Shown piece by piece: positions 1 through 64,000 of a stretch of DNA of 64,000 nucleotides; within the stretch, counting starts at the first letter, position 1; every line of letters begins with the position of its first letter. This DNA comes from an uncultured Actinomycetes bacterium (lineage in GTDB: Bacteria > Actinomycetota > Actinomycetes > UBA12327). The translations under genes and the position numbers were made by a program. The notes below the pieces were generated by a model, which made no database searches, had not been told where the DNA came from, and saw only the letters and a program-made list of their open reading frames with translations. The stretch lies in contig CAIXNN010000036.1 in assembly GCA_903920865.1 (NCBI GenBank), positions 27,165-91,164 of the forward strand, in the 5' to 3' direction.

Positions 1-2
1 AG

Positions 3-2549
3 GTGCTCCTAGAGAACATGCTGCGCACCGAAGACGGGGCAAATGTCACCGCTGGCCACGTTCGCGCGTTGGCGTCCTGGGATCCAACGGCTGAGCCAGA
101 CACGGAAATTCAATTCAGTCCAGCTCGAGTGATCATGCAGGACTTCACCGGCGTTCCCTGTGTCGTTGACCTGGCCACGATGCGTGAGGCCGTGCGCGAC
201 CTTGGTGGCGACGAATCAAAGGTCAACCCGCTAGCGCCAGCAGAACTTGTCATTGACCACTCCGTGATCGCAGACCACTTTGGCACCCCTGAGGCTTTTG
301 GACTGAACGTTGCGTTGGAATATGAACGCAATCAAGAGCGCTACCAGTTCCTGCGCTGGGGACAAGGCGCCTTTGATGAATTCAAAGTTGTTCCTCCCGG
401 CACCGGGATCGTGCACCAGGTCAATATTGAATACCTTGCCCGCGTGGTGATGGTCCGCAATGGTCAGGCTTACCCCGATACGGTCGTGGGAACTGACTCG
501 CACACCACGATGGTCAATGGTTTGGGTGTGCTTGGTTGGGGAGTGGGTGGCATTGAAGCTGAAGCGGCGATGTTGGGCCAGCCCGTTTCAATGTTGATTC
601 CGCGCGTTGTTGGATTCAAACTCTTTGGTGAACTGCCAGCCGGCGCCACGGCTACCGACCTTGTGTTGACCATCACCGAGATGTTGCGTGCCCATGGCGT
701 GGTCGGAAAATTTGTCGAGTTCTATGGTCAAGGAGTTGGCGCGGTTCCGCTGGCAAACCGGGCCACCATTGGAAATATGAGCCCGGAGTTTGGCTCAACG
801 TGTGCAATCTTTCCCATCGATGGTGAGACCACCACCTACCTGCGTTTGACCGGCCGTACCGAGGAGCAGATCGCACTCGTTGAGGCTTACGCCAAGGCTC
901 AGGGCTTGTGGCACGACCCAGCCCACGAACCGACCTACTCGGAGTATCTCGAACTAGACCTATCGAGCGTCGTACCTTCCATTGCAGGGCCCAAGCGTCC
1001 GCAAGATCGCGTGAGTTTGTCTGCGTCCAAGGAAAAGTTTGCGGCTGCGCTCCCGACCTACACAACCGAACCCAACAAAACTGTTTCGGTGACTTACGCT
1101 GACCAAACATTTGACCTGCGTAGCGGGGCAGTAGTGATCGCTTCGATTACCTCATGCACCAACACGTCAAACCCATCCGTGATGCTCGGTGCAGCCCTGT
1201 TGGCCAAGAAGGCCGTCGAAGCGGGATTGGCCAGTAAGCCGTGGGTTAAGACCACCTTGGCGCCCGGTTCAAAGGTTGTTACCGACTACTACGAGCGTTC
1301 GGGCTTGCAGCCGTACATGAACAAGCTGGGTTTTGATCTGGTCGGTTATGGCTGCGTGACCTGCATCGGAAACAGTGGGCCATTGCCGGCTCCGATTTCG
1401 GCCGCGATCAACGAAGCAGACTTAGCAGCCGTGTCCGTGCTTTCAGGAAACCGCAACTTTGAAGGTCGGATCAACCCCGATGTGAAGATGAACTACCTGG
1501 CGTCGCCGCCGCTAGTCGTGGCTTATGCTTTGGCCGGAACGATGGACTTCGACTTTGACACTGATCCATTGGGTCAGCGTGAAGATGGCAGCGATGTGTT
1601 CCTGCGTGATATTTGGCCAACACCGAGCGAAATTGAAGCCACGATTGCGCAAGCCATTGGCTCTGATTTGTATCGAGACCGCTATGCGGATGTTTTCGCT
1701 GGCGATGCTCGTTGGCAGGGGCTTCAGACGCCCAAGGGAAACGTTTTCCAGTGGGATCCGAAGTCAACCTATGTTCGTAAGCCCCCATATTTTGACGATA
1801 TGCCCCGCACTCCTGCGCCGGTTGTTGATATTTCTAGTGCACGCGTGCTGGCCAAGTTGGGTGATTCGGTAACCACCGACCACATCTCCCCAGCAGGTTC
1901 AATTAAGGCCGATTCGCCTGCGGGTGCTTACTTGGCAGAGCACGGCGTTGATCGCAAGGACTTCAACTCCTATGGATCACGCCGCGGTAACCATGAGGTC
2001 ATGATTCGTGGCACCTTTGCCAACATCCGTTTGAAGAACCTCCTCCTTGACGGTGTTGAGGGTGGATTCACCGTTGACTTCCTGGATGCAGACAAACCAC
2101 AGACAACCATTTACGAAGCCGCTGAGAACTATCAAGCACACGGTGTGGACTTGGTGATTTTGGCGGGGAAGGAATACGGCTCCGGTTCTTCACGTGACTG
2201 GGCCGCCAAGGGCACCGCGCTGCTGGGTGTCAAAGTGGTCATCGCTGAGTCCTATGAGCGCATTCACCGCTCGAACCTGATCGGCATGGGTGTGCTGCCG
2301 TTGCAATTCCCGGCAGGACAGACCGCAGATTCCCTCGGACTTACCGGCGAAGAGTCGTTCACGATTAAGGGCGTTACAGCTCTCAATGATGGGGTTACGC
2401 CAAAGAGTGTGGACGTGGAAGCGATCAAGGAAAATGGCGATGTGACAGCCTTCAGCGCTCCGGTTCGCATTGATACCCCCGGTGAGGCGGACTACTACCG
2501 TCATGGGGGGATTATGCAGTTTGTCTTGCGAAGCCTGCTGGAGTCCTAA
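3..2549 (+). CDS. acnA: Aconitate hydratase A, 5' end cut by the window edge; the C-terminal 848 aa are present
   Basis: Long ORF in frame from the window start. Translation has aconitase family hallmarks ([21 protein letters not shown], swivel-domain C-terminus). Typical length is ~890-940 aa, so the N-terminus lies outside the window. Confidence 0.93.
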
Positions 2550-2671
2550 TTTAGGCTCAGATGTGCTCGCTTTAGGCACGAGATTGTGGTGCCGTTGGTT
2601 GAGCACACGCCTAGACTTAGGGCAGACCGCAGGCAGCTAGCGCAATAGTGATTCAGAAGGGGCTGGTGGGC

Positions 2672-4591
2672 ATGAGTTTGCTTGAGACCATCCGCAGTCC
2701 CCGTGATCTTCGTGATCTCAATGAGGACGAGTTGCGCCAACTCTCTCGTGAGATTCGTGCTTTTTTGGTTGATGCGGTCTCGGCTACCGGGGGACACCTG
2801 GGACCCAACCTTGGCGCGGTGGAATTAACCATCGCACTTCATCGAGTTTTCGAATCTCCAAATGATGCGATTATCTGGGACACCGGTCACCAAACCTATG
2901 TCCACAAGATGTTGACCGGACGTGCAAAAGACTTTGATCGATTGCGTGCCAAGGGTGGTTTAAGTGGTTACCCAAGTCGGGCTGAATCTGAGCATGACAT
3001 CGTCGAAAATTCGCATGCATCAACATCGCTGAGTTATGCCGATGGGCTGGCCAAAGCCTGGGAACTGCGCGGTGAATTGAGCAAGCGTCATGTGGTGGCC
3101 GTTATTGGTGATGGGGCATTGACCGGTGGAATGGCCTGGGAGGCGCTGAACAACATTGCTGGCGCCAAGCATCGTCCGCTCGTGATCGTGGTCAATGACA
3201 ACGAACGCTCCTACGCACCAACCATCGGCGGCCTGGCCGATCACTTGGCTGCATTGCGGACCACCAGCGGCTATGAACGATTCCTGGACTGGGGTCGGCA
3301 GCGACTTGAACGGGTTCCTATGGGCTCGCCCATCTACGAAACGTTGCATGGCATGAAGAAGGGCATCAAAGATGTCATCGCCCCGCAAGGCATGTTTGAG
3401 GACCTTGGTTTGAAGTACGTCGGACCCGTTGATGGTCATGACTTGCCCGCTCTTGAGCGCGCATTGAGTCGGGCTAAAGGATTCGATGGTCCGGTGATTG
3501 TGCATGCGATCACCACAAAGGGTTACGGGTATGCACCGGCGGAAAATGACGAAGCAGATCGATTCCATGGCATTGGTGTCATCGATCCAATGACGGGTCG
3601 CTCAACGGTGACCAGTGGACCAACGTGGACCGGTGCGTTCTCCGATGAGTTAGTGCGCATTGGTGACCAACGAGAAGATGTCGTAGCTATCACGGCGGCC
3701 ATGATGGCGCCTACGGGTTTGACAGACTTTGCGCAACGTTTTCCAAAGCGAGTTTTTGACGTCGGAATTGCTGAACAGCATGCTGTTACTTCGGCTGCTG
3801 GAATGGCTTTGGGTGGCCTACATCCCATTGTTGCCGTGTATGCAACCTTCCTTAATCGCGCGCTAGACCAGGTGTTGATGGATGCGGCCTTGCATTCGGC
3901 CGGCGTAACTTTTGTTTTGGATCGGGCCGGCATTACCGGTGATGACGGGGCAAGCCATAACGGCATGTGGGACATGTCGATGCTTCAAATGGTGCCGACC
4001 TTGCGCCTTGCAGCCCCACGAGATGGCGCAAGTTTGCGTCAGGAGCTTGGTGAGGCTCTCGATGTCGATGATGCGCCGACGGTTGTGCGCTTTCCCAAGG
4101 GTGCGTTGCCGGAGGATATTCCGGCCATCGCGCGGGAAGGTGAGGCCGATATTTTGCGTCGTGGCGAGAATGATCGGGTGCTCATCGTGGCCGTTGGCGG
4201 CTTAGTGGGCCTGGGCCTTGAAGTGGCGCACACCTTAGAACAGCAAGGAATTGGAGCCACCGTCGTGGACCCACGTTGGGTCAAGCCAGTGGATCCGGCT
4301 CTTGTGACCATGACGAAGAAGTATGAAGCCGTGATCACGATCGAAGATGGGGTTCGGGTCGGTGGTGTGGGGTCCACGATTGCGCAGGCTATGCGCGATG
4401 CGCAGATTACAACTCTGATCAATAACCACGGAATTCCGCTGGCTTTCCTTGATCAAGGTAAACGTGCTGAGATTCTTCTCGAATGTGGTTTGACTGCCGA
4501 ACACATTGCACAGTCGATCACCAAAACGCTGCTCTCAGATTCTGGGTTACCGATCCAAAAATCCACGAAGAGCGAATTCAACCAAGTTTGA
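2672..4591 (+). CDS. dxs: 1-deoxy-D-xylulose-5-phosphate synthase
   Basis: 639 aa from the ATG at 2672 (the ORF track begins at GTG 2648). The N-terminus [16 protein letters not shown]...[18 protein letters not shown] is the canonical DXS TPP-binding start. A purine-rich stretch precedes the ATG. Confidence 0.93.
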
Positions 4592-5386
4592 TCCATCCTT
4601 GGCCGGCCACACCCCATCGGCGGTGACCAAAACGGCTACCGAAAATCCTCGGTCCTGTGCTGTGGTGGCCGCGGCGGCGCCACGAGTAAAGGCTGAATCA
4701 AGGTGGTTGGGATCAACCCAGCCCCGCGTTCGCATCGGAACCGCTAGAGCTCGCATCCCCACCTCATGGTGGCTGGCCAAGGCCGTGCGGAAAGTCGTTG
4801 AGCCCAGCAAAGTGATCACATCGCACGAACCCATCGGGCGCAAGGTCTGGGACGGGTCACTCTTGTGGCGCTTCGAAGCCAACTGAGCCATCGTGTCCAA
4901 GTAGTCCAGAGCCGATTCCCAGCATCGCTGTGGATCAAGGTCCAGGATCTCCAACAGTCCGGCCGGGACCACCGTGGCCTGTCGTTGCAGGTGCAACTGT
5001 TCTTTGATGCCTAATCCACGATGGATTAGTTCACCCGGGACTACATCGCGCACCCATTCCTGGCCTGGGTGATTGTCACAGTCATGGGGAAGGGCAATGA
5101 CGCAAAACTGATCAAAGAAAGCAGAGCTTTCAAGAGTTACTGCGCTGTCACACAGATCCCGAGCCAACGTGAACCATTGAGTAAGTGCCGAGCGAGTAGC
5201 TGTATTTGTTGGATCGTCGGTTTCCCCAACGATGCCGGCCACGCGCTCCCAGGAAATGAAAATGTCTTTGCTTGCATTGGTTCCCGGTGTTGCCGGAAGA
5301 ACGACGCCACCTGCATGGGGCGTGAGATCAACGCCATCAAGGACGCAGACCATCAGGACGGCCTGGCGCAATTGGGTAGGGGTCAT
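4547..5386 (-). CDS. Hypothetical protein; true start uncertain, may be an internal Met
   Basis: The only protein-like ORF in the dxs-FTR1 gap. Composition is consistent with coding, unlike the Arg/Pro-rich shadow ORFs on the other strand. No motif I can assign. Its 3' end overlaps the dxs 3' end by 45 nt, convergently. Confidence 0.35.
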
Positions 5387-5455
5387 GTCAACACGGTAGC
5401 AAGGTGCAGCGCAGATTCTTACTCAACTGCTTGCGCCAAATTAGTGATTGACTCA

Positions 5456-6322
5456 TTAAGACTTCACTGCTTTGGGGGATTTAGCCGGCGAATCCGGCGA
5501 ATCTGACGCCTTCGACGACGACGCCGCTGACATTGGCCGGAAGTAGGCAAAGGTCACTGATGCAACAAAGCACACCCAGACCACGACTTGGAGGACGGTG
5601 GTCTTGGCGTTGAAGTTGATCGTGCCTTCAAGCAGAGCCCCGTACCAAGAATTCGGATTGATGGTCGAGCTGACATCGAACGCCAAATTTTCTGCGCCAG
5701 GCAGCCAGCCAATTTCTTGGAATTCGTGGACTGCGGCACTGAGCACTCCGGCTGCAACGATGATTAAGAATGCTCCAGTCCAGCGAAAGAATACGGAAAG
5801 GTTGATCTTTACCGTGCGCTTGTAGAGCAGGTAGCCAAGTACCACCGAAGTAGCAAGCCCAAGGGCTGCGCCAATGATGGGAATGGCGGTATCCCCGGTG
5901 GCTTTGATCGCCGACCAGATGAAGATGGCGGTTTCAAACCCTTCGCGGGCCACAGCGATAAAAGCAAGGGTGATCATCGCGGAGGTGCCGACCACGAGCG
6001 CTTCATCAACCTTTTCTCGAAGTTCACCGCTAATGGTTGCCGACACCTTCCGCATCCAAAAAATCATCCAGGTGACGCCGGCAACGGCGAGCAACGAAAC
6101 CGTGCCTGTGAAGGCTGGTTCGAACTTAGCGGGAAGGTTGGTTGACGTCAGATCGATCAGGGCTGCGAAGATCAAGCAGGCCACGATGGCCAAACTCACG
6201 CCGGTCCACACCGCTCGCACCTGTTCGCGGCGATCAATTTTGATCAGATGGGCGATCAAAATTGACACCACGATGGCCGCTTCGAGGCCTTCACGAAGCC
6301 CGATCACGAAGTTGCCCAGCAT
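5456..6322 (-). CDS. FTR1/EfeU-family high-affinity iron permease
   Basis: 288-aa polytopic membrane protein with two RExxE motifs (REGLEAA near the N-terminus, REGFETA mid-protein), diagnostic of the FTR1 iron permease family. No efeO/efeB partner genes are adjacent. Confidence 0.8.
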   Translation of the reverse strand: MLGNFVIGLREGLEAAIVVSILIAHLIKIDRREQVRAVWTGVSLAIVACLIFAALIDLTSTNLPAKFEPAFTGTVSLLAVAGVTWMIFWMRKVSATISGELREKVDEALVVGTSAMITLAFIAVAREGFETAIFIWSAIKATGDTAIPIIGAALGLATSVVLGYLLYKRTVKINLSVFFRWTGAFLIIVAAGVLSAAVHEFQEIGWLPGAENLAFDVSSTINPNSWYGALLEGTINFNAKTTVLQVVVWVCFVASVTFAYFRPMSAASSSKASDSPDSPAKSPKAVKS

Positions 6323-6351
6323 GTGTTCCGCCTATGGTTAAAACGCTCTAC

Positions 6352-6370
6352 TTAGGTAATCCTAAGTTTA
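6352..6370. promoter_or_regulatory. Candidate DtxR/IdeR-type iron box upstream of the FTR1 permease gene
   Basis: Sequence TTAGGTAATCCTAAGTTTA (local palindrome CTTAGGTAATCCTAAG) lies 30-48 nt upstream of the permease start codon. It matches about 14 of 19 positions of the consensus iron box TTAGGTTAGCCTAACCTAA, recalled from memory. Confidence 0.35.
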
Positions 6371-6372
6371 TG

Positions 6373-7680
6373 TCATTCAGGTGCGGATTGCCCATCTGGC
6401 TGGCTTGATGGGCTTGGTAGCGGCTGCGGTGCCTGTCCGGTCTGGCTGGCCGTGGCGATGGCGCTGCAGATGGCTTCCACGGTCAAGTTGCGCTGCCAGG
6501 GGCGGGCTCCCCAGGTGGTGAGAAATTCATCGGCTGCCTGGGCATCGGGGTTGTCATCGTTAGACCACGGGGGAGTCCAACAAAGCCGCCGCAGATAGTC
6601 AGGAGTGAGCAGATTTTCCACCGGAATGTTGTGCCGTTCACCAAGTTCTGTTACGACGTGGCGAGCGGCAGCCAATCGCAGCGCCGCTGACTTGTCGCGC
6701 TCAGGCCATGCGCGCGCAGGGGGCGGACTATCGGAAGGAACTGAGGGAGCCGGCCACTGTTGCGCTGAAAGTTGGAGGGCGGCGTTAACTGCGCCCAGCC
6801 ACTTGCGCGTATTGCGTTGCGCACCTTTGCCTTTAAATCCATCAAGCACGATCAGCTCGGCTTCGGTCTTGGGTGCGGCCAGAGCAGCCTCAACGATGGC
6901 GATGTCTTGCAGGATTCGCCCAGGAGCGATGTCTCGTTGTTGCGCAATCTCATCGCGGGTTTGCCAAAGCTGCCTAACGATGGCAAGTTGCTGGCTTTGA
7001 CGCACCCGATGAAGACCAGAGACTCGTCGCCAAGGATCAACTCGAGGTTCGGCTGGCGGGGCATTGACGATAGCTTCGAATTCTTCTTGCGCCCATTGGG
7101 TTTTCCCTTGATCTTCAAGGTCTTTGGCTAACGCATGGCGCAATTCGATAAGCACCTCAACATCGAGCACGGCGTAGCGCAACCACGGCGCCGGAAGCGG
7201 GCGGGTGGACCAGTCTGCGGCGCCGTGCCCCTTTTCAAGTCGAAGGCCTAAGACCTCCTCAACGAGTGGTCCGAGCCCAACTCTTGCCTTGCCGGCAATG
7301 CGGCCGGCAAGCTCGGTGTCGAATAAAGAGGTCGGACTCATGTCAAGTTCACGCAGGCAGGGAAGATCTTGCGAAGCTGCATGCAAAATCCACTCGGTTC
7401 CTTCAAGTGCGTCATGGACCGAGCGAAGGTGATCGAGATTGATCGGGTCGATCAGGAAACTTCCGGCACCTTCGCGCTTAAGTTGCACCAGGTAGGCGCG
7501 TTGCCCGTAGCGATAACCAGACGCCCGCTCGGCGTCAATGGCAACCGGACCGGTCCCGCCGGCAAGCGCGCGGGCTGCTGCCTCAATTTCTGATGCATTT
7601 GAGAGAACCAGTGGCACCCCGCCGGCTGGTTCGAGCAAAGCAAGCTCAACAGCTGCTGGTACGGGCTGAACTTCGGTCAT
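6373..7680 (-). CDS. rnd: Ribonuclease D-like 3'-5' exonuclease with HRDC domain
   Basis: 435 aa. The N-terminal DEDDy-type exonuclease region (AIDAERASGYRYGQRAYLVQL) is followed by an HRDC-like helical region. Its position next to dxs matches the Rv2681/Rv2682c arrangement. Confidence 0.8.
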   Translation of the reverse strand: MTEVQPVPAAVELALLEPAGGVPLVLSNASEIEAAARALAGGTGPVAIDAERASGYRYGQRAYLVQLKREGAGSFLIDPINLDHLRSVHDALEGTEWILHAASQDLPCLRELDMSPTSLFDTELAGRIAGKARVGLGPLVEEVLGLRLEKGHGAADWSTRPLPAPWLRYAVLDVEVLIELRHALAKDLEDQGKTQWAQEEFEAIVNAPPAEPRVDPWRRVSGLHRVRQSQQLAIVRQLWQTRDEIAQQRDIAPGRILQDIAIVEAALAAPKTEAELIVLDGFKGKGAQRNTRKWLGAVNAALQLSAQQWPAPSVPSDSPPPARAWPERDKSAALRLAAARHVVTELGERHNIPVENLLTPDYLRRLCWTPPWSNDDNPDAQAADEFLTTWGARPWQRNLTVEAICSAIATASQTGQAPQPLPSPSSQPDGQSAPE

Positions 7681-7785
7681 TGGACAAACTTAGGTGCAGG
7701 CGTGGTGGAGATTGTTCAGGCGCACCCACGCGGCTCAACGGCCTCAGTGCTAAGGCAAGGTGGTTGACTGACGTGAGGTCGGGCC

Positions 7786-8418
7786 TTAGGTGATTAAGCC
7801 GGCTCGAAGAGCCAGGACCACCATCTCGGCGCGGTCTCCAGTTCCAAGCTTGCGGGCAATGCGCGCAAGGTGACTTTTAACCGTCAATGCTGACAGACCC
7901 AAGGCTTGTGCGACGTCGCGATTTCCTTGACCTTCTGCCACAAGATGTAGAACTTCAATTTCTCGATCTGAGAGTCCATCGGGTCCGATCGGATCACTGG
8001 TTTGGGGAGTGATGATGGTGACGTTGCCCGATAGTGGACGCGCTTGAATGCGTTCTGGATGGGTCACAACGTAACCGTGGATGCCAGCAGCTAAGGCAGT
8101 GCGCACCGAGGATGCGTCATCACTTGGCCCTAGAACAACCCCGCGCTGCCAGCCAGCTCGTCGAAGTTCGGTGACCAGTGCCACTCCACTTCCATCGATC
8201 AACGTGCTATCTGCAATGACTAAATCACCTGGATCAATGGTCAAAGATTGGGAACGAGCTCCGGCCAGGCTTGTGGTTTCAAAGATTTCTCGGGCCCCAA
8301 GGGAGTGCAACCGACGAACCAGCGCACCACGAACGGCAGGGCGACTAACTGCAACAAGGGCAGTAAATTGGCCCGCACGATTGACCGGGATCAGAGGGCG
8401 CTCCGACAGGGCGGTCAT
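7786..8418 (-). CDS. LuxR-family transcriptional regulator (GerE-type HTH, receiver-like N-terminus)
   Basis: C-terminal LSDREIEVLHLVAEGQGNRDVAQALGLSALTVKSHLARIARKLG is a classic LuxR/GerE HTH. The N-terminal ~120 aa are receiver-like, but I could not confirm a phospho-acceptor Asp. Confidence 0.75.
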   Translation of the reverse strand: MTALSERPLIPVNRAGQFTALVAVSRPAVRGALVRRLHSLGAREIFETTSLAGARSQSLTIDPGDLVIADSTLIDGSGVALVTELRRAGWQRGVVLGPSDDASSVRTALAAGIHGYVVTHPERIQARPLSGNVTIITPQTSDPIGPDGLSDREIEVLHLVAEGQGNRDVAQALGLSALTVKSHLARIARKLGTGDRAEMVVLALRAGLIT

Positions 8419-8504
8419 AGGGCTCCTCCCAAACTGATGGACAAACGTGTCACGGTGTCACGTCGCCTAACCAGTATCGGCATGAGCAGGAGGGTTCTTG
8501 AGGC

Positions 8505-9098
8505 CTAATTCCGCCGTGGTTGAAGGGGAATGGTGGCCACACCAGGCGGCAAATTCTCAAGCCCTGCGGCGGTGGCCATCAGGTCAATCCACGCGCTCAG
8601 GTGCCCACCCATGGTGGTCGGGGCGGTGAGCCCGTCGGGGGTCCAAGATGCCCGCACCTCAAGGTTGGCTTCCGGGGAGCGGTCTTCAAGTTCCCCAAAG
8701 GATTGGGAGCGCACCTGAGTCACGGTGCCACCCAACATGGAAAATTCGCATTCGTGAGTTTCTAACGCTTCAGTAAGCCACGACCAGCCAACCTCATGGG
8801 CCATGGGATCGGCGGCCATTTCGGCTTCTATGTCTGCTCTTACAAAGGTGACAACGCGAAATGTTCCGTTCCATGAACTGTGCCCATCGGGATCATGCAG
8901 TAGAACAAATCGTCCCGTGCCGATGTCTTGATCATCGATGACAACATCTGCGGTGAGTGCCACCGAAAAGGGAGCAAGTCGTTGTGGGGCTGGCGCTTCA
9001 TCAAGCAAAATTTCTGGACGAACTCGCACCGATCGCATGCCATCAAGGGCAACCCGAAAAGGCTCTGGAGCATCTTCTTGTGGGGCCGGCGCGTTCAT
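8505..9098 (-). CDS. Conserved actinobacterial hypothetical protein (DUF3000-like)
   Basis: 197 aa. Motifs LAPFSVALTADV...GRFVLLHDPDG...VVTFVRADIEAEM resemble the DUF3000 family, which lies near rnd/dxs in mycobacteria. This assignment is from memory. Confidence 0.5.
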   Translation of the reverse strand: MNAPAPQEDAPEPFRVALDGMRSVRVRPEILLDEAPAPQRLAPFSVALTADVVIDDQDIGTGRFVLLHDPDGHSSWNGTFRVVTFVRADIEAEMAADPMAHEVGWSWLTEALETHECEFSMLGGTVTQVRSQSFGELEDRSPEANLEVRASWTPDGLTAPTTMGGHLSAWIDLMATAAGLENLPPGVATIPLQPRRN

Positions 9099-9200
9099 TA
9101 CTCACAGAGTAGGTCGCGCTGGCTGTTGAACTGTAGAACCGACCGTGTCGCAGGGGTGCGGCGTGTCGGATCAACCGGTGGCCGCCGATAGCCTCAGGGC

Positions 9201-10088
9201 ATGCCAGTCCTGCTTGCTCTGTTCTCAAGTGCATTGTGGGGAACTGCTGACTTCCTTGGTGGGAACCTGACCAAGAGGATGTCCAGCTATGTGGTGGTCG
9301 GCTGGTCACAAGCCTTCGGTCTGGCTTCTGTAGTCCTGATTTGCTCAACCTTCCATGGCTGGGGTAACTGGGCCTCGGTGCTGTGGGTGGGCGTAGGCAC
9401 CGGCGTCAGCGCGTACTTCGCGTTGGTGTTCTTCTACTCAGCGTTGAGTCAGGGAACGATGGGTGTGGTTGCTCCTATTACGGCAACAGGTGCCGTGGTT
9501 CCGGTGCTCTTTGGCCTACTCACCGGCGATAAGCCTTCTTGGTTGCAGGGGGCCGGAATAGCCGTGGCTTTCATTGGAGTCATAGCTGCTAGCGGCCCAG
9601 AAATCTCCGGTCGGAACGAATCGGGATGGCGGCCACTTGTTCTAGCTGGTTTATCGGCCATCGGATTTGGAGTGGCTCTAAGTTTTCTTGCCGTCGGCAG
9701 TCGCACAGACGTGGTGGCCACCCTTGGTGTTGAACGCGTAGTCACTGTTGGATTAGCTCTGGGCAGTTTGGCCGTTGCACTGATTCGCCAGCGATCTGGT
9801 CATGGTGGAAAAGGTTCAGTTCTGACTCGGGCTCGAGATTTAGTTGCACTGTCGAGGCCGGACGTGGTGGCCACAGCCGCTATTGGAATCTTTGACATCG
9901 GCGCAAACATTGCTTTTGGTGTCAGTACGACTTTGGGTCTTTTGTCCATTGTCGCCATTGGCGGATCGCTTTACCCGGTGGTGACGGTGATTTTGGCCGG
10001 AATTGTTTTGAAAGAGCGATTGGCCAGAATTGAAAAAATCGGTGTGAGTTTGGCGTTACTTGGAGTGTTGTTGATCTCGGCTGGCTGA
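9201..10088 (+). CDS. EamA/DMT-family transporter
   Basis: 295 aa with ~10 hydrophobic segments in two repeated halves, typical of the drug/metabolite transporter superfamily. Confidence 0.75.
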   Translation: MPVLLALFSSALWGTADFLGGNLTKRMSSYVVVGWSQAFGLASVVLICSTFHGWGNWASVLWVGVGTGVSAYFALVFFYSALSQGTMGVVAPITATGAVVPVLFGLLTGDKPSWLQGAGIAVAFIGVIAASGPEISGRNESGWRPLVLAGLSAIGFGVALSFLAVGSRTDVVATLGVERVVTVGLALGSLAVALIRQRSGHGGKGSVLTRARDLVALSRPDVVATAAIGIFDIGANIAFGVSTTLGLLSIVAIGGSLYPVVTVILAGIVLKERLARIEKIGVSLALLGVLLISAG

Positions 10089-10090
10089 TC

Positions 10091-10564
10091 TCAATCCGAA
10101 GTCTGTTGGTCGGATGGCGATGTCGCTTCAGTTTCCAAACTGATGCTCAAGGAATTAATGCAGTACCGAAGGTCAGTGGGTGTGGGGTAGCCCTCACCGG
10201 AAAAGACATGGCCCAGGTGCGATCCGCAGGCCGCGCACCGGACCTCAGTGCGCGACATTCCCATCGAGCGATCAACAATTTCCTCAATGCGCTCCTGTGC
10301 CAGCGGGCTGAAAAATGAGGGCCAGCCACAGTGGCTATCGAATTTTGTCTCGGATCGAAACAGCTCGGTTTGGCAGGCCCGACACCGGTAAACGCCATCG
10401 GTCTTGGTGTCGGTGTACTCGCCCACCCATGCTGGTTCGGTTCCGGCTCGACGCAAGACCTGATACTCAGCCGCAGTGAGCAGTTCTTTCCATTGTTCAT
10501 CGGTGCGTTCAATGGGGTAAGAACGCTTGTCGGAACTTGGCTTGTCTGAACTGAAAAATCCCAT
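10091..10564 (-). CDS. msrB: Peptide-methionine (R)-S-oxide reductase MsrB
   Basis: SelR domain with two CxxC zinc pairs (CRACQ, CAACG) and the catalytic region RYCINSLSI, HLGHVF. Confidence 0.9.
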   Translation of the reverse strand: MGFFSSDKPSSDKRSYPIERTDEQWKELLTAAEYQVLRRAGTEPAWVGEYTDTKTDGVYRCRACQTELFRSETKFDSHCGWPSFFSPLAQERIEEIVDRSMGMSRTEVRCAACGSHLGHVFSGEGYPTPTDLRYCINSLSISLETEATSPSDQQTSD

Positions 10565-10610
10565 GACTTAACCCCTAGAGGTCGAAACTCAAATTTGCTC
10601 GCGCAGGAAC

Positions 10611-11126
10611 CTACGGACCAGTGGGAACGACAAATCCAGGGTTTTGACCACCTGGATTAATTGATCCGCTCTGGGCTGGTACCTGAATCGGTGCTTGGGT
10701 TTGCGCCGGGGCAGGGGTCGAACTTCCACCGGTCAGTGCGCGAATACCAAAAAATGCGCCAGCGATAACGGCGATTGCCACCAGCGCTGTCACGATGATG
10801 TTTCCGCGCGAGAAGCGAGATTTTTTCTTGACCGGAGCCAGCTGACTTGCTGCTGGAGCTGCACCTGACTCGTCAGGTGAACTAAATGGACTGGCCGGCG
10901 GCGCAGGCGCAACGGGCGGAGGCAACGTTGATGTGGCTACAGCTGTCGCTGGTGTGACCGCTGGCGCTGCCAGCGGGGCGGGCTCGGCTTGATGACCGGT
11001 CCAGTCATTGCCATCCCAGTACTGAATCAGGGCAGGGTTGTCTGGGTCTTCATACCAGCCAGGAATAGGCGCTTGCTGTGTGTCGCCCATCTTTACTTCC
11101 TCCCCATTGGAGTGCCTAGGTAACAA
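10611..11126 (-). CDS. DUF2510-like motif protein with C-terminal transmembrane anchor
   Basis: N-terminal GWYEDPDNPALIQYWDGNDWTG motif, then a Pro/Ala-rich linker and one hydrophobic helix. The start is probably the Met at 11090 (MGDTQQ...). Confidence 0.6.
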   Translation of the reverse strand: MLPRHSNGEEVKMGDTQQAPIPGWYEDPDNPALIQYWDGNDWTGHQAEPAPLAAPAVTPATAVATSTLPPPVAPAPPASPFSSPDESGAAPAASQLAPVKKKSRFSRGNIIVTALVAIAVIAGAFFGIRALTGGSSTPAPAQTQAPIQVPAQSGSINPGGQNPGFVVPTGP

Positions 11127-11190
11127 GAGTAGAGCGATGGTGTTGCGTTAGGTCAAGACCTATTTGGACACAATTTCGCATCCGCTAGTT

Positions 11191-11931
11191 CTAGCTGAGC
11201 AAATACCGGACCATAACAGTGTCGGCGTCAGCAAGTACATGGCTGATCTCAAAGGTTGATTCTAGGTCCTGGCCGCTGATCAGCGACGGCGAGATGCTGC
11301 CGACCAAGGTGGGGCTCAGGGTGAGGCAGAGTTCATCAAGGACCTGCTGCTTGAGGCACTGGGCCAACAATTGGGCACCGCCTTCAGTCAAGATCTGGTT
11401 CAATCCCCGCTCACGTAATAGGTCGACCACCTGATGTAGGGAAATTTCCTGACCGGGTAGCTGGATCACTTCAACGCGTTGACTCAGAGCCTGGACAGCA
11501 TTGCGATCAGCGGTGGAGTCGGTGATGACGATGGTGGGGGACTGGATTGCCAGGATGTTCTGCTCGAACGCGCAGGAATGAGAAACGACCACAAGAACAG
11601 GCGGGTTCTCTCGGCCTTGTTCGGCTCGCATGTGCGCGAAGCGTTCATCAACAACCGGTAGCCGGTAGTTCTCGGCGCGCACCGTTCCAGCGCCGACAAC
11701 GATGGCATCACTGAGGCTTCTTAAAAGGTGGAAGATGGTCCGATCGCTTGTCGTAGACAAACTGGCTGAAAGTCCATCGGCTCCGCTGACCTTTCCATCA
11801 AGTGAGGTCACAAGGTTGGCACGCACGCAAGGCACGGTTTCGTCCACTGCGTACAGCCGCACTAGATCCTCAAGGGTCAGCTCAAGTGGAGAATCAATAG
11901 CGGTGGTTTCAGGCGCGGTGAGCAAATACAC
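11191..11931 (-). CDS. RibD C-terminal-domain / dihydrofolate-reductase-like reductase
   Basis: 246 aa. LVTSLDGKVSG...DRTIFHLLRSLSDAIVVGAGTVRAENY...LTEGGAQLL matches the RibD_C/DHFR-like fold signature. Confidence 0.7.
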   Translation of the reverse strand: MYLLTAPETTAIDSPLELTLEDLVRLYAVDETVPCVRANLVTSLDGKVSGADGLSASLSTTSDRTIFHLLRSLSDAIVVGAGTVRAENYRLPVVDERFAHMRAEQGRENPPVLVVVSHSCAFEQNILAIQSPTIVITDSTADRNAVQALSQRVEVIQLPGQEISLHQVVDLLRERGLNQILTEGGAQLLAQCLKQQVLDELCLTLSPTLVGSISPSLISGQDLESTFEISHVLADADTVMVRYLLS

Positions 11932-11985
11932 GGATACACCTTGACATAGCAGCCATTGGACTTCTCGCTCGCGTAGAGTTGGGCC

Positions 11986-12450
11986 ATGGTCTTGTTCACT
12001 GATCGGTTAGCGCCATCACTTGTGGTGATCGGGCTGGTGTTGACCTTGGCTGGTTGCGGTCAGGCTCAGATGGTTGTCGATCAAGCCGGTGCAGTGGCTA
12101 AGAAGGCCGCTGAGACGGCCACCAAAGATGCGGCCACGGCAGCGGTCTCAACTGCGGCTACATCGGCCCTGACGAGCGCGGGAATTTCCCTAGTTTCATC
12201 CCCAGACTGCAAGAGCAAGTTTTCGCTCAATGCAGCTGCCGTTACTGCCACCGGGGATGTGACCTGCGTGGGACGAACGACCGAAAGTAAGGCGGTGCGC
12301 ATTACTTTTACCGGGACCCTTTCGACCAGTGCATGTGAGGGACCGTTAACGATCGTGGTTGAAGATCGCGCCCCCATTGTCGTCAAGACCCTTAAGAATT
12401 GTTCAATCAAGCAACTTGTTGGTGGCTCATCGCAAGGATCACAGTCCTGA
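11986..12450 (+). CDS. Putative lipoprotein
   Basis: Signal peptide with lipobox LTLAGC, an Ala/Thr-rich linker and 4 further Cys. No family assigned. Confidence 0.5.
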   Translation: MVLFTDRLAPSLVVIGLVLTLAGCGQAQMVVDQAGAVAKKAAETATKDAATAAVSTAATSALTSAGISLVSSPDCKSKFSLNAAAVTATGDVTCVGRTTESKAVRITFTGTLSTSACEGPLTIVVEDRAPIVVKTLKNCSIKQLVGGSSQGSQS

Positions 12451-12869
12451 TGATTCAAGTAACCATGATGCTGTGTGACTACGCCCAAGTTGCAGATGGC
12501 AAGTTGTTCATCAACGGAGCCGGTTGGTCGCTGGTTGATTCGCATACTCCACCGTGTGCCATCGCCATGATCGTGATGGTTCCTTGGGATCGCGCTGGCA
12601 CCCCTTTGGAACTTGACCTGGCCCTGATTGATGAAGATGGCAGGGCCGTGGTGCAAGGCACTGATGAGGCTGTTAATCCGATCCGCATTAATGTGCGCAT
12701 TGAAGTCGAACGGCCGGCGGCACAACCTGCTGGCGTTCCTATTGATGTTCCGCTCGCGCTCGGGATTCCGCCGCTTCAGCTATCGCCCTATGGCCGCTTT
12801 GCGTGGCAATTAAGCATTGATGGCCAACAGCGGGAGGAATGGAATTTAGCCTTCTCCACCCGCGCCTAA
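12450..12869 (+). CDS. Hypothetical protein, translationally coupled to the lipoprotein gene
   Basis: The ATG at 12450 overlaps the upstream stop (TGATG). The 139-aa product has a coding-like composition (MIQVTMMLCDYAQVADGKLFINGAGWS...). No assignable family. Confidence 0.45.
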   Translation: MIQVTMMLCDYAQVADGKLFINGAGWSLVDSHTPPCAIAMIVMVPWDRAGTPLELDLALIDEDGRAVVQGTDEAVNPIRINVRIEVERPAAQPAGVPIDVPLALGIPPLQLSPYGRFAWQLSIDGQQREEWNLAFSTRA

Positions 12870-13681
12870 TGCTCTGATTCGACGTGAGCTAGGAACTGGC
12901 CAATGGCGTCCGAAAAGAGCTTCTTGTGCTCGCGGCCGGCCACCACGTGGGGGAGATTGGCAATGACCAAACCTTGGGCACCAGGGATGGCCTGTTCGAG
13001 AGGCGTAGTCAGACGCGTACCTGTGAGAAGGTCCGCGTCCGCGTGGATGACAAGTGTGGGCGCGGTGATTTCTGACAGTCGCGAGCGTGCATCGTGGGTC
13101 ACCGTTGCTTCCACGATGCGGGCCATGCCCTCAAGGTTGTTGTTTAAGTGCGACCACGGGCCCTGTTCACCCAGAAATGAGTCGGCGCGTTCGTTGTAGT
13201 AGTCCGGGTCAAAACACCATTGCGCGCACAGTTGTTGAAATTTTAAGAACCCTTGAGTTTGTGCAATCTCAAGCAAGGTGTTCATTTGATCAGTGAAGAG
13301 TCGATCCGGGCCGACCCAACCGCCCGACATGGTTAACGACCGCACAAGTTCTGGATGGTCGATGGCTAGCCACTGTGCAACGCACGCGCCAATGCCCACA
13401 ATGCCGACGATGTGCGCGGGTGTTCCGCCGACGTGGTTCAGCACCGCGGCTGCATCAAGGGCATGCGCGCGCGTGGTGGCTGCGATCTGCGCGCTGTCTG
13501 TGCTTTGTCCCAGCCCGCGCCAATCGATCAAAACCACGCGTCGGCCCTCAGCTACGGCCCAGGGAACTTGGGCAAAAGCGCCATCGGTGTAGGTGCCCCA
13601 GCCGACCATGACCAGAACCGTGGGACCTTCGCCGTGGACCTCGTAGTAGATGTCCACACCTTGGCTGCTAATCGTTGGCAT
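12866..13681 (-). CDS. Alpha/beta-fold hydrolase
   Basis: Start taken at the internal Met (MPTISSQGVDIYYEVHGEGP...). HGEGPTVLVMVGWG and the nucleophile-elbow-like GIVGIGACVAQ are typical alpha/beta hydrolase features. Confidence 0.75.
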   Translation of the reverse strand: MPTISSQGVDIYYEVHGEGPTVLVMVGWGTYTDGAFAQVPWAVAEGRRVVLIDWRGLGQSTDSAQIAATTRAHALDAAAVLNHVGGTPAHIVGIVGIGACVAQWLAIDHPELVRSLTMSGGWVGPDRLFTDQMNTLLEIAQTQGFLKFQQLCAQWCFDPDYYNERADSFLGEQGPWSHLNNNLEGMARIVEATVTHDARSRLSEITAPTLVIHADADLLTGTRLTTPLEQAIPGAQGLVIANLPHVVAGREHKKLFSDAIGQFLAHVESEH

Positions 13682-13786
13682 GGGGCAATTGTGCCGACCG
13701 CCTGATCTGGCTGTGATCGTGCCTAGAAAAAAAATTCGGCGGCCAAAACAGGGATCACTGTCAGTGGGTCCTGTCATGATTTGGAC

Positions 13787-13806
13787 TTAGCGCAAATCTG
13801 CGCTAA
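13787..13806. promoter_or_regulatory. 20-bp palindrome TTAGCGCAAATCTGCGCTAA abutting a TAACAT -10-like hexamer
   Basis: Perfect 8-bp inverted arms with a 4-bp spacer, 43 nt upstream of the 13850 ATG. GGGAGGAG RBS follows. Candidate operator overlapping the promoter. Confidence 0.4.
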
Positions 13807-13849
13807 CATGGTCTAGCTGGCACAAGCTGGTCAGACGGGAGGAGCACAG

Positions 13850-14731
13850 ATGAAATTTCCAACGTTGCATGTGGGTCGGGGTAGCCAAGTCGGGCCTTTG
13901 ACAGTTTTCCCACTGTGGGCAAACAAGCCCGCGCCGACGAAGCGCTTTTTCAGCAACAAGTCAGGGTCCTTGGCGGTCGCCGAACGCGAAGGCGCACCGG
14001 TGGTTGGCGAACTAGTAGTGAGCAACAACAGTGACGCGCCGGTTCTGCTGTTGGCTGGCGATTTACTTGAGGGTGGTTGGCAGCATCGTGTGATTTCCGA
14101 GCCAGTGCTCATCGCGGCCGGTGCATCAGAAGTAGTCAATGTCAATTGCGTCGAACGTGGTCGTTGGTCTGGTGCCGGGGAGCAGATCAACCGTGGACGT
14201 AAGACTGGTCCACGCCTTCGTTCCAAACTTGAAGCGTATGAACAACTCAAGCAACAAGAAGTCTGGGCAGAAGTTGATCGTTTTTCCACCTCCCAATTCA
14301 CTTCCAAGACTGCCTCTTACATTGACTACTTGAACTTGGTGGAGGAGCAGGCCGTGGGTAGCGACGTACGCCCGCTCGATGGTCAAGTAGGAGTTGTTGT
14401 GGCGGCAAATGGTCACCCGGTCATGCTTGAGGTTTTCGCCACGCACGAAGATTTGGTGCAGGCCTGGGACGCGCTCATTGGCGGCGCCTTGGCAGATACT
14501 CGTGGGGTTCGCTCCGTGCGCACTCCGTCTCGACGCATCCACCGCTTCATTGACGGTTTGGAGTCCGTTGAGCTCAGCCGCAGTTCCAAAGCTGGTTTGG
14601 CCGACAAGGTGGTCGGTCAAGGTGAGGCCGAGGGCTTATTCACCTCGATTTCGTGCGTGGAATGGGATGAGGAATTGGTGCACCTGCTGGTTCTGAATCA
14701 GCGCCACGATCTGTTTGCTGACGCGATCTAA
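13850..14731 (+). CDS. Hypothetical protein (293 aa), family unknown
   Basis: ATG with strong RBS GGGAGGAG. Coding-like composition. No catalytic or binding motif I recognise; no TM segment or signal peptide. Confidence 0.6.
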   Translation: MKFPTLHVGRGSQVGPLTVFPLWANKPAPTKRFFSNKSGSLAVAEREGAPVVGELVVSNNSDAPVLLLAGDLLEGGWQHRVISEPVLIAAGASEVVNVNCVERGRWSGAGEQINRGRKTGPRLRSKLEAYEQLKQQEVWAEVDRFSTSQFTSKTASYIDYLNLVEEQAVGSDVRPLDGQVGVVVAANGHPVMLEVFATHEDLVQAWDALIGGALADTRGVRSVRTPSRRIHRFIDGLESVELSRSSKAGLADKVVGQGEAEGLFTSISCVEWDEELVHLLVLNQRHDLFADAI

Positions 14732-14769
14732 GACCCAGGTCCTAGAGTGTTTGGACAAGGGAATGGGGG

Positions 14770-15141
14770 TTGGTTGTGGGCTGGCAAATTAGGCGCTCAA
14801 AGTACTTTGGGCCATTTCGAGTTTCGCTGACCAAGCGTGGTCTTTCGGGTTCGGTTGGTATCCCAGGTTTTCGGATGTCAACAAATACCCGTGGCCAGGT
14901 GCGGCGAACTGTTCGCATTCCTGGAACTGGTATTTACAACACCAAAATTCTGAACCCCAAAAGCTCTTCGAGTGCGGCCCGAAAGTCCAAGGCGCCAAAA
15001 AGGGCACCTGCCACTGCCACGCAGGCACACCCCGAACAACCACCACCGCCATCGGCACCAGCCAGTTGGTATCCAGATCCGCAGGGGGTTGCCACCTGGC
15101 GCTGGTGGGATGGCCAGGTCTGGACTCAGCACACGGCCTAA
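14770..15141 (+). CDS. DUF4236-like N-terminal domain fused to a DUF2510-like C-terminal motif
   Basis: TTG/GTG start region 14770-14776. N-terminus RRSKYFGPFRVSLTKRGLSGSVGIPGFRMSTNTRG...IPGTGIYNT fits the DUF4236 pattern. C-terminus WYPDPQGVATWRWWDGQVWT is the DUF2510 motif. A Pro/Lys-rich linker separates them. Confidence 0.65.
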   Translation: MVVGWQIRRSKYFGPFRVSLTKRGLSGSVGIPGFRMSTNTRGQVRRTVRIPGTGIYNTKILNPKSSSSAARKSKAPKRAPATATQAHPEQPPPPSAPASWYPDPQGVATWRWWDGQVWTQHTA

Positions 15142-15276
15142 AGAAACTCCTGTGCTGTCGGACCCTTGTTCTATAGTTGCAAACAGGTTATGAGTGAGCG
15201 TCGCATGTGGCCCCTTGGCCTTGTCGCTTCAGCAACCGCGCTTTCCCGCGCACGGTGCTTCCAAGGGTTAAACCGG

Positions 15277-15302
15277 CCGGGGAAGCCAATTGGCTTCCCC
15301 GG
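15277..15302. promoter_or_regulatory. Perfect 26-bp palindrome CCGGGGAAGCCAATTGGCTTCCCCGG; a second hairpin follows at 15309-15330
   Basis: Reverse complement is identical to the forward sequence. It lies 48 nt upstream of the phosphatase ATG and 135 nt downstream of the preceding stop. The next hairpin is GGGTTTTCTGCTGTGAAAACCC. Confidence 0.5.
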
Positions 15303-15350
15303 AAGCGCGGGTTTTCTGCTGTGAAAACCCTGATCGAAAGTTGATTTGTT

Positions 15351-15887
15351 ATGTCATCTGATGATGCTTTAGATGGTTTGTCCCCGCAATGGGTCGGCGC
15401 TGAAGACCTGGAATGGCTGCCTCATGAGATCTTGCCGAATCTGTTTATGGGCGGCACCGGTGATCTTGATGTGGTCACGGTTCCTAAGGACAATCCGGAC
15501 CTTATCGCCAATCATGGCTTTGACGCGGTGGTGACTTTGTATGCGCGAGCTCAACCGGTTGGCTGGGGAGTGGTGGAGCATCGTTTTGGTTTTCCCGATT
15601 CAATGCTCGCTCCCAAGGACAAGGGTCGAATCATTCAAGCTGCTCGCTGGACTCATGAACGTTGGAGTTCAGGCGATCGTGTCTTGGTTCGCTGTCAGGC
15701 GGGTTTGAATCGTTCGGGATTGGTCTTAGCTCTTGCATTGATGATCGAGGGATACACGGCCCAGGATGCAATCGAGTTGCTACGCCAACAGCGTTCGGAG
15801 TTCGTGCTGTGCAATCGCCAATTTGAACGCTGGGTGCAGACCGACGCACATGCTGACCTCTTTGGACAGGATGCGGACGGTGAGTGA
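15351..15887 (+). CDS. Small dual-specificity/tyrosine-type protein phosphatase (CX5R)
   Basis: 178 aa. The active-site P-loop VRCQAGLNRSG is C-X5-R followed by S/G. A candidate general-acid Asp sits in GFPDSM ~36 residues upstream of the Cys. Confidence 0.7.
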   Translation: MSSDDALDGLSPQWVGAEDLEWLPHEILPNLFMGGTGDLDVVTVPKDNPDLIANHGFDAVVTLYARAQPVGWGVVEHRFGFPDSMLAPKDKGRIIQAARWTHERWSSGDRVLVRCQAGLNRSGLVLALALMIEGYTAQDAIELLRQQRSEFVLCNRQFERWVQTDAHADLFGQDADGE

Positions 15888-16254
15888 AGTTTTGACGAAC
15901 TGTCGAGTCCATGGGGCGGGGCACTTCGGACACATGATGCACGAGTGGAAGGTGGTGGGGCCACTTACTGCCAAGCCCCTGCACAAGCGTGGTGTTGAAG
16001 TGCTCTGCCTTGAGGTGGTCGATGTGGTCAGCGACGAAAAAGGGGAATTCGCCATCGTCGAACTCGAGCGCATCGACGGCAAGCTCTTTGCTGGCTTTAC
16101 CCATCGGCCGGCGGACTTGATCAAACACATTGAACACGGGCACCCAGCGGTGTTTAAGAAGGGGATCGGGCGCCTGTTTTTTGAAACCGAGCACTTCATG
16201 ATCTCGAAAGTTCGTGATTTTAAGGATCGTGTGCCCTGCGCCCATGACGTCTAG
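15871..16254 (+). CDS. Hypothetical His/Cys-rich protein, translationally coupled to the phosphatase
   Basis: ATG 15871 overlaps the phosphatase 3' end by 17 nt. The 127-aa product has CRVHGAGHFGHMMHEW, HIEHGH and a C-terminal CAHD, suggesting metal binding. The antisense ORF 15631-16245 has a shadow-like Arg/Pro/His composition. Confidence 0.4.
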   Translation: MRTVSEVLTNCRVHGAGHFGHMMHEWKVVGPLTAKPLHKRGVEVLCLEVVDVVSDEKGEFAIVELERIDGKLFAGFTHRPADLIKHIEHGHPAVFKKGIGRLFFETEHFMISKVRDFKDRVPCAHDV

Positions 16255-16314
16255 CCCAATAAGAATAGCGATGCCGGATAACCAGCATCGCCTTTCTTAT
16301 TAATGGGTCGGGAG

Positions 16315-16602
16315 TTATTCCTGTTCGACGTACAGCTCAACGCGGGGGATGCCAATGACTCCGATGTTGTGCATGCGCTCGCGAAGCAGCGGATCATCGC
16401 GGAAAGCGGCGGCCTGGTCGCGGTTGGCAAATGTGTGGATCGCTGCGATGGTGTTGGGCGAGCCTTCCAAGCGGTACAGGGACTTGGAAATGTAACCGTG
16501 TGCTTGACGAAGGTCCTCTGCGCTCACATAGCCGGCGTACCAGATGTCGTAATCTTCGACGTCGTGTTGGATGAAAAGTGTTGCCATGATGTGTCCGCTC
16601 AT
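16315..16602 (-). CDS. Hypothetical small protein (about 90-95 aa)
   Basis: Coding-like composition (MATLFIQHDVEDYDIWYAGYVSAEDLRQAHGY...). Convergent with the phosphatase pair. A small alpha+beta stress-protein-like fold is a guess only. Confidence 0.4.
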   Translation of the reverse strand: MSGHIMATLFIQHDVEDYDIWYAGYVSAEDLRQAHGYISKSLYRLEGSPNTIAAIHTFANRDQAAAFRDDPLLRERMHNIGVIGIPRVELYVEQE

Positions 16603-16671
16603 TGCGATAGGAAATGTTGCGAACTTTCAACGTATCGGCAATAGGTTGCAGGCGAGGGTAAACACTTACTT

Positions 16672-16749
16672 TGGTGGGCGATACAGGACTTGAACCTGTG
16701 ACCTCTTCCGTGTCAGGGAAGCGCGCTAGCCAGACTGCGCCAATCGCCC
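16672..16749 (-). tRNA. tRNA-Val (anticodon GAC), CCA encoded
   Basis: Cloverleaf read by hand: acceptor GGGCGAU/AUCGCCC, anticodon stem-loop CUUCC-CUGACAC-GGAAG, T-arm GGUUCAAGUCC, discriminator A plus CCA. Confidence 0.85.
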
Positions 16750-16750
16750 G

Positions 16751-16821
16751 AGGTGGAGACGGGATTTGAACCCGTGTAGACGGCTTTGCAGGCCGTTGCC
16801 TCGCCTCTCGGCCACTCCACC
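16751..16821 (-). tRNA. tRNA-Cys (anticodon GCA)
   Basis: Acceptor GGUGGAG/CUCCACC, anticodon loop CUGCAAA, T-loop GGUUCAAAUCC, discriminator U. No encoded CCA. Confidence 0.85.
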
Positions 16822-16848
16822 GCAGAATAAGCCCGAAGGCTTCATCCG

Positions 16849-16921
16849 AGCGGACGACGGGATTCGAACCCGCGACCCTCACCTTGGCAAGGTGATGCTC
16901 TACCAACTGAGCCACGTCCGC
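16849..16921 (-). tRNA. tRNA-Gly (anticodon GCC)
   Basis: Acceptor GCGGACG/CGUCCGC, D-arm GCUCAGUUGGUAGAGC, anticodon loop UUGCCAA, T-loop GGUUCGAAUCC. The spurious ORF 16394-16915 runs through the cluster. Confidence 0.85.
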
Positions 16922-17042
16922 ATAGCACCACCGATGAGAACCATCATCTGGCCAAATCGTGCGTAAGTGCGTCCCGAACCCTAGCCCATAAGCCCCTGCG
17001 CCCGCACAGCGGTCTGCCTGCTCGTGGGAACATCAACGCCTG

Positions 17043-18068
17043 ATGACGCAACAATTTCCGCTCGCAAGTTTCGGTGGCCGCATCGCCACCGGATTGTGCG
17101 ATGTCACCTCTGACTTGTCTGCTTTGGATTCAGCCGGCTGGTGGGCGGTAGCCATCACCTTTGAAGGCGAAGCCTTGTGCGCTCGCTTTGACGATGTTCG
17201 TGAAGGCTCGGCGCCGGTAACTGATTGGGTTGGACCGCCGCGCTCGTCATGGACTACGTCGATGGATCAGATTGCCTATGTCAAAGCTGTTGAGCATGTG
17301 CGAGAGCTCATCGCCGCCGGAGATGTGTATCAAGTCAATGTGTGTCGGATCATGTCAGCGCCACTTCCAGATCCAACAAGTACCGATGTTGTCGGTTTGG
17401 CTCAAGCCTTGCGTGGGGGAAATCCGGCTCCGCATCAAGGCGTGATTCGTTTGCCCGAACACGGTGTTCATGTAGTGACCGCGTCGCCGGAGTTATTCCT
17501 CAGTCGTGAGGGTGATCACATCATCACTCGACCAATCAAGGGAACCGCAGCTGAAGGTGAAGATTTTCTTGCTAAGGATTATGACGAAAATGTCATGATT
17601 GTCGATTTGATGCGCAATGACCTTGGAACGATTTGCCAGACTGGATCGGTGCACGTTGATGCATTGTGCGCCGTTGAGCAGCACCCGGGATTAGCGCATT
17701 TAGTGTCAACGGTCAGTGGCACTTTGCAACCAGACCTTGGTTGGTCGCAGATTTTGGCCACCACCTTCCCGCCGGGTTCAGTATCTGGGGCACCTAAGTC
17801 CAGTGCACTTCGAGCTATTCGCGCACTTGAGCCGGTTCCTCGCAGTTCCTATTGCGGGGCGGTGGGTTGGGTCGATGCCGATAACAAGACCGCGGAACTC
17901 GCGGTGGGAATTCGAACATTTTGGCTAGAGGGCGGTCGATTGAACTTTGGTACCGGTGCGGGGATCACTTGGGCCAGCGATCCCGATGCCGAGTGGGCCG
18001 AAACCGAACTGAAAGCATCGCGGCTACTGACGGTGGCCAGTGGTACGTGGAAGGGTTCTAATTCGTGA
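17043..18068 (+). CDS. pabB: Chorismate-binding enzyme, aminodeoxychorismate synthase component I-like (short form)
   Basis: 341 aa. The C-terminal catalytic region MIVDLMRNDLG...PGSVSGAPK...YCGAVGW...AVGIRT...GAGIT matches the anthranilate/ADC synthase chorismate-binding domain. It is shorter than canonical PabB. Confidence 0.75.
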   Translation: MTQQFPLASFGGRIATGLCDVTSDLSALDSAGWWAVAITFEGEALCARFDDVREGSAPVTDWVGPPRSSWTTSMDQIAYVKAVEHVRELIAAGDVYQVNVCRIMSAPLPDPTSTDVVGLAQALRGGNPAPHQGVIRLPEHGVHVVTASPELFLSREGDHIITRPIKGTAAEGEDFLAKDYDENVMIVDLMRNDLGTICQTGSVHVDALCAVEQHPGLAHLVSTVSGTLQPDLGWSQILATTFPPGSVSGAPKSSALRAIRALEPVPRSSYCGAVGWVDADNKTAELAVGIRTFWLEGGRLNFGTGAGITWASDPDAEWAETELKASRLLTVASGTWKGSNS

Positions 18069-18901
18069 GTATCAAAGTGTGGTTCGATTCAGAGTTGATA
18101 GCGGCCGATGCTGCCCACGTCAGCGTGTTCGATCGCAGCTTTAGTGTGGGCGATGGTGTGTTTGAAACGCTCAAGGTAGACCACTCCACTGCGTTGGCTT
18201 TGACTCGACACGTGAGACGACTTGCACGCTCTGCAGCTGGTTTAGGTTTACCTGAACCTGATCGTTTTTTGATAACCAACGCCGTTGCTGAGCTAATTGA
18301 TGCAAACAGTGCCGAGTTTGGATCAATGTCACGGTTGCGGATTCAGTATTCGGCTGGAACTGGGGGAGCTGGGTCGGAGCGCGCAAGTGAGCGCACGCGC
18401 ATCGTCATTACCCAAACCAAAGCCACGCAATGGCCGGCCACCACGCAGGTGATCACAGTGCCGTGGGCTCGCAACGAAAAGAGTCCCGTTGTTGGCTTGA
18501 AGACCACCTCCTATGCGGAGAATGTGGTGGCCCTCGCGCGCGCCAATGCGGTGGGCTCAGGGGAGGCTCTGTTCGCTAACACTGTGGGAGATCTATGTGA
18601 AGGCACCGGCTCGAATGTTTTTGTTGTTCTGGCTGGTCAGTTGTTAACCCCGCCGATTTCAAGTGGTTGCTTGCCAGGCATCACTCGCGAACTAGTTCTT
18701 GAATGGGTCGGTGCCCGGGAAACGGACTTGCCGATGTCGGCACTGGCGGATGCGCAAGAAATTTTCATCACGTCCTCAACGCGAGATATTCAACCGGTAA
18801 GTCACGTCGATGGACGGCTGGTAGAAATGGCGCCAGGGCCTGTAACCGTGCGTGCGCAGGAGATATTTGCACAACGCATGGCCCAGACCCCGGACCCCTG
18901 A
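18065..18901 (+). CDS. pabC: Class IV aminotransferase / aminodeoxychorismate lyase-like
   Basis: 278 aa. 4-nt overlap with the upstream gene. Fold-type IV PLP motifs (FDRSFSVGDGVFETLKV, ...ITSSTRDIQPV). Confidence 0.75.
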   Translation: MSIKVWFDSELIAADAAHVSVFDRSFSVGDGVFETLKVDHSTALALTRHVRRLARSAAGLGLPEPDRFLITNAVAELIDANSAEFGSMSRLRIQYSAGTGGAGSERASERTRIVITQTKATQWPATTQVITVPWARNEKSPVVGLKTTSYAENVVALARANAVGSGEALFANTVGDLCEGTGSNVFVVLAGQLLTPPISSGCLPGITRELVLEWVGARETDLPMSALADAQEIFITSSTRDIQPVSHVDGRLVEMAPGPVTVRAQEIFAQRMAQTPDP

Positions 18902-18917
18902 TCACCCCCTCAAGCGA

Positions 18918-19328
18918 TCAGGCAGCACCAAAGAGTTCAGCGATAGTTCGATCAAGATCGTTATCTAGGACTGCATCTTCGCGACCACGCTCAACAATGG
19001 TGTTCGTCTTATCAAGAAACCGTGCCAGGTCAACCACGTCAATGGCGAAGTGTGCAGTGCCACCAGGGGTGTGAAGGAGAAGGTGTACACCATCCTCATG
19101 TGGCTCTACGTGAACATCGCCATCGCCCACGGGGGTCTTCATCCCGTCCCACAGGAGGTCGCGCGCAATAGTCCAACGAACTCCGTGGTCGGCGGCCATA
19201 AAGGTCATGGTCACGGCAAGTGGATCCTCACCGGCATAGGCCACTTTGGTGCGAACAGGTAGAGCTGGTTCGTTGTCAACAACGAGCAGGACATCTAAGT
19301 CTTGGCTCAGGCTGGCTTGCGTACTCAT
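18918..19328 (-). CDS. ssgB: SsgA-like protein (SsgB-type cell-division/sporulation family)
   Basis: 136 aa. The pattern LLVVDNEPALPV...DPLAVTMTF...WTIARDLLWDGM...GDGDVHVEP...HLLLHTPGGTAHF parallels SsgB of Streptomyces, recalled from memory. Confidence 0.65.
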   Translation of the reverse strand: MSTQASLSQDLDVLLVVDNEPALPVRTKVAYAGEDPLAVTMTFMAADHGVRWTIARDLLWDGMKTPVGDGDVHVEPHEDGVHLLLHTPGGTAHFAIDVVDLARFLDKTNTIVERGREDAVLDNDLDRTIAELFGAA

Positions 19329-19418
19329 GTCCCCTCCTTAGGGCGTTCACCGCGGTCACGGTGTCTCAAAGTCCTTATTCCCCAATCGGCACGGTTTATG
19401 CAGTGCAACAATAAAAAA

Positions 19419-19853
19419 ATGGAAAATTTTGAATCCGAGTCGATAAAGGCACAAAGGGACCGCAAAAAGTACCTGCGGCCTGGCTGGTTAGAGGCCCTGC
19501 GACTCAAGATTGCCCGAAACCGGGTGCTCGAGATCGTTTACCGAGTAGCGGTTTTGGTCGTGGGTTTGGCGATCTTGCTTGCCGGCCTTGCGATGCTGAT
19601 CCTGCCTGGACCGGGCTGGGCGGCCATTGTGTTGGGATTGTTGGTGCTTGCTACCGAGTTTGTCTGGGCAGAGGTCTTATTGGAACCTTTGCAGCGTTTC
19701 ATTCAATGGCTAGCTAGGCGGGCCAAGGACCCCAGGGCTCGCGCACAAAACATTGTCTTTGTCGCCTTGGTGCTGGTATCCCTAGCCTTGGGCCTGTGGT
19801 GGTACCTGAATCGCTACGGCCTCACGCTTGAGCCGCTTCCCTTTTTCAACTAA
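19419..19853 (+). CDS. PGPGW-motif small membrane protein
   Basis: Start taken at ATG 19419 (MENFES...). Two hydrophobic helices with LILPGPGWAAIV between them. Confidence 0.6.
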   Translation: MENFESESIKAQRDRKKYLRPGWLEALRLKIARNRVLEIVYRVAVLVVGLAILLAGLAMLILPGPGWAAIVLGLLVLATEFVWAEVLLEPLQRFIQWLARRAKDPRARAQNIVFVALVLVSLALGLWWYLNRYGLTLEPLPFFN

Positions 19854-19908
19854 GCGTTGCCCGATTGGCGAACTTCTGCTTGCGCTAACATCAGCAATCC
19901 GCATTAGC

Positions 19909-19983
19909 GGGCGATTGGCGCAGTGGTAGCGCGCTTCGTTCACACCGAAGAGGTCACTGGTTCGAACCCAGTATCGCCCACCA
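19909..19983 (+). tRNA. tRNA-Val (anticodon CAC), CCA encoded
   Basis: Acceptor GGGCGAU/AUCGCCC, anticodon loop UUCACAC, T-loop GGUUCGAACCC, ACCA 3' end. The spurious ORF 19923-20156 covers it. Confidence 0.85.
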
Positions 19984-20080
19984 TTACAGCCATGTGTACC
20001 AAGGCTTGTCGCACCTTGAAACCATTCGCACCATGGGGAAGTCTGACTAAATTAAACGGCGGGAACTCGCGGCTTAGCTC

Positions 20081-22273
20081 CTACACCGCTGAAGCTTTCG
20101 CGCGGGCCTGCGCGGCAAGTGCTGCGCAGTGCGGGCAGTTATCGCCGCGCACATGAATATCCACGGGGCGAGGAGTCCACGATCCGTCGGCACCGTTTTC
20201 GCACGCCAGACAGCGCGCCGCAGTTGGGGTGTCATCGCTCTTGGGGTTTGCCAGCCACGTGAACGCCCCGTCGAGTGGGTCCTCTTTCGGCGTTGGTTGC
20301 CGCGCGCGCGAGACCAGATCGGCCACGACCGCAGCATTTTGAAGCGTGGTGATATCGCCCAAATCTCGACCTTCGCTGATGTCGCGCAGAAGACGTCTCA
20401 TGATCTTGCCCGAACCGGTCTTGGGCAGTTCATCGGTGATCACAATGGAGGACGGCCTGGCAAAGCGACCGATCCGACCGGCCACGTGATCGCGCAGTTC
20501 GGTGATCAATTCATCGCTTGGTTCAACCGAGTTCTTGAGCGTGACGAAAGCCGCGATTGACTGACCCGTCATTGGATCTGCACGACCAACTACCGCCGCC
20601 TCTGCCACCGCGTGGTGATCTAGAAGAGCGGCTTCGAGCTCAACGGTTGAGAGGCGATGGCCTGACACGTTCATCACGTCGTCGATGCGACCGACAACCC
20701 AGATGTAGTCATCGTCATCACGCCTTGATCCGTCGCCGGCTAGGTATCGCCCTGGGTATTGCGACCAGTAGGTCTTCAGATAGCGCTCGTCGTCACCCCA
20801 CAGCGTTCGCATCATCGCTGGCCATGGGCCATCAAGCATGAGCAAACCGCCCTGGCCTGATTCGACACTTGTGCCATCCTCATTGATGACGTCTGCGCGG
20901 ATGCCCGGCAGCGGGAATGTGGCTGAACCAGGCTTGAGTGGAACCGCCCCTGGAAGCGGAGCGATCATGATCATGCCGGTTTCGGTTTGCCACCACGTGT
21001 CGACAATGGGACAGCGCCCACCGCCGACGTTGGTGTAATACCAGTCCCAGGCTTCGGGCTTGATCGGCTCACCCACCGAACCCAGCAGACGCAGTGACGT
21101 GAGGTCGTGCTTCTGGAGGTGTTCAACCCCCCACTTCATGAAGGTGTGGATAGCAGTAGGCGCGGTGTACAGGATCGTCACGCCGTAGCGCTCGATGATG
21201 CTCCAAACGCGATCTTTGTCCGGTGTGCCAGGTGCGCCTTCGTACATGACTCCTGTGGTGCCGTTGGCTAGCGGGCCGTAAACGATGTAACTGTGACCGG
21301 TAATCCAACCGATGTCGGCCGCACACCAGTAAATGTCATCACTATGGATGTCGAAGACCTGGCGATGAGTCGTGGAGACACCGACGAGATATCCGCCGGT
21401 GGTGTGCAAGATGCCTTTGGGCTTTCCAGTGGTGCCGGAGGTGTAGAGCACGAAGAGGGGATCTTCGGCATCCATCGGTTCGGGATCACAGGTGTCAGGC
21501 TGGTTCGCAACGAGCTCGTGGTACCAGTGATCGCGTCCATCAACCCACTCAACGGGGCTGCCCGTTCGTCGAGTGACAACGACGTTGGTCACTGAAGGAC
21601 AGGTCAGGAGCGCTTCGTCAACTGGCCCCTTGAGCGCAATTGAGCGGCCGTGCCGCCACGACTCGTCCTGCGTGATGACTGTGGTGCAGACCAGGTCGTT
21701 GATCCGGTCAGCGATTGCGGTGGGACTGAATCCAGCGAAGACGACGGTGTGAGGTGCCCCGATGCGTGCGCAGGCCAGCATGGCAACCGGTAGTTCAGGG
21801 ACCATGCCCATGTAGATCGCCACGGGGTCGCCCTTGCGAACGCCCAATTCCCGCAGCGCGTTGGCCATGCGACAGACGCGAGCATGCAGGTCCAGGAAAG
21901 TGATCGACTCGGTTTCGCCGGGCTCACCTTCCCAAAAGTAAGCAACCTGGTCACCCTTGGTGGGAAGGTGACGATCAAGGCAGTTCACCGACACGTTCAA
22001 TTTTCCATCGACAAACCACTTGTAGAACGGAGCATTGGAGTCATCGAGCACCTGAGTCCAAGGAGATATCCAGTCGATGCTTTGAGCCTGTTCGGCCCAG
22101 TAGCCCGTGAGGTCCTGTTCGGCCTGCTTGTAGAGCGAGCGGTCGGTGATCGCCGAGTGGGAGACGAACTCGGCCGAGGGCGCAAACATGTGATCATCGG
22201 TTTGGATGACTTCGATCAGTGGACCGCTTTGCGTTGTCAAATCTGGCGCATCGGAGCCGGGCCTTTCAGCCAT
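20081..22273 (-). CDS. acs: Acetyl-CoA synthetase (AMP-forming) with a ~70-aa C-terminal Cys-containing extension
   Basis: AMP-binding core (YTSGTTGKPKG, PKTGSGKIMRR with the conserved regulatory Lys). After LGDITTLQNAAVVADLV the ORF continues ~72 aa with CLACENG...(21 aa)...CPHC. Confidence 0.9.
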   Translation of the reverse strand: MAERPGSDAPDLTTQSGPLIEVIQTDDHMFAPSAEFVSHSAITDRSLYKQAEQDLTGYWAEQAQSIDWISPWTQVLDDSNAPFYKWFVDGKLNVSVNCLDRHLPTKGDQVAYFWEGEPGETESITFLDLHARVCRMANALRELGVRKGDPVAIYMGMVPELPVAMLACARIGAPHTVVFAGFSPTAIADRINDLVCTTVITQDESWRHGRSIALKGPVDEALLTCPSVTNVVVTRRTGSPVEWVDGRDHWYHELVANQPDTCDPEPMDAEDPLFVLYTSGTTGKPKGILHTTGGYLVGVSTTHRQVFDIHSDDIYWCAADIGWITGHSYIVYGPLANGTTGVMYEGAPGTPDKDRVWSIIERYGVTILYTAPTAIHTFMKWGVEHLQKHDLTSLRLLGSVGEPIKPEAWDWYYTNVGGGRCPIVDTWWQTETGMIMIAPLPGAVPLKPGSATFPLPGIRADVINEDGTSVESGQGGLLMLDGPWPAMMRTLWGDDERYLKTYWSQYPGRYLAGDGSRRDDDDYIWVVGRIDDVMNVSGHRLSTVELEAALLDHHAVAEAAVVGRADPMTGQSIAAFVTLKNSVEPSDELITELRDHVAGRIGRFARPSSIVITDELPKTGSGKIMRRLLRDISEGRDLGDITTLQNAAVVADLVSRARQPTPKEDPLDGAFTWLANPKSDDTPTAARCLACENGADGSWTPRPVDIHVRGDNCPHCAALAAQARAKASAV

Positions 22274-22377
22274 CAGTTACCTCGTAGGGTCATCGTTCCC
22301 GTACGAGAGACCGTCCGGCTCTCCCGTTGATTCTCATTCAATCGGAAATGCAAGGACGGCGCAAGCAGGTTGGCAAT

Positions 22378-23073
22378 CTACGACGATGTTGAGGAAACTG
22401 CTCGAGCGATAAGTACCGTCAGCATGCTCACGGCTAACAGCACTTGGAATGCCATAACGAGTTTGCCCACGCGAGACATGATCGCCTCAGAGGTTGGCCC
22501 ATAGGTTGAGTTGACGTTGAGGGAAATAAATAAGTAGTCAAGGAAGTTTGGTGTGGGCGGCTTTTCGCCTTCGCGCGCGGGCCAGACGAATGCTCCACCC
22601 GGGGTGGTGACGTCAATAAAGATGTAGACGAACGTAAAGACCAGCACGCTCATCAGGTAGACGAGGCCGACGTCCCACAAAGAGGTGAGTCCGCCACCTT
22701 GATGGGCGTTGGCGGTTCCCAACATGGAGATCACGTTAAGCACAACCTGGAAAACGGCGTATGCCAAGTAAACGGCAATGAATTTCGACAACGTGACAAA
22801 TTTGTCAGCCAGAATCGCGTAGATCATGATGCAGCTCGAAATGACGAAAAGGAACGTCCCGAAGAGTTCAAGGTTGTCGAAAAGCTTCAGCTCTGAGGTG
22901 ATGTAGCCACCATGAATCAAGTGTCGAGTCAGCAACGTATGGAGAAACCAAATCAGAACCAAGGCGCCAACAAGTCCAAAGCGGCCTTTGCCGTGGTGCA
23001 GTTGAGCCCAAAATTCTTGTGCGGGTGCTAACTCGGAGGTCATGGCAGCGCTGTCGTCTTTATCGTGTTCCAC
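22378..23073 (-). CDS. Hypothetical integral membrane protein
   Basis: 231 aa with about 5-6 hydrophobic segments. Lower-GC codon usage than its neighbours, judged by eye. Family not assigned. Confidence 0.5.
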   Translation of the reverse strand: MEHDKDDSAAMTSELAPAQEFWAQLHHGKGRFGLVGALVLIWFLHTLLTRHLIHGGYITSELKLFDNLELFGTFLFVISSCIMIYAILADKFVTLSKFIAVYLAYAVFQVVLNVISMLGTANAHQGGGLTSLWDVGLVYLMSVLVFTFVYIFIDVTTPGGAFVWPAREGEKPPTPNFLDYLFISLNVNSTYGPTSEAIMSRVGKLVMAFQVLLAVSMLTVLIARAVSSTSS

Positions 23074-23141
23074 CTCCTCAGCCTAGGGCTTTTGTGTCAG
23101 GTAGGCAGGGCTTCGAGGTGCCACCCGCCAAATCTTGCGCT

Positions 23142-24368
23142 CTAGAGCCTGGCTACAAAGTCAAAACTGTCGCGCTTGTAGCGCTTGAGGAAGCGGCTGC
23201 AGCCTTCTTGAATATTGGGATCCAACTTGGCGCAGATCGGGTCGCCATTGGATGCATGCCGAAAGTAGAAGCCGGCCACCCACCAGTTATTCATGTCCAA
23301 AACCATGGCCCGCTTAACACCTGCGTTGACCATCGTGTTGGCCATGCCTTGCGCACTTAAGCCGGGTGAACCGATGTAGATGATGCTGCCGTCGGCTCGT
23401 TGGCCAATGGCCGACCGCCAAGCAAAGGTTTCGCCGTGGGTGGTGGCACCCCACTGGAAGCTGTTTCCTGATTGAACTCGAGACGATCCGCCATCAATGA
23501 TCAAGGCCAAATTTTGTCGAGCGATCTCAACGTCTTTGGTCATGTTGACATCGCGTCCCCACTTACCGATCTTGATGGATCCATCGTTGTAAATCACCGC
23601 TGTTGCTTTACCTGAAACCAGAGGCCGCACCGTGGTGCCTTTGTAGTAGTACCCGCCACGGGTGTCATCGAGGCGAAAGGCGCCGTTGAAGTTCGCCAGC
23701 ACGCGAGATTGAAGGGATTTGCTCAATGCGCCGTTGGTAGGTGAGGGGCCACCGGGCTCTATGTAGCCGGGAACAAAGACTGCCTTGGCCAGATCAGTGT
23801 TGATCCACATCAGTGAGGCAAAAACCGAGGTGTGAATGTTGTCGGCACGAACTCGTGTCACATAGATCGCCGGTTTTCCGTTAACCGTCGAGCCAACGGG
23901 CACCCATGCCCCTTCACCCTTGAGTTTTTTTGACACCGGGGAGTCGACGGTGGCTGGGGGAGCAAGGTTTGTGGTGGCCAGCGAGTCAAGGTTCGAGCTC
24001 AAGGAAGAAGTTTGACTGGCTTGTGTCGATTGATCATTAGATGCACGAGTTGATTTTTGGCTTGATGCGGTCGCTCCGGGCTGCGTTGGCTCTGGAGTCG
24101 GGTCGGTCGTGGCCGCCGGTGATTGGACTTCGTTAAAACCTGGAACAGCGGTAGGTGATCCACCAACCGGCACCTTATTGATGTGGGCGTAATAGAAATC
24201 TTCTGCCTTCGCCACAACCGGACCTAAGTGGTGGTCGCGACCCCATTCGGCCAGGAGGACATTTTTCGGTTCGCCTTCAGAGTTTTGCACATAGCTAGAA
24301 AACGATGCAACAAAGCCGATGGCCGCAAGTGCTGCAATCCCAAGAATTGCGAAGACGATTCGTTTCAC
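23142..24368 (-). CDS. Phosphodiester glycosidase-family protein (NAGPA-like), N-terminal signal/anchor
   Basis: 408 aa. N-terminal hydrophobic helix, Thr/Pro/Ser-rich linker, then the domain with ANFNGAFRLDDTRGGYYYKGT...WRSAIGQRADGSIIYIGSPGLSA...AMVLDMNNWW. Paralogous to 25376-26569. Confidence 0.7.
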   Translation of the reverse strand: MKRIVFAILGIAALAAIGFVASFSSYVQNSEGEPKNVLLAEWGRDHHLGPVVAKAEDFYYAHINKVPVGGSPTAVPGFNEVQSPAATTDPTPEPTQPGATASSQKSTRASNDQSTQASQTSSLSSNLDSLATTNLAPPATVDSPVSKKLKGEGAWVPVGSTVNGKPAIYVTRVRADNIHTSVFASLMWINTDLAKAVFVPGYIEPGGPSPTNGALSKSLQSRVLANFNGAFRLDDTRGGYYYKGTTVRPLVSGKATAVIYNDGSIKIGKWGRDVNMTKDVEIARQNLALIIDGGSSRVQSGNSFQWGATTHGETFAWRSAIGQRADGSIIYIGSPGLSAQGMANTMVNAGVKRAMVLDMNNWWVAGFYFRHASNGDPICAKLDPNIQEGCSRFLKRYKRDSFDFVARL

Positions 24369-24371
24369 TAG

Positions 24372-25364
24372 CTACACCTGATAAATCTCTCCGGTTGTCT
24401 TATCAATGCTTACTTTGATCGCACTAAGTGGCGATGGTGCTGGTCCACCTGTGACTTGGGCTCCATGAGCTGGGTCGTAGGTGGCGCCATGACAGGGACA
24501 AATGAGTTGTTTGGAGCTCGGATCAAAATCCACGCTACAGCCCGCATGCGTGCAAACTCGTGAGTACGCCGCAACCGCGCCGCCACCTAAGCTGACGACC
24601 ACCGCCGGACTTCCGTTCGCATCTTGAAATCCAACAGCTCCTTGGCTCTGTACATCGGCAAGGCTTGCCACCACGGTGCCATTGGGCTGGTTGGCGCCTG
24701 AGGCCTTCTTAGCGGACGCCCTTTTAGTTGTTACCTTCTCTGGAGGTTTGCCCAAGGCAGAGGCGATTCCCCCGACCACAAGAGAAATCGCGATGATGAC
24801 ACCGCCACCGAGTAATTGGCGTCGATCGGTAAGCGATTGCTGAAGTGTGGGCGCTGTCTTGTTCTTTGCTCGTTCTTTAGTGGTGGTCGTCGGTTGTTTT
24901 GAAATCAAAGCAAGCACCATAGGAAAGGAGACGAGGTAGGCAAGCCAGGCGATCGTGTAGATCGAATCCGAACCGAGGAAGTAAGGACGAACATGCCAGG
25001 TTGCCGAAAGCCAAAGAGTTAGAGATAAGCCCATCCCTAGAAGTGCGGCAAGTTCGGGCAGGATCCCAGCCAAGGTGGCAAGGCCAATGGCGATCTCGCT
25101 TAATGCGGTGCCAACTCCAGCAAGAACGGGAGCATGACCTGCGGCATGTAAGAACGGCGCGATTGGACTTCCCTTGGCGAAGTTGGACAGCTGTAATCCG
25201 ATGTAGCTGGCCGTACCGGATTTCAAGAATCCTGGGTCAGACAACTTTTGCCAGCCGGCGTAAACAAAGGTGCCTCCAAGCCAACCCCGCAAGATGCGGG
25301 CCGTCCAGGATTGCTGGGGCCAACTCAGCAACTGAACGGTTGGTGGACTTGTGGCGTTACTCAT
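24372..25364 (-). CDS. DoxX-like membrane domain fused to a C-terminal Rieske [2Fe-2S] domain
   Basis: N-terminal ~150 aa has 4 hydrophobic helices (DoxX/TQO-small-subunit-like). A DRRQLLGGGVIIAISLVV Tat-like motif plus helix follows. The C-terminus carries CTHAGCSV...(16)...CPCHGATYD, the Rieske boxes CxH and CxxH. Confidence 0.7.
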   Translation of the reverse strand: MSNATSPPTVQLLSWPQQSWTARILRGWLGGTFVYAGWQKLSDPGFLKSGTASYIGLQLSNFAKGSPIAPFLHAAGHAPVLAGVGTALSEIAIGLATLAGILPELAALLGMGLSLTLWLSATWHVRPYFLGSDSIYTIAWLAYLVSFPMVLALISKQPTTTTKERAKNKTAPTLQQSLTDRRQLLGGGVIIAISLVVGGIASALGKPPEKVTTKRASAKKASGANQPNGTVVASLADVQSQGAVGFQDANGSPAVVVSLGGGAVAAYSRVCTHAGCSVDFDPSSKQLICPCHGATYDPAHGAQVTGGPAPSPLSAIKVSIDKTTGEIYQV

Positions 25365-25375
25365 GAGGATTCCCC

Positions 25376-26569
25376 TTATTTTGAATAAACCGCGAAGAAG
25401 TCGCGACTTGTTGGTGTGAGGTAGCGATTGACGGGGCGTTCAAAGGGAACGAGTTTGTGTGGTTGCAACGAACCACCTCCGTCGGTGAAATACATGTAGG
25501 AGATCCACGCTTTGTTGATGTCCAATTGCATGCCGCGAACCGCACCCGCGTGTAACAGGAGCGTGGCTAGGCTCTTCACCGACAGGGCGTCGCCGGCAAC
25601 ATAAACGAGGTCACCGCGCTTGGTGATTCCAATGCCAGAGCGCCACACAAAGTAGGCACCGCCCAGAGTTGCGCCCCACTTGGATTCCACATTCTTAGTT
25701 AAGTCTGAAGTGACTTGTCCGTTTTCAATCAGTGGTTTCAAACTTTGACGAACCGAGACCACAGCTGGGCTCATGCGGACGTCTTTATCCCAGGATCCAA
25801 CATCGGCATGACCGTCCCGATAGACCACCAGAGATGCCGCTCCTGGTTGCAGAGTGCCAGCTGTTTTCCCATCCTGGTAGTAGCCACCTTTCGCGTCCTT
25901 GATCTTGAATCCGCCATTAAAGGTTGCGATCAGGTTTGATCCAGGAGCTGCAGAAACAAAATCGCGATTGGACCAACTGGAAACATTTCCTGGATCTTCA
26001 TGACCTGGGTGCTGTACAAGGGCTGTGTGAGTGTGATTGAGCCACACCACTCCCGCCAGATAGGACGAATGTTGATTGTCGGGGCGGAGGTAGGCGATAG
26101 CCGATGTGGGATCGCCATTGTGGCTAGTAACCGTGTGGAAGATGCCTTCACCAGAGACAACACCGCTGGCGAAGGGCCGTAGGCGAGTTGGGTAAAACGA
26201 AGTATGCGTAGGTGAGCTGCCGGAGGCTGAGTTACTTTGCGTCGCGGCTTGTTGCGGAAGTGCGTTGATGATTGATGTATCGGGAGCGCCACCGATTTTT
26301 GGAGGATGCAAGCGATAGAGAGCAGATTCTGCACCTGTAACGACAAAACCTAGTTGGTGATCACGGGCCCACTCAGCCAGCTTTGCGCTCGTGGGGTCAG
26401 CGCTGGGAGATCGCAGCGCATTGACCGGGCCGATGGCAACGAGCACCACGACCACGAGAGCAATGGTTCGCAGCAGCCGAGCAATCCTTTTTCGCTTGCC
26501 TGGTTTCGTTAACCGACGGTCTTGACCGAGGCTGCGGATAGGAGGTTGTTGAGCAGGTGCAGGAGTCAA
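25376..26569 (-). CDS. Phosphodiester glycosidase-family protein (NAGPA-like), paralog 2
   Basis: 397 aa. Basic N-terminus plus one TM helix. Domain motifs ATFNGGFKIKDAKGGYYQDGKT...WRSGIGITKRGDLVYVAGDALS...GMQLDINKAW parallel the 23142-24368 product. Confidence 0.7.
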   Translation of the reverse strand: MTPAPAQQPPIRSLGQDRRLTKPGKRKRIARLLRTIALVVVVLVAIGPVNALRSPSADPTSAKLAEWARDHQLGFVVTGAESALYRLHPPKIGGAPDTSIINALPQQAATQSNSASGSSPTHTSFYPTRLRPFASGVVSGEGIFHTVTSHNGDPTSAIAYLRPDNQHSSYLAGVVWLNHTHTALVQHPGHEDPGNVSSWSNRDFVSAAPGSNLIATFNGGFKIKDAKGGYYQDGKTAGTLQPGAASLVVYRDGHADVGSWDKDVRMSPAVVSVRQSLKPLIENGQVTSDLTKNVESKWGATLGGAYFVWRSGIGITKRGDLVYVAGDALSVKSLATLLLHAGAVRGMQLDINKAWISYMYFTDGGGSLQPHKLVPFERPVNRYLTPTSRDFFAVYSK

Positions 26570-26726
26570 CAGTGCTCCCGTCGGATTGAAGTGTTACGTG
26601 CGTTGGATTCCGCTTTGCGACCCTAACTTTAGGTCCGAGTCGATGAATCGCGCTCACCCAAATCACTCATTTAGGCTTGAGAGAGCCATTCATATGGCGT
26701 GCTTAGGTTGTGGTTAGCATTGGGGA

Positions 26727-28012
26727 ATGTCCTTGCCTCCTACATCAGTGCACTCGGGGCGAGTCGTTGTCTTGTCGGCCAGCATTGGCGATGGACACAA
26801 TAGGGCAGCTCGAGAGTTGGCCAGGCGATTAACCGCGCGAGGCCAAGACGTCGATGTTCTGGATTTTTTAGAGCTGCTTCCGCTCAAGCTCGGTTCCTTG
26901 CTTCGCCGAATCTATGCGCTCCAGTTGAGTATTTGCCCACGTTCCTATGGTTCGCTCTATGCCGGTCTGGAAGACAGTAGTCATGCGATAAGCGTCGTTC
27001 GCTGGATGTTGAGTCTGGGACGACGCCGGTTTCTCAAGGCGCGCAAGGATGTTCTGGCGTCGTAGTGACCTATCCGCTTGCCGGACAAGTCCTAGGCAAA
27101 CTGCGGTCACAATCCAAACTTGAAGTACCGCTGTGGATTTATCTGACGGACTTCTCAGTTCATCCTCTGTGGGTTGTTCCTGAGGCCGACATGCACTTGG
27201 TTTTGCATCAAGTTGTTGCCGATCAGGTGCATGCCTTGAGTGTGTTTGCAAAGGTTCGAGTCAGCGGAAGTTTAGTTTCGCCAGCTTTCACCCGTCGACC
27301 GGCTGACAAAGAGCCAAAGCACGAGCTTCGATCTTCCCTCGGGCTGCCTTTGAAGCAGCCGATTGCGCTCTTGGTCGCGGGTTCTTGGGGTGTGGGCAAA
27401 GTGGTCCAGACTGCGCAGGAAATTCTGGCCAGTGGCCGAGCTATACCGGTGGTCATGTGCGGTCGCAACGCTAAATTGGTAACCGATATTAAACGCCGAG
27501 GACTGGGCATCGCCATTGGGTGGACCAACGCCATGCATGACTATATGAACGCAGCTGATGTTCTTGTTCACAATGCCGGGGGAATGAGTTCGTTAGAGGG
27601 ACTGGCCAGCGGCCTTCCGGTCCTCAGCATGAATTGCTTACCAGGGCATGGCCAAGCAAATGCAGCGGCGATGGAATCGGCTGGGCTCGCTCGCCATGTA
27701 GATACAACCCTGGGATTTGCAGCGATCTTCGAACAGGTACTTGATAAGCCAGTCATCGCACCAAGATCACTATTTGGTGACGATCCCAGTGACGACGTGT
27801 GTGACTTTCTTGAACGCGATGCTCGGGCCAAGCCGCTGCACACGCAGCCAGTACAGCCGTCCCGCGGGATGCGTCGAAAGGTTGCGGTAGGCGCACTGGG
27901 TGTCACCTTGATTGCAGTTTTTGCTGTCAGTCCGATCGGAGTTGCGGTCGCTAAACCGATTTATCGATCCCACCCGAACTTGACACCGCATCCAAGTTTT
28001 AGGCATTGGTAA
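26727..28012 (+). pseudogene. UgtP/MGDG-synthase-like glycosyltransferase split by a frameshift into 112-aa and 315-aa ORFs
   Basis: ORF1 (26727-27065) carries the family N-terminus VVVLSASIGDGHNRAARELARRL. ORF2 starts at 27065 overlapping the ORF1 stop and continues in another frame with the rest of the family architecture (TYPLAGQVLGKL...WIYLTDFSVHPLWV...LLVAGSWG...HNAGGMSSLEGLASGLPVL). The junction DVLAS|TYPLAG fits a single indel. Confidence 0.6.
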
Positions 28013-28017
28013 TTTAG

Positions 28018-28737
28018 GTGGGCGCTTCATCCAAGTCGTTCCTCTGTTTGATGGCCGTTGCAGCGCTGGGTCATGTTGGCCCGGCAGTAACGTCAATTGG
28101 CCCTTTGCGAAAAAAACTGTGGCCGCAACTGTGCGGTGTCGGCAATACGCACAGCATTGGTCTCACGTTTGATGATGGACCAGATCCGGCCTCAACGCCC
28201 TTGTTTCTCGCAGCGCTGTCTGAAATGGGCGTGAAAGCAACTTTCTTCGTCCTGGGTGAAATGCTGGACAAGGCACCTGAGCTTGGCCGGCAGATTGCGG
28301 CGGAAGGCCACGAGATTGGGATTCACGGGTGGACTCATCGCAACCACTTGCTGCTGAGCTACCCGCAAATCCGCGATGAGATTCGCCGCACGAAAGCCCG
28401 GATTCAAGACATCGCCGGCGTGACGCCGCGCTTTTATCGACCCCCGTACGGCGTGGTGACGGGCGGAGATTTGCTCGCCGTCAGGACACAAGACATGGAA
28501 CTTGTCTTGTGGACATCCTGGGGGAAGGACTGGCAGGCGCGAGCCACCGGAGAGTCTGTCATTGAGGAACTTAAGAAGGGCGGCGTGGTGGGTGGGGCAA
28601 CACTTTTGCTCCACGACAGTGACTGCACATCGGCTCCCGGCTCGTGGAGGTCGTCGTTGTCTGCCCTGTCCGAGTTGTCTAGTTATTGTGTGGAACAAAG
28701 GCTTGATCTAGTTCCACTTGCGGAACACATGAAGTGA
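28018..28737 (+). CDS. Polysaccharide deacetylase (NodB-homology)
   Basis: Signal peptide, then LTFDDGPDP, HGWTHR and RPPYG motifs of the carbohydrate esterase 4 family. Confidence 0.8.
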   Translation: MGASSKSFLCLMAVAALGHVGPAVTSIGPLRKKLWPQLCGVGNTHSIGLTFDDGPDPASTPLFLAALSEMGVKATFFVLGEMLDKAPELGRQIAAEGHEIGIHGWTHRNHLLLSYPQIRDEIRRTKARIQDIAGVTPRFYRPPYGVVTGGDLLAVRTQDMELVLWTSWGKDWQARATGESVIEELKKGGVVGGATLLLHDSDCTSAPGSWRSSLSALSELSSYCVEQRLDLVPLAEHMK

Positions 28738-28742
28738 ACCAG

Positions 28743-29138
28743 TTATTTTGAAGAGGTGTCATCCGTCCACGATGAGCCATCCCAAAACCGATTAATGGTC
28801 GAGTCACTGGGGTCTGCGTACCAACCGGCTGGTGTGGGGGAGTGTTGAGTTAGGGCAGCGGCGAGGCCCTGTAGATCCTTGCGCTGTTTGCGACGGAAGT
28901 GCAGTTGGATCCTGCGGCCATCGGTGGTGAACAAGTCAATGCGCCCATTGACCAGCATGAACATAAATGCGTTGGGTTGCTTAACTTTGACGTCAGCAAC
29001 TTGATTGCGCTCCAAAATCAAGGGCTGATCCCATGACTGACCTGCCAAGGCAATCTTTGACATCTTGTTGGTTCCAACGATGTTGATCGCATGTCCGTCA
29101 TAATCAATGGTCACCATGTACCCCGTGAAAGTTGTCAT
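28743..29138 (-). CDS. Bacterial PH-like N-terminal domain with DUF2510-like C-terminal motif
   Basis: 131 aa. The C-terminus GWYADPSDSTINRFWDGSSWTDD is the DUF2510 motif. The N-terminal ~95 aa are beta-rich (MVTIDYDGHAINIVG...NGRIDLFTTDGRRIQLHF), like bPH/DUF4429-type domains. Confidence 0.55.
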   Translation of the reverse strand: MTTFTGYMVTIDYDGHAINIVGTNKMSKIALAGQSWDQPLILERNQVADVKVKQPNAFMFMLVNGRIDLFTTDGRRIQLHFRRKQRKDLQGLAAALTQHSPTPAGWYADPSDSTINRFWDGSSWTDDTSSK

Positions 29139-29253
29139 AGACCCACGCTAACCCCGTGGGCAGACAGGTTCTGGGCGCCTTGCTCGGTAGGCTGAGGGCA
29201 TTCCCACAGGTAGGCGTGGGATTCACTGCTGGTTCAAGGCCTGGGAGAGCGCT

Positions 29254-31248
29254 GTGTCAACGCTGAGCGTCACGATCGATGGAGTGCCAAGCGAGTGTGC
29301 TGCTGGCGCGACCGGTCTGGATGTCTTTGCCGAGCGCCGTGAAGTAGTAGTCATGCGCATCGATGGCGAATTGCGCGACTTGCATTTGCCCATTGAAGCC
29401 GGTCAGGCCATTGAAGCGGTCACCATTGATTCACCCGATGGCCTGATGGTGATGCGCCATTCAACGGCTCACGTTTTGGCCCAAGCCGTTCAGCAGATCA
29501 ATCCGAGCGCGAAGCTAGGCATCGGACCGCCGATTGACAACGGTTTCTACTATGACTTTGACGTGGAAACGCCATTCACGCCCGATGACCTCAAGGCCAT
29601 TGAAAAGCGCATGGAACAGATCGTTAAACAGGGTCAACGCTTTGCTCGTCGAGTTGTGACCGATGAAGCGGCCCGTACTGAACTGGCTCACGAGCCGTAC
29701 AAATTAGAGTTGATCGGCCTTAAGGGTGGCGCGGACCTAGACGGCGATGTGATGGAAGTTGGCGGCGCGGAATTGACGATGTATGACAACGTCAATGCCA
29801 AGACCGGCGAGCGCGAATGGTTTGACCTGTGCCGCGGCCCGCACGTGCCCACCACGCGGTTGATCCCAGCCTTTAAGTTGATGCGTTCGGCGGCGGCGTA
29901 TTGGCGCGGGAGCGAAAAGAATCCGCAGCTGCAGCGAATCTATGGCACCGCGTGGGCTAGCCGCGATGACCTCAAGGCGCACCTGACCTTTTTGGAAGAG
30001 GCGGAAAAGCGCGACCACCGTCGCCTAGGCACCGAGCTTGACCTGTTTTCCTTCCCTGACGAAATCGGTTCAGGCTTGGCGGTGTTCCACCCCAAGGGCG
30101 GAATCATCCGTCGCGTCATGGAGGACTACTCGCGCAAGCAACACGAAGCCGCGAACTATGAGTTTGTGTACAGCCCGCACTTGACCAAGTCGATCTTGTT
30201 TGAAAAATCAGGTCACTTGGACTGGTACTCCGAAGGCATGTACCCACCGATGGACTTGGACACCGAGTACGACGCCGATGGTCAGGTCAAACGCCAGGGC
30301 GCTCAGTACTACATGAAGCCCATGAACTGTCCGTTCCACAACTTGATCTATAGCGCGCGCGGACGCTCCTATCGCGAACTGCCGTTACGCTTGTTTGAAT
30401 TCGGAACGGTGTATCGCTACGAGAAGTCCGGTGTGGTCCATGGCTTGACCCGCGCCCGCGGATTTACCCAGGACGATGCGCACATCTATTGCACGCGCGA
30501 ACAGATGGCCGAAGAACTTGATCGCTTGTTGACCTTCGTGCTGGACCTGTTGCGCGACTACGGGCTCGATGACTTCTACCTTGAGTTGTCCACCCGCGAT
30601 CCGAACAAGTCCATCGGCAGCGATGAGGTGTGGGAGGAAGCCACTGAGGTTTTGCGCTCGGTAGCGCAGAATCAGGGACTGGAATTGGTCATGGACCCTG
30701 AAGGCGCTGCCTTCTACGGCCCGAAGATTTCCGTCCAAACGCGCGACGCCATTGGCCGCTCATGGCAAATGTCCACCATTCAGGTTGACTTCAACTTGCC
30801 CGAGCGCTTTGACCTTGAATACCAAGCATCTGATGGCTCTCGCCAACGACCGGTGATGATTCACCGCGCGCTCTTTGGTTCCATTGAGCGCTTCTTTGCG
30901 GTTTTGCTTGAACACTATGCCGGGGCTTTCCCTCCGTGGTTAGCTCCCGTTCAAGTTGTCGGGATCCCGATTGCCGACGAACACGTTCCGTACTTGGAAG
31001 GCGTAGCTGAAAAACTTCGCGCGGCCGGCATTCGCGTTGAGGTGGATGCATCAAGCGAGCGGATGCAAAAGAAAATTCGCAATGCGCAAAAACAAAAAGT
31101 CCCTTACATGCTTATCGCCGGTGATGAAGATGCGGCTGCGGGCGCAGTCTCATTCCGTTTTCGTGATGGAACCCAAGACAATGGCGTTGTCGTCGATGAA
31201 GCAATCGCGCGCGTAGTCGATGCGGTTAACCGACGCATCCAGGTGTGA
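29254..31248 (+). CDS. thrS: Threonine--tRNA ligase
   Basis: 664 aa. TGS N-terminus, second additional domain, class II core ([11 protein letters not shown], motif 2/3) and the anticodon-binding C-terminus. Confidence 0.95.
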
Positions 31249-31775
31249 TGATGAGTTACACGGATGCCTTTGATCGCCTCTGGACGCCACATCGAATGGC
31301 GTACATCAAGGGTGAAAACAAGCCGAGCACAGCCGATGCTGGTGATCACTGTCCCTTTTGCAGTTCACCGCACGACCCCGCTGAGGAATCACTGGTCATA
31401 GCAACCGGACAGCACGTTTATGCGGTTCTCAATCGCTACCCCTACAACGCCGGTCACCTTTTGATCTGCCCCTTTGAGCACCTGGCTGATTACATTGACT
31501 TGCCAACGGGAGCATTAGCTGAGTTCACCGAGTTCACGGTTACTGCGATCAATGTTCTTAAGGAAGTCTCACGTCCTGCTGGCTTCAATATCGGGATGAA
31601 TCAGGGCGGTGCTGCAGGTGCCGGAATTGCCGCACACCTGCACCAACATGTGGTGCCTCGCTGGGGCGGGGATACAAATTTCATGCCCGTGGTTGCCGGG
31701 ACCCGCATATTGCCCGAGTTATTAGTACAAACCCGTGAGCTTTTGTCGCAGGCCTGGAGTCAGCATGCTGGCTAA
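31245..31775 (+). CDS. HIT-family protein (histidine triad)
   Basis: [10 protein letters not shown] is the HxHxHxx triad. 4-nt overlap with thrS, as in the mycobacterial thrS-HIT-pgsA operon. Confidence 0.85.
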
Positions 31776-31807
31776 CATCGTTGCTGTAAACCATCAAGGG
31801 TCGGGAG

Positions 31808-32437
31808 GTGGAGCCAGTGAGTCAGCCAGCTGAACTCGAGCGGAAAGCAAAAGCTAAGGACCTTGCTTCACGTGCCATTGATCCGATCGCGCGGGGCCTG
31901 CTAAAGCTTCATGTCTCTGCTGACGCGGTAACAATCACTGGAACCCTGGGAGCGGTGGTTGCCGCTTTGTGGTGCTTTCCAACCGGCCACCTTGTTGCGG
32001 GAGCAATCATCGTCTCACTCTTCGCTTTCAGTGACATGATTGATGGCTCCATGGCCCGGCAAGCTGGGAAGGTTTCGGAGTGGGGAGCCTTTCTCGATTC
32101 GCTCCTTGATCGCGTAACCGATGCGGCTATTTTTGCCGGCTTGACGATTTGGTTTTTGGGAAATGGCAATGAGCCAATTCTTGGATACGCATCGCTTTAT
32201 TGCTTAGCCGCCGGCCAAGTCATTAGTTATGCGCGCGCCCGAGCTGAAGGTTTGGGTCTGAAAGCTTCAGGTGGCATTGCCGAGCGAACCGAGCGCCTTG
32301 TTCTTGTCCTGACAGTGACCGTGTTCTCAGGTCTTGGGGTTCCTTTTGTCCAGGCCATTGGTTTGTGGGTCTTGGTTGCGGCCATCACCGCTACCGTCAT
32401 TCAACGCATGATCATGGTTCGTCGGCAGGTTTCCTAA
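31808..32437 (+). CDS. pgsA: CDP-alcohol phosphatidyltransferase (phosphatidylinositol phosphate synthase-like)
   Basis: The DMIDGSMARQAGKVSEWGAFLDSLLDRVTD motif is D-x2-DG-x2-AR...G-x3-D-x3-D. Positioned between HIT and the acyltransferase. Confidence 0.8.
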   Translation: MEPVSQPAELERKAKAKDLASRAIDPIARGLLKLHVSADAVTITGTLGAVVAALWCFPTGHLVAGAIIVSLFAFSDMIDGSMARQAGKVSEWGAFLDSLLDRVTDAAIFAGLTIWFLGNGNEPILGYASLYCLAAGQVISYARARAEGLGLKASGGIAERTERLVLVLTVTVFSGLGVPFVQAIGLWVLVAAITATVIQRMIMVRRQVS

Positions 32438-33343
32438 GTGGGCAATGTGCGCGATCGCGCCGTGGATCTGGCGTATGCAGCTGGCTGGAGTGTGGCCGGA
32501 GCGGTTCCGGAGCGCCTGGTTCGTAAGTCATTTTCGGTGCTTGCTGATCAAACCTGGGCACGCGATGGGGATGGCGTACGACGACTCAGTTCGAATCTGG
32601 CACGCGTGGTTGACCCGAACACCTCTCCTGCTGAGCTTGCCGAGCTAACTCGCCTATCGATGCAGTCCTATATGAGGTACTGGCGCGAAACGTTTTCATT
32701 GGCGCAATGGAGTCGCGAAGAGGTCCTTTCTCGCATTCATGTTGTCAATCCAGAGGTGGTTCAAACTCTCGTTGATGATGACCGTGGCTTGGTGATTGCT
32801 CTATCTCACAGTGGCAACTGGGATTTAGGTGGTGCGTGGCTCGGCATTGCCCATGGCGCCTTCACAACCGTTGCTGAACGCCTCAAGCCAGAAGCACTCT
32901 TTGAGAGATTCAAAGCCCATCGTGAGTCTTTGGGGATGGAAATCTTGGCTGCTGATGGTGGGCCGAGAGTTTTAGCCACCATGAAAACTCGACTGCGTGA
33001 AGGTGGCATTGTGTGCTTGCTTGCCGATCGTGATCTGAGTGGAAATGGAATCCCAGTCAATTTCTTCGGCGCCCCGGCCCACTTTCCGGCCGGTCCTGCT
33101 GCGCTGGCCACAAGCACCGGCGCTGCTTTGCTTACCGTGCGGTTTTATTACAAGGGCGAGCAGATGGCCATTGAGTTTGATGAACCATTGCGTGAAGTAT
33201 TGCCGGCGACAGCTCCTAGGCATGATCGAATTCAGGTGTTGACTCAGCAGATGGCCGATGCCTTCCAAGCAAATATCAGTGCCCATCCCACGGACTGGCA
33301 CATGATGCAGCCGTTCTGGGATGAGGATCGGGGATTGTTGTGA
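32438..33343 (+). CDS. Lipid A biosynthesis-type (LpxL/HtrB family) acyltransferase, PIM acyltransferase-like
   Basis: 301 aa. HSGNWDLGG is an HX4D-like acyltransferase motif variant. Location matches the Rv2611c-type gene. Confidence 0.75.
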   Translation: MGNVRDRAVDLAYAAGWSVAGAVPERLVRKSFSVLADQTWARDGDGVRRLSSNLARVVDPNTSPAELAELTRLSMQSYMRYWRETFSLAQWSREEVLSRIHVVNPEVVQTLVDDDRGLVIALSHSGNWDLGGAWLGIAHGAFTTVAERLKPEALFERFKAHRESLGMEILAADGGPRVLATMKTRLREGGIVCLLADRDLSGNGIPVNFFGAPAHFPAGPAALATSTGAALLTVRFYYKGEQMAIEFDEPLREVLPATAPRHDRIQVLTQQMADAFQANISAHPTDWHMMQPFWDEDRGLL

Positions 33344-34584
33344 GCGAATCTGAGTTGATCAGTGCGGAGGGGACCGATTCCAGCGGCCCATCGCCCACGC
33401 ACCAATTTCGACGAATCGGGATCGTGTGCCCATATTCCTGGGATGCGCCCGGTGGGGTGCAGACTCATGTTCGCGACTTAGCCCATGCCCTGATCGCCAA
33501 GGGGTACGAAGTTTCGGTGCTGGCTCCTGGTGATGATGAACCAGATGAGGATTTTGTGGTCTCGGCCGGACGAGCAATTCCCATTCGCTACAACGGTTCG
33601 GTCGCCCGCTTGATTTTCGGGCCACTGTCCACGCAGCGAGTGCGCAGGTGGATTGATGAAGGTCACTTTGACATCTTGCACGTGCACGAACCGGCCGCAC
33701 CAAGTTTGTCACTAGTTGCAACGTGGGCGGCCGAAGGTGCAATCGTTGGCACGTTCCACACCTCAAATGAAAACTCACGAATGATGTCCGGCACCGCGAG
33801 AATCTTGCGATCAGCCCTAGAGAAACTCAATGGGCGCATTTCGGTCAGCGAGTATGCGCGTGAAACCTTGCGCGAGCACATCGGATTTGATTCAGTCATC
33901 GTTCCCAATGGAGTTGATGTTGCGTTTTATGCCGACGCTGAGCCGATGACTTCCACTCCTGTTGACGCTGAAGTGGTCACCTTCTTGGGCCGGGTTGATG
34001 AACCACGTAAAGGTTTTCAGGTATTTGCTCAAGCGATGCAGGCCATTGCGCGAGAGCGGACCGAGGCGGTGTTTTACGTTGCCGGGCCAGGTGATGTGGA
34101 TTCTGCCCTGAAGTTAGTCCCGCGCTCACTCCATGGGCGCATCCATTTCATGGGTCGAATATCTGATGGGCAAAAGGCTGCTCTGCTTCGTCGAAGCAAC
34201 GTATTTGTTGCCCCCAACACCGGCGGAGAGAGTTTCGGAATTATTTTGCTTGAGGCCATGGCCGCCGGTGCGTGCGTGGTGGCAAGCGACCTTGAAGCCT
34301 TCGTCAAGGTGCTGGGAGACGATGGCGCTGGGCGCCTTTTCCCCAATGAGGACTATGAAGCATTAGCACGTGAAGTCATTGAATTATTGACGGACAAGGC
34401 TGTCCGAGAGCGCATTGCTCATCACGGTCGCGATCGGGCGTATTCCTACGATTGGAATGCGGTGGTCAATGAAGTCATAGAAATTTATGACACGGTTTAT
34501 GTGCCCGGTGAGGTTGTTCGTGAAGATGTAGGTGCAACCGCACTTGGTCGCGCAAAACTTTGGGGCAGGGGTGATTCATCGTGA
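33340..34584 (+). CDS. pimA: GT4-family phosphatidylinositol alpha-mannosyltransferase
   Basis: 414 aa. N-terminal GIVCPYSWDAPGGVQTHVRDLA and the C-terminal GT-B nucleotide-sugar domain (ESFGIILLEAMAAG). Confidence 0.8.
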   Translation: MSESELISAEGTDSSGPSPTHQFRRIGIVCPYSWDAPGGVQTHVRDLAHALIAKGYEVSVLAPGDDEPDEDFVVSAGRAIPIRYNGSVARLIFGPLSTQRVRRWIDEGHFDILHVHEPAAPSLSLVATWAAEGAIVGTFHTSNENSRMMSGTARILRSALEKLNGRISVSEYARETLREHIGFDSVIVPNGVDVAFYADAEPMTSTPVDAEVVTFLGRVDEPRKGFQVFAQAMQAIARERTEAVFYVAGPGDVDSALKLVPRSLHGRIHFMGRISDGQKAALLRRSNVFVAPNTGGESFGIILLEAMAAGACVVASDLEAFVKVLGDDGAGRLFPNEDYEALAREVIELLTDKAVRERIAHHGRDRAYSYDWNAVVNEVIEIYDTVYVPGEVVREDVGATALGRAKLWGRGDSS

Positions 34585-35165
34585 ACTGGTCTACCTGGGC
34601 ATTACTTGCCGCGGTAATCATTGGTGTGTATTTGAGTCAGCTGGCCGGGCGCCTTGACCGTTTACACATCAGAGTTGATCGCGCCGAAGCAGCACTTCGC
34701 GCGCAACTCTTGCGCCGAGCGAGCGAAGCCATCGAGCTGGCAGCCATGGACGGGCCCCTTGATCCAGCTGCTCGTATAACCATCGATGGCTTTGCTCATG
34801 CAGCCCGAGATTTTGGCGAAACAGATCTGGAGAAGGATCACCGAGCTCAGCGACTCGAGCAAGCTGGACGAAACGAAGCTGAAGGTGAATTGACACAAGC
34901 CCTGCAGGCGGCTTTGCCCGATGAGCAAAGTGTCATGGAGTATGCGGCCATAGGCGGGGGTTCCGAGTTGATGGAAGAGCTCGATTCGACCACTCGCAGA
35001 GTTGAACTAGCCAAGGGCTTTCATGCCGACGCGGTTGCCCAGTGCCAAAAGATGAGGCGACGAGCAATCGTGCGGTTCCTGCACCTACAAGGACGCGCCC
35101 CGTGGCCGGAGTTTATTGACATTAACCTGGCTCAACCGACTGGTTTCGCGCATCGTTCGCGTTAA
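34581..35165 (+). CDS. Hypothetical membrane-anchored protein (LemA-like, tentative)
   Basis: N-terminal TM helix, then a helical region whose spacing (LxxLxxRLDR...RAQLLRRA...EAEGELTQAL) resembles the LemA family. 4-nt overlap with pimA. Confidence 0.4.
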   Translation: MNWSTWALLAAVIIGVYLSQLAGRLDRLHIRVDRAEAALRAQLLRRASEAIELAAMDGPLDPAARITIDGFAHAARDFGETDLEKDHRAQRLEQAGRNEAEGELTQALQAALPDEQSVMEYAAIGGGSELMEELDSTTRRVELAKGFHADAVAQCQKMRRRAIVRFLHLQGRAPWPEFIDINLAQPTGFAHRSR

Positions 35166-35244
35166 GGCTCCAACGTCAGACTCCTGAATTTGCCGATTGC
35201 GCCATCGCCTACGATGGACACCTAGGGCCATCAACTGTTGAGGT

Positions 35245-36147
35245 TTGAACGTGACTGAGAATCAAGGAACCACCGGCACCAGCGCCGTCAAGCGCGGTAT
35301 GGCAGACATGCTCAAGGGTGGCGTCATCATGGACGTTATTGACGCGCAGCAAGCGCGCATTGCCCAAGATGCTGGTGCGGTAGCAGTCATGGCCCTTGAG
35401 CGCGTTCCGGCCGACATTCGTCGCGACGGGGGCGTAGCTCGGATGTCTGATCCAGACATGATCGAGTCCATCATCGAAGCAGTGTCCATCCCGGTGATGG
35501 CAAAGGCGCGAATTGGTCACTTTGTTGAGGCCCAAGTCCTTCAATCACTTGGCGTGGACTACATCGACGAATCGGAAGTGCTCACGCCGGCAGATGAGGT
35601 CAATCACATCAATAAGTGGAACTTCACAGTTCCCTTTGTTTGCGGAGCCACCGACCTAGGTGAAGCCCTTCGGCGCATCGGTGAAGGTGCGGCCATGATT
35701 CGTTCAAAGGGTGAGGCCGGCACAGGAAATGTCGTTGAGGCCACGCGTCATATGCGCCAAATTCTTAACGACATCCGCCGACTAAGCACTTTGGATGAGG
35801 ACGAACTTTTTGTTGCAGCCAAGGAACTTCGCGCACCAGTTGGATTGGTTCAAGAAGTGGCCGAGAAGGCAGCCTTGCCCGTGGTGCTCTTTACTGCAGG
35901 AGGAATTGCCACCCCAGCCGACGCGGCCATGATGATGCAACTGGGAGCTCAGGGAGTTTTCGTGGGCTCGGGAATCTTCAAGTCGGGGGACCCGGTAAAG
36001 CGCGCCGAAGCAATCGTTAAGGCAACCACTTTTTACAACGACCCTGACGTTATCGCGAAGGTCTCTCGCGGCTTGGGTGAGGCGATGGTGGGAATCAACA
36101 TTTCGACCTTGCCCACGGACCAGCGTTTCGCCGACCGCGGCTGGTGA
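35245..36147 (+). CDS. pdxS: Pyridoxal 5'-phosphate synthase lyase subunit
   Basis: [43 protein letters not shown] is near-identical to PdxS/SNZ family proteins. Confidence 0.95.
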
Positions 36148-36746
36148 GTCCGGTCATTGGAGTTCTCGCACTCCAAGGTGATGTAGCAGAACACATTCGC
36201 GCGGTAGCAAGTCTTGGCGAAAGTGTTCGCGAAGTACGCACCCCCGAAGAACTTGACTCGGTTGACGCATTGATATTGCCCGGTGGTGAATCCACCACCA
36301 TTGCTCGGTTGGCGACAACCTTTTTACTCGCGGATCCAATTCGTGAGCGGATCGCCAACAACATGCCGTGCTTTGGATCCTGTGCTGGGATGATTTTGCT
36401 GGCTGATCGCATTCTTGATGGCGAAGCAGATCAAGAAACCTTTGGCGGGATGGACATCACCGTTCGTCGCAATGCCTTTGGTCGCCAAGTTGATTCATTT
36501 GAAACTCAAGTGGCAGTTGAGGGCATTGCGGGGGAGAAGGTGCATGCAGTCTTCATCCGTGCCCCCTGGATTGAGGCCATTGGACCCAAGGTTGAAGTCC
36601 TCGCCACGGTCTCAGATGGGCCGGCCGAGGGTAGGATTGTGGCTGCATCGCAAGGCGCGTTGATGGTGTGTAGCTTCCATCCAGAGCTGACCACCGATAC
36701 GAGACTTCATGAACTTTTTGTACGCAGGGTGAAGGGGCAGTCATGA
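36144..36746 (+). CDS. pdxT: Pyridoxal 5'-phosphate synthase glutaminase subunit
   Basis: [10 protein letters not shown]...[10 protein letters not shown]...[10 protein letters not shown]...HPE is a class I glutamine amidotransferase triad context. 4-nt overlap with pdxS. Confidence 0.9.
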
Positions 36747-37495
36747 GTGGCCATTCCAAATGGGCGACAACCAAACACAAGAAGGCAGTTGTCGATGCCA
36801 AGCGCAGCAAGCTATTCGCGAAGTTAATTAAGAACATTGAGGTTGCGGTTCGCGTGGGTGGTCCAGACATCAATGGCAACCCGACCTTGTATGACGCGGT
36901 TCAAAAGGCCAAGAAGAATTCGGTTCCTAACGACAACATTGATCGAGCACTCAAGCGTGGATCCGGCGTTGAGGCAGGTGGTGCTGAATGGCAAACCATC
37001 ATGTATGAGGGATACGGACCCAACGGTGTTGCTGTTCTCATCGAGTGCCTTACCGATAATCGCAATCGTGCGGCCTCCGATGTTCGGGTCGCCATGACTC
37101 GTAACGGTGGATCGATGGCCGACCCTGGCTCGGTGTCCTACTTGTTCAATCGCAAGGGCGTGGTCATCGTTCCCAAAGAATCGCTAAGCGAAGACGACAT
37201 TTTGCTGGCTGTCCTTGACGCCGGCGCGGAGGAAGTCGTTGACCTTGGCGATCAGTATGAAGTCATTTCAGAGGCAAGCGATCTGGTGGCGGTGCGTACC
37301 GCGCTAGTCAATGCCGGCATTGACTACGACTCGGCAGATCCCACCTTCCTGCCCTCGGTGAGCATCGAGCTGGATGAGGACGGTGCTAGGCAGATCTTCC
37401 GCCTGATTGATGCCCTTGAGGACAGCGACGATGTCCAGAACGTTTGGGCCAATTTTGACGTGTCGGATGAGGTACTTGAGGCCGCGGCAGGCTAA
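36743..37495 (+). CDS. yebC: YebC/PmpR-family transcriptional regulator
   Basis: [40 protein letters not shown] is the highly conserved YebC N-terminus. Confidence 0.9.
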
Positions 37496-37504
37496 CGTTC
37501 ATCC

Positions 37505-37516
37505 GAACACCTGTTC
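37505..37516. promoter_or_regulatory. Cheo-type SOS box GAAC-N4-GTTC upstream of ruvC (extended TCCGAACACCTGTTCGGA, 37502-37519)
   Basis: Matches the Gram-positive/actinobacterial LexA box TCGAAC-N4-GTTCGA at 10-11 of 12 defined positions. It lies 16 nt upstream of the ruvC GTG start. Confidence 0.5.
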
Positions 37517-37534
37517 GGATCGAAAGGGCTTATC

Positions 37535-38047
37535 GTGCGTGTTCTAGGCGTAGATCCAGGTTTGACCCGCTGTGGAGTCGGCGTGGTTCAGGCACGCCCA
37601 GACCGGTCCTTGGCTCTGGTGGACGTGGGGGTCATCACCACTAGTGCGTCCATGGCCTTGGAGCAACGCTTGCTCGTGGTTGCCGATGAGTTGCACCTTT
37701 GGATTGAGAAATATCAACCCGATGCCATTGCTGTGGAACGAGTTTTTAGTCAGCACAATGTCAGCACCGTGATGGGCACCGCTCAAGCTGGTGCGGTGGC
37801 ACTGTTGGCTGCGGCTCGGGCCGGAATCCCCGTTGCGCTACACACGCCCAGTGAGGTCAAAGCCGCAGTGTCGGGATCTGGTCGAGCAAACAAGGCTCAA
37901 GTCGGTGCCATGGTGGCGCGATTGCTTCGACTTGATGCACCGCCGAGTCCAGCTGATGCAGCCGATGCGCTGGCGCTAGCTATTTGTCATCTCTGGCGAA
38001 GTCCGGCTCAGGAAAGACTTCAAGCTGCAGTCAGGGCCACCAAATGA
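37535..38047 (+). CDS. ruvC: Crossover junction endodeoxyribonuclease RuvC
   Basis: [18 protein letters not shown] with the catalytic Asp. 170 aa. GTG start. Confidence 0.9.
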
Positions 38048-38628
38048 TCGCAACCGTTTCCGGCATCGTTGCTGATGTTCGCCTTGACTGCGTGGTCGTT
38101 GAAGTCGGCGGAGTGGGTCTGGTGGTGAACACGGCCCCCAATACCTTGGCGGAGCTTCGGGTAGGAACCCCAGCGTGTTTACACACCACCCTTGTAGTGC
38201 GTGAGGAATCCCTTACGCTGTATGGCTTTTCCTCATCTGATGAGCGGCGCACGTTTGAGATTTTGCAGACTGCAAGCGGGGTCGGTCCCAGATTAGCGTT
38301 GGCGATGCTGGCGGTGTATTCCCCTGATCAACTACGCCATGCCATTGGTGGCGCCGATCACGCAATGTTGACAGCAGTTCCTGGAATTGGCAAAAAGGGC
38401 GCAGAAAAAATTGTGCTCGAGCTGCGGGATCGACTCGGTCCAGCACTGAGTCCGGTAGGCGGCAAGCCAAGCACTGCTCACCCGGATGAGGACCAAGTCA
38501 TTGAAGCCCTTGTTGGTTTGGGTTGGAACAACAAGGACGCCCGCAGTGCGGTGGAGTCAGCTAAGCGATCCGGCGAGCAATCTGTACCAGAACTCTTGCG
38601 CGCCGCTTTACAGGAGTTGAAGCGCTAA
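38044..38628 (+). CDS. ruvA: Holliday junction DNA helicase subunit RuvA
   Basis: ATG 38044 overlaps the ruvC stop (ATGA). [26 protein letters not shown] is the canonical RuvA OB start. HhH motifs ([13 protein letters not shown]) are present. Confidence 0.9.
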
Positions 38629-39659
38629 TGGATGAAGACTTTGTCACCGCTCAAGCTGACCCGATTGAACGTGCAGCTGAATCTGCACTGCGTCCGAAAA
38701 GTTTGCAGGAGTTTGTCGGTCAACAGCGAGTGCGCGATCAACTATCGCTGGTCTTGCAAGCGGCTCTGGCCCGTGGGGGAACGGCTGACCACGTGTTGTT
38801 CGCTGGTCCTCCTGGCCTGGGTAAGACCACCTTGGCCATGATCGTGGCCCAAGAAATGGGTATGCCGCTGCGGATCACCAGTGGTCCTGCCTTGCAGAAC
38901 GCAGGAGATCTCGCGGCGCTGCTGTCCGATATTCGTGAAGGTGAAGTTCTCTTTGTTGACGAGATTCATCGCATGGCTCGAACTGCTGAGGAAATGCTCT
39001 ACATGGCGATGGAGGACTTCCGAGTGGACATCGTGGTCGGCAAAGGGCCAGGTTCGACAAGCATCCCGCTTGAGGTACCGCGCTTTACGCTCATCGGCGC
39101 GACGACCCGATCGGGATTATTGCCAGCACCATTGCGAGACCGGTTCGGTTTTACTGCGCAGCTTGACTTTTATGAACCAGCAGACTTGTCATCGATCATC
39201 GTTCGCTCAGCTGGCCTGCTCAATGTCGACATTGACGACTCATCAGTGGTGGAGATTTCCACCCGAAGCCGTGGAACTCCGCGCATCGCCAACCGGTTAC
39301 TGCGTCGAGTGCGTGACTATGCACAAGTGCATGCGGATTCTCGCATTAGTCAATCGGTGACGCAGCAGGCATTGGAGCTCTTTGACGTTGACGAGATAGG
39401 CCTGGACCGCCTTGACCGTTTAGTGCTTACTGCCCTGATTGATTCCTTCGCTGGCGGACCGGTGGGGCTATCGACCTTGGCTGTGGCCGTTGGGGAAGAG
39501 CGTGAGACGGTCGAAGAGGTGGCCGAACCGTTCCTGGTGCGCTCGGGCCTGTTGGCGCGCACCTCTCGAGGCCGGGTGGCTACGCCGGCTGCATGGGTGC
39601 ACCTTGGGCGCACACCACCTGCTCCCACGCCCGATTTTTCGCTATTTGAGTCTCAATGA
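38628..39659 (+). CDS. ruvB: Holliday junction DNA helicase subunit RuvB
   Basis: Walker [10 protein letters not shown], Walker B LFVDEIHR, sensor and arginine-finger regions. 343 aa. Confidence 0.95.
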
Positions 39660-39757
39660 CGCGCCGAATCTGACCTACCGCTACCTATTGGTGGGGCGGT
39701 CGGCGATACTTGGCATCCCCCTGCGCAAGTAGCGCGTGGGCAGGTGTCCCCATAAGG

Positions 39758-41320
39758 ATGGCGAGCGTGGCTTCCTCTGCTTATCGTCCGTCAAGAACTC
39801 TAGGCATTCTCGCCGCCGTTTTATTGGCGCTTGCGGCGTGGTTGCTCTGGCCCTTGGCTAACGAATCGTTGACCCCCAACCTTGGTCTGGACCTTCGCGG
39901 TGGCACCTCGGTCACGTTGAAGCCCAATGTGGCGCAGGGATCATTTACCCAAGACCAGATTGATCAAGCTGTTCAAATCATTCGTCAACGTGTTAACAGT
40001 CTCGGTGTTGCAGAAGCTGAGGTTACGACGCAGGGCAATGGCGCTAACTCCATCGTGGTTGTGTCAATCCCAGGTGTTAATCAAAAGCGCATCGTTGACC
40101 TGGTCGGTCAAACCGCGCAACTGAACTTCCGTCCCGTGATTGAAGAAGCAGCTGGCACGCCAACCAAGGTCAAGGGCAAGACGGTGAAGGTCAAGCCGCT
40201 TCCGATCCAGACCTCATCGCCATCGGCGGCCTTCCAGGCGCAATTTGTGGCGTTGGATTGCACCAACCCCAAAACGCGCGTAAGTACTAAGCCCGATGAC
40301 CCCAACCAGTACTTGATTACCTGTTCGCAGCAAGGCGAGGCCAAGTATTTGCTGTCCAAGACTGCGGTCAAGGGCGAGAACATCTCTGATGCTTCGGCTA
40401 CGTTGCGCCAACAGGGGGTGGGCGAGTGGATCGTCAACCTGTCCTTTGATGGAACCGGAACCAAGCAGTTTGCCGAGACCACCCAAAGTTTGACCAGTCA
40501 AAAGGCTCCGCAGAACCAGTTCGCCATTGTTTTGGACGGGCTTGTGGTTTCGGCTCCATCAGTGAATGAAGCCATTACCGGTGGGCGTGCTGAGATCTCT
40601 GGCAAGTTCACCCAACAGTCGGCGACCGACCTGGCCAACGTGTTGAAGTTCGGTGCACTCCCGGTGGCCTTCGATATTCAATCCATTGACTCAGTCTCGG
40701 CCACACTTGGACAAGACCAACTCAAGGCCGGATTGATCGCTGGTGGCCTTGGTCTGCTGCTCGTGGTCGTGTACTTGTTGCTCTACTACCGCGCATTGGG
40801 ATTGGTTGCTGTTGCCAGCCTTGCGGTGGCGGGATTCCTTACCTACACCTTGTTCGTCCTGCTGGGCCGAACGATTGGTTTCACTTTGACGCTGGCCGGT
40901 GTTGCTGGTGCCATTGTCGCCATCGGTATTACCGCCGACTCGTTCATTGTCTACTTCGAACGAATTCGTGATGAAGTACGAGATCGCAAGTCGTTGCGAG
41001 TGGCCGTTGAGTCAGGTTGGTTGAGGGCTCGTCGGACGATCTTGGCTGCCGACTTTGTGTCCCTGCTGGCTGCCGGAGTGCTCTACTTCGTATCGGTTGG
41101 CAATGTCCGAGGATTTGCGTTCGTTCTAGGGCTGACCACCATCATTGACATTGTCGTGGTGTTCACCTTCACGCGACCGTTGATCGCGATCTTGGCTAAC
41201 CGTCCGTTCTTCGCCCAGGGCAATAGCTTGTCCGGTGTTGATCCACGCAGATTGGGTGTTGATGTTCCAGAACCTGCCCAGACACAAGCCGCTGTCACTG
41301 CCAGCTCTGAGGAGGTCTGA
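39758..41320 (+). CDS. secD: Protein translocase subunit SecD
   Basis: Start taken at the Met at 39758 (the ORF is open from 39710). One TM, a large periplasmic domain (LGLDLRGGTSVTL), then 5 C-terminal TMs. Confidence 0.9.
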   Translation: MASVASSAYRPSRTLGILAAVLLALAAWLLWPLANESLTPNLGLDLRGGTSVTLKPNVAQGSFTQDQIDQAVQIIRQRVNSLGVAEAEVTTQGNGANSIVVVSIPGVNQKRIVDLVGQTAQLNFRPVIEEAAGTPTKVKGKTVKVKPLPIQTSSPSAAFQAQFVALDCTNPKTRVSTKPDDPNQYLITCSQQGEAKYLLSKTAVKGENISDASATLRQQGVGEWIVNLSFDGTGTKQFAETTQSLTSQKAPQNQFAIVLDGLVVSAPSVNEAITGGRAEISGKFTQQSATDLANVLKFGALPVAFDIQSIDSVSATLGQDQLKAGLIAGGLGLLLVVVYLLLYYRALGLVAVASLAVAGFLTYTLFVLLGRTIGFTLTLAGVAGAIVAIGITADSFIVYFERIRDEVRDRKSLRVAVESGWLRARRTILAADFVSLLAAGVLYFVSVGNVRGFAFVLGLTTIIDIVVVFTFTRPLIAILANRPFFAQGNSLSGVDPRRLGVDVPEPAQTQAAVTASSEEV

Positions 41321-42426
41321 TGTCTCGCCTTGGTGATTTGGGTAACCGCCTTTACCGCGGTCAGTTGCAATATGACTTCATTGCACGCCGACGTCGCTGG
41401 TATGCCATCAGTGGACTCATCGTCGTGATCTGCGCTCTCTCATTGGGTATTCGTGGCCTGAATTTTGGGGTTGAGTTCACCGGAGGAACTGTCTTCCAGG
41501 TTGAGGCGCAACAAGGCACGATTGAACAGGCGCGCACCGCCATGACTAAGGCTGGCGTGAACAACGCCGTTGTGCAGCGGATCAATGGCAACAAGTTTCG
41601 GATTCAAACCGAAGCACTGACCGAGTCTGAGCGAAACAAGGCAGTTACGTCTTTGAGCAAAACACTCTCGGTCAAAGAAGACACGGTTACGGTCCAGTTC
41701 GTTGGTCCGTCCTGGGGATCTGAGATCACTAAGAAGGCTGTTACCGGCTTAGTGGTGTTCTTGATCTTGGTCGTGATCTTCCTCAGTATTTACTTTGAGT
41801 TCAAGATGGCCATGGCTGCTTTGGTGGCGCTGATTCACGACGTCTTGATCACGGTCGGGGTGTATTCGTTGCTTGGTCTTGAAGTCACGCCAGCTACCGT
41901 CATTGGAGTGCTCACGATTTTGGGTTATTCCCTTTATGACACCGTGGTGGTCTTCGACAAGGTTCGGGAAAACACCAAGGGCCTTGCTGGTAGCAGCCGG
42001 ATGACCTATAGCCAAGCGGCCAATCTGGCTGTTAATCAAACCTTGGTTCGGTCCATCAATACTTCGGTGGTGGCCTTGCTACCCGTGGTTGCGATCTTGA
42101 TCGGTGCGGTTGGACTCTTGGGAGCAGGAACGCTCCAAGAACTCGGTGTGGCTTTGTTCGTTGGAATCGCTGCTGGTACTTACAGTTCCATTTTCATCGC
42201 CACACCACTGCTTACTGACTTCAAAGAGCGCGAACCGGCGATGCAGGCCCTTGCTCGTCGGGTCGAACAAAAGCAAGCAGCCGGACCGAAGGCAGACAAG
42301 AAGGCCAAAGGCACAGCAGCAACCACACCCGGGGAACCGGTAGCGGCGGTTGCATCGGCGCCTGCTCAAGCAGCCGGAAAGCGTCAGCAGCCAGCACGGA
42401 AGTCTCGGTCCAAGAAGCGTCGCTGA
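41320..42426 (+). CDS. secF: Protein translocase subunit SecF, with a Lys/Ala-rich C-terminal tail
   Basis: 1-nt overlap with secD. GLNFGVEFTGGT and the SSD-type 6-TM core. The last ~70 aa are a basic low-complexity tail. Confidence 0.9.
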   Translation: MSRLGDLGNRLYRGQLQYDFIARRRRWYAISGLIVVICALSLGIRGLNFGVEFTGGTVFQVEAQQGTIEQARTAMTKAGVNNAVVQRINGNKFRIQTEALTESERNKAVTSLSKTLSVKEDTVTVQFVGPSWGSEITKKAVTGLVVFLILVVIFLSIYFEFKMAMAALVALIHDVLITVGVYSLLGLEVTPATVIGVLTILGYSLYDTVVVFDKVRENTKGLAGSSRMTYSQAANLAVNQTLVRSINTSVVALLPVVAILIGAVGLLGAGTLQELGVALFVGIAAGTYSSIFIATPLLTDFKEREPAMQALARRVEQKQAAGPKADKKAKGTAATTPGEPVAAVASAPAQAAGKRQQPARKSRSKKRR

Positions 42427-42487
42427 TCTGACTTGTGCATGGGCGCTGGCCGGTGTGACCTTCTAGGATGTGTTCAGGGAGGTTGCC

Positions 42488-44758
42488 ATGTCTGATGACT
42501 CCGTGACCTTGCCTGTCAGCGATTCGAGCGCCTCAAGGCTCACCCGCTTGACGCGCCGTGGTCGTAGTGCGGTTACCTCCCCTGAACTTGAGGCCGTGTC
42601 GAAGTCCATTCGTCAGCATTACCCCAAAGCCGATCAACGTGACTTGCAGTTGGCCTTTGAGATTGCAGAAGGCAGTCATCGCGGACAAACCCGAAAATCG
42701 GGGGAGCCCTACATCACTCACCCGGTTCAGGTGGCGGAAATTCTGGCTGATCTGGGGATGCCCGTACCTGTGCTGGTCGCAGCACTGCTGCACGACACTG
42801 TTGAGGATACGGACTATTCCCTTGAGGAATTGCGACAAACTTTTGGCGATGAGGTCGCTGAACTTGTCGACGGCGTAACCAAGCTGGACAAGTTGCGCTA
42901 CGGCAAGGCAGCCCAAGCCGAGACTGTTCGCAAAATGGTCGTTGCCATGGCGCGAGATATCCGAGTCCTGGTGATCAAACTTGCTGATCGCCTGCACAAC
43001 ATGCGCACGCTCGGTGTTCTTCCCATTGACAAGCAGGAAGCAAAGGCGCAAGAAACCCTCGAAATCTATGCCCCACTTGCTCATCGCTTGGGAATGAATG
43101 CGATCAAATGGGAACTCGAAGATCTTGCCTTTGGGACGTTGTATCCAAAGATGTTTGACGAAATCAAAGAGTTGGTAGATCAGCGTGCACCCGAGCGCGA
43201 TCAATACTTGGCCGATGTGATTGCTCAGGTCAGTCACGACCTAGGTGATGCTGGGATTAAGGCCACTGTGACCGGCCGGCCGAAGCATCTGTACTCGGTG
43301 TATCAAAAGATGATCGTTCGGGGACGCGATTTCACTGACATCTACGATCTCGTGGGCGTGCGAATTTTGGTTGAGGACCTACGCGATTGTTATGGAGCCC
43401 TCGGCGCAGTGCATGCGCGGTGGAATCCGGTACCTGGTCGCTTCAAGGACTACATCGCGATGCCGAAGTTCAACATGTATGAATCTCTGCATACGACCGT
43501 GATCGGCCCATCGGGCAAGCCGGTGGAGCTACAGATTCGCACCTATGCCATGCACCGTCGGGCCGAGTACGGCATCGCATCGCATTGGAAGTACAAGGAA
43601 GATTCCGATGGCCGCACCACCGGAGTGCGCGATGCCGCAGACATGTACTGGCTTAAGCAACTGCTGGATTGGCAACAAGAAACAGCCGACCCCAGCGAAT
43701 TCCTTGATGGGCTTCGGTACGACTTGGGAGCTGCTGAAGTCTTTGTGTTCACCCCCAAGGGCGATGTCCTGGCGCTGCCCGTGGGGTCCACGCCTGTTGA
43801 CATGGCCTATGCGGTGCACACTGAAATCGGCCACCGCTGTATGGGCGCTCGGGTCAATGGTCGGTTGGTGCCGCTGGAGTCGGTACTTGAAAACGGCGAT
43901 GTTGTGGAAATTTTCACGTCAAAGGGCGAAGGGGCCGGTCCGTCAAGAGATTGGCTGAACTTTGTTGGAAGTACACGGGCAAAGAATCGCATCAAGTCGT
44001 GGTTCTCCAAGGAGCGTCGTGAAGAAGCCAGCGAACATGGTCGTGACGAGCTTGCCAAGGCGATTCGAAAAGAGGGCCTGCCGTTGCGTGTGATGTCCGG
44101 CGATGCACTTGATTCTGTTGCTACCCAAATGCATCACGGTGATATCCAGGGCCTGTTTGTGGCCATTGGCGAAAACCACGTAGCAGCATCCACCGTGGTT
44201 GCACGTCTAGTGGCAGCTCTGGGTGGGACCCAAACCCTGGCCGAGGACCTCACCGAGACCGACCTCCCAGCCGTTGAGGCGAGGATTTCGCGGTCCCGCG
44301 GTGAATCTGGGGTGGACGTAGTCGGCGCCAGCGATGTCTGGACCAAGCTGGCGCGTTGTTGTACGCCGGTGCCAGGAGATCAGGTCGTAGGTTTTGTCAC
44401 CCGTGGCAGTGGGGTCTCCGTGCACCGAGCGGACTGCTTCAATATTGAAAATATTCATGCGCTGGGGGACCAAGAGGATCGCTTCGTCGACGTTGAGTGG
44501 GCACTGACAGCTCAGTCGATGTTCTTAGTCAATATCCAAGTTGAGGCGCTAGATCGTGCTCGCCTGCTCTCTGATGTGACTCGAGCCTTGTCCGATCAAC
44601 ATGTCAATATCTTGTCGGCTTCAGTGAGCACGTCAAAGGATCGTATTGCTTTGAGTCGCTTTACTTTCGAAATGGCCGACCCGATGCACCTAGATGCGGT
44701 GCTACGAACAGTGCGAAGCGTGCCGGGAGTATTTGACGTCTACCGCGTTACTGGCTGA
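42488..44758 (+). CDS. relA: Bifunctional (p)ppGpp synthetase/hydrolase RelA/SpoT
   Basis: HD hydrolase domain (HDTVEDT), synthetase domain ([18 protein letters not shown]), TGS and ACT C-terminus. GGGAGG RBS precedes the ATG at 42488. Confidence 0.93.
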
Positions 44759-45977
44759 ATTCGTTTAACGCCTGTTGAGCTTGGGCTAGCCATTCTTGGC
44801 GAGCATCGATAGATGCTTGGGCATCGGCAACCCCGCGCTCGTTGCTCTTACTGGCAGCTTCATCTCGCTTCTTTTCAAGCTTGGCGATGGCGGCGAGAAG
44901 TTGATCCACCGCATCTTGCGCGCGTGCCTTGGCTGCTGGGTCCTGACGGGTCCATTGGTCTTCTTCGGCGCGCCGGATTGCGTCTTCGACCTTCTTTAGG
45001 CGCTGTTCAAGTTTGGCTTTATCCTCGCGGGGGACATGACCGATGGCTTCCCATTGGCGAGTAATTTCGCGCAGCGATCCCTTGGCTGGTCCGATCTCCG
45101 TAATAGGCAAAAGTGCCTCGGCTTTAACCAGGAGTTCCTGCTTGGCGGTCAAATTGCTGGCCTGCTCGATGGCATCGCCGGCCTCTTTCTCGTTCTTACG
45201 CGCAAAAAATGCATCTTGAGCTGCCTTGAATCGCAGCCACAACAGTTCATCATCACCCTTGCCGGCACGGCCAGCTCGCTTCCACTGCGCCATCAAGTCC
45301 CTGAAACCGCGTGCGGTCTCTGTCAGGTCGGCGCTGTCCTTGAGTGATTCGGCTTCGGTTGCAAGGCGTTCCTTGATCACCTTGGCCTGTTCGCGTTCAA
45401 CATCAAGGGCTGCAAAATGTGCACGACGTGCGCGATCAAATGCGGTGCGGGCTGCGCTGAAGCGCTTCCACATGGCTTGTTCGGCGGAGCGGTCAACGCG
45501 GGGCGCATTTTTCCATTCATCGAGCAGCACCTTGAAGCGATCGCCAGAAGATTTCCATGACGTCGTTTGAGCAAGTTTCTCGGCCTCAACCACAATGGCT
45601 TCTCGATTGACAAGGGCCTGTGCCTTCTCAGCCTTTCGCTGTTCCTTGACCTCAGCCTTGCGCTGGTCAACAAGGGCAACTGACTGATCTAGGCGCTTGA
45701 TCAACGTGGCTAGGTCGCCAACGGCCGCTGCATTTTCGATTTGCTCCCGCAGTCGGGCAACGGTAGTCATGGCGGTTTCTGGGTCAACCCCGCCGGCCTT
45801 CAGGCGCTTTTCCAGCAGAGTCACTTCAGCGGCTAGACCATCAAAGCGTCGTTGGTAAAAGGACAAGCCTTCCTCAGGGGGGCCTGCTTGCCAGGAGCCA
45901 ATCAGACGCTCTGAGTCCTGAGTTCGGACATATACGTTGCCCGAATCGTCCACTCGACCCCAAGGAGCCTCAGTCAT
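44748..45977 (-). CDS. DUF349-domain protein
   Basis: 409 aa with repeated ~75-aa helical units containing W-x-R/K-F ([22 protein letters not shown]). It is the usual neighbour of relA in actinobacteria. 11-nt convergent overlap with relA. Confidence 0.8.
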
Positions 45978-46048
45978 TAACGTCCTCTACTTCTGTCGGT
46001 AGCTCTTGCCTAACTGCTTGTCAGGGTAAGCCTACGGGCGTGGGGGAA

Positions 46049-46963
46049 TTACCCCGCTTTGCCACCGATTATGTTCGGATTATTGACGCTTTGGGTCTGG
46101 AATGAGTCAACCTTTTTCAAAATGAGACTTAATTTGGGATTGCCGTCCGTGCCGCCCCCTTGAACCCCACCCTTGGCGATCGATTCGACGATGTTGAGCC
46201 CCTTGGTGACTTCGCCAATCACGGTGTAATTAGGCGGTAGCGGGGAATCCTTGTACACAATGACGAACTGGCTGCCATTGGTGTTGGGACCGGCATTGGC
46301 CATGGCCACGATGCCTCTGGGGTAGATGACCGAACTTCCTGTGCCCAATGCGGTGAGGTTTTCATCTTTTGTCTTAAATCCCGGACCACCGCCACCGGTA
46401 CCAGTGGGGTCGCCACATTGCAGGACATAGATGCCAGCGGTGGTGAGGCGATGGCAGGCAGTGTTGTCAAAGTAGCCCTCTACCTGTCGAACTCCGCTGT
46501 TTTGGTCACCAGGCACGAGCACCTGAGAGGCGCCAGTGTTAGCAAGGAAGATCAGGGCCTTGGTATTTTCAGGAGCGCTCTGCGATTCAAGGTCGATCGT
46601 GATATCTCCGCAGTTGGTCTTCAGTTTTACACCCAGCGTTAGACCTTGGGCAAGAGTGATGTTTTCGGGCCCATTGGGGTATTGCTTGGCCACCGTCTGG
46701 AGTTTGGTAACCGGGGTGCACTTGTAGGCAACGGGAGCACTCGAGATGGTCGGGGTGGGCCTGCTAGCAGTGGTCGAGCCCGAGTTCGCCTTGGCAATAA
46801 CGGCTCCAATGACGATCAAGGCAATCACGACAACTCCGGCGATAACGGCGATGGTTCGGCCCCGGGACTTGGTGGCCGTAGCCGCTTGCTTGTCGAGTTG
46901 GCGTTGAAGTTTTTGCTTAGCCAACTCGCGTTCGCGCCTACTACCGGCCACTTTTCCTCCCAA
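46049..46963 (-). CDS. ppiB: Cyclophilin-type peptidyl-prolyl cis-trans isomerase, membrane-anchored
   Basis: N-terminal basic region plus TM helix. C-terminal cyclophilin domain (FHRLTTAGIYVLQCGDP, MANAGPNTNGSQFVIV). Confidence 0.8.
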   Translation of the reverse strand: MGGKVAGSRRERELAKQKLQRQLDKQAATATKSRGRTIAVIAGVVVIALIVIGAVIAKANSGSTTASRPTPTISSAPVAYKCTPVTKLQTVAKQYPNGPENITLAQGLTLGVKLKTNCGDITIDLESQSAPENTKALIFLANTGASQVLVPGDQNSGVRQVEGYFDNTACHRLTTAGIYVLQCGDPTGTGGGGPGFKTKDENLTALGTGSSVIYPRGIVAMANAGPNTNGSQFVIVYKDSPLPPNYTVIGEVTKGLNIVESIAKGGVQGGGTDGNPKLSLILKKVDSFQTQSVNNPNIIGGKAG

Positions 46964-47033
46964 TTACCGAGCGCCTTAATGCCGGTTACAGCTTGAGCCG
47001 CAACTGCCCGTCAAGGCCTAAGTCTAGAGCCGC

Positions 47034-47798
47034 GTGGGACTGCAGCCAATCCTGCCTGCCTCGGTAGGCTTGCAGGGAATTGACGGATCGAACCATCGGA
47101 GGGTTCCTGTGCTCGTAGCTGGCTTTCCAGCCGTAGCTTTTGGCACAAATTGCTATGTGCTGGCCACTGGCCCTGGGCAAGAGTGCGTTGTGGTCGATCC
47201 TGGCACCGATGTCACAGCGCAACTCGATGAGATCATCGCTGATAATCGGCTGAAGCCAGTCGCGGTGCTCTTGACCCATGGGCACTTGGATCACACTTTT
47301 TCCGTCACGCCGGTGTGTGGGGCTCGCGGCATTCCAGCATGGATTCATTCGGGGGATCGTCACCTGTTGTCCGACCCGATGGCCGGACTATCGGCAGAAT
47401 CGCGCGAGTTTTTCGGCGGCCGCTTAACGTGGAGCGAACCGGAGGATATTAAGGAACTCATTGACGGTGCGGTGATGGATATCGCTGGGATGCAGATAAC
47501 CGTTGATCATGCGCCTGGCCACACGTCAGGATCAGTGATGTTTAGGCCAGCTATGGGCTCAGACGAGTCGCCTCTGTTAATTTCGGGCGATGTGTTGTTT
47601 AAGGAGGGCATTGGTCGCACCGATTTGCCCGGTGGTTCACCCGAACTCATGCAAGTGAGTTTGCGGACTAAGTGCTTAACCCTTGACGATGCCACGGTGG
47701 TTTTGCCTGGACATGGAGATGCCACCACCATCGGATCCGAACGCGCAAATAATCCCTTTATTGACGGTGCCGGCACTGGTCCTTCACGAGGTCTGTGA
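47034..47798 (+). CDS. MBL-fold metallo-hydrolase (glyoxalase II-like); start probably downstream of 47034
   Basis: [11 protein letters not shown] is the HxHxDH zinc motif, with further His/Asp ligands downstream. Confidence 0.75.
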
Positions 47799-49090
47799 TG
47801 ACTGAATTTTTGAAGGCTCCAAAGGGCACCTTTGATGTACTGCCGCCTGATGGCCAAGAGTTGCTTCGCGTGCGATCGGTGCTTGGCGAGCACATTCAGG
47901 CCGCGGGCTACAGCTACATCGAAACACCAACCTTCGAAGATACTTCGCTCTTCGTTAGAGGTGTTGGCCAATCAACCGATGTTGTTTCCAAAGAGATGTA
48001 CTCCTTCACGACTAAGGGTGATGACGACCTGACCTTGCGTCCTGAAGGCACCGCATCGGTTATGCGAGCTGTCCTCGAGCACGGGATCCACAAGGGCGCG
48101 TTGCCAGCCAAGTTGTGGTACTCGGGCTCGTTCTACCGATATGAGCGGCCCCAGGCCGGTCGTTTCAGGCATTTTTCGCAAGTCGGTGCTGAGGCAATTG
48201 GCAGTAATGATCCCGTTCTCGATGCCGAACTCATCGTCGTGGCGATGGACTCCTTCAAGGCACTAGGCCTAAAGCGAGTGAACTTGTTGCTCAACTCGTT
48301 GGGGGATTCCTCTGATCGCCCTGCCTATCGACAAGCACTTGTTAAATTTCTTTCCGGACTAGATCTTGATGAAGCTACCCGCGAGCGGGCCGCCATTAAT
48401 CCCTTGCGAGTTCTCGATGACAAGCGAGAGGTTGTGCGTGCGCAACTACTTGATGCGCCAGTGATGACCGATTTTCTCTCCGATCACAACCGTGCGCACT
48501 TTGACAAAGTCCAAGCCTTGCTCACTAGCGCGGGGATTGAGTGGACTAAAGCACCTCACCTGGTCCGCGGACTTGATTACTACACCCGTACCGCATTTGA
48601 ATTTGTCCATGATGGTCTAGGTGCTCAGTCTGCCGTTGGTGGTGGCGGTCGCTATGACGGTTTGAGTGGGTCCCTTGGCGGACCGGACTTGCCTTCCGTT
48701 GGCTGGGCCATCGGCGTGGATCGAACATTGCTGGCCATGCGTGCCGAAGAAGTATTAGCTCAACAATCGGCCGTGCCGGTCGTTGACGTATTTGCTGTTC
48801 CCATTGGCCAGGCTGCTAGCGATCTGGCATTTGACATTGTTACGGCCTTGCGAAGAGCTGGAATTAGTGCTGACCTGGCCGTGGATGGGCGCGGTTTGAA
48901 GGGCGCGATGAAGTCTGCAGACCGAACTGGCGCAAAAATCGCCATTGTCATGGGGGAGCGCGACTTGGAGCAAGGTGTTGTTCAACTCAAGACAATGGAA
49001 ACCGGTGAACAGGTGTCGGTGCCGATCGCAGATGCCGTTAGTGGTGTCATTAGTGCTTTGAAAAGTGCACCCGGAAGGAAATCTTTGTGA
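47795..49090 (+). CDS. hisS: Histidine--tRNA ligase
   Basis: Class II motifs plus HisRS-specific RPEGTAS and GGGRYDGL. 4-nt overlap with the upstream gene. Confidence 0.95.
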
Positions 49091-50835
49091 TTCGCACCCG
49101 CGAAGCCGGCACGATTCGCCGCAATGATGATGGCGGCTCCGTAGTCCTGGCCGGCTGGATTGCGCGCCGTCGAGACCACGGTGGCGTGGCTTTCTTTGAC
49201 GTTCGCGACGCATCGGGCGTAGTCCAGGTGGTTGTTCATGACGCAGATATTGCCCATGGCTTGCGCAACGAAACCTGCGTAAAGATTGCCGGGTCCGTTC
49301 GAGTGCGCCCCGATGGCAACGAAAACGCAGATCTGCCCACGGGTGAGATCGAAGTCGTTGCGCAAGACGTTGAGGTGCTTTCTCAATCTGCCCCATTGCC
49401 CTTTCAAATTGATGATCAAATTGAAGTGGGCGAAGAGGCACGTCTGAAGTGGCGTTACTTGGATCTGCGTCGAAGCGGTCCCTCACGTGCACTGCGGATG
49501 CGAAGTGAAGCCAATCGGATCGCGCGAGATGTCTTACATAAGCACAACTTCGTAGAGATTGAAACGCCTACGCTCACCGCCTCCACTCCTGAAGGTGCTC
49601 GAGACTTCCTGGTACCAGCTCGGCTCAAGCCCGGAACCTGGTACGCGCTGCCGCAGTCACCTCAGTTGTTCAAGCAACTGCTGATGGTTGCGGGCATGGA
49701 GCGCTACTACCAAATTGCCCGTTGCTATCGCGATGAAGATTTCCGTGCAGATCGTCAACCAGAATTCACCCAACTTGATATTGAAATGTCCTTTGTTGAG
49801 CAAGATGACATCATCGCCTTAGGTGAAGAAGTTGTTCGCGCCCTTTGGCAGGGGACTATTGATCACACCATCGGTGAAATTCCACGCATGACCTACGCCG
49901 ATGCAATGAACAGGTACGGCACGGACAAGCCCGATCTGCGCTTTGACCTTGAATTGACTGACCTGACTGCCTACTTCGCAGACACTGAGTTCAGGGTTTT
50001 CCAGGCCGAACATGTGGGCGCTGTGGTGATGCCCGGTGGGGCAGATCAGCCACGTCGCCAATTTGACGCTTGGCAAGAGTGGGCCAAGCAGCGTGGAGCC
50101 CGCGGTCTTGCCTATGTCAGCTTTGACGAAAGCGGAGAGCTGACAGGTCCGGTTGCCAAGAACCTTTCGGATACTGAACGTGCGGGATTGATGGCAGCGG
50201 TCGGTGCCAAGCCAGGGGACTGCGCGTTCTTTGCCGCCGGTAAGCGTTCGGACGCGCTAGGTCTTCTTGGTGCGGCGCGCCTAGAAATTGGTAAGCGCTG
50301 TGAGCTCATCGATGAAAGTCAATGGTCATTTGTCTGGGTCGTAGATGCACCCATGTTTGAAGCCATTGTCGATGATGACGGCAATGACGGTTGGACCGCT
50401 GTTCATCATCCATTTACTGCTCCCAATGCGCACTGGGCCGACACGTTCACGCAACAACCCGGTGAAGCGCTTGCTTGGGCCTACGACATTGTCTGCAACG
50501 GCAATGAAATTGGTGGTGGATCTATCCGAATCCACCAACCCGGTATGCAGGCCGACGTCTTTAATGTTTTGGGAATCACTTCGGAAGAAGCCGAAAGTAA
50601 ATTTGGGTTCTTGCTCGAAGCCTTTAAGTACGGTCCGCCTCCGCATGGCGGCATTGCACTGGGTTGGGATCGCATTTGCATGCTCCTTGCTGGAGCAAAT
50701 TCATTGCGCGAAGTCATTGCCTTCCCCAAGACCGGTGGGGGACACGATCCACTGACGGGTGCACCAACGGTGATTACGCCTCGTCAGAGGTTGGAAGCCG
50801 GCATTGACGCAAAGCCTGAGCTGAACCAGGAATAG
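49087..50835 (+). CDS. aspS: Aspartate--tRNA ligase
   Basis: N-terminal OB anticodon-binding domain, class IIb core ([18 protein letters not shown]), GAD insertion and C-terminal motif 3 (GGGSIRIH). Confidence 0.95.
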
Positions 50836-51629
50836 TCACAGCGATATCCCAGCTTTTCGTAGACCTTTCGCGCCGAATCATTATCGGCATGCATGCCAAG
50901 GGTGACGATGGGAAATTCCTGCAGGAGTTGCTGCGTGATCCAGCCGGTCACAGCAACAGCGAGTCCTTCTCCCCGATGATCTGGGTGGGTAGCCACTGAG
51001 GCCAAGTGCGGCTTACCCGGAAGGCGCATGGTCTGCGCCGCACAGCACAGAACTGCGCCTGAAGAATCCACGATGCCCGCCCATCGAGTGGCCACGGGAT
51101 TTTCCGGTCCTGCCCAGTGCGTAGGGGAAGCAAGGTTGAGAAGTTCTTTGATCTTCGATGCGACGCCCTGCTCGCGGCCATCAAGCCACTGGACCTTGTC
51201 AAAGAGCGGTGTTGGTGTCGGTGCGGTGTCGGTCCACCACCAATCCCAGGGCGCCCCCTGATCTTCGTGGGCCCAGGAGATCCCACGTAGATCAAGAAAT
51301 GCTCGAAGTGATTCATACGCTGCTCGAGGGATGGTGCAGCCAGATAGTTGGCCACCATCGGGCACGCTGGGGTGATCAGCTAGGCAAGCAGAGATCAAAG
51401 CAACACTTGCACTCGGTTGACCAACCACGGTGGCCCACGGTTGATCGCGCATGTTGGACGAATCCTTAACAAAGCACACCGCCACGATCTGGCCCGCTTG
51501 GGTTGCGGAGTAGGCGCTGAGGAGTTCACCGGCGGCAAGTTCGCAGGACAAGTAGGGCTGACCTGCTGGCCAGGCCACGAGGGAGTCCGGATCCTCAACG
51601 GTTCGGATGTCCAATTCGGGCGTGCTCAT
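50784..51629 (-). CDS. GNAT-family N-acetyltransferase; the ORF is open to 51938 but the start is probably Met 51629
   Basis: The C-terminal acetyl-CoA motif [22 protein letters not shown]...[20 protein letters not shown] is GNAT motif A/B. The upstream part may be a second, degenerate GNAT lobe. Its 3' end overlaps the aspS 3' end by ~50 nt. Confidence 0.6.
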
Positions 51630-51648
51630 ACCTACTAGTGTGACGGCA

Positions 51649-52998
51649 ATGTCCTCCGACGACCTGTTTGGCGCTGCAGCTGATGCTCGTGTCCGGCTGC
51701 CCTTGGCCGCGCGAATGCGCCCTCGAACCTTGGACGAGGTGGCTGGGCAGTCACGTGCCACCGCAGTAGGCAGCCCGTTACGTCGATTGGTAGAGCCCAT
51801 TGCCGAACAGGGCGTGACGCCGGCGTCGGTTGTGCTGTGGGGACCGCCTGGATGTGGCAAAACAACGATCGCTTCAATTGTTGCTAACGCTCCCGGTCGT
51901 CGATTTATTGAACTGTCTGCTGTCTCGGCAGGGATCAAGGATGTTCGCGCGGCGATTGATTCGGCTCGTCATTTCCTGGGAGCCGATGGCTCGGAAACCG
52001 TGTTGTTCGTTGATGAGGTGCACCGGTTTTCCAAAACGCAACAAGACGCGTTGTTACCGGCAGTGGAAAACCGATGGGTCACACTGATTGCCGCAACCAC
52101 AGAAAATCCCGCCTTTTCGGTAGTCACCCCCTTACTGTCGCGATCATTAGTGGTCACGCTCGAACCGCTCGCCGATGAGGTGGTGTCTCAGGTGCTCCAG
52201 GACGCCCTCGTGGATGAGCGCGGTCTGCGCAATGCACTGACGGTTGACTCAGAGGTCTTAAGCCAGTTGGTGCGGTTGGCCTCAGGTGATGCGCGTCGTG
52301 CGCTTACCGCGCTGGAGGCATCAGCAGGGGCGGCTCAGGATCGCGGTTCGGTCGTTATTGAGCACACCGATGTGGAGCGAGCCGTTGATCGCGCCCTGGC
52401 TCACTACGACCGAGCCGGCGACCAGCATTACGACGTCATTAGTGCCTTCATTAAGTCCATTCGCGGCTCAGATGTTGATGCGGCGCTGCACTATTTGGCA
52501 CGGATGGTCGATGCTGGCGAAGATCCGCGATTTATTGCCCGGCGACTGGTCATCTTGGCTTCTGAAGACATTGGCATGGCTGACCCAAGCGCCCTAGGTA
52601 TTGCAGTGGCTGCCGCGGATGCGGTGGCTTTCATCGGAATGCCCGAAGGTCGCATTCCGTTGGCCCAGGCCGTGATCGCGTTGGCGTTGGCGCCTAAGTC
52701 CAATGCAACCATTGTTGCCATTGATGCGGCCATCGCCGATGTTCAAGCAGGTCTGGGCGGAGCAGTTCCCAAGCACTTGCGAGACAACCATGGTGGACAA
52801 ATAGTTGGCGGATCGGAATATGTCTATCCGCACAATCTTTCCGCCGGAATCGCAGCGCAGCAGTATTTGCCGGATGAATTGATTGCTCGCCAGTATTACG
52901 AGCCGGGTTCTATGGGAAATGAATCGGCCCTATCTGATCGTTTGAACAAAATTCGCCAGATTTTGAGCGGCTCGCCGCGTCCGAAGGAGCAGAAATAG
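51649..52998 (+). CDS. rarA: Replication-associated recombination protein A (MgsA/WRNIP-type AAA+ ATPase)
   Basis: Walker [10 protein letters not shown], Walker B FVDEVHRF and the MgsA C-terminal domains ([21 protein letters not shown]). The ORF is open from 51607; the Met at 51649 is preferred. Confidence 0.9.
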
Positions 52999-53079
52999 CC
53001 CTGCCGGTAGGCTCAGCACAGCCGAAAACCTCAAGGTTTACGGATTTGTCATCGGAAAAGGAACAGGTGCGTCCAGACA

Positions 53080-55746
53080 ATGGATTCGGCCGAGATCGCT
53101 CGCCGCTGGCTGGCATTTTTTGAGCAACGCGGTCATGCCGTTGTGCCGTCTGCATCCCTTATTGCCGATGATCCGACGTTGCTTTTGGTCAACGCCGGAA
53201 TGGTGCCTTTCAAACCGTATTTTTTGGGTGAGTTAGCCCCTCCCTGGCCACGAGCGGCCAGCGTGCAAAAGGTTGTGCGCACACTTGACATTGAAGAAGT
53301 CGGTCGCACTACCCGCCATGCATCCTTCTTTCAAATGTGTGGGAACTTTTCCTTTGGTGATTACTTCAAAGAAGGCGCCATTCCGATGGCGTGGGAATTG
53401 CTCACCAGCTCAGTGGCTGATGGGGGATATGGGTTACCCGAAAGCAAACTGTGGGTCACGGTTTACGACGATGATGATGAGGCCGCGGACTTGTGGCACA
53501 ACGTGGTCGGCGTTCCCCGTGATCGCATCCAGCGTCGAGGTATGGCCGATAACTTCTGGTCGATGGGTGTGCCTGGGCCGTGTGGACCATGCTCTGAGAT
53601 TTACTACGACCGCGGACCGCAGTACGGCAAAGAAGGCGGGCCGGTGGTTGACGAAGATCGTTACCTTGAAGTGTGGAACTTGGTCTTCATGCAGTTTCAG
53701 CGCGGCGATGGTCAAGGTAAAGACGACTTCCCCATTCTTGGTGACCTGCCAGCGAAAAGCATTGACACCGGCCTAGGTCTTGAACGGATGGCCGCGCTCT
53801 TGCAGGGCGTTGAGAACATCTATGAGATTGACACCACGGGTGCCATCATCAAGCGCGCTAGTGAACTTGCCGGCGTTGCTTATGGCGCATCTGGTGAAGC
53901 CGACGTTCGACTTCGCGTTGTGGGGGACCATGCGCGAACGAGCGTGATGATGATTGGCGATGGCATTTTGCCCGGCAACGAAGGCCGCGGCTACGTATTG
54001 CGACGGATCATGCGACGGGTGGTGCGCTCGATGCGCCTTCTCGGTGCCCCTGATCAGACCATGAGTGAACTCGTTAACGCGACCATCGATGCGATGGGGA
54101 GCCAGTATCCGGATCTGCGAGTAGATGCTGAACGAATTTTGGGTATTGCTCAAGCCGAAGAGGATGCCTTTGCTCAAACTCTGCGCACCGGAACCACAAT
54201 TTTGGATACAGCAGTTGCACAGGCCAAGTCCAAGGGTGAAGCTTCACTAGGCAGCGAGCAGGTCTTTGCTTTGCATGACACCTACGGCTTCCCCTTTGAC
54301 CTAACCCTTGAGATGGCAGCTGAGCAAGGGCTCAGTGTTGACGAAGCGGGCTTTAGGTCGTTAATGGCTCAGCAACGCGATCGCGCCAAGGCCGATGCGC
54401 GAAGCAAGAAGACCGGTCACGCCGACCTAGCGCGGTATCGCACCCTGCTGGACAACGGTGGCCCAGTGCGATTCACCGGATACGACGAAGTTCTTACTAA
54501 TTCAACGATCCGCGGTCTGTTAGTTGACGGTGAATCTTTACCTTCAGTTTCCACCGGACAATTTGTTGATGTGGTGTTGAACGACACAGCTTTTTATGCT
54601 GAAGGCGGTGGGCAGCTAGCCGATGCAGGCATCATCGAGTTGGCCGATGGCAGCCAAATTCGCATCGACGATGTGCAAACCCCATTGCCCGGACTGGTGG
54701 TGCACCGTGGTGAGGTCATTAAGGGCGTCGTGGATGCTGGCTCAGCTGCGGTGGGTCAGGTTGATGTCAAGCGCCGTGCTGCCATCTCGCGAGCCCACAC
54801 CGCAACCCACTTGGTGCACAAAGCTTTCCGTGAAATTTTGGGTGAAGGTGCAACCCAGGCTGGTTCAGAAAATGCTCCTGGGCGATTTAGATTCGACTTT
54901 GCATCAACCTCAGCCATCCCCGATTCAGTGATGATGGATGTGCAAGACCGAGTTAATGAAGTTCTTGCTGCGGACTTAGCTGTTACAGCGCAGATCATGA
55001 CTCAAGAGGAAGCTAAGAATATTGGCGCGATGGCTTTGTTCGGGGAAAAGTATGGGGACCAAGTACGCGTTGTCTCGGTAGGGGATTGGGCTCGCGAACT
55101 GTGCGGTGGAACCCATGCATCGCGCTCAAGTCAGGTCGGCGTCATCTCCTTGCTTGGTGAATCCTCGATTGGCTCTGGGGTTCGTCGAGTTGAAGCTCTC
55201 GTCAGCACCGATGCCTATTCATTCTTGGCTCGTGAGCACGTATTGCTTCAGCAAGTATCACGGCTTGTTAAGGCCCGTCCGGAGGAACTGCCTGATCGGA
55301 TCAGCGCCTTGCTGGAACGCATGAAGGATGCTGAAAAAGATCTAGGCAAAGTCCGTGCCGAGCGCTTGAAAGCTGACACTGCCTCGCTGACAAGCAACGC
55401 AGTCGATGTCGGTGGTGTGATGGTGTTGCCGGTACGCGTTCCTGATGGATCTTCTGCTGCGGAAATTCGTCAAGTGGCCATGGATGCCAGGGGCAGCTTT
55501 CAAGGAACTGCGGCCATTGTTGTGGCTATGGGAATTAACGATGACAAAGTCTCTGCCGTGGCAGCGGCGACTCAGGCGGCCATGGACCGTGGAATATCGG
55601 CAGCATCGGTACTGCAGGCTGTCCTGGAGCCGATGGCTGGCCGTGGTGGTGGCAAGGCTGATGTTGCCCAAGGCGGAAGCGGGCAGATCGAAGGCATTGA
55701 CCAGGCCCTGGCCAGTGTCGTTGATGTCGTAACGCGTGATGTGTAA
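53080..55746 (+). CDS. alaS: Alanine--tRNA ligase
   Basis: 888 aa. Catalytic core ([15 protein letters not shown]), editing domain ([13 protein letters not shown]) and C-terminal DHHA1-type domain. Confidence 0.95.
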
Positions 55747-55755
55747 GGCACGCGG

Positions 55756-56211
55756 ATGCGAGCAGGAGTGCGAATCGGTGTAGATCTCGGTTCAGTGCGC
55801 ATCGGGGTGTGCATGAGTGATCGCGATGGCATCTTGGCCACACCGCTGGAAACGATCCCGCGCGGCGATGGTGACCTAGATCGGCTCGTGAGCCTGGCGC
55901 AGGAGCATCAGGCGTTGGAATTTGTTCTGGGGATGCCTACTTCGCTTTCCGGCGATGCAGGGCCAGCTGCCCAAGCCGTCACCGAGTTTGCCCAGCTACT
56001 TGCTGCGCGCTTGCACATTGATGTGCGTTTAGTTGATGAACGTATGAGCACTAACCAGGCCGCGCGCAGTTTGCAGTCAGCCGGTCGAAGCAGTAAACAA
56101 TCCCGCAAGATTATTGATCAACAGGCGGCCGTGGTCATTTTGCAGGCGGCCTTAGATCTGGAGCGAGCCTTAGGACGTCCAGCAGGTATCTGTGTGAAGG
56201 TTGAACAGTGA
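55756..56211 (+). CDS. ruvX: Putative pre-16S rRNA nuclease / Holliday junction resolvase-like YqgF
   Basis: IGVDLGSVRIGV N-terminus, 151 aa, in the conserved alaS-ruvX-mltG-aroE order. Confidence 0.85.
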   Translation: MRAGVRIGVDLGSVRIGVCMSDRDGILATPLETIPRGDGDLDRLVSLAQEHQALEFVLGMPTSLSGDAGPAAQAVTEFAQLLAARLHIDVRLVDERMSTNQAARSLQSAGRSSKQSRKIIDQQAAVVILQAALDLERALGRPAGICVKVEQ

Positions 56212-57284
56212 CCTCGCAAAGTTCAGAAGCTGTCAATCTCGGGTCTGGTCAGCGCCAACGCCGCCGGTCTCGCGTGGCACTTGGCCTTGGTTTGGTTGTG
56301 GTTCTCGGGGTTGTCATTGCTGCCGGCGTGGGCTTGTGGAACACCTTCGGTCCGCCGAAGGATTATTCAGGACCAGGTTTTGGGCAGGTAGATGTCACCA
56401 TCCCTAGCGGTGCCAGCGCAAAGCGCATCGGGACTATCTTGAATCAAGCAGATGTGGTGGCAAGCCAGAGAGCCTTTGTCTCGGCAGCCAAGGCCAATGC
56501 GGAATCGCGTTCGATCGGTCCTGGCACCTATTCCATGCTCAAACAGATGAAAGCCCAAGACGCTGTGGCGCGTTTGCTCAGCCCTTCCTCGCGGGTTACA
56601 GCGCGAGTGATCGTTCGAGAAGGTGCCTCTCTTCGCGAGATTAAGAATCAAATCATCACGAAGACCAAGATCTCCGCGGCCGATGTGGATCAAGTACTAG
56701 CCAACCCACAGGCGTTGGGGCTTCCGGTCTATGCCCAAAACAAGGCTGAAGGATTCCTTTTCCCTGCAACCTATGACGTCGAGCCAACCGATACGGCAAC
56801 AACCTTGCTGCAGGCAATGGTCAGTAAATTCAACGAAGTCAGCGCGCAAATAGGTTTTGAGCGTAAAGCTGCCGCCGCAGGGATTTCGCCCAAGGATGCG
56901 GTCACCATTGCAAGTCTGGTGCAAGCAGAAGTTTCACCGGCCGACTACTCCAAAGTTTCGCGAGTCATTCTCAATCGCGTATCAAAGGGTATGCGGTTGC
57001 AATTTGATTCCACTGTTGTCTATGCGCTCGGGGGAGTAACTTCTCGTTTGACGTCCAAGGACCTGCAGGTGGATTCCCCCTACAACATGTATCGCAATGA
57101 TGGGTTGCCGCCGGGCCCGATTAACTCTCCATCGGAACTGGCCCTCGAAGCAGCTGTTGCGCCAGCAACGGGACCATGGATCTACTTTGTCACGACAGAC
57201 ACCACAACGGGTTTAACGAAGTTCACTGACTCGTACGCTGAATTCTTGAAATTCAAGGCCGAATATAAGGGGAATCTGCGATGA
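56208..57284 (+). CDS. mltG: Endolytic murein transglycosylase MltG (YceG-like)
   Basis: N-terminal TM helix, then the YceG domain (LASLVQAEV...VILNRVSKGMRLQFDSTVVY...NMYRNDGLPPGPI). Confidence 0.85.
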   Translation: MTSQSSEAVNLGSGQRQRRRSRVALGLGLVVVLGVVIAAGVGLWNTFGPPKDYSGPGFGQVDVTIPSGASAKRIGTILNQADVVASQRAFVSAAKANAESRSIGPGTYSMLKQMKAQDAVARLLSPSSRVTARVIVREGASLREIKNQIITKTKISAADVDQVLANPQALGLPVYAQNKAEGFLFPATYDVEPTDTATTLLQAMVSKFNEVSAQIGFERKAAAAGISPKDAVTIASLVQAEVSPADYSKVSRVILNRVSKGMRLQFDSTVVYALGGVTSRLTSKDLQVDSPYNMYRNDGLPPGPINSPSELALEAAVAPATGPWIYFVTTDTTTGLTKFTDSYAEFLKFKAEYKGNLR

Positions 57285-58072
57285 CTAAACGGGTAGCAGT
57301 TCTTGGAACACCCATTACACACTCGCTGTCTCCTGCTTTGCATCGGGCGGCCTATGAAGAGTTGGGTTTGGACTGGTCCTATGAGGCCATTGAAGTTAGT
57401 GCCAATCAAGTCTGTGAATTTGTCACCGGATGTGGGCCCGAATGGGCTGGGCTCTCCTTGACCATGCCGCTTAAAGAGGCCGTACTTCCCGCGTTGAGCC
57501 AGCGCACTCCCGTTGTGGAGCTGACTCAAGCGGCCAACACCGTCGTCTTTGATGGCCAAAGTAGATCTGGGCATAACACAGATGTGAGCGGATTCGTCAA
57601 TGCTTTGCATGAGATTAATGTTGTCGCGGTCGGTGCTGTGACGTTGTTGGGTTCTGGCGCAACGGCGCGATCGGCTCTGGTGGCGATGCACGAAATGGGT
57701 GCGCATGCGATCACCGTTGTCGCACGCAACGGCACATCGGCGCAACGTTTAGTTGAGCTTGCCGAACTGCTTAATGTGCAGTGCGAGGTACTGGATTGGA
57801 CCAGCGATCGCGCGAAAAGTCATGTTCTAGGCGCTGAACTTGTGATCAACACCGCTCCGGCGGACGTGGCAGCTACCTTGGCTGGCAACGGTCAGGGACT
57901 GCTCTTTGACGCGATCTATAACCCGTGGCCAACACCCTTGGCGTCTGGGTGGGCCGGAACCATCGTCAGCGGACACGATTTGCTCATCCATCAGGCCTTG
58001 GGCCAAATTGCTCTCATGACGGGCTATGTCGTCGACGTTGATGTGCTCAGGGGCGCCCTGCCGGGCTCCTAG
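57281..58072 (+). CDS. aroE: Shikimate dehydrogenase
   Basis: VLGTPITHSLSP N-terminus, NTD... substrate motif and a Rossmann GSGATARSA. Confidence 0.85.
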   Translation: MTKRVAVLGTPITHSLSPALHRAAYEELGLDWSYEAIEVSANQVCEFVTGCGPEWAGLSLTMPLKEAVLPALSQRTPVVELTQAANTVVFDGQSRSGHNTDVSGFVNALHEINVVAVGAVTLLGSGATARSALVAMHEMGAHAITVVARNGTSAQRLVELAELLNVQCEVLDWTSDRAKSHVLGAELVINTAPADVAATLAGNGQGLLFDAIYNPWPTPLASGWAGTIVSGHDLLIHQALGQIALMTGYVVDVDVLRGALPGS

Positions 58073-58116
58073 CTCTGCCTTTTCCCAGGGCCTGTCTGGC
58101 CTCAGAGCTCAAGGTG

Positions 58117-58137
58117 TGCCCTATTTAAGGGCATTTT
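58117..58137 (+). terminator. Hairpin TGCCCT-ATTTA-AGGGCA followed by T-runs, downstream of aroE
   Basis: 6-bp stem, 5-nt loop, then TTTTGTGCCTTTTTGTGCC. Candidate intrinsic terminator separating the housekeeping operon from the pilus genes. Confidence 0.4.
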
Positions 58138-58154
58138 GTGCCTTTTTGTGCCTG
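58134..58154 (+). promoter_or_regulatory. Two overlapping copies of TTTTGTGCCT(G) upstream of pilB; a third copy lies upstream of the pilin gene at 62767-62777
   Basis: The 11-mer TTTTGTGCCTG occurs at 58144-58154 and 62767-62777, with TTTTGTGCCT at 58134-58143. Reading by eye I saw no other copy in the window. Confidence 0.4.
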
Positions 58155-58203
58155 AGCCTTCAGATTTTCACCCATCTGCCGATAACTGACCTGTGGATCA
58201 TTC

Positions 58204-59931
58204 GTGTCCGCCTGTTCAACAACGGTTGATCAGTTCGTGCGCCGGCAGGGAGTTGAGTCCGTGAAGCAATTGGGCGACATCTTGCTTGAGGATGGCCTGA
58301 TCACCAATGAGCAACTATCGGTTGCCGTTGATCAACATCAAAACCTTGGCCGAAGTTTGGGCCGAGTGTTGGTGGATCAGGGAATTTTGTCCGAAACCCA
58401 ACTTGTGGCAGCGCTGGCTCAGCAAATCGGATTGCGCTTTATCGACCTGAGTGATTACCCGGTGGACGGTTCTGCGCTAGCCCGAATTCCCGGTTCCGTA
58501 TGCCGCCAGCACATGGCGATCCCGATTGGCTTTGAAGACGGTCGCATTGTGGTGGCCATGTCAGACCCCGCAAACGTCTTCGCGGCTGATGACATTCGCA
58601 CCATCAGCGGATACGAAGTCATTCCAGCCGTTGCCACTCGAGCCGATGTTTCGGCAGCTATTGACCGTTATTACCGCGCTGATTCCGACCTTGATGACTT
58701 GACCACTGCCCTTGAAGATGCTGACGATGGTGGGGGAGATGACCTAGCTGGACTCAAAGAGGTCGTTGAAGATGCTCCCATCGTTAAATTTGTGAATCTG
58801 CTTATTACTCAAGCTATTCAGGACCGAGCCTCGGACATCCACCTCGAGCCCACCGAGTCCGATTTGCGCGTGCGATACCGCATTGACGGGGTTTTGCACG
58901 AGATTATGCGCTCACCTAAGTCCATTCAGTCCGGCGTTATCTCGCGTTTGAAGATCATGGCTGACATCAACATTGCTGAACGTCGAATCCCGCAGGATGG
59001 TCGTTTGTCTGTGTCTGCCCACGGCAAGAAGGTGGACCTGCGTGTTGCCACCTTGCCCACCGTGTGGGGCGAGAAGGTCGTCATGCGAATTTTGGATAAC
59101 TCCACCGCCCGTCTTGATCTTGCAGACTTGGGATTCACCTCGGCCAACTACGAGCGCTACAGCGAAAGTTTTGGCAAGCCCTACGGAATGATCCTGGTTA
59201 CTGGACCCACTGGTTCTGGTAAGTCGACCACGTTGTACTCAACGTTAAATATCTTGAACCGCCCTGAGGTCAACATCATCACCGTTGAAGACCCCGTCGA
59301 ATATCGCTTGCCTGGTATCAATCAGATTCAAACCAATGTCAAAGCAGGCTTGACCTTTGCGGCGTCCTTGCGCTCGATCCTTCGATCCGACCCAGACATC
59401 GTCCTCATCGGAGAAATCCGTGACCACGAAACGGCTCAGATCGCAGTTGAGGCCGCCCTGACCGGTCACCTCGTCCTATCAACCCTGCACACAAACGACG
59501 CTCCATCGGCCATAACTCGACTGACAGAGATGGGTATTGAGCCATTCCTGGTCGGTTCAGCCGTGGACGCGGTCTTGGCCCAGCGGCTAGCTCGTCGGTT
59601 GTGCGTCAAATGCAAAGAGGCTTACCTGCCAACGGATGAAACCTTGACCGCAGCCCGAGTTAACTGGGATCTGGCTGCCGGGATGCCCACGCTTTACCGA
59701 CCAATTGGCTGCCCATCCTGCTCAGGCACTGGGTACAAGGGTCGATTGGCGCTGCATGAAGTGATGATGGTCAACGAGGAAATTGAGCGTTTAGCGGTTG
59801 AACACGCGCCCGCCACTGAGATCACTGCGGCTGCTTTGCGGTCAGGGATGGTCACGCTTCGCAATGACGGTTTGAACAAGGTTCTTCAAGGTGTGACCTC
59901 TATTGATGAGATTTTGCGAGTGGTGGTCTAG
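58204..59931 (+). CDS. pilB: Type IV pilus assembly ATPase PilB / GspE family
   Basis: GTG start at 58204 (an alternative GTG at 58261 has a GGGAG RBS). N-terminal GSPII_E N-domain, Walker A GPTGSGKST, Asp/His boxes and the tetracysteine CVKC...CPSC motif. Confidence 0.85.
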   Translation: MSACSTTVDQFVRRQGVESVKQLGDILLEDGLITNEQLSVAVDQHQNLGRSLGRVLVDQGILSETQLVAALAQQIGLRFIDLSDYPVDGSALARIPGSVCRQHMAIPIGFEDGRIVVAMSDPANVFAADDIRTISGYEVIPAVATRADVSAAIDRYYRADSDLDDLTTALEDADDGGGDDLAGLKEVVEDAPIVKFVNLLITQAIQDRASDIHLEPTESDLRVRYRIDGVLHEIMRSPKSIQSGVISRLKIMADINIAERRIPQDGRLSVSAHGKKVDLRVATLPTVWGEKVVMRILDNSTARLDLADLGFTSANYERYSESFGKPYGMILVTGPTGSGKSTTLYSTLNILNRPEVNIITVEDPVEYRLPGINQIQTNVKAGLTFAASLRSILRSDPDIVLIGEIRDHETAQIAVEAALTGHLVLSTLHTNDAPSAITRLTEMGIEPFLVGSAVDAVLAQRLARRLCVKCKEAYLPTDETLTAARVNWDLAAGMPTLYRPIGCPSCSGTGYKGRLALHEVMMVNEEIERLAVEHAPATEITAAALRSGMVTLRNDGLNKVLQGVTSIDEILRVVV

Positions 59932-60007
59932 ATGACCTTAAGAAACCATTTTCGCAGGCCGATACTTTCAACCGTATGCATCGTTAAGTGCGCACTAGGA
60001 GGTAGCA

Positions 60008-61426
60008 GTGGAGATTAGCGGGTTTGTACCACCTGACACTGACACTGACACTGATACTGACACCCAAGCTTGGGCTGCGCCTACTGATGACTTTTTCGCA
60101 GGTGCACCGATAGCTCATGATCGTTTCGCTCCAGCCAGCGCTGGTGCGCCGGCCGCTTCCCTTGCTCCTGTTGTCACGCCAGCGATGGTTACGCACGTTG
60201 CTCCTGCGCCGCAGACGGCGCCTGAGATTCCCCTGGTGGAACCAGAACTGCCTAAGCCGCCGGTTGCGCTCGAGCCGGCCCCGGCCGATCAGGTCAGCGT
60301 TGAGCCCACCTTTAGCGAGGAATACCGCCGTGCCACGACCGAAAAGGAAGCGGCTGAAGAAGATCTGAATCTTCAAGACCTGCTCGTTGAAGTCTTAACT
60401 GCAGGCGCTTCAGACCTGCACCTGACCATTGGGTCTCGCCCTGTTGTTCGCCTACGCGGAGACCTGGTCCCGTTGGAGCACTACCCGGTGTTGTCCGCAG
60501 CCGTTATCCAGCGCGTTATGTATGCCGCCATCACTCAGCGTCAGCGCGAAAAATTTGAGCGCGAGCTTGAATTGGACTTTGCCTACTCGGTTCCTGGGCG
60601 CGCTCGATTCAGGGTGAACCTGTACCGCCAACGTGATGCGCTCGGTGCCGCCTTCCGATTGATCCCTTTTGAGATCAAGTCCCTTGAAACCTTAGGTGTG
60701 CCGGCAGCGGTTTCTAACTTTGCGATGCTGCCTCGGGGGTTCGTTTTGGTCACCGGACCAACGGGTTCGGGCAAATCAACAACCTTGGCTGCCTTGATCG
60801 ACTTGGCCAATCGGAACCGACGCGACCACATTTTGACCGTTGAGGACCCGATTGAATTCCTCCACGGACACCAGAACAGCATCGTGAATCAACGTGAAGT
60901 TGGCGAAGACACTCACAGTTTCACCGATGCCCTCAAGCACGCCTTGCGCCAAGACCCCGACATCATCATGGTCGGCGAAATGCGTGACCTTGAGACGATC
61001 TCCGTGGCCTTGACCGCTGCCGAGACCGGCCACTTGGTCTTTGCCACTTTGCACACCCAAGATGCGGCCCAGACCATCGACCGTGTCATCGACGTTTTCC
61101 CACCGCACCAGCAGCAACAGGTGCGGGTCCAGCTCGCTGGCGCCCTCCAGGGCGTGGTCTGCCAGAACTTGGCTAAAACCAAGGACGGCGAAGGCCGAGT
61201 AGCCGCGACGGAAGTTTTAGTGGCCACCCCCGCGATCAGGAACTCGATTCGTGAAGGAAAGACCCACCAGATCTATTCGGCGATGCAAGCTGGTGCCCAA
61301 TATGGCATGCACACGATGGATCAACACCTCGCCGAGTTAGTCAATAACGGACAGGTCGCGTATTCAGTCGGACTTGAAAAGTGTCACCACGTCGATGACT
61401 TCAACCGTTTGACCGGACGCGGGTGA
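60008..61426 (+). CDS. pilT: Twitching-motility (retraction) ATPase PilT with ~120-aa low-complexity N-terminal extension
   Basis: GTG 60008 lies 6 nt downstream of AGGAGG. The PilT core runs from DLLVEVLTAGASDLHLTIGSRP (Walker A GPTGSGKST, AIRNSIREGKTHQI). The preceding ~120 aa are Pro/Ala-rich with PPDTDTDTDTDTQ. Confidence 0.85.
   Translation: MEISGFVPPDTDTDTDTDTQAWAAPTDDFFAGAPIAHDRFAPASAGAPAASLAPVVTPAMVTHVAPAPQTAPEIPLVEPELPKPPVALEPAPADQVSVEPTFSEEYRRATTEKEAAEEDLNLQDLLVEVLTAGASDLHLTIGSRPVVRLRGDLVPLEHYPVLSAAVIQRVMYAAITQRQREKFERELELDFAYSVPGRARFRVNLYRQRDALGAAFRLIPFEIKSLETLGVPAAVSNFAMLPRGFVLVTGPTGSGKSTTLAALIDLANRNRRDHILTVEDPIEFLHGHQNSIVNQREVGEDTHSFTDALKHALRQDPDIIMVGEMRDLETISVALTAAETGHLVFATLHTQDAAQTIDRVIDVFPPHQQQQVRVQLAGALQGVVCQNLAKTKDGEGRVAATEVLVATPAIRNSIREGKTHQIYSAMQAGAQYGMHTMDQHLAELVNNGQVAYSVGLEKCHHVDDFNRLTGRG
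60035..60064 (+). repeat. Hexanucleotide tandem repeat (GACACT)x5, in-frame in pilT, encoding (DT)5
   Basis: The units read GACACT GACACT GACACT GATACT GACACC. In-frame, so copy-number change would alter repeat length without a frameshift. Confidence 0.8.
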
Positions 61427-62655
61427 TTGTGATGTCAACTGTTACCACTTTTCAATATTCGGTACGTGACCGATCCGGCAAACTAGTTCAGGGACAAATT
61501 GACGCCGATTCGCCCACGGCCGTTGCGACCAAGTTGAAGTCCATGGGCTATGCACCCTTGAGCATTACCGCCTTTAACCCGGGTATGAAGCGTGAACTCT
61601 CGCTGCCGAAGTTGGGTTCAAAGGTCAAGCTCAAAGACTTGGCGATCATGTCTCGTCAGTTCGCCACCATGATCAATGCCGGACTTTCTTTGCTACGTGC
61701 GCTGGTGATCTTGTCTCAGCAAACTGAGAACAAGGAGCTGGCAAAGGTGCTGACCAGTATCAGCTCGGATGTCGAAGAAGGACACTCGCTGTCGGCCTCC
61801 TTGGCCAAGCACCCACGGATCTTCCCGCCGCTGATGGTCAACATGTGCCGGGCCGGTGAGGTCGGTGGATTCCTGGATTCAGTGCTGCTCCAGATCGCTG
61901 AGAACTACGAAGCAGAGGTCAAACTTAAGGGCAAAATCAAGTCCGCGATGACCTATCCGGTGGTTGTTTTTGTGATGGCCATGCTTGCCGTGGTGGGAAT
62001 GCTCCTGTTTATCGTGCCCGTGTTTGCCAAGATGTTTACCTCCCTGGGTGGCGAACTGCCTGCTCCCACGAAAGTTCTGATTTTCCTTTCTACGGTCTTG
62101 AAGTACGGCACGCCGTTTTTCATTGTCTTCGGCGTTGCAGGTTTTGTTGTGTGGAATCGGGTCAAGCACACCGAGCAGGTACGCGGTTTCATTGATCCGC
62201 TGAAGCTGCGCATTCCTGTCTTTGGCGATCTATTCGCCAAGATCGCCTTAAGTAGATTTGCTCGAAACTTGGGGACCATGATGAGTTCAGGTGTTCCCAT
62301 TTTGCAGTCGCTGGACATCGTGGCCGAAACCACCGGGAACTCCGTTGTGGGTAAAGCCGTATTAGAGGTTCAAGAGTCGGTTCGTCAAGGTGAGTCCATG
62401 ACTGCGCCGCTGTCTCGGCACCCGGTGTTCCCACCGATGCTGGTGCAGATGATGGCCGTGGGTGAAGACACTGGAGCCCTTGACGTGATGCTGCACAAGA
62501 TCTCGGAGTTCTACGATCAAGAGGTCGAAGCCACCACTGAATCCCTCACAGCGCTGATTGAGCCGCTCATGATCGGATTCCTCGGTGGCATCGTGGGGGC
62601 CATGATCATCGCCCTGTACATGCCGATCTTTAAGATCTTCGATCTCATCAAATAG
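61423..62655 (+). CDS. pilC: Type IV pilus inner-membrane platform protein PilC / GspF family
   Basis: 410 aa. Two GspF repeats, each followed by TM helices. 4-nt overlap with pilT. Confidence 0.85.
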   Translation: MIVMSTVTTFQYSVRDRSGKLVQGQIDADSPTAVATKLKSMGYAPLSITAFNPGMKRELSLPKLGSKVKLKDLAIMSRQFATMINAGLSLLRALVILSQQTENKELAKVLTSISSDVEEGHSLSASLAKHPRIFPPLMVNMCRAGEVGGFLDSVLLQIAENYEAEVKLKGKIKSAMTYPVVVFVMAMLAVVGMLLFIVPVFAKMFTSLGGELPAPTKVLIFLSTVLKYGTPFFIVFGVAGFVVWNRVKHTEQVRGFIDPLKLRIPVFGDLFAKIALSRFARNLGTMMSSGVPILQSLDIVAETTGNSVVGKAVLEVQESVRQGESMTAPLSRHPVFPPMLVQMMAVGEDTGALDVMLHKISEFYDQEVEATTESLTALIEPLMIGFLGGIVGAMIIALYMPIFKIFDLIK

Positions 62656-62693
62656 GACAAAACGGACATCAGCAGTCCTTGACCCGAGGGTCC

Positions 62694-62737
62694 GGACCGA
62701 TTTTGGACCGATTGTGGATCGATTTGGGACCGATTTT
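62694..62737. repeat. Four tandem 11-bp direct repeats: GGACCGATTTT, GGACCGATTGT, GGATCGATTTG, GGACCGATTTT
   Basis: Read directly in the pilC-pilin intergenic region. The 11-bp phase is about one helical turn. Related half-copies (CCCGATTTTCG, GGATCGGGAAAATTTC) follow at 62783-62825, with A-tracts. Confidence 0.6.
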
Positions 62738-63048
62738 GACCAATTTAAGGCCGGCTTCGTGGCCACTTTTGTGCCTGCAGGGCCCGATTTTCGTGCCTAG
62801 CGGCTCGGATCGGGAAAATTTCTCAAAAAACTTGTGAAAAAGCACTCAAGGTTTTCACCCAACTGGGCGAAGTAATACCTGTCAGTGAGCTACCCGGCCA
62901 GAAAGGGCACACCCACCGAGAGGTGGGGTCGCAAAGCCAGGGGACCGCACCCGCGGTCAGCCCAGCTACCTCGGTTGGTACTTCGAAAGAAGCACCGGTG
63001 GGGACCAGAAGCCGAAGCTCTAGGTTCACCCAGAAAGGGACCATCCCG

Positions 63049-63474
63049 ATGCTCGCTCGCATCCGCAAGTCCATGGAGGAGAAGGACCAGGGCTTTACCC
63101 TGATCGAGCTCCTGGTGGTCATCATCATCATTGGCATCCTTGCCGCTATCGCAATTCCCGTCTTCCTCAATCAGCGCAAGAAGGCAACTGAAGCATCAAT
63201 GAAGGCAGACCTTCGTTCAGTTGCTAATGAGATGGAGACCTACTTCGTCGATAACCAGGCATATCCAGTTCCTGCTCAAGCAGCTGCAGGTGCCTCAGTC
63301 ACAGTGGGTACAACCACTGTCAAGGTGTCTTCACCTAACACCGTCGTCGCAAATCAGACCGGCACTGGCGTCGTCGCCGGTACCTACTGCCTCAAGGCCA
63401 CCAACAGTGGAGCCAGCGGTACGTGGTACTACGACAGCGACGGTGGAGGAATTAACAACACCGGTTGCGTCTGA
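63049..63474 (+). CDS. Type IV pilin (prepilin with class III signal peptide), probable major pilin
   Basis: The ORF is open from 62923; the start is taken at ATG 63049 after AAAGGGA. Leader MLARIRKSMEEKDQG, then FTLIELLVVIIIIGILAAIAIP (G-1/F+1/E+5). Cys pair in GTYCL...NTGCV. C-terminus TWYYDSDGGG. Confidence 0.8.
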   Translation: MLARIRKSMEEKDQGFTLIELLVVIIIIGILAAIAIPVFLNQRKKATEASMKADLRSVANEMETYFVDNQAYPVPAQAAAGASVTVGTTTVKVSSPNTVVANQTGTGVVAGTYCLKATNSGASGTWYYDSDGGGINNTGCV

Positions 63475-63494
63475 TCGATCTAGATAGTCCTCTC

Positions 63495-63522
63495 GGGGCC
63501 TGTCCTTCCAAGGGCAGGCCCC
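63495..63522 (+). terminator. GC-rich hairpin GGGGCCTGTCC-TTCCAA-GGGCAGGCCCC between the two pilin genes
   Basis: 11-bp stem with one G-U wobble, 6-nt loop, 20 nt after the pilin stop. AAAAAGTTTT follows within 12 nt. Candidate terminator/attenuator. The GCAGGCCCCGT 11-mer recurs at ~63580-63590. Confidence 0.5.
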
Positions 63523-63622
63523 GTAGGGCATCTAAAAAGTTTTCACTTCCGTCACACCAGTCCCACACCCGAGAAAAGGAGCAGGCCCCGTGTTCACCTT
63601 CCCCCGTCAACACCGCTCGTTG

Positions 63623-64000
63623 ATGCAACGCCTAGCTCCTACTCGCAAAGACTCTGGCTTTACCTTGATCGAGCTCCTGGTGGTCATCATCATCATTGGG
63701 ATATTGGCTGCAATCGCGCTGCCGCTGTATGTGGGCCAGAAGCGAAAGGCCTACGACGCCTCAGCCAAGTCTGGAATTCGCTCCTTGGCCGTCTTTGAAG
63801 AGGCCTACCTCAGCGACCATGGTTCCTACGGAGACATTTCCGGTTTGCAAGCTGATGGCTATGGCATTACGCCAAGCAAGAACGTCACGGTCACCGTGGT
63901 TTATCGAGCCTCAAGTTTGGGCTATTGCTTGTCGGCTAAGCACTCAGGTTCGAACACCACCTGGTACTACGACAGTCAAGCTGGCGGCCTGCTAGGTGCC
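63623..64000 (+). CDS. Second type IV pilin (prepilin), 3' end beyond window
   Basis: Not in the ORF track because it has no stop in the window. Read manually from ATG 63623 (alternative GTG 63590 after AAAGGAG). Leader MQRLAPTRKDSG, then FTLIELLVVIIIIGILAAIALPLY. Later ...TTWYYDSQAGG parallels pilin 1. Confidence 0.7.
   Translation, partial: MQRLAPTRKDSGFTLIELLVVIIIIGILAAIALPLYVGQKRKAYDASAKSGIRSLAVFEEAYLSDHGSYGDISGLQADGYGITPSKNVTVTVVYRASSLGYCLSAKHSGSNTTWYYDSQAGGLLGA

Follow-up and report, generated by a model that had tools for sequence, protein, structure and literature searches.

A DoxD-Rieske fusion gene between two NAGPA-fold genes at a strain-variable locus of freshwater actinobacteria

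Proteins of the DoxD/DoxX family, such as DoxDA of the Acidianus thiosulfate:quinone oxidoreductase (TQO) and BtdS of hydroxyhydroquinone dehydrogenase, have in common a membrane module of four transmembrane (TM) helices and are known as the membrane, quinone-side subunits of dehydrogenases (PMC10084136). QcrA and the other polytopic redox proteins of the dual Sec/Tat class carry a C-terminal bc-type Rieske domain, with a twin-arginine motif immediately upstream of their final TM helix and positive charges after it (PMC3471235, PMC5449189). Stand-alone Rieske proteins of the PetC3 type (PDB 5CXM), an extra Rieske protein of the cyanobacterial plasma membrane, do not possess a DoxD module. NAGPA and the bacterial DUF2233 proteins (6PKU, 3OHG) are extracytoplasmic or luminal and membrane-tethered. 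The DGGGS sugar-phosphate loop of NAGPA is reported to be strictly invariant, and the substitutions G288A, G289A and S290A abolish the activity of the human enzyme (PMC13474241).

Elements of all these systems meet at one locus of the 64,000-nucleotide stretch analysed here (the window; Table 1). Three genes on the minus strand encode a NAGPA-family protein (PDG_A), a DoxD-Rieske fusion protein and a second NAGPA-family protein (PDG_B). The ORF coordinates agree with the first-pass annotation, which had described three same-strand genes, with 11 nt between PDG_A and the fusion gene and 3 nt between the latter and PDG_B. Since each has hundreds of conserved homologs, these are real genes and not chance ORFs. 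A Shine-Dalgarno sequence, AAGGGGA, lies upstream of the fusion gene, and co-transcription at the window locus is likely. PDG_A and the glycosyltransferase gene diverge, and both promoters presumably lie in the intervening region. A promoter scan found nothing in that region, and over the whole scan a single promoter-like site was detected against 3.8 expected, while the terminator-like sites were all intragenic. No regulatory RNA was detected by Rfam in the vicinity of the cassette.

Table 1. Features of the locus, in window coordinates
Feature	Position	Strand	Details and basis
Five-TM membrane protein gene	22378..23073	-	231 aa, weak DUF1345 match; 68 nt downstream of PDG_B
PDG_B gene	23142..24368	-	408 aa, GTG start; ORF list and homologs
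PDG_B loop D-M-N-N-W-W replacing DGGGS	23280-23297	-	Alignment
PDG_B TM anchor	24303-24359	-	One N-terminal hydrophobic anchor, type II
DoxD-Rieske fusion gene	24372..25364	-	330 aa, ATG start; ORF list and homologs
Rieske [2Fe-2S] domain, bc1/b6f type	24375..24683	-	Profile matches, alignment, structure match
Rieske box II CPCH	24489-24500	-	Motif
Rieske box I CTHAGC	24537-24554	-	Motif
TM5 LLGGGVIIAISLVVGGIAS	24759..24815	-	Hydrophobicity prediction
Twin arginine R181 R182 (Tat-like motif DRRQLLGG), immediately N-terminal to TM5	24819..24824	-	Alignment; PMC5449189
DoxD/DoxX four-helix membrane module	24900..25295	-	aa 24-155
PDG_A gene	25376..26569	-	397 aa, TTG start; ORF list and homologs
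PDG_A loop D-I-N-K-A-W replacing DGGGS	25505-25522	-	Alignment
PDG_A TM anchor	26429-26485	-	One N-terminal hydrophobic anchor, type II
Divergent intergenic region, PDG_A/glycosyltransferase	26570..26726	.	ORF coordinates
Glycosyltransferase, MGDG-synthase/diglucosyl-diacylglycerol-synthase-like	26727..28012	+	Domain matches
Polysaccharide deacetylase, NodB/PgdA type	28018..28737	+	Domain matches

Both halves of the fusion protein are recognised by Pfam well above the cut-offs (Rieske, 46.2 bits against 20.3; DoxD PF04173, 37.2 bits against 22.7). The predicted order is a four-TM DoxD/DoxX module, a K/R-rich cytoplasmic linker, a fifth TM helix and an external Rieske domain. Five of the 16 residues that follow TM5 (24711-24758) are K or R. 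This topology of K/R-rich linker, twin arginine, TM5 and renewed positive charge fits the dual Sec/Tat class, in which QcrA is the nearest comparison. Unlike in QcrA, the N-terminal helices form a DoxD/DoxX module and not the QcrA anchor; qcrB and qcrC were not found nearby, and Tat export of the fusion is a prediction. Among the hallmarks published for Tat-dependent TM segments is a low hydrophobicity, which TM5 does not display on the Kyte-Doolittle scale: its value, 2.21, is the highest among the helices detected in the fusion. The AF2 model of the fusion has a pTM of 0.60, and its inter-domain geometry is not confident.

The two Rieske boxes quoted by the first-pass annotation are present in the fusion at the positions listed in Table 1. 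The two extra cysteines of these boxes make up the disulfide pair of bc1/b6f Rieske proteins. Where bc1 proteins have a Ser, the fusion has Ala294, and an Em of roughly +100 to +150 mV would be expected of its centre. The top NCBIfam match of the domain is actinobacterial QcrA, and the closest structural match is PetC3. The fusion family counts more than 894 homologs and about 163 clusters (50% identity) at E<=1e-30; those whose source is named all come from Actinomycetota MAGs. C271, H273, C276, C289, C291, H292 and the R181-R182 pair are invariant in 27 of 27 aligned fusion sequences. The pattern CxHxxC...CxCH is kept in 247 of 266 homologs, the remainder being mostly short sequences, so that the Rieske ligands, whose absence would have counted against the first-pass proposal, do persist in the orthologs. 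An RR pair stands upstream of the boxes in 240 of the 266. Within the DoxD module, the loop between TM3 and TM4, SATWHVRPYFLGSDSIY, is near-invariant in the family (invariant across the 27 aligned sequences) and is predicted to face outward. A literature search for DoxD- or DoxX-Rieske fusions found no paper on this architecture, in keeping with the first-pass view that it is without described precedent. An actinobacterial Rieske homologue with five TM segments (KSE_30950) was mentioned in passing in 2017 (PMC5449189).

A survey of the genomic surroundings of the family took in 80 loci, and in 54 of these the fusion is full-length. Genes in these loci, at about 70% GC, were called with a GC3 filter, since longest-ORF calls gave spurious antisense ORFs. 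Among 74 immediate neighbours, distributed over 50 families, the census recorded histidine kinases (13-14), response regulators (7), AIRS (11) and PfkB (7) proteins. The usual neighbours of the fusion are thus a two-component system and housekeeping genes.

The census bears on two other identities for the fusion. In the first, it would dock on the organism's cytochrome bc (QcrB) complex in the role of an alternative Rieske subunit, with DoxD helices that do no more than stand in for the QcrA anchor. A bc/b6f-type Rieske domain complete with the disulfide cysteines, together with the QcrA and PetC3 matches, would suit such a role. However, no cytochrome b family turned up in the 25 commonest neighbour families or in the annotated window genes of the 19-38 kb interval, and the invariance of the outer DoxD loop suggests that the module is more than an anchor. 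We consider docking on QcrB improbable. In the second, the fusion would be a TQO subunit, an idea that draws on the DoxD match and on the name that IMG assigns automatically, 'thiosulfate dehydrogenase [quinone] large subunit'. That name is a domain-transfer annotation, and characterised TQO is made of DoxD and DoxA (PMC10084136). DoxA does not figure among the 25 commonest neighbour families and had no match in the 16 window genes scanned; on this ground the TQO identity was rejected and is given next to no credence. In contrast to TQO and to the BtdS enzyme, the redox partner here is fused to the DoxD module and is an outward-facing Rieske centre, and no DoxA or BtdL-type partner accompanies it.

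The two PDG proteins match the Pfam NAGPA family (PF09992) with 33.1 and 36.4 bits (cut-off 25), both matches ending at profile position 137 of 169. The domain assignments made at first pass for all three proteins therefore hold, all Pfam scores being above the cut-offs. PDG_A and PDG_B share 32% identity over 381 aa (E 5e-51) and are true paralogs, as had been proposed; on the PDG_B profile, PDG_A aligns over 365 columns with probability 100. Their PDG domains are predicted to be extracytoplasmic, again as proposed: both proteins carry a type II anchor, and the C-terminal tail of PDG_B contains a conserved pair of cysteines. The AF2 model of PDG_B (pLDDT 83) was matched by Foldseek to 3OHG (E 1e-12) and to the NAGPA structures 6PKY, 6PKU and 6PKI (E 1e-10 to 1e-11), with probability 1.0. 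At the sequence level, similarity to the solved NAGPA structures is marginal: phmmer with PDG_B against the PDB sequences gave no match, and the family profile alone reached NAGPA, at E 0.17. With NAGPA and the DUF2233 proteins the PDGs share the fold, an Asp that ends the same beta-strand and an R-[ST]-A-I-G segment. This Asp (D358 in PDG_B, D350 in PDG_A) is invariant and is the counterpart of the catalytic Asp, human D286; in the weak alignment with 6PKU (E 0.17) it falls on the D of NAINLD. Unlike NAGPA, both PDGs further possess a low-complexity linker and, next to the membrane, a helical domain (LAEW-RDH-LG), and the GGGS of DGGGS is replaced in them by [M/I]-N-x-x-W. DGGGS is found in none of 120 PDG_B-family proteins and in 1 of 120 PDG_A-family proteins.

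For this reason the name 'phosphodiester glycosidase' has a less secure footing than was assumed: the NAGPA fold and the catalytic Asp bear it out, while the loop needed for NAGPA activity is absent. It could even be that PDG_A and PDG_B are non-catalytic NAGPA-fold proteins, that is, glycan binders or scaffolds whose catalytic loop has been lost, and the near-complete absence of DGGGS in both families and the inactivating human substitutions argue for this. Against it stands the invariance of the Asp and of many polar residues across both clades (among them NG-F, WGAT, WRS-IG and D-x-N), the pattern usually seen in enzymes that remain active with an altered pocket. Loss of catalysis is a minority possibility, though one to be reckoned with.

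PDG_A and PDG_B each fall into an actinobacterial orthogroup of their own, both of them widespread. The neighbours of PDG_B orthologs include GlnE, GlnA, PEMT and alpha/beta-hydrolase genes. Genes for UbiA, FAD_binding_4 and adh_short proteins occur in three of four PDG_A ortholog contexts, and the same genes adjoin a PDG_B ortholog in another locus (L091). In a related metagenome contig, L141, orthologs of PDG_A and PDG_B (60% each) enclose an alpha/beta-hydrolase gene and are followed by DprE2-, DprE1- and UbiA-like genes, so the PDG_A-X-PDG_B sandwich exists elsewhere with another gene in the middle. In a distant genome, L143, a stand-alone DoxX gene is located directly upstream of UbiA-DprE1-DprE2-PDG_A; judging from this one gene order, an association of DoxX with PDG genes may be recurrent. 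The envelope-glycan setting proposed at first pass is upheld by these neighbours and, in the window, by the adjacent glycosyltransferase and deacetylase genes. The deacetylase gene is part of a variable PDA-GT-PDG_A block. The glycosyltransferase gene is broken in the window by a 1-nt deletion near 27043; its copy in the related locus L090 is intact and encodes 428 aa. A tblastn search of the window with the DPA-synthesis, two-component-system, alpha/beta-hydrolase, GT87 and DoxX proteins of the related loci gave no match.

In one freshwater actinobacterial species cluster, the DoxD-Rieske fusion fills the middle slot of the sandwich. The full cassette of PDG_A, fusion and PDG_B was found in the window, L090 and L094 only, whose ThrRS sequences are 96-99% identical to that of the window; a cassette devoid of PDG_A is present in L081-L083 and L093. 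The order DoxD-Rieske-PDG_B-TM is kept in all related haplotypes of the cluster (3-4 counted), the five-TM gene following PDG_B in every one and being present in two copies in L094. The haplotypes form a mosaic of identity along the locus, and breakpoints fall within the fusion gene. Recombination is at work in this region, which varies from strain to strain.

Outside this cluster the linkage disappears. Neither PDG had a tblastn or phmmer match in the 80 loci surveyed, and none of the 54 loci with a full-length fusion has a PDG gene within 6 kb. The NAGPA family is likewise missing from the 25 commonest neighbour families. Conversely, of 48 PDG_B loci, only the near-identical L093 and L094 contain the fusion; about 40 ortholog loci lack it. 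The cassette is thus not conserved as a unit, an outcome that the first-pass annotation had itself named as counting against its proposal.

That proposal was a functional coupling of the redox centre to the PDGs. In its present form it would make the three proteins one system in this lineage, the Rieske/DoxD centre giving or taking electrons for a PDG-dependent step on an envelope glycoconjugate. The tight gene spacing with its Shine-Dalgarno sequence, the core order retained in all related haplotypes, the predicted placement of all extracytoplasmic domains on the same side of the membrane, and the presence beside PDG orthologs of a gene for a FAD-dependent DprE1-like protein, joined in L143 by DoxX, are what one would expect of it. 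On the other side, linkage is confined to a single species cluster, one haplotype dispenses with PDG_A, and the breakpoints inside the fusion gene argue against co-adapted alleles. Moreover, hydrolysis of the NAGPA type does not need a redox cofactor (PMC13474241). A single system is therefore unlikely, as is a conserved dependence, at the level of mechanism, of the PDGs and the Rieske centre on each other.

The explanation that we moderately favour is that the locus consists of two independently evolving parts: an envelope-glycan PDG pair, and an autonomous, quinol-linked and Sec/Tat-inserted Rieske module that landed between its two members, in a strain-variable island. The short intergenic gaps, the Shine-Dalgarno sequence and the retained DoxD-Rieske-PDG_B-TM order speak against it, being compatible with a lineage-specific functional unit, and the possible DoxX-PDG association seen in L143 also counts on that side. 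PDG_A and PDG_B would attack sugar-1-phosphate diester linkages in envelope glycoconjugates, the most plausible substrates being polyprenyl-phosphate pentoses or wall-polymer linkage units. The pocket that receives these substrates would differ from that of NAGPA, with D-[M/I]-N-x-x-W in place of DGGGS. As to the fusion, Sec would insert the four DoxD helices, after which the cytoplasmic linker would present the RR motif. The folded, cluster-loaded Rieske domain would then be exported by Tat and anchored by TM5. From domain identity only, we infer that the DoxD module may bind menaquinol at its conserved outer-face loop and transfer electrons one at a time to the bc-type [2Fe-2S] centre tethered to it. 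The latter would reduce some extracytoplasmic acceptor, or electron flow would be reversed. On this view DoxD-Rieske, which normally stands alone, would serve as a minimal module for quinol-linked redox chemistry or sensing. A bolder and rather unlikely extension is that the family constitutes an unrecognised respiratory or signalling module that passes electrons from menaquinol to its own Tat-exported surface Rieske centre without cytochrome b, often beside a two-component system, and that its recruitment into the PDG pair of the freshwater lineage makes envelope sugar-phosphate turnover depend on how reduced the quinone pool is.

A redox-driven system for envelope glycans would be new biology if true; the genome comparison lends it no support. 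The analysis brings into view a large, unstudied family in uncultured Actinomycetota that joins a Rieske domain to a DoxX-type module and may carry out quinol chemistry independently of cytochrome b. The same family adds to the candidates for membrane insertion by Sec and Tat together. The PDGs represent an actinobacterial NAGPA-fold clade in which the supposedly invariant DGGGS is replaced, and their repeated location beside decaprenyl-phosphate-arabinose-synthesis-like genes provides a concrete substrate hypothesis for bacterial PDG proteins. The locus as a whole exemplifies a recombining, strain-variable envelope island in freshwater actinobacteria.

The three cassette genes lie on one strand, separated by 11 nt (PDG_A/fusion) and 3 nt (fusion/PDG_B), as the first-pass annotation had described. 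They are probably co-transcribed, with an AAGGGGA Shine-Dalgarno sequence ahead of the fusion gene. The family assignments made there are borne out by Pfam. Both outer proteins match NAGPA/PF09992 (33 and 36 bits; cut-off 25), and the middle one matches DoxD (37 bits) and Rieske (46 bits). PDG_A and PDG_B are real paralogs (32% identity over 381 residues, E 5e-51), each with the expected N-terminal anchor, a single hydrophobic helix, which in PDG_A follows a K/R-rich cytoplasmic tail.

Features of the cassette and elsewhere in the window
Feature	Coordinates	Strand	Remarks
PDG_A	26569..25376	minus	ORF, 397 aa, TTG start
DoxD-Rieske fusion	25364..24372	minus	ORF, 330 aa
PDG_B	24368..23142	minus	ORF, 408 aa, GTG start
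Five-TM protein gene	23073..22378	minus	231 aa; weak DUF1345 match, its sole family match; 68 nt past PDG_B
Glycosyltransferase (GT) gene	26727-28012		MGDG-synthase-like; split
Acetyl-CoA synthetase (ACS) gene	20081-22273	minus
tRNA gene	19909-19980
SAM-IV riboswitch	15186-15313		Rfam
Three tandem tRNA genes	16675-16921		Rfam
c-di-GMP-I riboswitch	62896-62973		Rfam

The proposal that the three genes form a unit, in which the Rieske centre is redox-linked to the PDGs, predicts that they travel together. The fusion profile retrieved 80 genome loci, 54 of which encode a full-length fusion, and tblastn and phmmer found a PDG relative within ~6 kb in none of the 80. Among 74 immediate neighbours of the fusion gene surveyed by Pfam, NAGPA is outside the 25 commonest of 50 families; histidine kinase (13-14), AIRS/ThiL-like (11), response regulator (7), PfkB (7) and PALP (5) are the frequent ones, and gene contexts inspected individually agree. 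Conversely, PDG_B relatives occur in 48 metagenome loci and are accompanied by the fusion gene only in L093 and L094, both near-identical to the window, while some 40 PDG_B orthologs (49-59% identity) are without it. The usual neighbours of these orthologs are glnE, glnA, a PEMT-like gene and alpha/beta-hydrolases. A middle gene enclosed by two PDG paralogs does occur in a related contig, L141, where orthologs of PDG_A and PDG_B (60% each) lie 42 and 34 nt from a 316-aa alpha/beta-hydrolase gene between them; here the middle gene is a hydrolase, and the redox link is not supported. A coupled PDG/Rieske system retains residual support from the tight gene spacing, the stability of the core gene order within this lineage and one distant DoxX-UbiA-DprE1-DprE2-PDG_A arrangement. 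The cassette is not conserved as a unit, and having the fusion flanked by PDG paralogs is a rearrangement specific to this lineage, not a conserved system.

Around the fusion gene itself, an OmpR-type response regulator or a histidine kinase is the immediate neighbour in about half of the DoxD-Rieske loci (census L001-L057). The two-component pair and the fusion gene diverge in both loci with called genes (L087, 5921-7964; L089, 3454-5442), and a ThiL-like AIRS gene often adjoins.

Within the species cluster, relatives have a threonyl-tRNA synthetase (ThrRS) 96-99% identical to that of the window, and three haplotypes are seen. The window and L090 carry thrS-DUF2510-deacetylase-GT, then PDG_A-fusion-PDG_B and the five-TM gene. 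L094 is without the polysaccharide deacetylase and GT genes, has an intact PDG_A (394 aa) and bears the five-TM gene in two tandem copies (7296-8751). L081, L082, L083 and L093 are without PDG_A, GT and deacetylase, DUF2510 being followed directly by the fusion gene. The five-TM gene accompanies the cassette in all haplotypes. Over window 22300-31300, nucleotide identity to L090 and L081 is a mosaic in which 97-100% blocks alternate with 59-85% blocks. Against L090 it is 97-100% over deacetylase-GT-PDG_A (28910-25312), 59-81% over most of the fusion gene and PDG_B, and again 98-99% in the five-TM gene; against L081 it is ~99% over most of the Rieske end and PDG_B and 67-85% in the DoxD half. 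Recombination has thus had breakpoints within the fusion gene, and the locus behaves as an envelope island that varies between strains. PDG_B alleles differ by 26% in protein sequence between genomes whose ThrRS is ~97% identical. The window GT is broken into ORFs of 112 and 315 aa by a 1-nt deletion near 27043, relative to the 99% identical, intact 428-aa gene of L090, which makes it a pseudogene unless the deletion is an assembly error.

The cassette is placed between the thrS-yebC core block and a tRNA/SsgA region (an SsgA-like gene is present; regions noted are 18918-19328 and 29254-37495). In the core block, the row thrS-HIT-CDP-alcohol phosphatidyltransferase-lipid A-type acyltransferase-GT4 is conserved in actinobacteria and resembles phosphatidylinositol-mannoside genes; pdxS, pdxT and yebC come after it. 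The ACS gene adjoins a tRNA gene and is absent from L090. In L094 an ACS gene cut off by the contig end, with its first 66 residues present, lies beyond a duplicated five-TM copy. This region (19909-22273) is an insertion/deletion polymorphism at the tRNA.

The fusion belongs to a family with hundreds of full-length homologs (163 clusters at 50% identity, E<=1e-30, in an exhaustive HMMER scan), those with a named source being Actinomycetota metagenome bins. Loss of the Rieske ligands, which would have counted against the original proposal, is not seen: CxHxxC...CxCH is present in 247/266 homologs, with the twin arginine upstream in 240, the exceptions being mostly short sequences. Among 27 diverse members C271, H273, C276, C289, C291, H292 and the twin arginine R181-R182 are invariant, and the TM3-TM4 loop SATWHxxPYFLGSDSxY mostly so. 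Hydropathy places four DoxD helices first, then a K/R-rich linker with DRRQLLGG at its end, then a fifth helix, five K/R among the 16 residues after it, and finally the Rieske domain. The same layout has been described in actinobacterial proteins whose membrane insertion uses Sec and Tat jointly (PMC5449189; PMC3471235), and a Rieske homologue with five TMDs, the twin arginine adjoining TMD5, is mentioned in that work (PMC5449189). From layout and precedent together we infer an outward orientation for the Rieske domain as well as for the conserved DoxD loop. On the Kyte-Doolittle scale, however, the last helix does not show the low hydrophobicity published as one hallmark of Tat-dependent TMDs. 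The fusion would be inserted dually by Sec and Tat, and electrons may pass from menaquinol to the Rieske centre at the outer face of the membrane. It is best filed among the polytopic Tat substrates, as a DoxX-family module with a bc-type Rieske domain fused to it. The automatic name "thiosulfate dehydrogenase [quinone]" lacks credibility, since neither the commonest neighbour families nor the window genes scanned included a DoxA partner. A literature search on DoxD/DoxX with Rieske found no paper describing the fusion.

The envelope-glycan setting proposed for the PDGs is supported by the neighbours of their orthologs. In L141 the PDG/hydrolase set is followed by adh_short, FAD_binding_4 and UbiA genes, a trio that we take to resemble the DprE2/DprE1/UbiA genes of decaprenyl-phosphate-arabinose synthesis, the pathway known from mycobacteria. 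It also lies beside PDG genes in L091, L142 and L143, and not in L145 (trio and PDG: L141 1944-8366, L091 4588-12215, L142 7001-11177, L143 3513-8167; the FAD_binding_4 gene also matches ALO). A stand-alone DoxX gene heads the row in L143, GT87 and Wzy_C genes are added to it in L091, and L142 has a heliorhodopsin gene (3179-4348) at a distance of three genes, upstream of a PDG_A ortholog.

The PDG_A and PDG_B orthogroups (>246 and >1846 hits, respectively) share their whole architecture (hhalign probability 100, 365 columns), and a confident predicted model of PDG_B (pLDDT 83) has structural matches in bacterial DUF2233 (3OHG, E 1e-12) and in vertebrate NAGPA. The sugar-phosphate loop DGGGS is reported to be strictly invariant, and G288A, G289A and S290A to abolish activity of human NAGPA (2026 structural study, PMC13474241). 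It is found in 0/120 PDG_B-family and 1/120 PDG_A-family members. The Asp is kept (D358 in PDG_B, D350 in PDG_A) within DMNNWW and DINKAW, respectively. Since the two clades share many further invariant polar residues, we favour active enzymes with a different sugar-phosphate pocket over pseudoenzymes. Such enzymes would hydrolyse sugar-phosphate bonds, and gene context and NAGPA chemistry point to polyprenyl-phosphate pentoses or GlcNAc-1-P linkage units as candidate substrates.

Follow-up and report, generated by a model that had tools for sequence, protein, structure and literature searches.

A frameshifted MGDG-synthase-like glycosyltransferase gene beside a polysaccharide deacetylase gene in an uncultured freshwater actinomycete

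Two open reading frames (ORFs) on the forward strand of a 64-kb stretch of an uncultured freshwater actinomycete genome (hereafter "the window") raise the question of whether they encode two proteins or the pieces of one broken gene and, if the latter, whether the break exists in the organism or only in its assembled sequence. The first ORF (26727–27065, frame 0) encodes 112 amino acids and the second (27065–28012, frame 2) encodes 315 amino acids. A single G is shared by the TAG stop of the 112-aa ORF and the GTG start of the 315-aa ORF, which lie in different frames.

One glycosyltransferase in two reading frames

A Pfam search with the 112-aa piece alone returned zero matches. The 315-aa piece alone matched PF06925 (MGDG_synth) from profile position 96 (96–152, 27.7 bits), and models of the GT-B C-terminal domain were matched below threshold. 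Joining the two translations gave an unbroken PF06925 match over profile positions 1–152 (43.4 bits), with which the repaired 428-aa protein passes the gathering cut-off of 25 bits, and PF00534 and PF13692 also match within the glycosyltransferase. In database searches, the joined protein aligned over 100% of its length with a 428-aa protein (P0001) at 98% identity, with a second protein (P0002) at 87%, and with hundreds of actinomycete "MGDG synthase family glycosyltransferases" at 41–51%; intact 428-aa orthologues are known at 98–99.8% identity. The joined PF06925 match and the intact orthologues confirm, at the level of sequence, that the split gene is real and far outside chance. By homology, the 112-aa and 315-aa ORFs are the halves of a single 428-aa GT-B glycosyltransferase of the MGDG-synthase/UgtP/MurG (GT28-like) family. 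The initial annotation had described one glycosyltransferase of the MGDG-synthase/UgtP family with a single 1-nt frameshift, and both the joined match and the alignment with the DNA of relatives bear this out. Its prediction of one restored ORF also stands, although the length is 428 aa and not the ~425 aa that it gave.

The position of the frameshift is different from that first proposed. DNA alignment with five to six related metagenome contigs of different assemblies, including L001 (a JGI metagenome contig), L002 and L003 (ENA "GROS21" assemblies), L092, and L093, shows that a single T is absent between 27042 and 27043, where the window reads GGCGC-GCAAGG and all relatives compared read GGCGCTGCAAGG. 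The lesion is thus the ancestral Leu106 codon CTG without its T (GCGC[T]GCAAGG), and over 27038–27048 the T-containing form is GCGCTGCAAGG and the T-less form GCGCGCAAGG. Intact orthologues read RRRFLKA-L-QGCSGVVVTYPLAGQ across the lesion; the window encodes RRRFLKA in frame 0 and QGCSGVVVTYPLAGQ in frame 2, with frame-0 homology stopping at FLKA (27041) and frame-2 homology beginning at QGCSGVVVTYPLAG (27044). Alignment to intact orthologues, a check that the initial annotation had suggested, therefore locates the indel at 27042/27043, 20 nt upstream of the premature TAG, and not at the stop/start overlap (27063–27065) where homology had been thought to pass from one frame to the other. The peptide RKDVLAS, previously read as part of the family homology, is out-of-frame and occurs in zero intact orthologues, which have LQGCSGVV at the same place.

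The fold of the intact enzyme was examined using its orthologue P0001. The AlphaFold model (60 homologues; pLDDT 85.8, pTM 0.85) has the two Rossmann domains of a GT-B enzyme, and its C-terminal helices (389–415) form a hydrophobic tail. The top Foldseek match in the PDB is Arabidopsis MGD1 (4wyi/4x1t), and MurG (3s2u and 1f0k) and other GT-B enzymes are among the matches. Residues G21, G23, and H24 are invariant in the 60 homologues, and H24 aligns with His155 (GGGH) of MGD1 in a full-length profile alignment; the MGD1 H155A mutant was reported to be inactive (PMC12022483).

The window retains codons 1–105 in the original frame (26727–27041), identical to residues 1–105 of the intact orthologues and including the loop G21-x-G23-H24, in which H24 is the putative catalytic His. 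The allele as written then continues through seven wrong codons, the tail RKDVLAS, to the premature stop at 27063–27065 (27042–27065 in all). Codons 107–428 and the TAA (28010–28012) lie in the −1 frame (27044–28012), which encodes, according to Pfam and the structure model, what is left of the N-terminal Rossmann domain, the complete C-terminal domain for nucleotide-sugar binding, and the C-terminal hydrophobic helix. All sugar-nucleotide-binding parts are encoded in this other frame, whose earliest possible start is GTG 27065 (Val114). Mapped onto the model, the 112-aa product would keep the catalytic His24 loop and end at helix 84–105, before strand 109–114 of the N-terminal Rossmann domain, so the frameshift would cut the N-terminal domain and place the catalytic His and the donor-binding domain in different frames. 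The window copy has no uninterrupted reading frame and is a disrupted family member; the allele as written is null.

Neighbouring genes and variability of the locus

The initial annotation described the glycosyltransferase gene as divergent from a "PDG operon" and as lying ahead of a polysaccharide deacetylase gene. The ORF map and Pfam agree, the divergent genes being those for NAGPA (phosphodiester glycosidase). Downstream is an intact carbohydrate esterase family 4 (CE4) polysaccharide deacetylase gene (28051–28737, forward strand; PF01522, E = 1.6e-32), which encodes 228 aa from ATG 28051; its longest ORF begins at GTG 28018, and 228 aa is the length called in relatives. Upstream, the divergent intergenic region (26570–26726) presumably holds the promoters of both directions, and a promoter and terminator scan found no sigma-70-like site within it. 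Beyond it, on the reverse strand, are an intact NAGPA gene (25376–26569), an intact gene for a DoxX–Rieske fusion (24372–25364), and a second intact NAGPA gene (23142–24368). The fusion protein joins a DoxX/DoxD membrane domain to a C-terminal Rieske 2Fe-2S domain, and its arrangement between two NAGPA genes is kept in all close relatives (L002, L008, and L011). The immediate neighbours of the glycosyltransferase–CE4 pair in the window are a DUF2510 gene, thrS, and the NAGPA genes.

The conservation of this neighbourhood was assessed with a family-profile scan of the GTDB species representatives, which identified at least 529 relatives at only 40–50% identity; 80 loci were fetched, 73 of them with enough downstream sequence. 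A NAGPA gene is near the glycosyltransferase gene in only 2 of the 80 related loci, which rules out a conserved functional association with the NAGPA genes and removes the tie to a "PDG operon" made in the initial annotation. Scanning the GTDB representative genomes with P0001 itself yielded no close relative, and the lineage carrying this gene is therefore without a species representative.

Within the population, the locus is variable. In three relatives (L008, L009, and L010), a 2.46-kb block of the window (2,457 bp, 26402–28858; blastn breakpoints), containing the NAGPA 5' end, the glycosyltransferase gene, the CE4 gene, and the DUF2510 3' end, is replaced by ~270 bp without similarity (L008 9781–10051). 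These three carry a P0135-type NAGPA gene, found on 11 contigs, and their flanks are 99.4% identical to the window over the adjacent 9.8 kb. The block behaves as a small islet that some members of one species-level population have and others do not, and we infer that the sister genomes lost it. Because near-identical sister genomes are without the whole block, the glycosyltransferase–CE4 module is dispensable in this population, and the envelope product of the pair is non-essential there. The relevance of a loss to an envelope locus, as raised in the initial annotation, is retained, but the consequence is probably mild given these sister genomes.

The glycosyltransferase gene is also the most divergent gene of its neighbourhood. 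Between the window and L002, its dS is 0.166, its dN 0.060, and its omega 0.36, compared with an omega of 0.13 for the CE4 gene, while the flanks are 98–100% identical (HIT 100%, one NAGPA gene 99.8%, and thrS 98.1%). The DUF2510 gene (28743–29138, reverse strand) is 99% identical to L002/L003 and ~80% identical to L001, and the glycosyltransferase gene has the reverse pattern, at 99% to L001 and 92% to L002. These opposed identities indicate probable mosaic recombination across the locus. The presence/absence variation and the divergence of the glycosyltransferase gene are what an envelope locus that is recombining and dispensable would be expected to show.

Several other features of the window and its relatives were recorded. 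L008 has a 3.2-kb insertion (16450–19812) adjoining tRNA-Val, with a SNIPE/T5orf172-domain gene and a 425-aa ORF. It is flanked by two copies of a ~97-bp segment present only once in the window (19908–20004; tRNA-Val cac 19909–19983), and looks like a small integrated element that is not in the window. A SAM-IV riboswitch (15186–15313, forward strand; 55.5 bits against a gathering score of 38) lies 38 nt 5' of a 178-aa ORF (15351–15887, forward strand), whose L011 homologue has a dual-specificity phosphatase domain (PF00782), an unusual gene behind a SAM riboswitch. A c-di-GMP-I riboswitch (62896–62973, forward strand) is located between two forward-strand ORFs, one PilC/GspF-like by eye (61423–62655) and one with the type IV pilin N-terminal motif GFTLIELLVV (62923–63474), which suggests that a pilin gene may be under c-di-GMP control in this actinomycete.

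Null allele, consensus error, or recoding

If the gene were still functional, it would have to be read through a programmed −1 frameshift or transcriptional slippage, or its product would have to reassemble from polypeptides 1–112 and 114–428, the latter re-initiated at TAGTG. The overlap of TAG (27063–27065) with the downstream-frame GTG (27065–27067) has a geometry that fits termination-reinitiation, and split GT28-like enzymes occur naturally, as in Alg13/Alg14. However, no homopolymer or X XXY YYZ heptamer is present within 27030–27065, so the remark in the initial annotation that the junction has no slippery or homopolymeric sequence holds at the true site as well. Moreover, every relative compared has a single frame and hence there is no conserved recoding site; programmed frameshifting and slippage are ruled out by the absent slippery motif and the unconserved two-frame arrangement. 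Reassembly of two polypeptides is opposed by the position of the break, which in the model would fall inside the N-terminal Rossmann domain (between helix 84–105 and strand 109–114) and not in an interdomain linker, by the removal or replacement of residues 106–113, and by the lack of an obvious Shine-Dalgarno sequence 5' of GTG 27065. A gene that still functions in either way is highly improbable.

The choice between a pseudogene and an assembly indel, the pair of alternatives already named in the initial annotation, turns on the intact relatives and on the quality of the assembly. The other eight proteins of the 90% cluster, which come from different assemblies, are all full-length at 428 aa and read FLKALQGCSGVVVTYPLAGQ; they answer in the affirmative the earlier question of whether related strains carry an intact gene. 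Records of the 315-aa fragment are confined to a single contig, the 102,209-bp one from a metagenome-assembled genome (MAG) to which the window belongs. Contigs L092 (3,534 bp) and L093 (1,415 bp) are identical to the window except for the T and two SNPs, at 26803 (G/C, with G in the window) and 27955 (A/G, with A in the window). On the window branch within the gene there are three substitutions, one synonymous and two non-synonymous (outgroup L002 and L003), too few to detect relaxed selection; the window allele has zero further disabling mutations and no non-synonymous excess. The absence of secondary decay leaves two readings, a very young lesion or one that does not exist in the organism.

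According to the second of these readings, the gene is intact in the organism and the T was lost when the sequences of a mixed-strain population were assembled, binned, or polished. Such an error is expected to leave the same near identity to intact alleles and the same absence of decay, and the window does belong to a MAG contig. A consensus error is possible rather than probable, given that the T-less allele is known from one MAG contig only, shows no decay, and has an essentially identical intact counterpart, one of the eight intact siblings being only two SNPs away in 3.5 kb. On the other hand, the lesion site is not a homopolymer, and short-read de Bruijn assemblers seldom create indels without read support.

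The surrounding assembly likewise speaks against an error. Window positions 28859–38638 are 99.4% identical to L008, a 688-kb scaffold, with zero gaps over 9,780 bp. Gaps in the alignment of 18644–26401 with L008 are compensated alignment noise inside one divergent gene (22378–23082) or are intergenic, and those in the alignment of 24000–32417 with L001–L003 are likewise compensated or intergenic, apart from the T. The T deletion is the sole frame-breaking difference in the ~19.9 kb comparable with relatives, and the lack of any other net indel against near-identical contigs implies a low indel error rate of the assembly. The rest of the window has a dense and continuous ORF map in which full-length msrB, pdxS, pdxT, yebC, and ruvCAB are recognisable. 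Other candidate broken genes (the msrB region, 10091–11147, and pdxS-pdxT-yebC-ruvCAB, 35242–39659) were rejected, as the ORF map and the indels relative to L001–L003 and L008 show their overlaps to be those of normal intact genes.

Gene loss at this locus is clearly tolerated in the population, a further point against an error, and a real loss-of-function allele is plausible because the locus is recombining and dispensable. With moderate confidence, we interpret the frameshift as a real, very recent strain-level null allele (pseudogene), a reading favoured by the non-homopolymer site, the otherwise indel-free assembly, and a locus that is dispensable and variable in the population. The window allele would then be a genuine, very recent loss-of-function variant of a single strain of this uncultured freshwater actinomycete. 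Under either reading, the finding is an ordinary one for a MAG, an accessory envelope gene with a frameshift. In the annotation of this genome, the two ORFs should form a single entry, either a frameshifted pseudogene or a gene marked for checking against the reads, and not two proteins.

The glycosyltransferase–deacetylase pair and its relation to known systems

The finding of wider interest, a by-product of this analysis, is that an MGDG-synthase-like transferase and a CE4 deacetylase are conserved together across many actinomycetes, including Streptomyces. Of 73 actinomycete loci, 68 have a CE4 homologue just 3' of the glycosyltransferase gene and in the same orientation; the loci come from Streptomyces, Kitasatospora, Actinoallomurus, Kutzneria, Micromonospora, Pseudonocardia, and others. 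The same order occurs in L004–L007, which include a Streptomyces chromosome, where the stop and start overlap, and another actinomycete MAG. A literature search on Streptomyces combined with MGDG synthase and (polysaccharide) deacetylase found no report. As to neighbours of the pair, a BlaI-like repressor gene is within 5 kb in 41 of 80 actinomycete loci, an M48 BlaR1-like protease gene in 31 of 80, and BacA (undecaprenyl-diphosphatase) near the pair in 12 of 80; the window has neither the repressor nor the protease. These neighbours hint at regulation by envelope stress or antibiotics.

The best NCBIfam model for the intact enzyme is the diglucosyl-DAG synthase UgtP (NF010135), at 116.3 bits against an equivalog cut-off of 500, and NF010134 scores 73.9 bits against 557. 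An identity as a diglucosyl-diacylglycerol synthase is not supported by these scores, which are far under the cut-offs; the UgtP match indicates likeness at the family level only. The diglycosyl-diacylglycerol synthase label of the initial annotation is thus not upheld, and the CE4 pairing in 68 of 73 loci points elsewhere. This tight pairing argues for an N-acetyl-hexosamine transferase of the HexS/HexD type, described below, rather than a diglycosyl-DAG synthase, and we infer by analogy that the intact actinomycete pair may make an amino-sugar membrane lipid. In the proposed mechanism, the intact transferase would add N-acetyl-hexosamine to diacylglycerol or a glycolipid at the membrane, and the CE4 deacetylase would then yield a cationic amino-sugar lipid. 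With the frameshift, this lipid would no longer be made, and expression of the deacetylase would probably be reduced through polarity. A broader scenario, which we put forward tentatively and consider rather unlikely, is that the pair represents an uncharacterised cationic amino-sugar glycolipid pathway, analogous to HexS/HexD, widespread in actinomycetes (at least 529 GTDB species) and often accompanied by a neighbouring BlaI/BlaR1-like sensor. One population of a freshwater lineage would then be losing this pathway in two independent ways, through the frameshift and through the block deletion. If this were true, it would point to selection, for example by phage or through envelope-charge trade-offs, rather than to drift.

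Amongst enzymes of known structure, the best sequence match is UgtP/YpfP of Bacillus/Staphylococcus, a processive DAG beta-glucosyltransferase (9wde; profile E = 2.4e-33). Both enzymes have the GT-B architecture and a GxGH loop, but identity is ~20–25% (our own estimate from the alignments) and UgtP has no paired deacetylase. The best structural match is the GT28 enzyme MGD1 of Arabidopsis (4wyi/4x1t; Foldseek E = 7.6e-16, TM 0.71 on the target), which aligns over its full length in the profile alignment (E = 8e-26, with H24 on the catalytic His155) at 18–19% identity. MGD1 and MurG differ from the actinomycete enzyme in acceptor and donor context (plastid galactolipid for MGD1 and lipid I for MurG) and are likewise without a partner deacetylase.

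The two-step logic proposed here, by contrast, has counterparts in two characterised systems. In Pseudomonas aeruginosa, the cytoplasmic glycosyltransferase GpgS adds GlcNAc to a membrane lipid and the deacetylase GpgD converts the product to a cationic GlcN lipid, glucosaminyl-phosphatidylglycerol (PMC12713373). The likeness to GpgS/GpgD is one of analogy only, as these proteins belong to other families (GT4 and COG3233).

HexS and HexD of Clostridioides difficile are the sole characterised pair of the two families found here. HexS, of the MGDG-synthase family, is needed for an N-acetyl-hexosaminyl glycolipid intermediate, which the polysaccharide deacetylase HexD deacetylates to form aminohexosyl-hexosyl-diradylglycerol, and loss of the hex operon lowers resistance to daptomycin and bacitracin (PMC10128005). 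Compared by family annotation and gene order, the actinomycete pair has the same annotated families, order, and strand, and would share the logic of placing HexNAc onto a lipid followed by de-N-acetylation. The systems differ in that the genes adjacent to the pair here include neither an MprF-like flippase gene (hexF) nor a HexRK-type two-component system; about half of the actinomycete loci have an adjacent BlaI/BlaR1-like pair instead, and BlaI/M48 genes are present in L004–L007. In addition, the actinomycete glycosyltransferase carries a hydrophobic helix at its C-terminus, and in the window this glycosyltransferase is frameshifted. The likeness to HexSD nevertheless provides a hypothesis that can be tested in cultivable Streptomyces.

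Follow-up and report, generated by a model that had tools for sequence, protein, structure and literature searches.

The 64-kb stretch of DNA analysed here (the window) carries a type IV pilus cluster, whose genes and features lie on the forward strand. They include pilB (58261-59931), encoding a T2SSE ATPase with an MshEN domain, pilT (T2SSE; 60008-61426), pilC (T2SSF; 61423-62655), and pilA1 (63049-63474), encoding the major type IV pilin (N_methyl). We placed the start of pilB at a GTG codon at 58261, and not at 58204 as an earlier, sequence-only reading of this DNA had done. The pilA1 leader contains a c-di-GMP-I riboswitch aptamer (RF01051; 62896-62973), which is nearly invariant in relatives and is assigned to this class by a score of 55.5 bits, compared to the Rfam gathering score of 35. 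Upstream of the leader are an 11-bp tandem array of GGACCGATTTT (4.9 copies; 62694-62746), which forms phased T-tracts and varies between strains, and a conserved A-tract region, GAAAATTT..CAAAAAAC..GAAAAAG (62813-62843), which occupies the UP-element position of the pilA1 promoter and has the highest predicted curvature in the window. Upstream of pilB, the putative stem of the aroE terminator (TGCCCT-ATTTA-AGGGCA; 58117-58133; dG -16.3 kcal/mol) ends 0 nt before a T-run, and 1% of shuffles gave a hairpin as good.

The sequence-only reading had noted a short word in tandem upstream of pilB and once upstream of the pilin gene, with a variant close to the latter and no other copy in the window. 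We found the 10-mer TTTTGTGCCT at exactly these places. Numbered from the inferred start sites of pilB and pilA1, pilB unit 1 (58134-58143), directly after the hairpin, covers ~-59 to -50; unit 2, TTTTGTGCCT(G) (58144-58154), covers ~-49 to -39 and ends 5 nt before the -35 element; and the pilA1 copy, TTTTGTGCCTG (62767-62777), covers ~-114 to -104. The variant also exists, as TTTTCGTGCCT, at 62788-62798 rather than at 62783-62797. An exact search of both strands returned these three sites only (58134, 58144, and 62767), compared to 0.16 expected, and three or more copies were reached in 0 of 100 shuffles of the window. With up to one mismatch allowed in the 11-mer, the same three sites were returned against 1.77 expected, which alone is not significant, and the longest word common to both pilus spacers (11 nt, compared to a shuffle maximum of 10) is a modest excess. 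Since the two pilB copies represent one tandem duplication, the three copies amount to only two independent loci, and we take the real significance of the 10-mer to come from its orthologues. A weight-matrix scan of the 64 kb, which speaks only to the absence of extra copies because the matrix was partly built from the window's own, gave no further good copy; the next best matches (≤12.7 bits) lie inside ORFs. The consensus is (A/T)TTTGTGCCT(A/G)(A/G), and no dyad symmetry, CRP-like or other, was seen around it by eye. The copies lie at putative terminator/promoter junctions within helically phased T-tracts, 25 and 15 nt from the -35 element at pilB and ~58 and ~79 nt from it at pilA1.

Close to these sites lie predicted core promoters of the WhiG/sigma-28 type. 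That of pilB (58159-58185) consists of a -35 element TTCAG (58159-58163), N14, and the -10 element GCCGATAA (58178-58185), a perfect octamer; that of pilA1 (62845-62873) consists of CTCAAG (62845-62850), N15, and GGCGAAGT (62866-62873), with one mismatch; and that of pilT (59937-59965) reads CTTAAG, N15, GCCGATAC. With its own WhiG-type promoter before pilT, pilB-pilT-pilC is probably not the one simple operon that had been assumed. In addition to these three promoters in the window, a contig of the same species (L161) has such promoters at the minor pilins and pilM, giving five across the whole cluster, with -10 elements GACGAAGA (minor pilin) and GCCGAAAA (pilM). PMC13595943 uses a -35 element XT(C/A)AX and searches with a 16-nt spacer between it and GCCGA; in PMC8325347 the -35 element is TAAA and two -35 mismatches are tolerated; the classical arrangement is TAAA-N15-GCCGATAA. 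A -10 element was taken as GCCGA with an unchanged CGA and no more than one mismatch at positions 1-2, to which those of all five pilus promoters conform. The -35 elements of pilB (TTCAG), pilA1 and a response regulator gene described below (both CTCAA(G)) conform to XT(C/A)AX; those of pilT and pilM read TTAAG, or CTTAA with T at position 3. The spacer is exactly CTCAA-N16 at pilA1 and the regulator gene, and the pilT, pilM, and minor-pilin promoters fit this geometry. At pilB, TTCAG-N14 is 2 nt below the PMC13595943 setting, and the promoter can also be read as TTCA-N15-GCCGATAA, which has the classical spacing and two -35 mismatches, within the tolerance of PMC8325347. All cores are intergenic, and a start codon follows each within 200 bp, the distance from the end of the -10 element being 75 nt for pilB, 42 nt for pilT, 175 nt for pilA1, 7 nt for the minor pilin, and 64 nt for pilM. 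Further criteria for a WhiG promoter are that the genome also has whiG (and rsiG) and that transcription begins ~7 nt past the -10 element; a crude motif scan of the 64-kb window found no sigma-like protein.

The cores are conserved in the orthologous promoters: TTCAG and TGCCGATAACT of the pilB promoter are invariant in the clade, and the pilT promoter is kept as CTTAAG-N15-GCCGATAG in L163-L174. The bipartite WhiG-type element matched 27 of 61 pilB and 33 of 65 pilin upstream regions of relatives, against a background of 0.11 per kb. Predicted pilus cores of this type recur, conserved, in many actinobacterial families. That WhiG controls pilus genes has been published before, with WhiG-dependent type IV pilus promoters in Rubrobacter (PMC8325347) and WhiG pilus promoters predicted in Cellulomonadaceae, Sanguibacteraceae, Jonesiaceae, and Cryptosporangiaceae (PMC13595943). 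As in those studies, several promoters of the present cluster have a -35 element XT(C/A)AX and a -10 element GCCGA(TAA), pilB, pilins, and pilM would be directed by them, there is a link to c-di-GMP, and a WhiI/BldM-like response regulator also stands behind such a promoter. In contrast to them, the bacterium is an uncultured freshwater actinobacterium from outside their scope in which use of WhiG is predicted, the -35 element is CT(C/T)AAG, pilA1 has a c-di-GMP-I riboswitch, and a conserved 10-mer lies upstream, nothing similar to which is described in PMC8325347 or PMC13595943. In Clostridioides difficile, a c-di-GMP-sensing leader likewise precedes the major pilin gene pilA1, but that riboswitch is of class II (PMC6916266, PMC11477304), whereas the one here is of class I (RF01051), occurs in Actinomycetota, and is combined with a WhiG-type promoter. 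Knowledge of WhiG control of Actinomycetota type IV pili is recent and comes from few cultured genera; the predictions extend it to an uncultured freshwater lineage in which the whole pilus cluster appears to be wired via several WhiG-type promoters. Given these promoters, the riboswitch on pilA1, and MshEN on PilB, there could be as many as three levels of c-di-GMP action.

We compared the window with 160 related loci (1.75 Mb). The exact 10-mer occurred in the five closest relatives only, at the orthologous pilA1 and pilB positions and once, reversed, in the minor-pilin promoter of L081, and had 0 copies in the more than 150 other loci. A metagenome scan added only two close relatives; L082 and L168 are without the word. 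That the word is uncommon elsewhere, a point on which the sequence-only reading depended, therefore held for the 64-kb window and ~150 other loci. Its other expectation, presence in orthologous pilus promoters, held in the sister lineage and failed in relatives at 85-86% PilC identity and in all more distant ones. These lineages do without the element, which marks it as a narrow-clade accessory; relatives at 85% identity carry looser T-tract units in its place, and no word common to both promoters in more distant genomes rose above the shuffle null.

Between the source and the sister group, 65-70% of fourfold-degenerate sites in pilB differ, which is saturation. Against this background, pilB unit 1 is identical to the source in L003 and L167 (TTTTTGTGCCT) and degenerate in L163-L177 (TTTTGGGCGT/TTTTGGGCAT), whereas unit 2 reads ATTTGTGCCT in L163-L177 and is degenerate in L003 and L167 (AGTTCCGCCT/AGTTACGCCT), with its GCCTGAG invariant. 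L003 and L167 thus have their perfect pilB copy in unit 1 and L163-L177 in unit 2, whereas in the source both units are perfect. In the pilA1 promoter region, GTGCCTAGC is identical between the source and the sister group, and the footprint TTTTGTGCCTAGC shows no change among 12 distinct sister sequences while both its flanks vary. The source copy TTTTCGTGCCTAGC (62788-62801; ~-93 to -80), in which one C is inserted, aligns with the invariant GATTTTGTGCCTAGC of these 12 sequences; the source has the ancestral copy with a 1-nt insertion and, 21 bp upstream, a new perfect copy at 62767 within a 34-bp segment specific to its lineage. A third copy, reversed, lies in the spacer of the minor-pilin promoter of sister genomes and is degenerate in the source (CGGCCAAAAA). 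The whole pilA1 stretch from the ancestral copy to the -35 element is fairly conserved, so the 10-mer there is the edge of a larger conserved block and not an isolated island. We dropped CGTGCCTTAGC, upstream of the source pilM, as a fourth site because it is not conserved in the sister group.

Taken together, turnover of the 10-mer between adjacent positions means that at least one good copy has been kept in every genome of the sister clade and the source, and the comparison supports the 10-mer as a genuine cis-element kept by selection in a narrow clade. It has two of the properties expected of an operator: conservation beyond that of neutral sequence with variable flanks, and recurrence at co-regulated promoters (two in the source and three in sister genomes) with rarity elsewhere. 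It lacks a third, consistent position and orientation, as the distances to the core differ and the copy in the spacer of sister genomes is reversed. The shared cis-element proposed by the sequence-only reading stands in that the 10-mer is selectively maintained and specific to pilus promoter regions; it does not stand as the main shared promoter or coordination signal, since the pilus operons would be tied together mainly by the WhiG-type cores 25-80 bp downstream of it.

In our preferred reading, to which we give a probability of roughly 0.4, the 10-mer is an accessory upstream element restricted to this clade and may serve as the core that a DNA-binding protein recognises. The 10-mer, placed where one transcription unit gives way to the WhiG-type promoter of the next, would then present GTGCCT(AG) to a protein that adjusts the output of the pilus promoters. 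The WhiG-type cores (of pilB, pilT, and pilA1, and of the minor pilins and pilM in L161) would provide the main coordination, and the c-di-GMP-I riboswitch would add a layer on pilA1. The phased T-tracts around the 10-mer would bend the DNA, and its T-run probably doubles as the U-tail of the upstream terminator. The last two properties could also be all there is. The main rival, somewhat less probable in our view, is that the T-run forms the U-tail of the terminator of the preceding unit (aroE or pilC) and a unit of a phased T-tract array that bends DNA, with an UP-like or wrapping effect or as a target of a nucleoid protein, and that no dedicated factor reads GTGCCT. At 12 of 15 sites, only 0-3 nt separate the end of a hairpin from the T-run, compared to 33% of 314 control TTTT runs, an enrichment that is overstated because the sites are phylogenetically related. 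Different lineages have different stems; in distant ones, a strong terminator of pilC stands 45-75 nt ahead of the -35 element of the pilin promoter, and the terminator tail of L004 (TTTGTGACG) lies at the same distance from it. The T-runs are coherent in phase (R = 0.95 at 11.0 bp and 0.94 at 10.5 bp), and the curvature maximum of the window falls at 62824 with 58137 in the 99.8th percentile, predicted curvatures that depend on the parameters used. The looser T-tract units at 85% identity and the UP-element position of the pilB units (-59 to -39) fit as well. What this rival leaves unexplained is the exact retention of GTGCCT(AGC) across saturated neutral divergence and the re-creation of GTGCC in a neighbouring unit. 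In addition, UP elements reach no further than -60, which leaves the pilA1 copies outside their range, and the minor-pilin spacer contains a reversed copy that can be explained neither as a terminator tail nor as upstream DNA. The hairpin at pilB is missing in L003 and weak in L165 and L167. We also rejected a conserved RNA structure around the 10-mer: the hairpin at pilB (z = -3.5) was not retained in L003, and the other folds did no better than shuffles. UP elements and phased A/T-tract curved DNA are reportedly found upstream of strong promoters. The present promoters resemble them in their T/A-tracts at -40 to -60 (pilB) and A-tracts there (pilA1), helical phasing, and high predicted curvature; they differ in that the 10-mer is half G+C, unlike AAAWWTWTTTTNNNAAANNN, has a conserved GTGCCT core and no UP-consensus match, and fits in position only at pilB, the pilA1 copies lying at ~-93 and ~-114. 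A requirement for T-tracts alone would not recreate GTGCC, so the turnover favours a sequence-specific reading.

It is improbable that the 10-mer has no function of its own and that its copies arose by slippage, duplication, or gene conversion among T-rich promoters and persisted by chance or hitch-hiking. Such an origin would suit the perfect tandem at pilB, the lineage-specific 34-bp insertion around the 62767 copy, the variable copy number of the nearby 11-bp array, the modest statistics within the window, and a second word, TTTTCACCCA, common to both spacers in the source lineage only. It sits badly with the retention of one word at matching positions in two lineages whose synonymous divergence is saturated, since a neutral identity of ~0.3-0.35 per site puts chance retention of a 9-10-mer at ~1e-5 per site, and with an element that is invariant in 12 distinct sequences whose flanks vary and that keeps one perfect copy or more despite turnover. 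We regard it as very unlikely that the 10-mer is a promoter core element, serving a second promoter as its -35, or that the pilus recognises it as a DNA-uptake sequence. TTGTGC resembles TTGACA, but scans of both regions gave no sigma-70-type promoter and there is no conserved -10 element 16-18 nt downstream. The pilin has a sub-threshold ComP_DUS match (26.0 bits, compared to a cutoff of 27.3); uptake sequences are over-represented genome-wide, whereas the 10-mer has three copies in the 64 kb, each of them in a pilus spacer, and is missing from over 150 other loci. The 10-mer adds to the WhiG-type wiring a clade-specific layer that is clearly under selection, and, being short and subject to turnover between neighbouring positions, it offers a compact test case for the evolution of accessory sites on alternative-sigma promoters. 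Should it prove to be no more than the tail of a terminator within curved DNA, this would be ordinary promoter architecture.

A lead, and no more than a guess, to a protein that binds the 10-mer is an atypical orphan response regulator of the NarL/LuxR family encoded on the reverse strand (7786-8418), behind its own predicted WhiG-type promoter, CTCAAG-N15-GCCGATAC (8502-8474; whole feature 7786-8502). WhiG is said to exert feed-forward control with WhiI/BldM in Streptomyces, and the regulator, if it were the binder, could form a similar loop. As in that system, a WhiG promoter would drive an atypical orphan NarL-family regulator, which could share in the control of other targets; unlike the BldM box, a 16-bp palindrome, the 10-mer is not palindromic and bears no resemblance to it, and binding here is conjecture. 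GerE-type regulators usually bind inverted repeats, so the lack of a palindrome speaks against this regulator as the binder. WhiG control of WhiI and BldM in Streptomyces is also mentioned in PMC13595943. In Proteobacteria, by comparison, short repeated sites ~50-120 bp upstream of the pilin promoter may recall the arrangement here. In that phylum, PilR sites lie upstream of sigma-54 pilA promoters, and the likeness to the 10-mer is that of short repeated sites before an alternative-sigma pilin promoter; the differences are that the promoters here are of the sigma-28 type with no sigma-54 signature, that the cluster has no PilS/PilR pair, and that the sequences are unrelated.

It is a less probable proposal that the 10-mer is the operator of an undescribed pilus-specific regulator of freshwater Actinomycetota, possibly that encoded at 7786-8418, acting atop the WhiG promoters, the c-di-GMP-I riboswitch, and an MshEN-type PilB. 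If true, type IV pili in abundant uncultured bacteria of lakes would be under a feed-forward c-di-GMP circuit of several layers. No single geometry of activation or repression fits all of the 10-mer sites, which speaks against recognition by a protein. The activator site suggested by the sequence-only reading would be one possible role, although the T-run also occupies the place expected for a terminator tail. The reversed copy inside the promoter spacer of sister genomes would suit repression.

The type IV pilus cluster of this uncultured freshwater actinobacterium, whose nearest named relative is the MAG acAMD-2, sits inserted between aroE and aroC. We followed the full cluster on L161, a same-species contig whose encoded PilC is identical to that of the window; there, aroE is followed by pilB (MshEN and T2SSE domains), pilT and pilC, then the major pilin gene pilA1, pilA2, three minor-pilin-like genes, pilD, pilM, pilN, pilO and one more gene, and aroC. 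The pilB start is the GTG at 58261, the residue at which alignment with relatives begins. Upstream of it lie the two tandem copies of the 10-mer TTTTGTGCCT that the sequence-only reading had described (unit 1, 58134-58143; unit 2, 58144-58153, with a G at 58154), and the copy it had reported upstream of pilA1 is found as TTTTGTGCCTG at 62767-62777. Its variant is likewise present, as TTTTCGTGCCT, but at 62788-62798, a few bases off the range given. The consensus of the word is (A/T)TTTGTGCCT(A/G)(A/G). Exact matches to the 10-mer number three in the window, where 0.16 would be expected; none of 100 shuffles reached that count, and one tandem duplication accounts for two of the three copies. 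With up to one mismatch, the 11-mer identifies these three sites again (1.77 expected), a result not significant on its own, and the longest word common to the pilB and pilA1 spacers is 11 nt, compared to a shuffle maximum of 10. By itself, the window is suggestive rather than strong evidence for the word, whose weight comes from related genomes.

In aligned pilB upstream regions of 60 relatives, we found a bipartite element, (C/G)T(C/T)A(A/G)G-N14-15-(G/C)CCGA(T/A)N, predicted from its sequence to be a sigma-28/FliA/WhiG promoter. The strict pattern was present in 27 of 61 pilB upstream regions and 33 of 65 pilC-pilin spacers, against a background of 0.11 per kb (~0.03 per region). All relatives have TTTT directly after the -35, as does the E. 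coli sigma-28 consensus TAAAGTTT. The cluster carries five WhiG-type promoters, with pilT, the minor-pilin operon and pilM each having its own: TTCAG-N14-GCCGATAA for pilB (58159-58185), CTTAAG-N15-GCCGATAC for pilT (59937-59965), CTCAAG-N15-GGCGAAGT for pilA1 (62845-62873) and, past the window end, TTAAG-N15-GACGAAGA for the minor-pilin operon (L161:12742-12777) and TTAAG-N15-GCCGAAAA for pilM (L161:17422-17450). Those of pilT, pilA1 and pilM are kept in relatives. The minor-pilin ATG lies 7 nt downstream of the -10, and the transcript is apparently leaderless; in the relatives L169 and L170, the pilB start is likewise 7-8 nt past its -10. WhiG promoters with a TAAA -35 and a GCCGATAA -10 have been mapped within the Rubrobacter pilus cluster (PMC8325347). 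The actinobacterial WhiG consensus is given as XT(C/A)AX and GCCGA with a spacer of 16 and one mismatch tolerated at -10 positions 1-2, and pilus genes are predicted WhiG targets in five families (PMC13595943). The pilB spacer is 2 nt short of that setting, and read as TTCA-N15-GCCGATAA it fits the classical spacing. The core promoters are predicted to be further cases of already known WhiG-dependent pilus promoters. It is they, to judge from these matches, rather than the 10-mer, that really link the pilus promoters; the shared cis-element proposed earlier to coordinate the pilus operons survives as a word conserved in the sister group, but not as the link itself. A second candidate shared block, TTTTCACCCA, matches exactly between the pilB and pilA1 promoter spacers (58165-58174 and 62852-62861) and was rejected, as it is the spacer of WhiG-type promoters and specific to the source lineage.

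We surveyed the word in 160 related loci (1.75 Mb), with further clade members added through the protein collection. Across the 160 loci, the exact word was confined to the five closest relatives (~91% PilC identity): L001, L002, L003 and L081 have it at the orthologous pilA1 position, L003 also at that of pilB, and L081 has an additional reversed exact copy in its minor-pilin promoter. With at most one mismatch, clade members carry the word at three fixed places, upstream of pilB (+), upstream of pilA1 (+) and in the minor-pilin promoter spacer, where the copy is reversed (CTCAAGnnTnAGGCACAAAATGACGACAA) and found in the sister group only. Between the source and the sister group, pilB differs at 65-70% of its 4-fold degenerate sites, which is saturation; within the sister group the figure is 13-33%. 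The source and sister lineages share an identical GTGCCTAGC at pilA1, pilB unit 1 does not differ among the source, L003 and L167, and TTTTGTGCCTAGC is invariant across 12 distinct sister sequences with variable flanks. The pilB copies form two adjoining 10-bp units that end 5 nt ahead of the -35. Both are perfect in the source. In L003 and L167 only unit 1 is perfect, unit 2 being degenerate (AGTTCCGCCT / AGTTACGCCT); in L163-L177 it is unit 1 that is degenerate (TTTTGGGCGT / TTTTGGGCAT), with unit 2 near-perfect (ATTTGTGCCT). At pilA1, the source has a C inserted in the ancestral copy, and a 34-bp insertion contains a new perfect copy, 21 bp farther upstream. Retention of at least one perfect copy despite these position changes argues for sequence-specific selection. 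The word is absent at 85-86% PilC identity (L082, L168, L169 and L170), where the WhiG cores and the riboswitch are retained and looser T-tract units, e.g., GATTTGCCCCCTTTTTGGGC and TTTTGCCCTAA, are found instead. The record of L002 (CALQPL010000171.1) is titled as a Bifidobacterium breve MAG, yet its PilC is 91% identical to the freshwater actinobacterial clade and it has that clade's promoter and riboswitch; mis-binning or mislabelling is the probable explanation.

The word is located at terminator/promoter junctions. Of 15 motif sites, 12 have a hairpin ending no more than 3 nt from the T-run, compared to 33% of 314 other TTTT runs, a difference overstated because the sites are interrelated. 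In distant lineages, a strong pilC terminator stands 45-75 nt ahead of the pilin -35; its tail in the related locus L004, TTTGTGACG, starts 58 nt before CTCAAG, and the 10-mer 57 nt. The T-runs upstream of pilB and of pilA1 show helical phasing (R = 0.95 at 11.0 bp, R = 0.94 at 10.5 bp), and a wedge model placed the predicted curvature maximum of the whole 64 kb at 62824 and position 58137 in the 99.8th percentile. The T-run of the word plausibly doubles as terminator tail and bending unit. A purely structural role, the main rival explanation and a somewhat less probable one, leaves unexplained the conservation of GTGCCT(AG), its re-creation in the adjacent unit and the reversed copy within the promoter spacer. 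For these reasons we favor, at a probability of roughly 40%, the reading of the 10-mer as a putative protein recognition site embedded in bent DNA. It corresponds to no described element. With start sites taken ~7 nt past the -10 (near 58193 for pilB and 62881 for pilA1), the pilB copies span -59 to -50 and -49 to -39, and the pilA1 copies -114 to -104 and -93 to -80, relative to these inferred positions, and the UP-element position of pilA1 is occupied by a conserved A-tract block (62813-62843). As distances and orientations differ between the sites, no simple activator or repressor geometry suits all of them. Further upstream of pilA1, at 62694-62746, is an 11-bp tandem array of GGACCGATTTT (4.9 copies), whose copy number and unit order vary among the window, L161 and L162 (identical encoded PilC); each unit moves the upstream DNA roughly one helical turn farther from the promoter.

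A candidate binder of the 10-mer is the atypical orphan response regulator of the NarL/LuxR family encoded at 7786-8418 on the minus strand (promoter to 8502). In the protein, a GerE/LuxR helix-turn-helix (2e-17) is joined to a receiver whose score falls under the Pfam cutoff. This receiver retains the phospho-acceptor Asp but has substitutions at the acidic pair and at the conserved Thr and Lys, and the ORF has no kinase gene next to it. The gene lies behind a consensus WhiG-type promoter, CTCAAG-N15-GCCGATAC, 56 nt before the ATG. The protein resembles the WhiI/BldM class, whose members are reported to be frequent WhiG targets (PMC13595943), and this likeness is its sole tie to the 10-mer; it may act as a feed-forward regulator.

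The 175-nt pilA1 leader contains what is predicted to be a standard c-di-GMP-I aptamer (RF01051; 62896-62973; 55.5 bits against a gathering score of 35). Among 65 pilin leaders of relatives, 20 have the aptamer core, each time 56-58 nt past the WhiG-type -10, and no description of this riboswitch coupled to a WhiG-type promoter on an actinobacterial pilin was found in the literature searched. The 10-mer CCAGAAAGGG occurs both in the aptamer 5′ flank (62898-62907) and at the pilA1 ribosome-binding site (63030-63039), so that one complementary strand could pair with either; such alternative pairing could suit a translational switch. PilB carries an MshEN domain (58261-58700; PF05157, 2.4e-23) with two LGxxLLxxGLI-like repeats at its N terminus. 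The MshEN family is known from c-di-GMP-binding MshE ATPases, and the domain is a possible third c-di-GMP input.

Several further observations were made along the cluster. A strong AGGAGG site, kept in relatives, precedes the pilT GTG start at 60008, and a (CTGACA)x5 repeat at 60033-60063 encodes TDTDTDTDTD in a ~100-residue N-terminal low-complexity extension of PilT. L168 (1456-6652 and 11484-12443), from an 86% PilC lineage, has genes for a Roadblock/LC7 protein, a PatA_N protein, a small GTPase and a Wzy_C protein inserted between aroE and pilB, and an ECF-like sigma factor after pilC, with the pilin genes 5 kb beyond. Unrelated to the 10-mer, a SAM-IV riboswitch (55.5 bits) and four tRNA genes were found at 15186-15313, 16675-16921 and 19909-19980.

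Follow-up and report, generated by a model that had tools for sequence, protein, structure and literature searches.

The type IV pili that have been studied in Actinobacteria belong to type IVc (review PMC6916266), which leaves the type IVa pili of these bacteria experimentally unstudied. The closest proteins with known structures are the PilT ATPases of Pseudomonas aeruginosa (3jvu), Geobacter (5zfq and 6ojx), Aquifex (2ewv and 2gsz) and Thermus (5fl3). Extensions predicted to be disordered have been described in other type IV filament ATPases. PilU of Myxococcus xanthus (MXAN_1995) carries a clade-restricted C-terminal disordered region (IDR) of ~112 aa, for which genetic data hint at a regulatory role, and a regulatory or auto-inhibitory function has been suggested; the protein MXAN_6705 has a disordered N-terminus (PMC13584747). 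In Caulobacter CpaF, the first 79 residues (NTD0) are predicted to be disordered and are followed by a 3-helix domain, NTD1; deletion of NTD0 left pilus extension unaffected in a phage assay (PMC11300603).

Here we analyzed a pilT gene with a long N-terminal extension in a 64-kb stretch of DNA (hereafter, the window, meaning the whole stretch) from an uncultured Actinomycetes bacterium of freshwater origin, a relative of 'actinobacterium acAMD-2'. The core of the encoded protein aligns with the solved PilTs over residues 120-467 (E values from 1e-103 to 5e-118), shares with them the Walker A and B motifs, the His box and the AIRNxIRE motif, and is likewise encoded in a type IVa pilus cluster. 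However, the solved proteins begin at about residue 120 of the query and thus are without the N-terminal tail. The extension of M. xanthus PilU differs from this tail in being C-terminal and dissimilar in sequence, whereas MXAN_6705 has its IDR at the N-terminus but is an accessory paralogue and bears no sequence similarity to the tail. CpaF, in turn, is a bifunctional motor of the Tad (type IVc) system, in contrast to the type IVa PilT considered here. With a probability of roughly 80%, we favor the reading that the gene belongs to a complete cluster for type IVa pili and encodes its PilT, that translation starts at GTG 60008, that the acidic, probably disordered tail is typical of its clade, and that the (DT)5 tract within the tail is fixed.

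PilT identity, pilus cluster and start codon

The main features of the locus are as follows.

59997..60002, + strand: Shine-Dalgarno site AGGAGG, 5 nt before GTG 60008, read from the sequence
60008..61426, + strand: pilT gene from the list of open reading frames, 472 aa, GTG start, stop codon included, predicted type IVa pilus retraction ATPase
60008..60367, + strand: N-terminal extension, residues 1-120, acidic, Pro/Ala-rich and probably disordered, outside the profile matches
60368..61423, + strand: PilT core with the N-terminal PAS-like and ATPase domains, delineated by motifs in the translation and by alignment with PilT structures in the PDB from residue ~120

Residues 122-461 of the protein match positions 2-340 of the 343-position model TIGR01420 (pilT_fam, PilT/PilU family type 4a pilus ATPase) with a score of 481.3 bits, above the cut-off of 319.1, and Pfam T2SSE covers residues 122-423. 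The nearest relatives in the PDB are PilTs (5zfq, 6ojx and 3jvu). Four core motifs were recognized, namely, Walker A (GPTGSGKST, residues 250-258), Walker B (DIIMVGEMRD, 318-327), the His box (TGHLVFATLHT, 340-350) and AIRNSIRE (409-416), the counterpart of the PilT-type AIRNLIRE, and these are invariant or nearly so in an alignment of 46 orthologues (alignment A1).

The gene is located between pilB (58204-59931; MshEN and T2SSE domains) and pilC (61423-62655; T2SSF), and pilC is followed in the window by a gene for a pilin with the N-methylation motif (N_methyl). Contig L083, which is from the same species, extends the cluster with four more pilin-like (minor pilin) genes and a gene for a 563-aa protein, and further carries the prepilin peptidase gene (peptidase A24, pilD), pilM, pilN and pilO. 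The combined order is pilB-pilT-pilC-pilin-minor pilins-pilD-pilMNO, with alaS-ruvX-mltG-aroE upstream of the pilus genes in L083. Judging from the profile score, the motifs and the type IVa pilus gene context, all of which agree, the protein is a PilT of the TIGR01420 family, with a predicted role in retraction. It falls into a 90% identity cluster made up of sequences from freshwater metagenomes and 'Actinomycetes bacterium' metagenome-assembled genomes (MAGs), and the nearest named genome is that of 'actinobacterium acAMD-2' (79% identity), an unclassified member of Actinomycetes. Neither a second pilT paralogue nor a further copy of the tail was found in the 64-kb window.

A sequence-only reading of this DNA had fixed the start at GTG 60008 on account of the strong AGGAGG ribosome-binding site, and our comparisons uphold this choice. 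Because an in-frame TAG is present at 59996, 12 nt upstream of the GTG, 60008 is the first possible start. Ahead of the core, the only other in-frame starts are ATG 60185 (codon 60) and GTG 60236 (codon 77), which would yield proteins of 413 and 396 aa, respectively; a protein begun at the following one, TTG 60473, would lack part of the PilT core. The GTG codon and a Shine-Dalgarno-like site precede the same V-E-(T/I)-(S/T)-G-(F/Y) N-terminus in four related loci (L001, L002, L003 and L083), of which L001 is that of acAMD-2; the combination also recurs in distant relatives. This conserved arrangement settles a start on which public annotation pipelines differ: 472 versus 413 aa for the present gene, and 471, 389 and 493 aa in the sister species.

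Selection on the tail bears on the same question. Between the window and the acAMD-2 orthologue, the proportions of nonsynonymous and synonymous differences are 0.26 and 0.80 in the tail (pN/pS 0.33) and 0.058 and 0.79 in the core (pN/pS 0.07); synonymous sites are saturated at this distance, so that the pN/pS proportions are usable but dN/dS is not. All indels in the tail relative to this orthologue are in frame, and omega within the species is 0.2-1.0. The reading frame of the tail is thus under purifying selection that is relaxed but real. An antisense open reading frame at 59984-60376 (130 aa, Arg-rich) was dismissed as an artefact that mirrors the Ala/Pro-rich frame, given that purifying selection and conservation at the protein level are seen in the + frame.

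If translation instead began at ATG 60185 or GTG 60236, the DT repeat and the rest of the first 59-76 codons would be an untranslated leader. Such a start is called by PGAP and IMG in four proteins of this 90% cluster, all of which begin at ATG 60185 and are 413 aa long, and ATG is the commoner start codon. Nevertheless, we regard a downstream start as very unlikely: AGGAGG precedes 60008, whereas no Shine-Dalgarno site was found before either ATG 60185 or GTG 60236; residues 1-59 are kept at the protein level in the 79%-identical sister lineage; and the N-terminal motif recurs together with the GTG and the Shine-Dalgarno site. Furthermore, the downstream starts would still leave a tail of 44-61 aa, so that the extension measures at least 44 residues even with the most conservative start. 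Initiation at GTG 60008, producing the long form, is accordingly supported by selection on the frame, by conservation of the start and by the lack of a rival start with a ribosome-binding site.

At the RNA level, a scan of the 76-nt pilB-pilT spacer and the repeat for promoters and terminators detected no such site, and folding of the same region showed no unusual structure (z = +0.99). On these grounds, we rejected an RNA-level role for the repeat.

The N-terminal tail in actinobacterial PilT proteins

None of the Pfam and NCBIfam profiles matches residues 1-121. Because the PilT profile matches begin only at residue 122, the extension of 120 aa is real, in agreement with the sequence-only reading, which had described it as Pro/Ala-rich. 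The 120 residues include 23 Ala, 19 Pro, 12 Glu, 12 Thr, 10 Asp and 10 Val but only 5 Lys and Arg, which amounts to 35% Pro+Ala and 18% Asp+Glu, with few aromatic residues, a net charge of -17 and a pI of about 4. The tails of 46 orthologues have a similar composition, with a median net charge of -0.14 per residue, pI of about 4 and 35-40% Pro+Ala. In an AF2 model computed from the 46-sequence alignment, residues 1-120 contain neither helix nor strand and have pLDDT values of 38-56, which are not specific to the tail because the model as a whole is of low quality (mean pLDDT 54, pTM 0.34) and is confident only for residues 121-220, the PilT N-terminal domain. The charge-hydropathy plot gives a borderline result; only 9 of the 46 tails fall below the boundary. 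Taken together, the composition, the weak AF2 model and the borderline charge-hydropathy values suggest that the tail is likely disordered.

Tails of this kind are by no means restricted to this gene. All 120 closest homologues, which come from Actinomycetota, share 66-99% identity with the query and are annotated as actinobacterial PilT where named, have a tail before the core, with lengths of 32-224 aa and a median of 140; the shortest of these are probably truncated start calls. To make the comparison independent of annotation, we measured the length of the open frame upstream of the PilT core in 78 genome loci.

Actinomycetota, 8 of 8 loci: 102-262 codons open upstream of the core
Most loci of Omnitrophota, Desulfobacterota, Planctomycetota and Pseudomonadota: 2-12 codons open upstream of the core
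Armatimonadota: 30-82 codons open upstream of the core, with unrelated Pro/Gln/Gly-rich low-complexity tails

Thus, by both gene calls and open frames, the PilT proteins of Actinomycetota normally have a tail. The assertion that PilT proteins normally lack such an extension is correct for the model and solved proteins but fails within the clade to which this one belongs, where the proposed survey of orthologues found the extension in every case and, hence, nothing unusual. Among MAGs, PilTs with the same tail and core and with the N-terminal and pre-core motifs described below include MEI6693118.1, CAB4862157.1 and proteins from Motilibacteraceae, Frankiaceae and Mycobacteriales, all annotated as PilT/PilU family type 4a pilus ATPases; their tails (32-224 aa across the orthologues) differ from that of the query in length and sequence. 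A literature search for an N-terminal extension of actinobacterial PilT returned no description of it; the protein itself is already present in public databases, annotated as PilT.

Despite the divergence of the tails, three short motifs can be traced through them.

60008..60025, + strand: N-terminal motif V/M-E-(T/I)-(S/T)-G-(F/Y), residues 1-6, from motif counts in homologues
60071..60109, + strand: W / FF-x-x-x-P motif (W22...F29 F30 A G A P34), from alignment A1
60311..60343, + strand: pre-core motif F-S-E-E-Y-R-R-A-T-T-E, residues 102-112, from alignment A1

The N-terminal motif occupies position 0 in 43 of the 120 homologue gene calls and falls among the first 60 residues in 51 of 120; it was not found on any other open reading frame of the window. 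Three calls without the motif were tested: in two of them, it lies in frame a short way ahead of the annotated start, whereas the third truly starts at the next motif; one subclade is without the ETSG motif. The 46 orthologues of alignment A1 were chosen for their N-terminal tip, so that conservation of E2 and G5 there is partly by construction; independent support for these residues comes from the counts in the 120 homologues, the four loci and the upstream-motif check. In the second motif, F30 (98% in A1, at the level of at least 90%) and the Pro column that follows it (89%) played no part in the selection of sequences, and WxxP...DFFAG is common to the query, its acAMD-2 orthologue (P0002) and two further homologues (P0003 and P0007). 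In the pre-core motif, R108 and E112 are invariant in A1, T111 reaches 93% and Y106 87%, and the pattern [YFW]xRx[STMGA][TI]E is present in 86 of the 120 unselected homologues. Tails of Kineococcus and Cellulomonadaceae are without the motifs. On the available sequences, the tail is characterized by fast turnover in length and sequence with retention of short conserved motifs.

When the tail alone (residues 1-125) was searched against 1.84 billion cluster representatives, a single match, a 108-aa fragment, was obtained, and because of this the tail is assigned to no domain family and is untraceable by sequence. This result, along with the wide range of tail lengths and the rapid turnover of their sequences, is what would be expected of a neutral low-complexity appendage that is tolerated because it is disordered, with the conserved residues near the core belonging to the core fold. 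The relaxed constraint on the tail (pN/pS 0.33 against 0.07 for the core, and omega of 0.2-1.0 within the species), the dispensability of the disordered NTD0 of CpaF for pilus extension (PMC11300603) and the existence of actinobacterial lineages without the tail motifs point in the same direction. Such neutrality is plausible, but we consider it unlikely, given that the tail is kept in every actinobacterial orthologue examined, that its acidic charge is consistent across them, and that the N-terminal and F30/Pro motifs, which lie far from the core, are conserved even among lineages with unalignable linkers.

The (DT)5 tract

The stretch between the N-terminal and the W/FF-Pro motifs contains one further feature.

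60035..60064, + strand: imperfect hexanucleotide repeat encoding (DT)5, residues 10-19, detected by TRF and checked against shuffled sequences

Short tandem repeats inside the coding regions of surface-organelle genes are familiar from the contingency loci of Neisseria, Haemophilus and Campylobacter, which have long uninterrupted tracts, units mostly not divisible by 3 and copy-number polymorphism. The tract in pilT resembles these loci in its location but is short and interrupted, stays in frame and is monomorphic. Its units are three GACACT, one GATACT and one GACACC, that is, three exact copies and two that each carry a single substitution, so that the initial description of an in-frame (GACACT)5 was right about the frame and the encoded (DT)5 but not about the perfection of the repeat. 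TRF reported a period of 6, 5.2 copies, 92% matches and a score of 55. The pattern was not matched in 100 dinucleotide-preserving shuffles of the window, and a score of at least 40 is reached by only four other short tandem arrays in the 64 kb.

The number of units was compared among conspecific sequences. All 11 distinct N-termini, found on 20 contigs of the 90% cluster from several projects, have five DT units. When JGI metagenome contigs were scanned for the exact flanking sequences around a gap of N{16,46}, which admits 2-7 units, two matching contigs (L081 and L082) were retrieved, both with five. Thus, no unit number other than five was seen in the 22 conspecific contigs, with the qualification that metagenome assemblies are consensus sequences, in which minor repeat-length variants could be hidden. 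The sole polymorphism is a CCT/ACT single-nucleotide change (Pro9/Thr9) directly before the tract, for which the window has the minority Pro allele. At the same place, the sister lineage (P0002, encoded in L001; 79% identity) has TSVPSDDQ and no repeat, and among the actinobacterial orthologues (DT)5 is confined to the lineage of the query. These comparisons indicate that the tract is private to this species-level lineage, having arisen by an expansion that is now interrupted and fixed.

The sequence-only reading had predicted strain-to-strain variation in the tail through slipped-strand mispairing at the (GACACT)5 microsatellite. An active tract of this kind would change the length of the tail among strains and thereby tune PilT. 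Tandem in-frame repeats can slip, the indel that separates the species from its sister lineage lies exactly at the repeat, and 8 of the 120 orthologous tails contain exact tandem repeats at the peptide level, in line with duplication and slippage on an evolutionary time scale. However, the five-unit state of all 22 contigs speaks against the predicted variation, the tract is short and interrupted, and a 6-nt unit cannot switch the reading frame. Copy-number polymorphism, a long uninterrupted tract and frame switching, the hallmarks of hypermutable simple sequence repeats, are all absent here. Because the tract is interrupted by two point changes and fixed at five units, it does not qualify as an active locus of length variation, and we deem the microsatellite mechanism highly improbable. 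Duplication and slippage do, then, shape the linkers of these tails in the course of evolution, with no sign here of ongoing variation at the strain level. The attractive idea of a length-variable microsatellite in pilT is thus not borne out.

Possible roles of the tail in pilus retraction

Under the reading that we favor, the length and sequence of the tail evolve fast, partly by tandem duplications, while the three short motifs persist, and (DT)5 is one such duplication, specific to this lineage and located in the variable stretch between the N-terminal and W/FF-Pro motifs. Because conserved terminal motifs are joined by a hypervariable, acidic Pro/Ala linker, the tail can be read as a flexible tether with short linear motifs. 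Each PilT hexamer would then carry six flexible acidic tethers, whose conserved terminal motifs may bind to PilM, PilC or PilB at the base of the pilus, or to a regulator, or may compete for such a partner. Docking of this kind would tune when PilT engages the pilus machine; alternatively, the tail may act by auto-inhibition.

It is possible, and we propose this tentatively, that the tail is a regulatory or docking module shared across the phylum by the type IVa retraction motors of actinobacteria. It would anchor the PilT hexamer to the pilus base, or to a regulator, and thereby control the exchange between PilB and PilT. In that case, (DT)5 could tune the length or charge of the tether or, possibly, offer Thr phosphorylation sites. 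Candidate residues for such a role are E2, G5, F30, R108 and E112.

The interest of the tail extends to the type IVa pili of Actinomycetota at large, including abundant freshwater lineages, in which pili are thought to serve in DNA uptake or attachment. In these bacteria, the tail and its conserved terminal motifs may represent a point of motor control that is unlike those of the Gram-negative models.

Translation start of pilT and its orthologues

The start of the pilT gene in the window is called inconsistently in public annotations, which give proteins of either 472 or 413 aa, the latter from ATG 60185 (cluster members P0124, P0125, P0129 and P0131, all homologous protein sequences), and the orthologue of the sister species, actinobacterium acAMD-2 (cluster P0135-P0147), is annotated at 471, 389 and 493 aa. 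Because the GTG start, the Shine-Dalgarno sequence and the VETxGF N-terminus are conserved, sequence comparison indicates that the 472-aa form in the window and the 471-aa form in the sister species are the correct ones. In the orthologue at locus L003, the VETSGY start and the core lie in different frames around 5297-5430 and are separated by an in-frame stop; this break probably reflects an assembly error (an indel) in that MAG, the alternative being a genuine frameshift.

N-terminal tails are also found on Armatimonadota PilT orthologues (loci L012, L015-L018, L022, L027, L031, L047, L059, L066 and L067), where they span 30-80 aa, are rich in Pro, Gln and Gly, and end just before the core in a conserved (R/K)-(S/T)-L-E-D-(L/I/A) motif. 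At several of these loci, ~350 query residues are spread over a tblastn match of ~2 kb, which suggests an insertion inside pilT, possibly an intein.

A second coding hexanucleotide repeat

51207-51233, hexanucleotide repeat with 4.7 imperfect copies of CGGTGT (score 40), inside the - strand ORF 50784-51938

This repeat is in-frame and codes for Thr-rich dipeptides within its ORF. Thus, pilT is not the only gene of this genome with an in-frame hexamer repeat encoding such dipeptides.

RNA elements and possible regulation of the pilus cluster

15186-15313, +, SAM-IV riboswitch, scoring 55.5 bits against a gathering threshold of 38
16675-16921, -, three clustered tRNA genes
19909-19980, +, single tRNA gene
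62694-62746, 11-bp tandem repeat GGACCGATTTT x 4.9 (TRF score 71)
62896-62973, +, c-di-GMP-I riboswitch (Rfam RF01051; 55.5 bits, E 4e-8; gathering score 35)

The long intergenic region between pilC and the pilin gene (~394 nt) carries the 11-bp repeat upstream of the c-di-GMP-I riboswitch. Since its period is close to one helical turn of DNA, the repeat may form an array of putative regulator-binding sites. The riboswitch is followed, after ~77 nt, by ATG 63050, the probable start of an ORF (MLARIRKSMEEKDQGFTLIELLVV...) that probably encodes the major pilin. Furthermore, PilB (58204-59931) contains an MshEN domain. Together, the c-di-GMP-I riboswitch and this domain suggest that c-di-GMP controls the entire pilus cluster.
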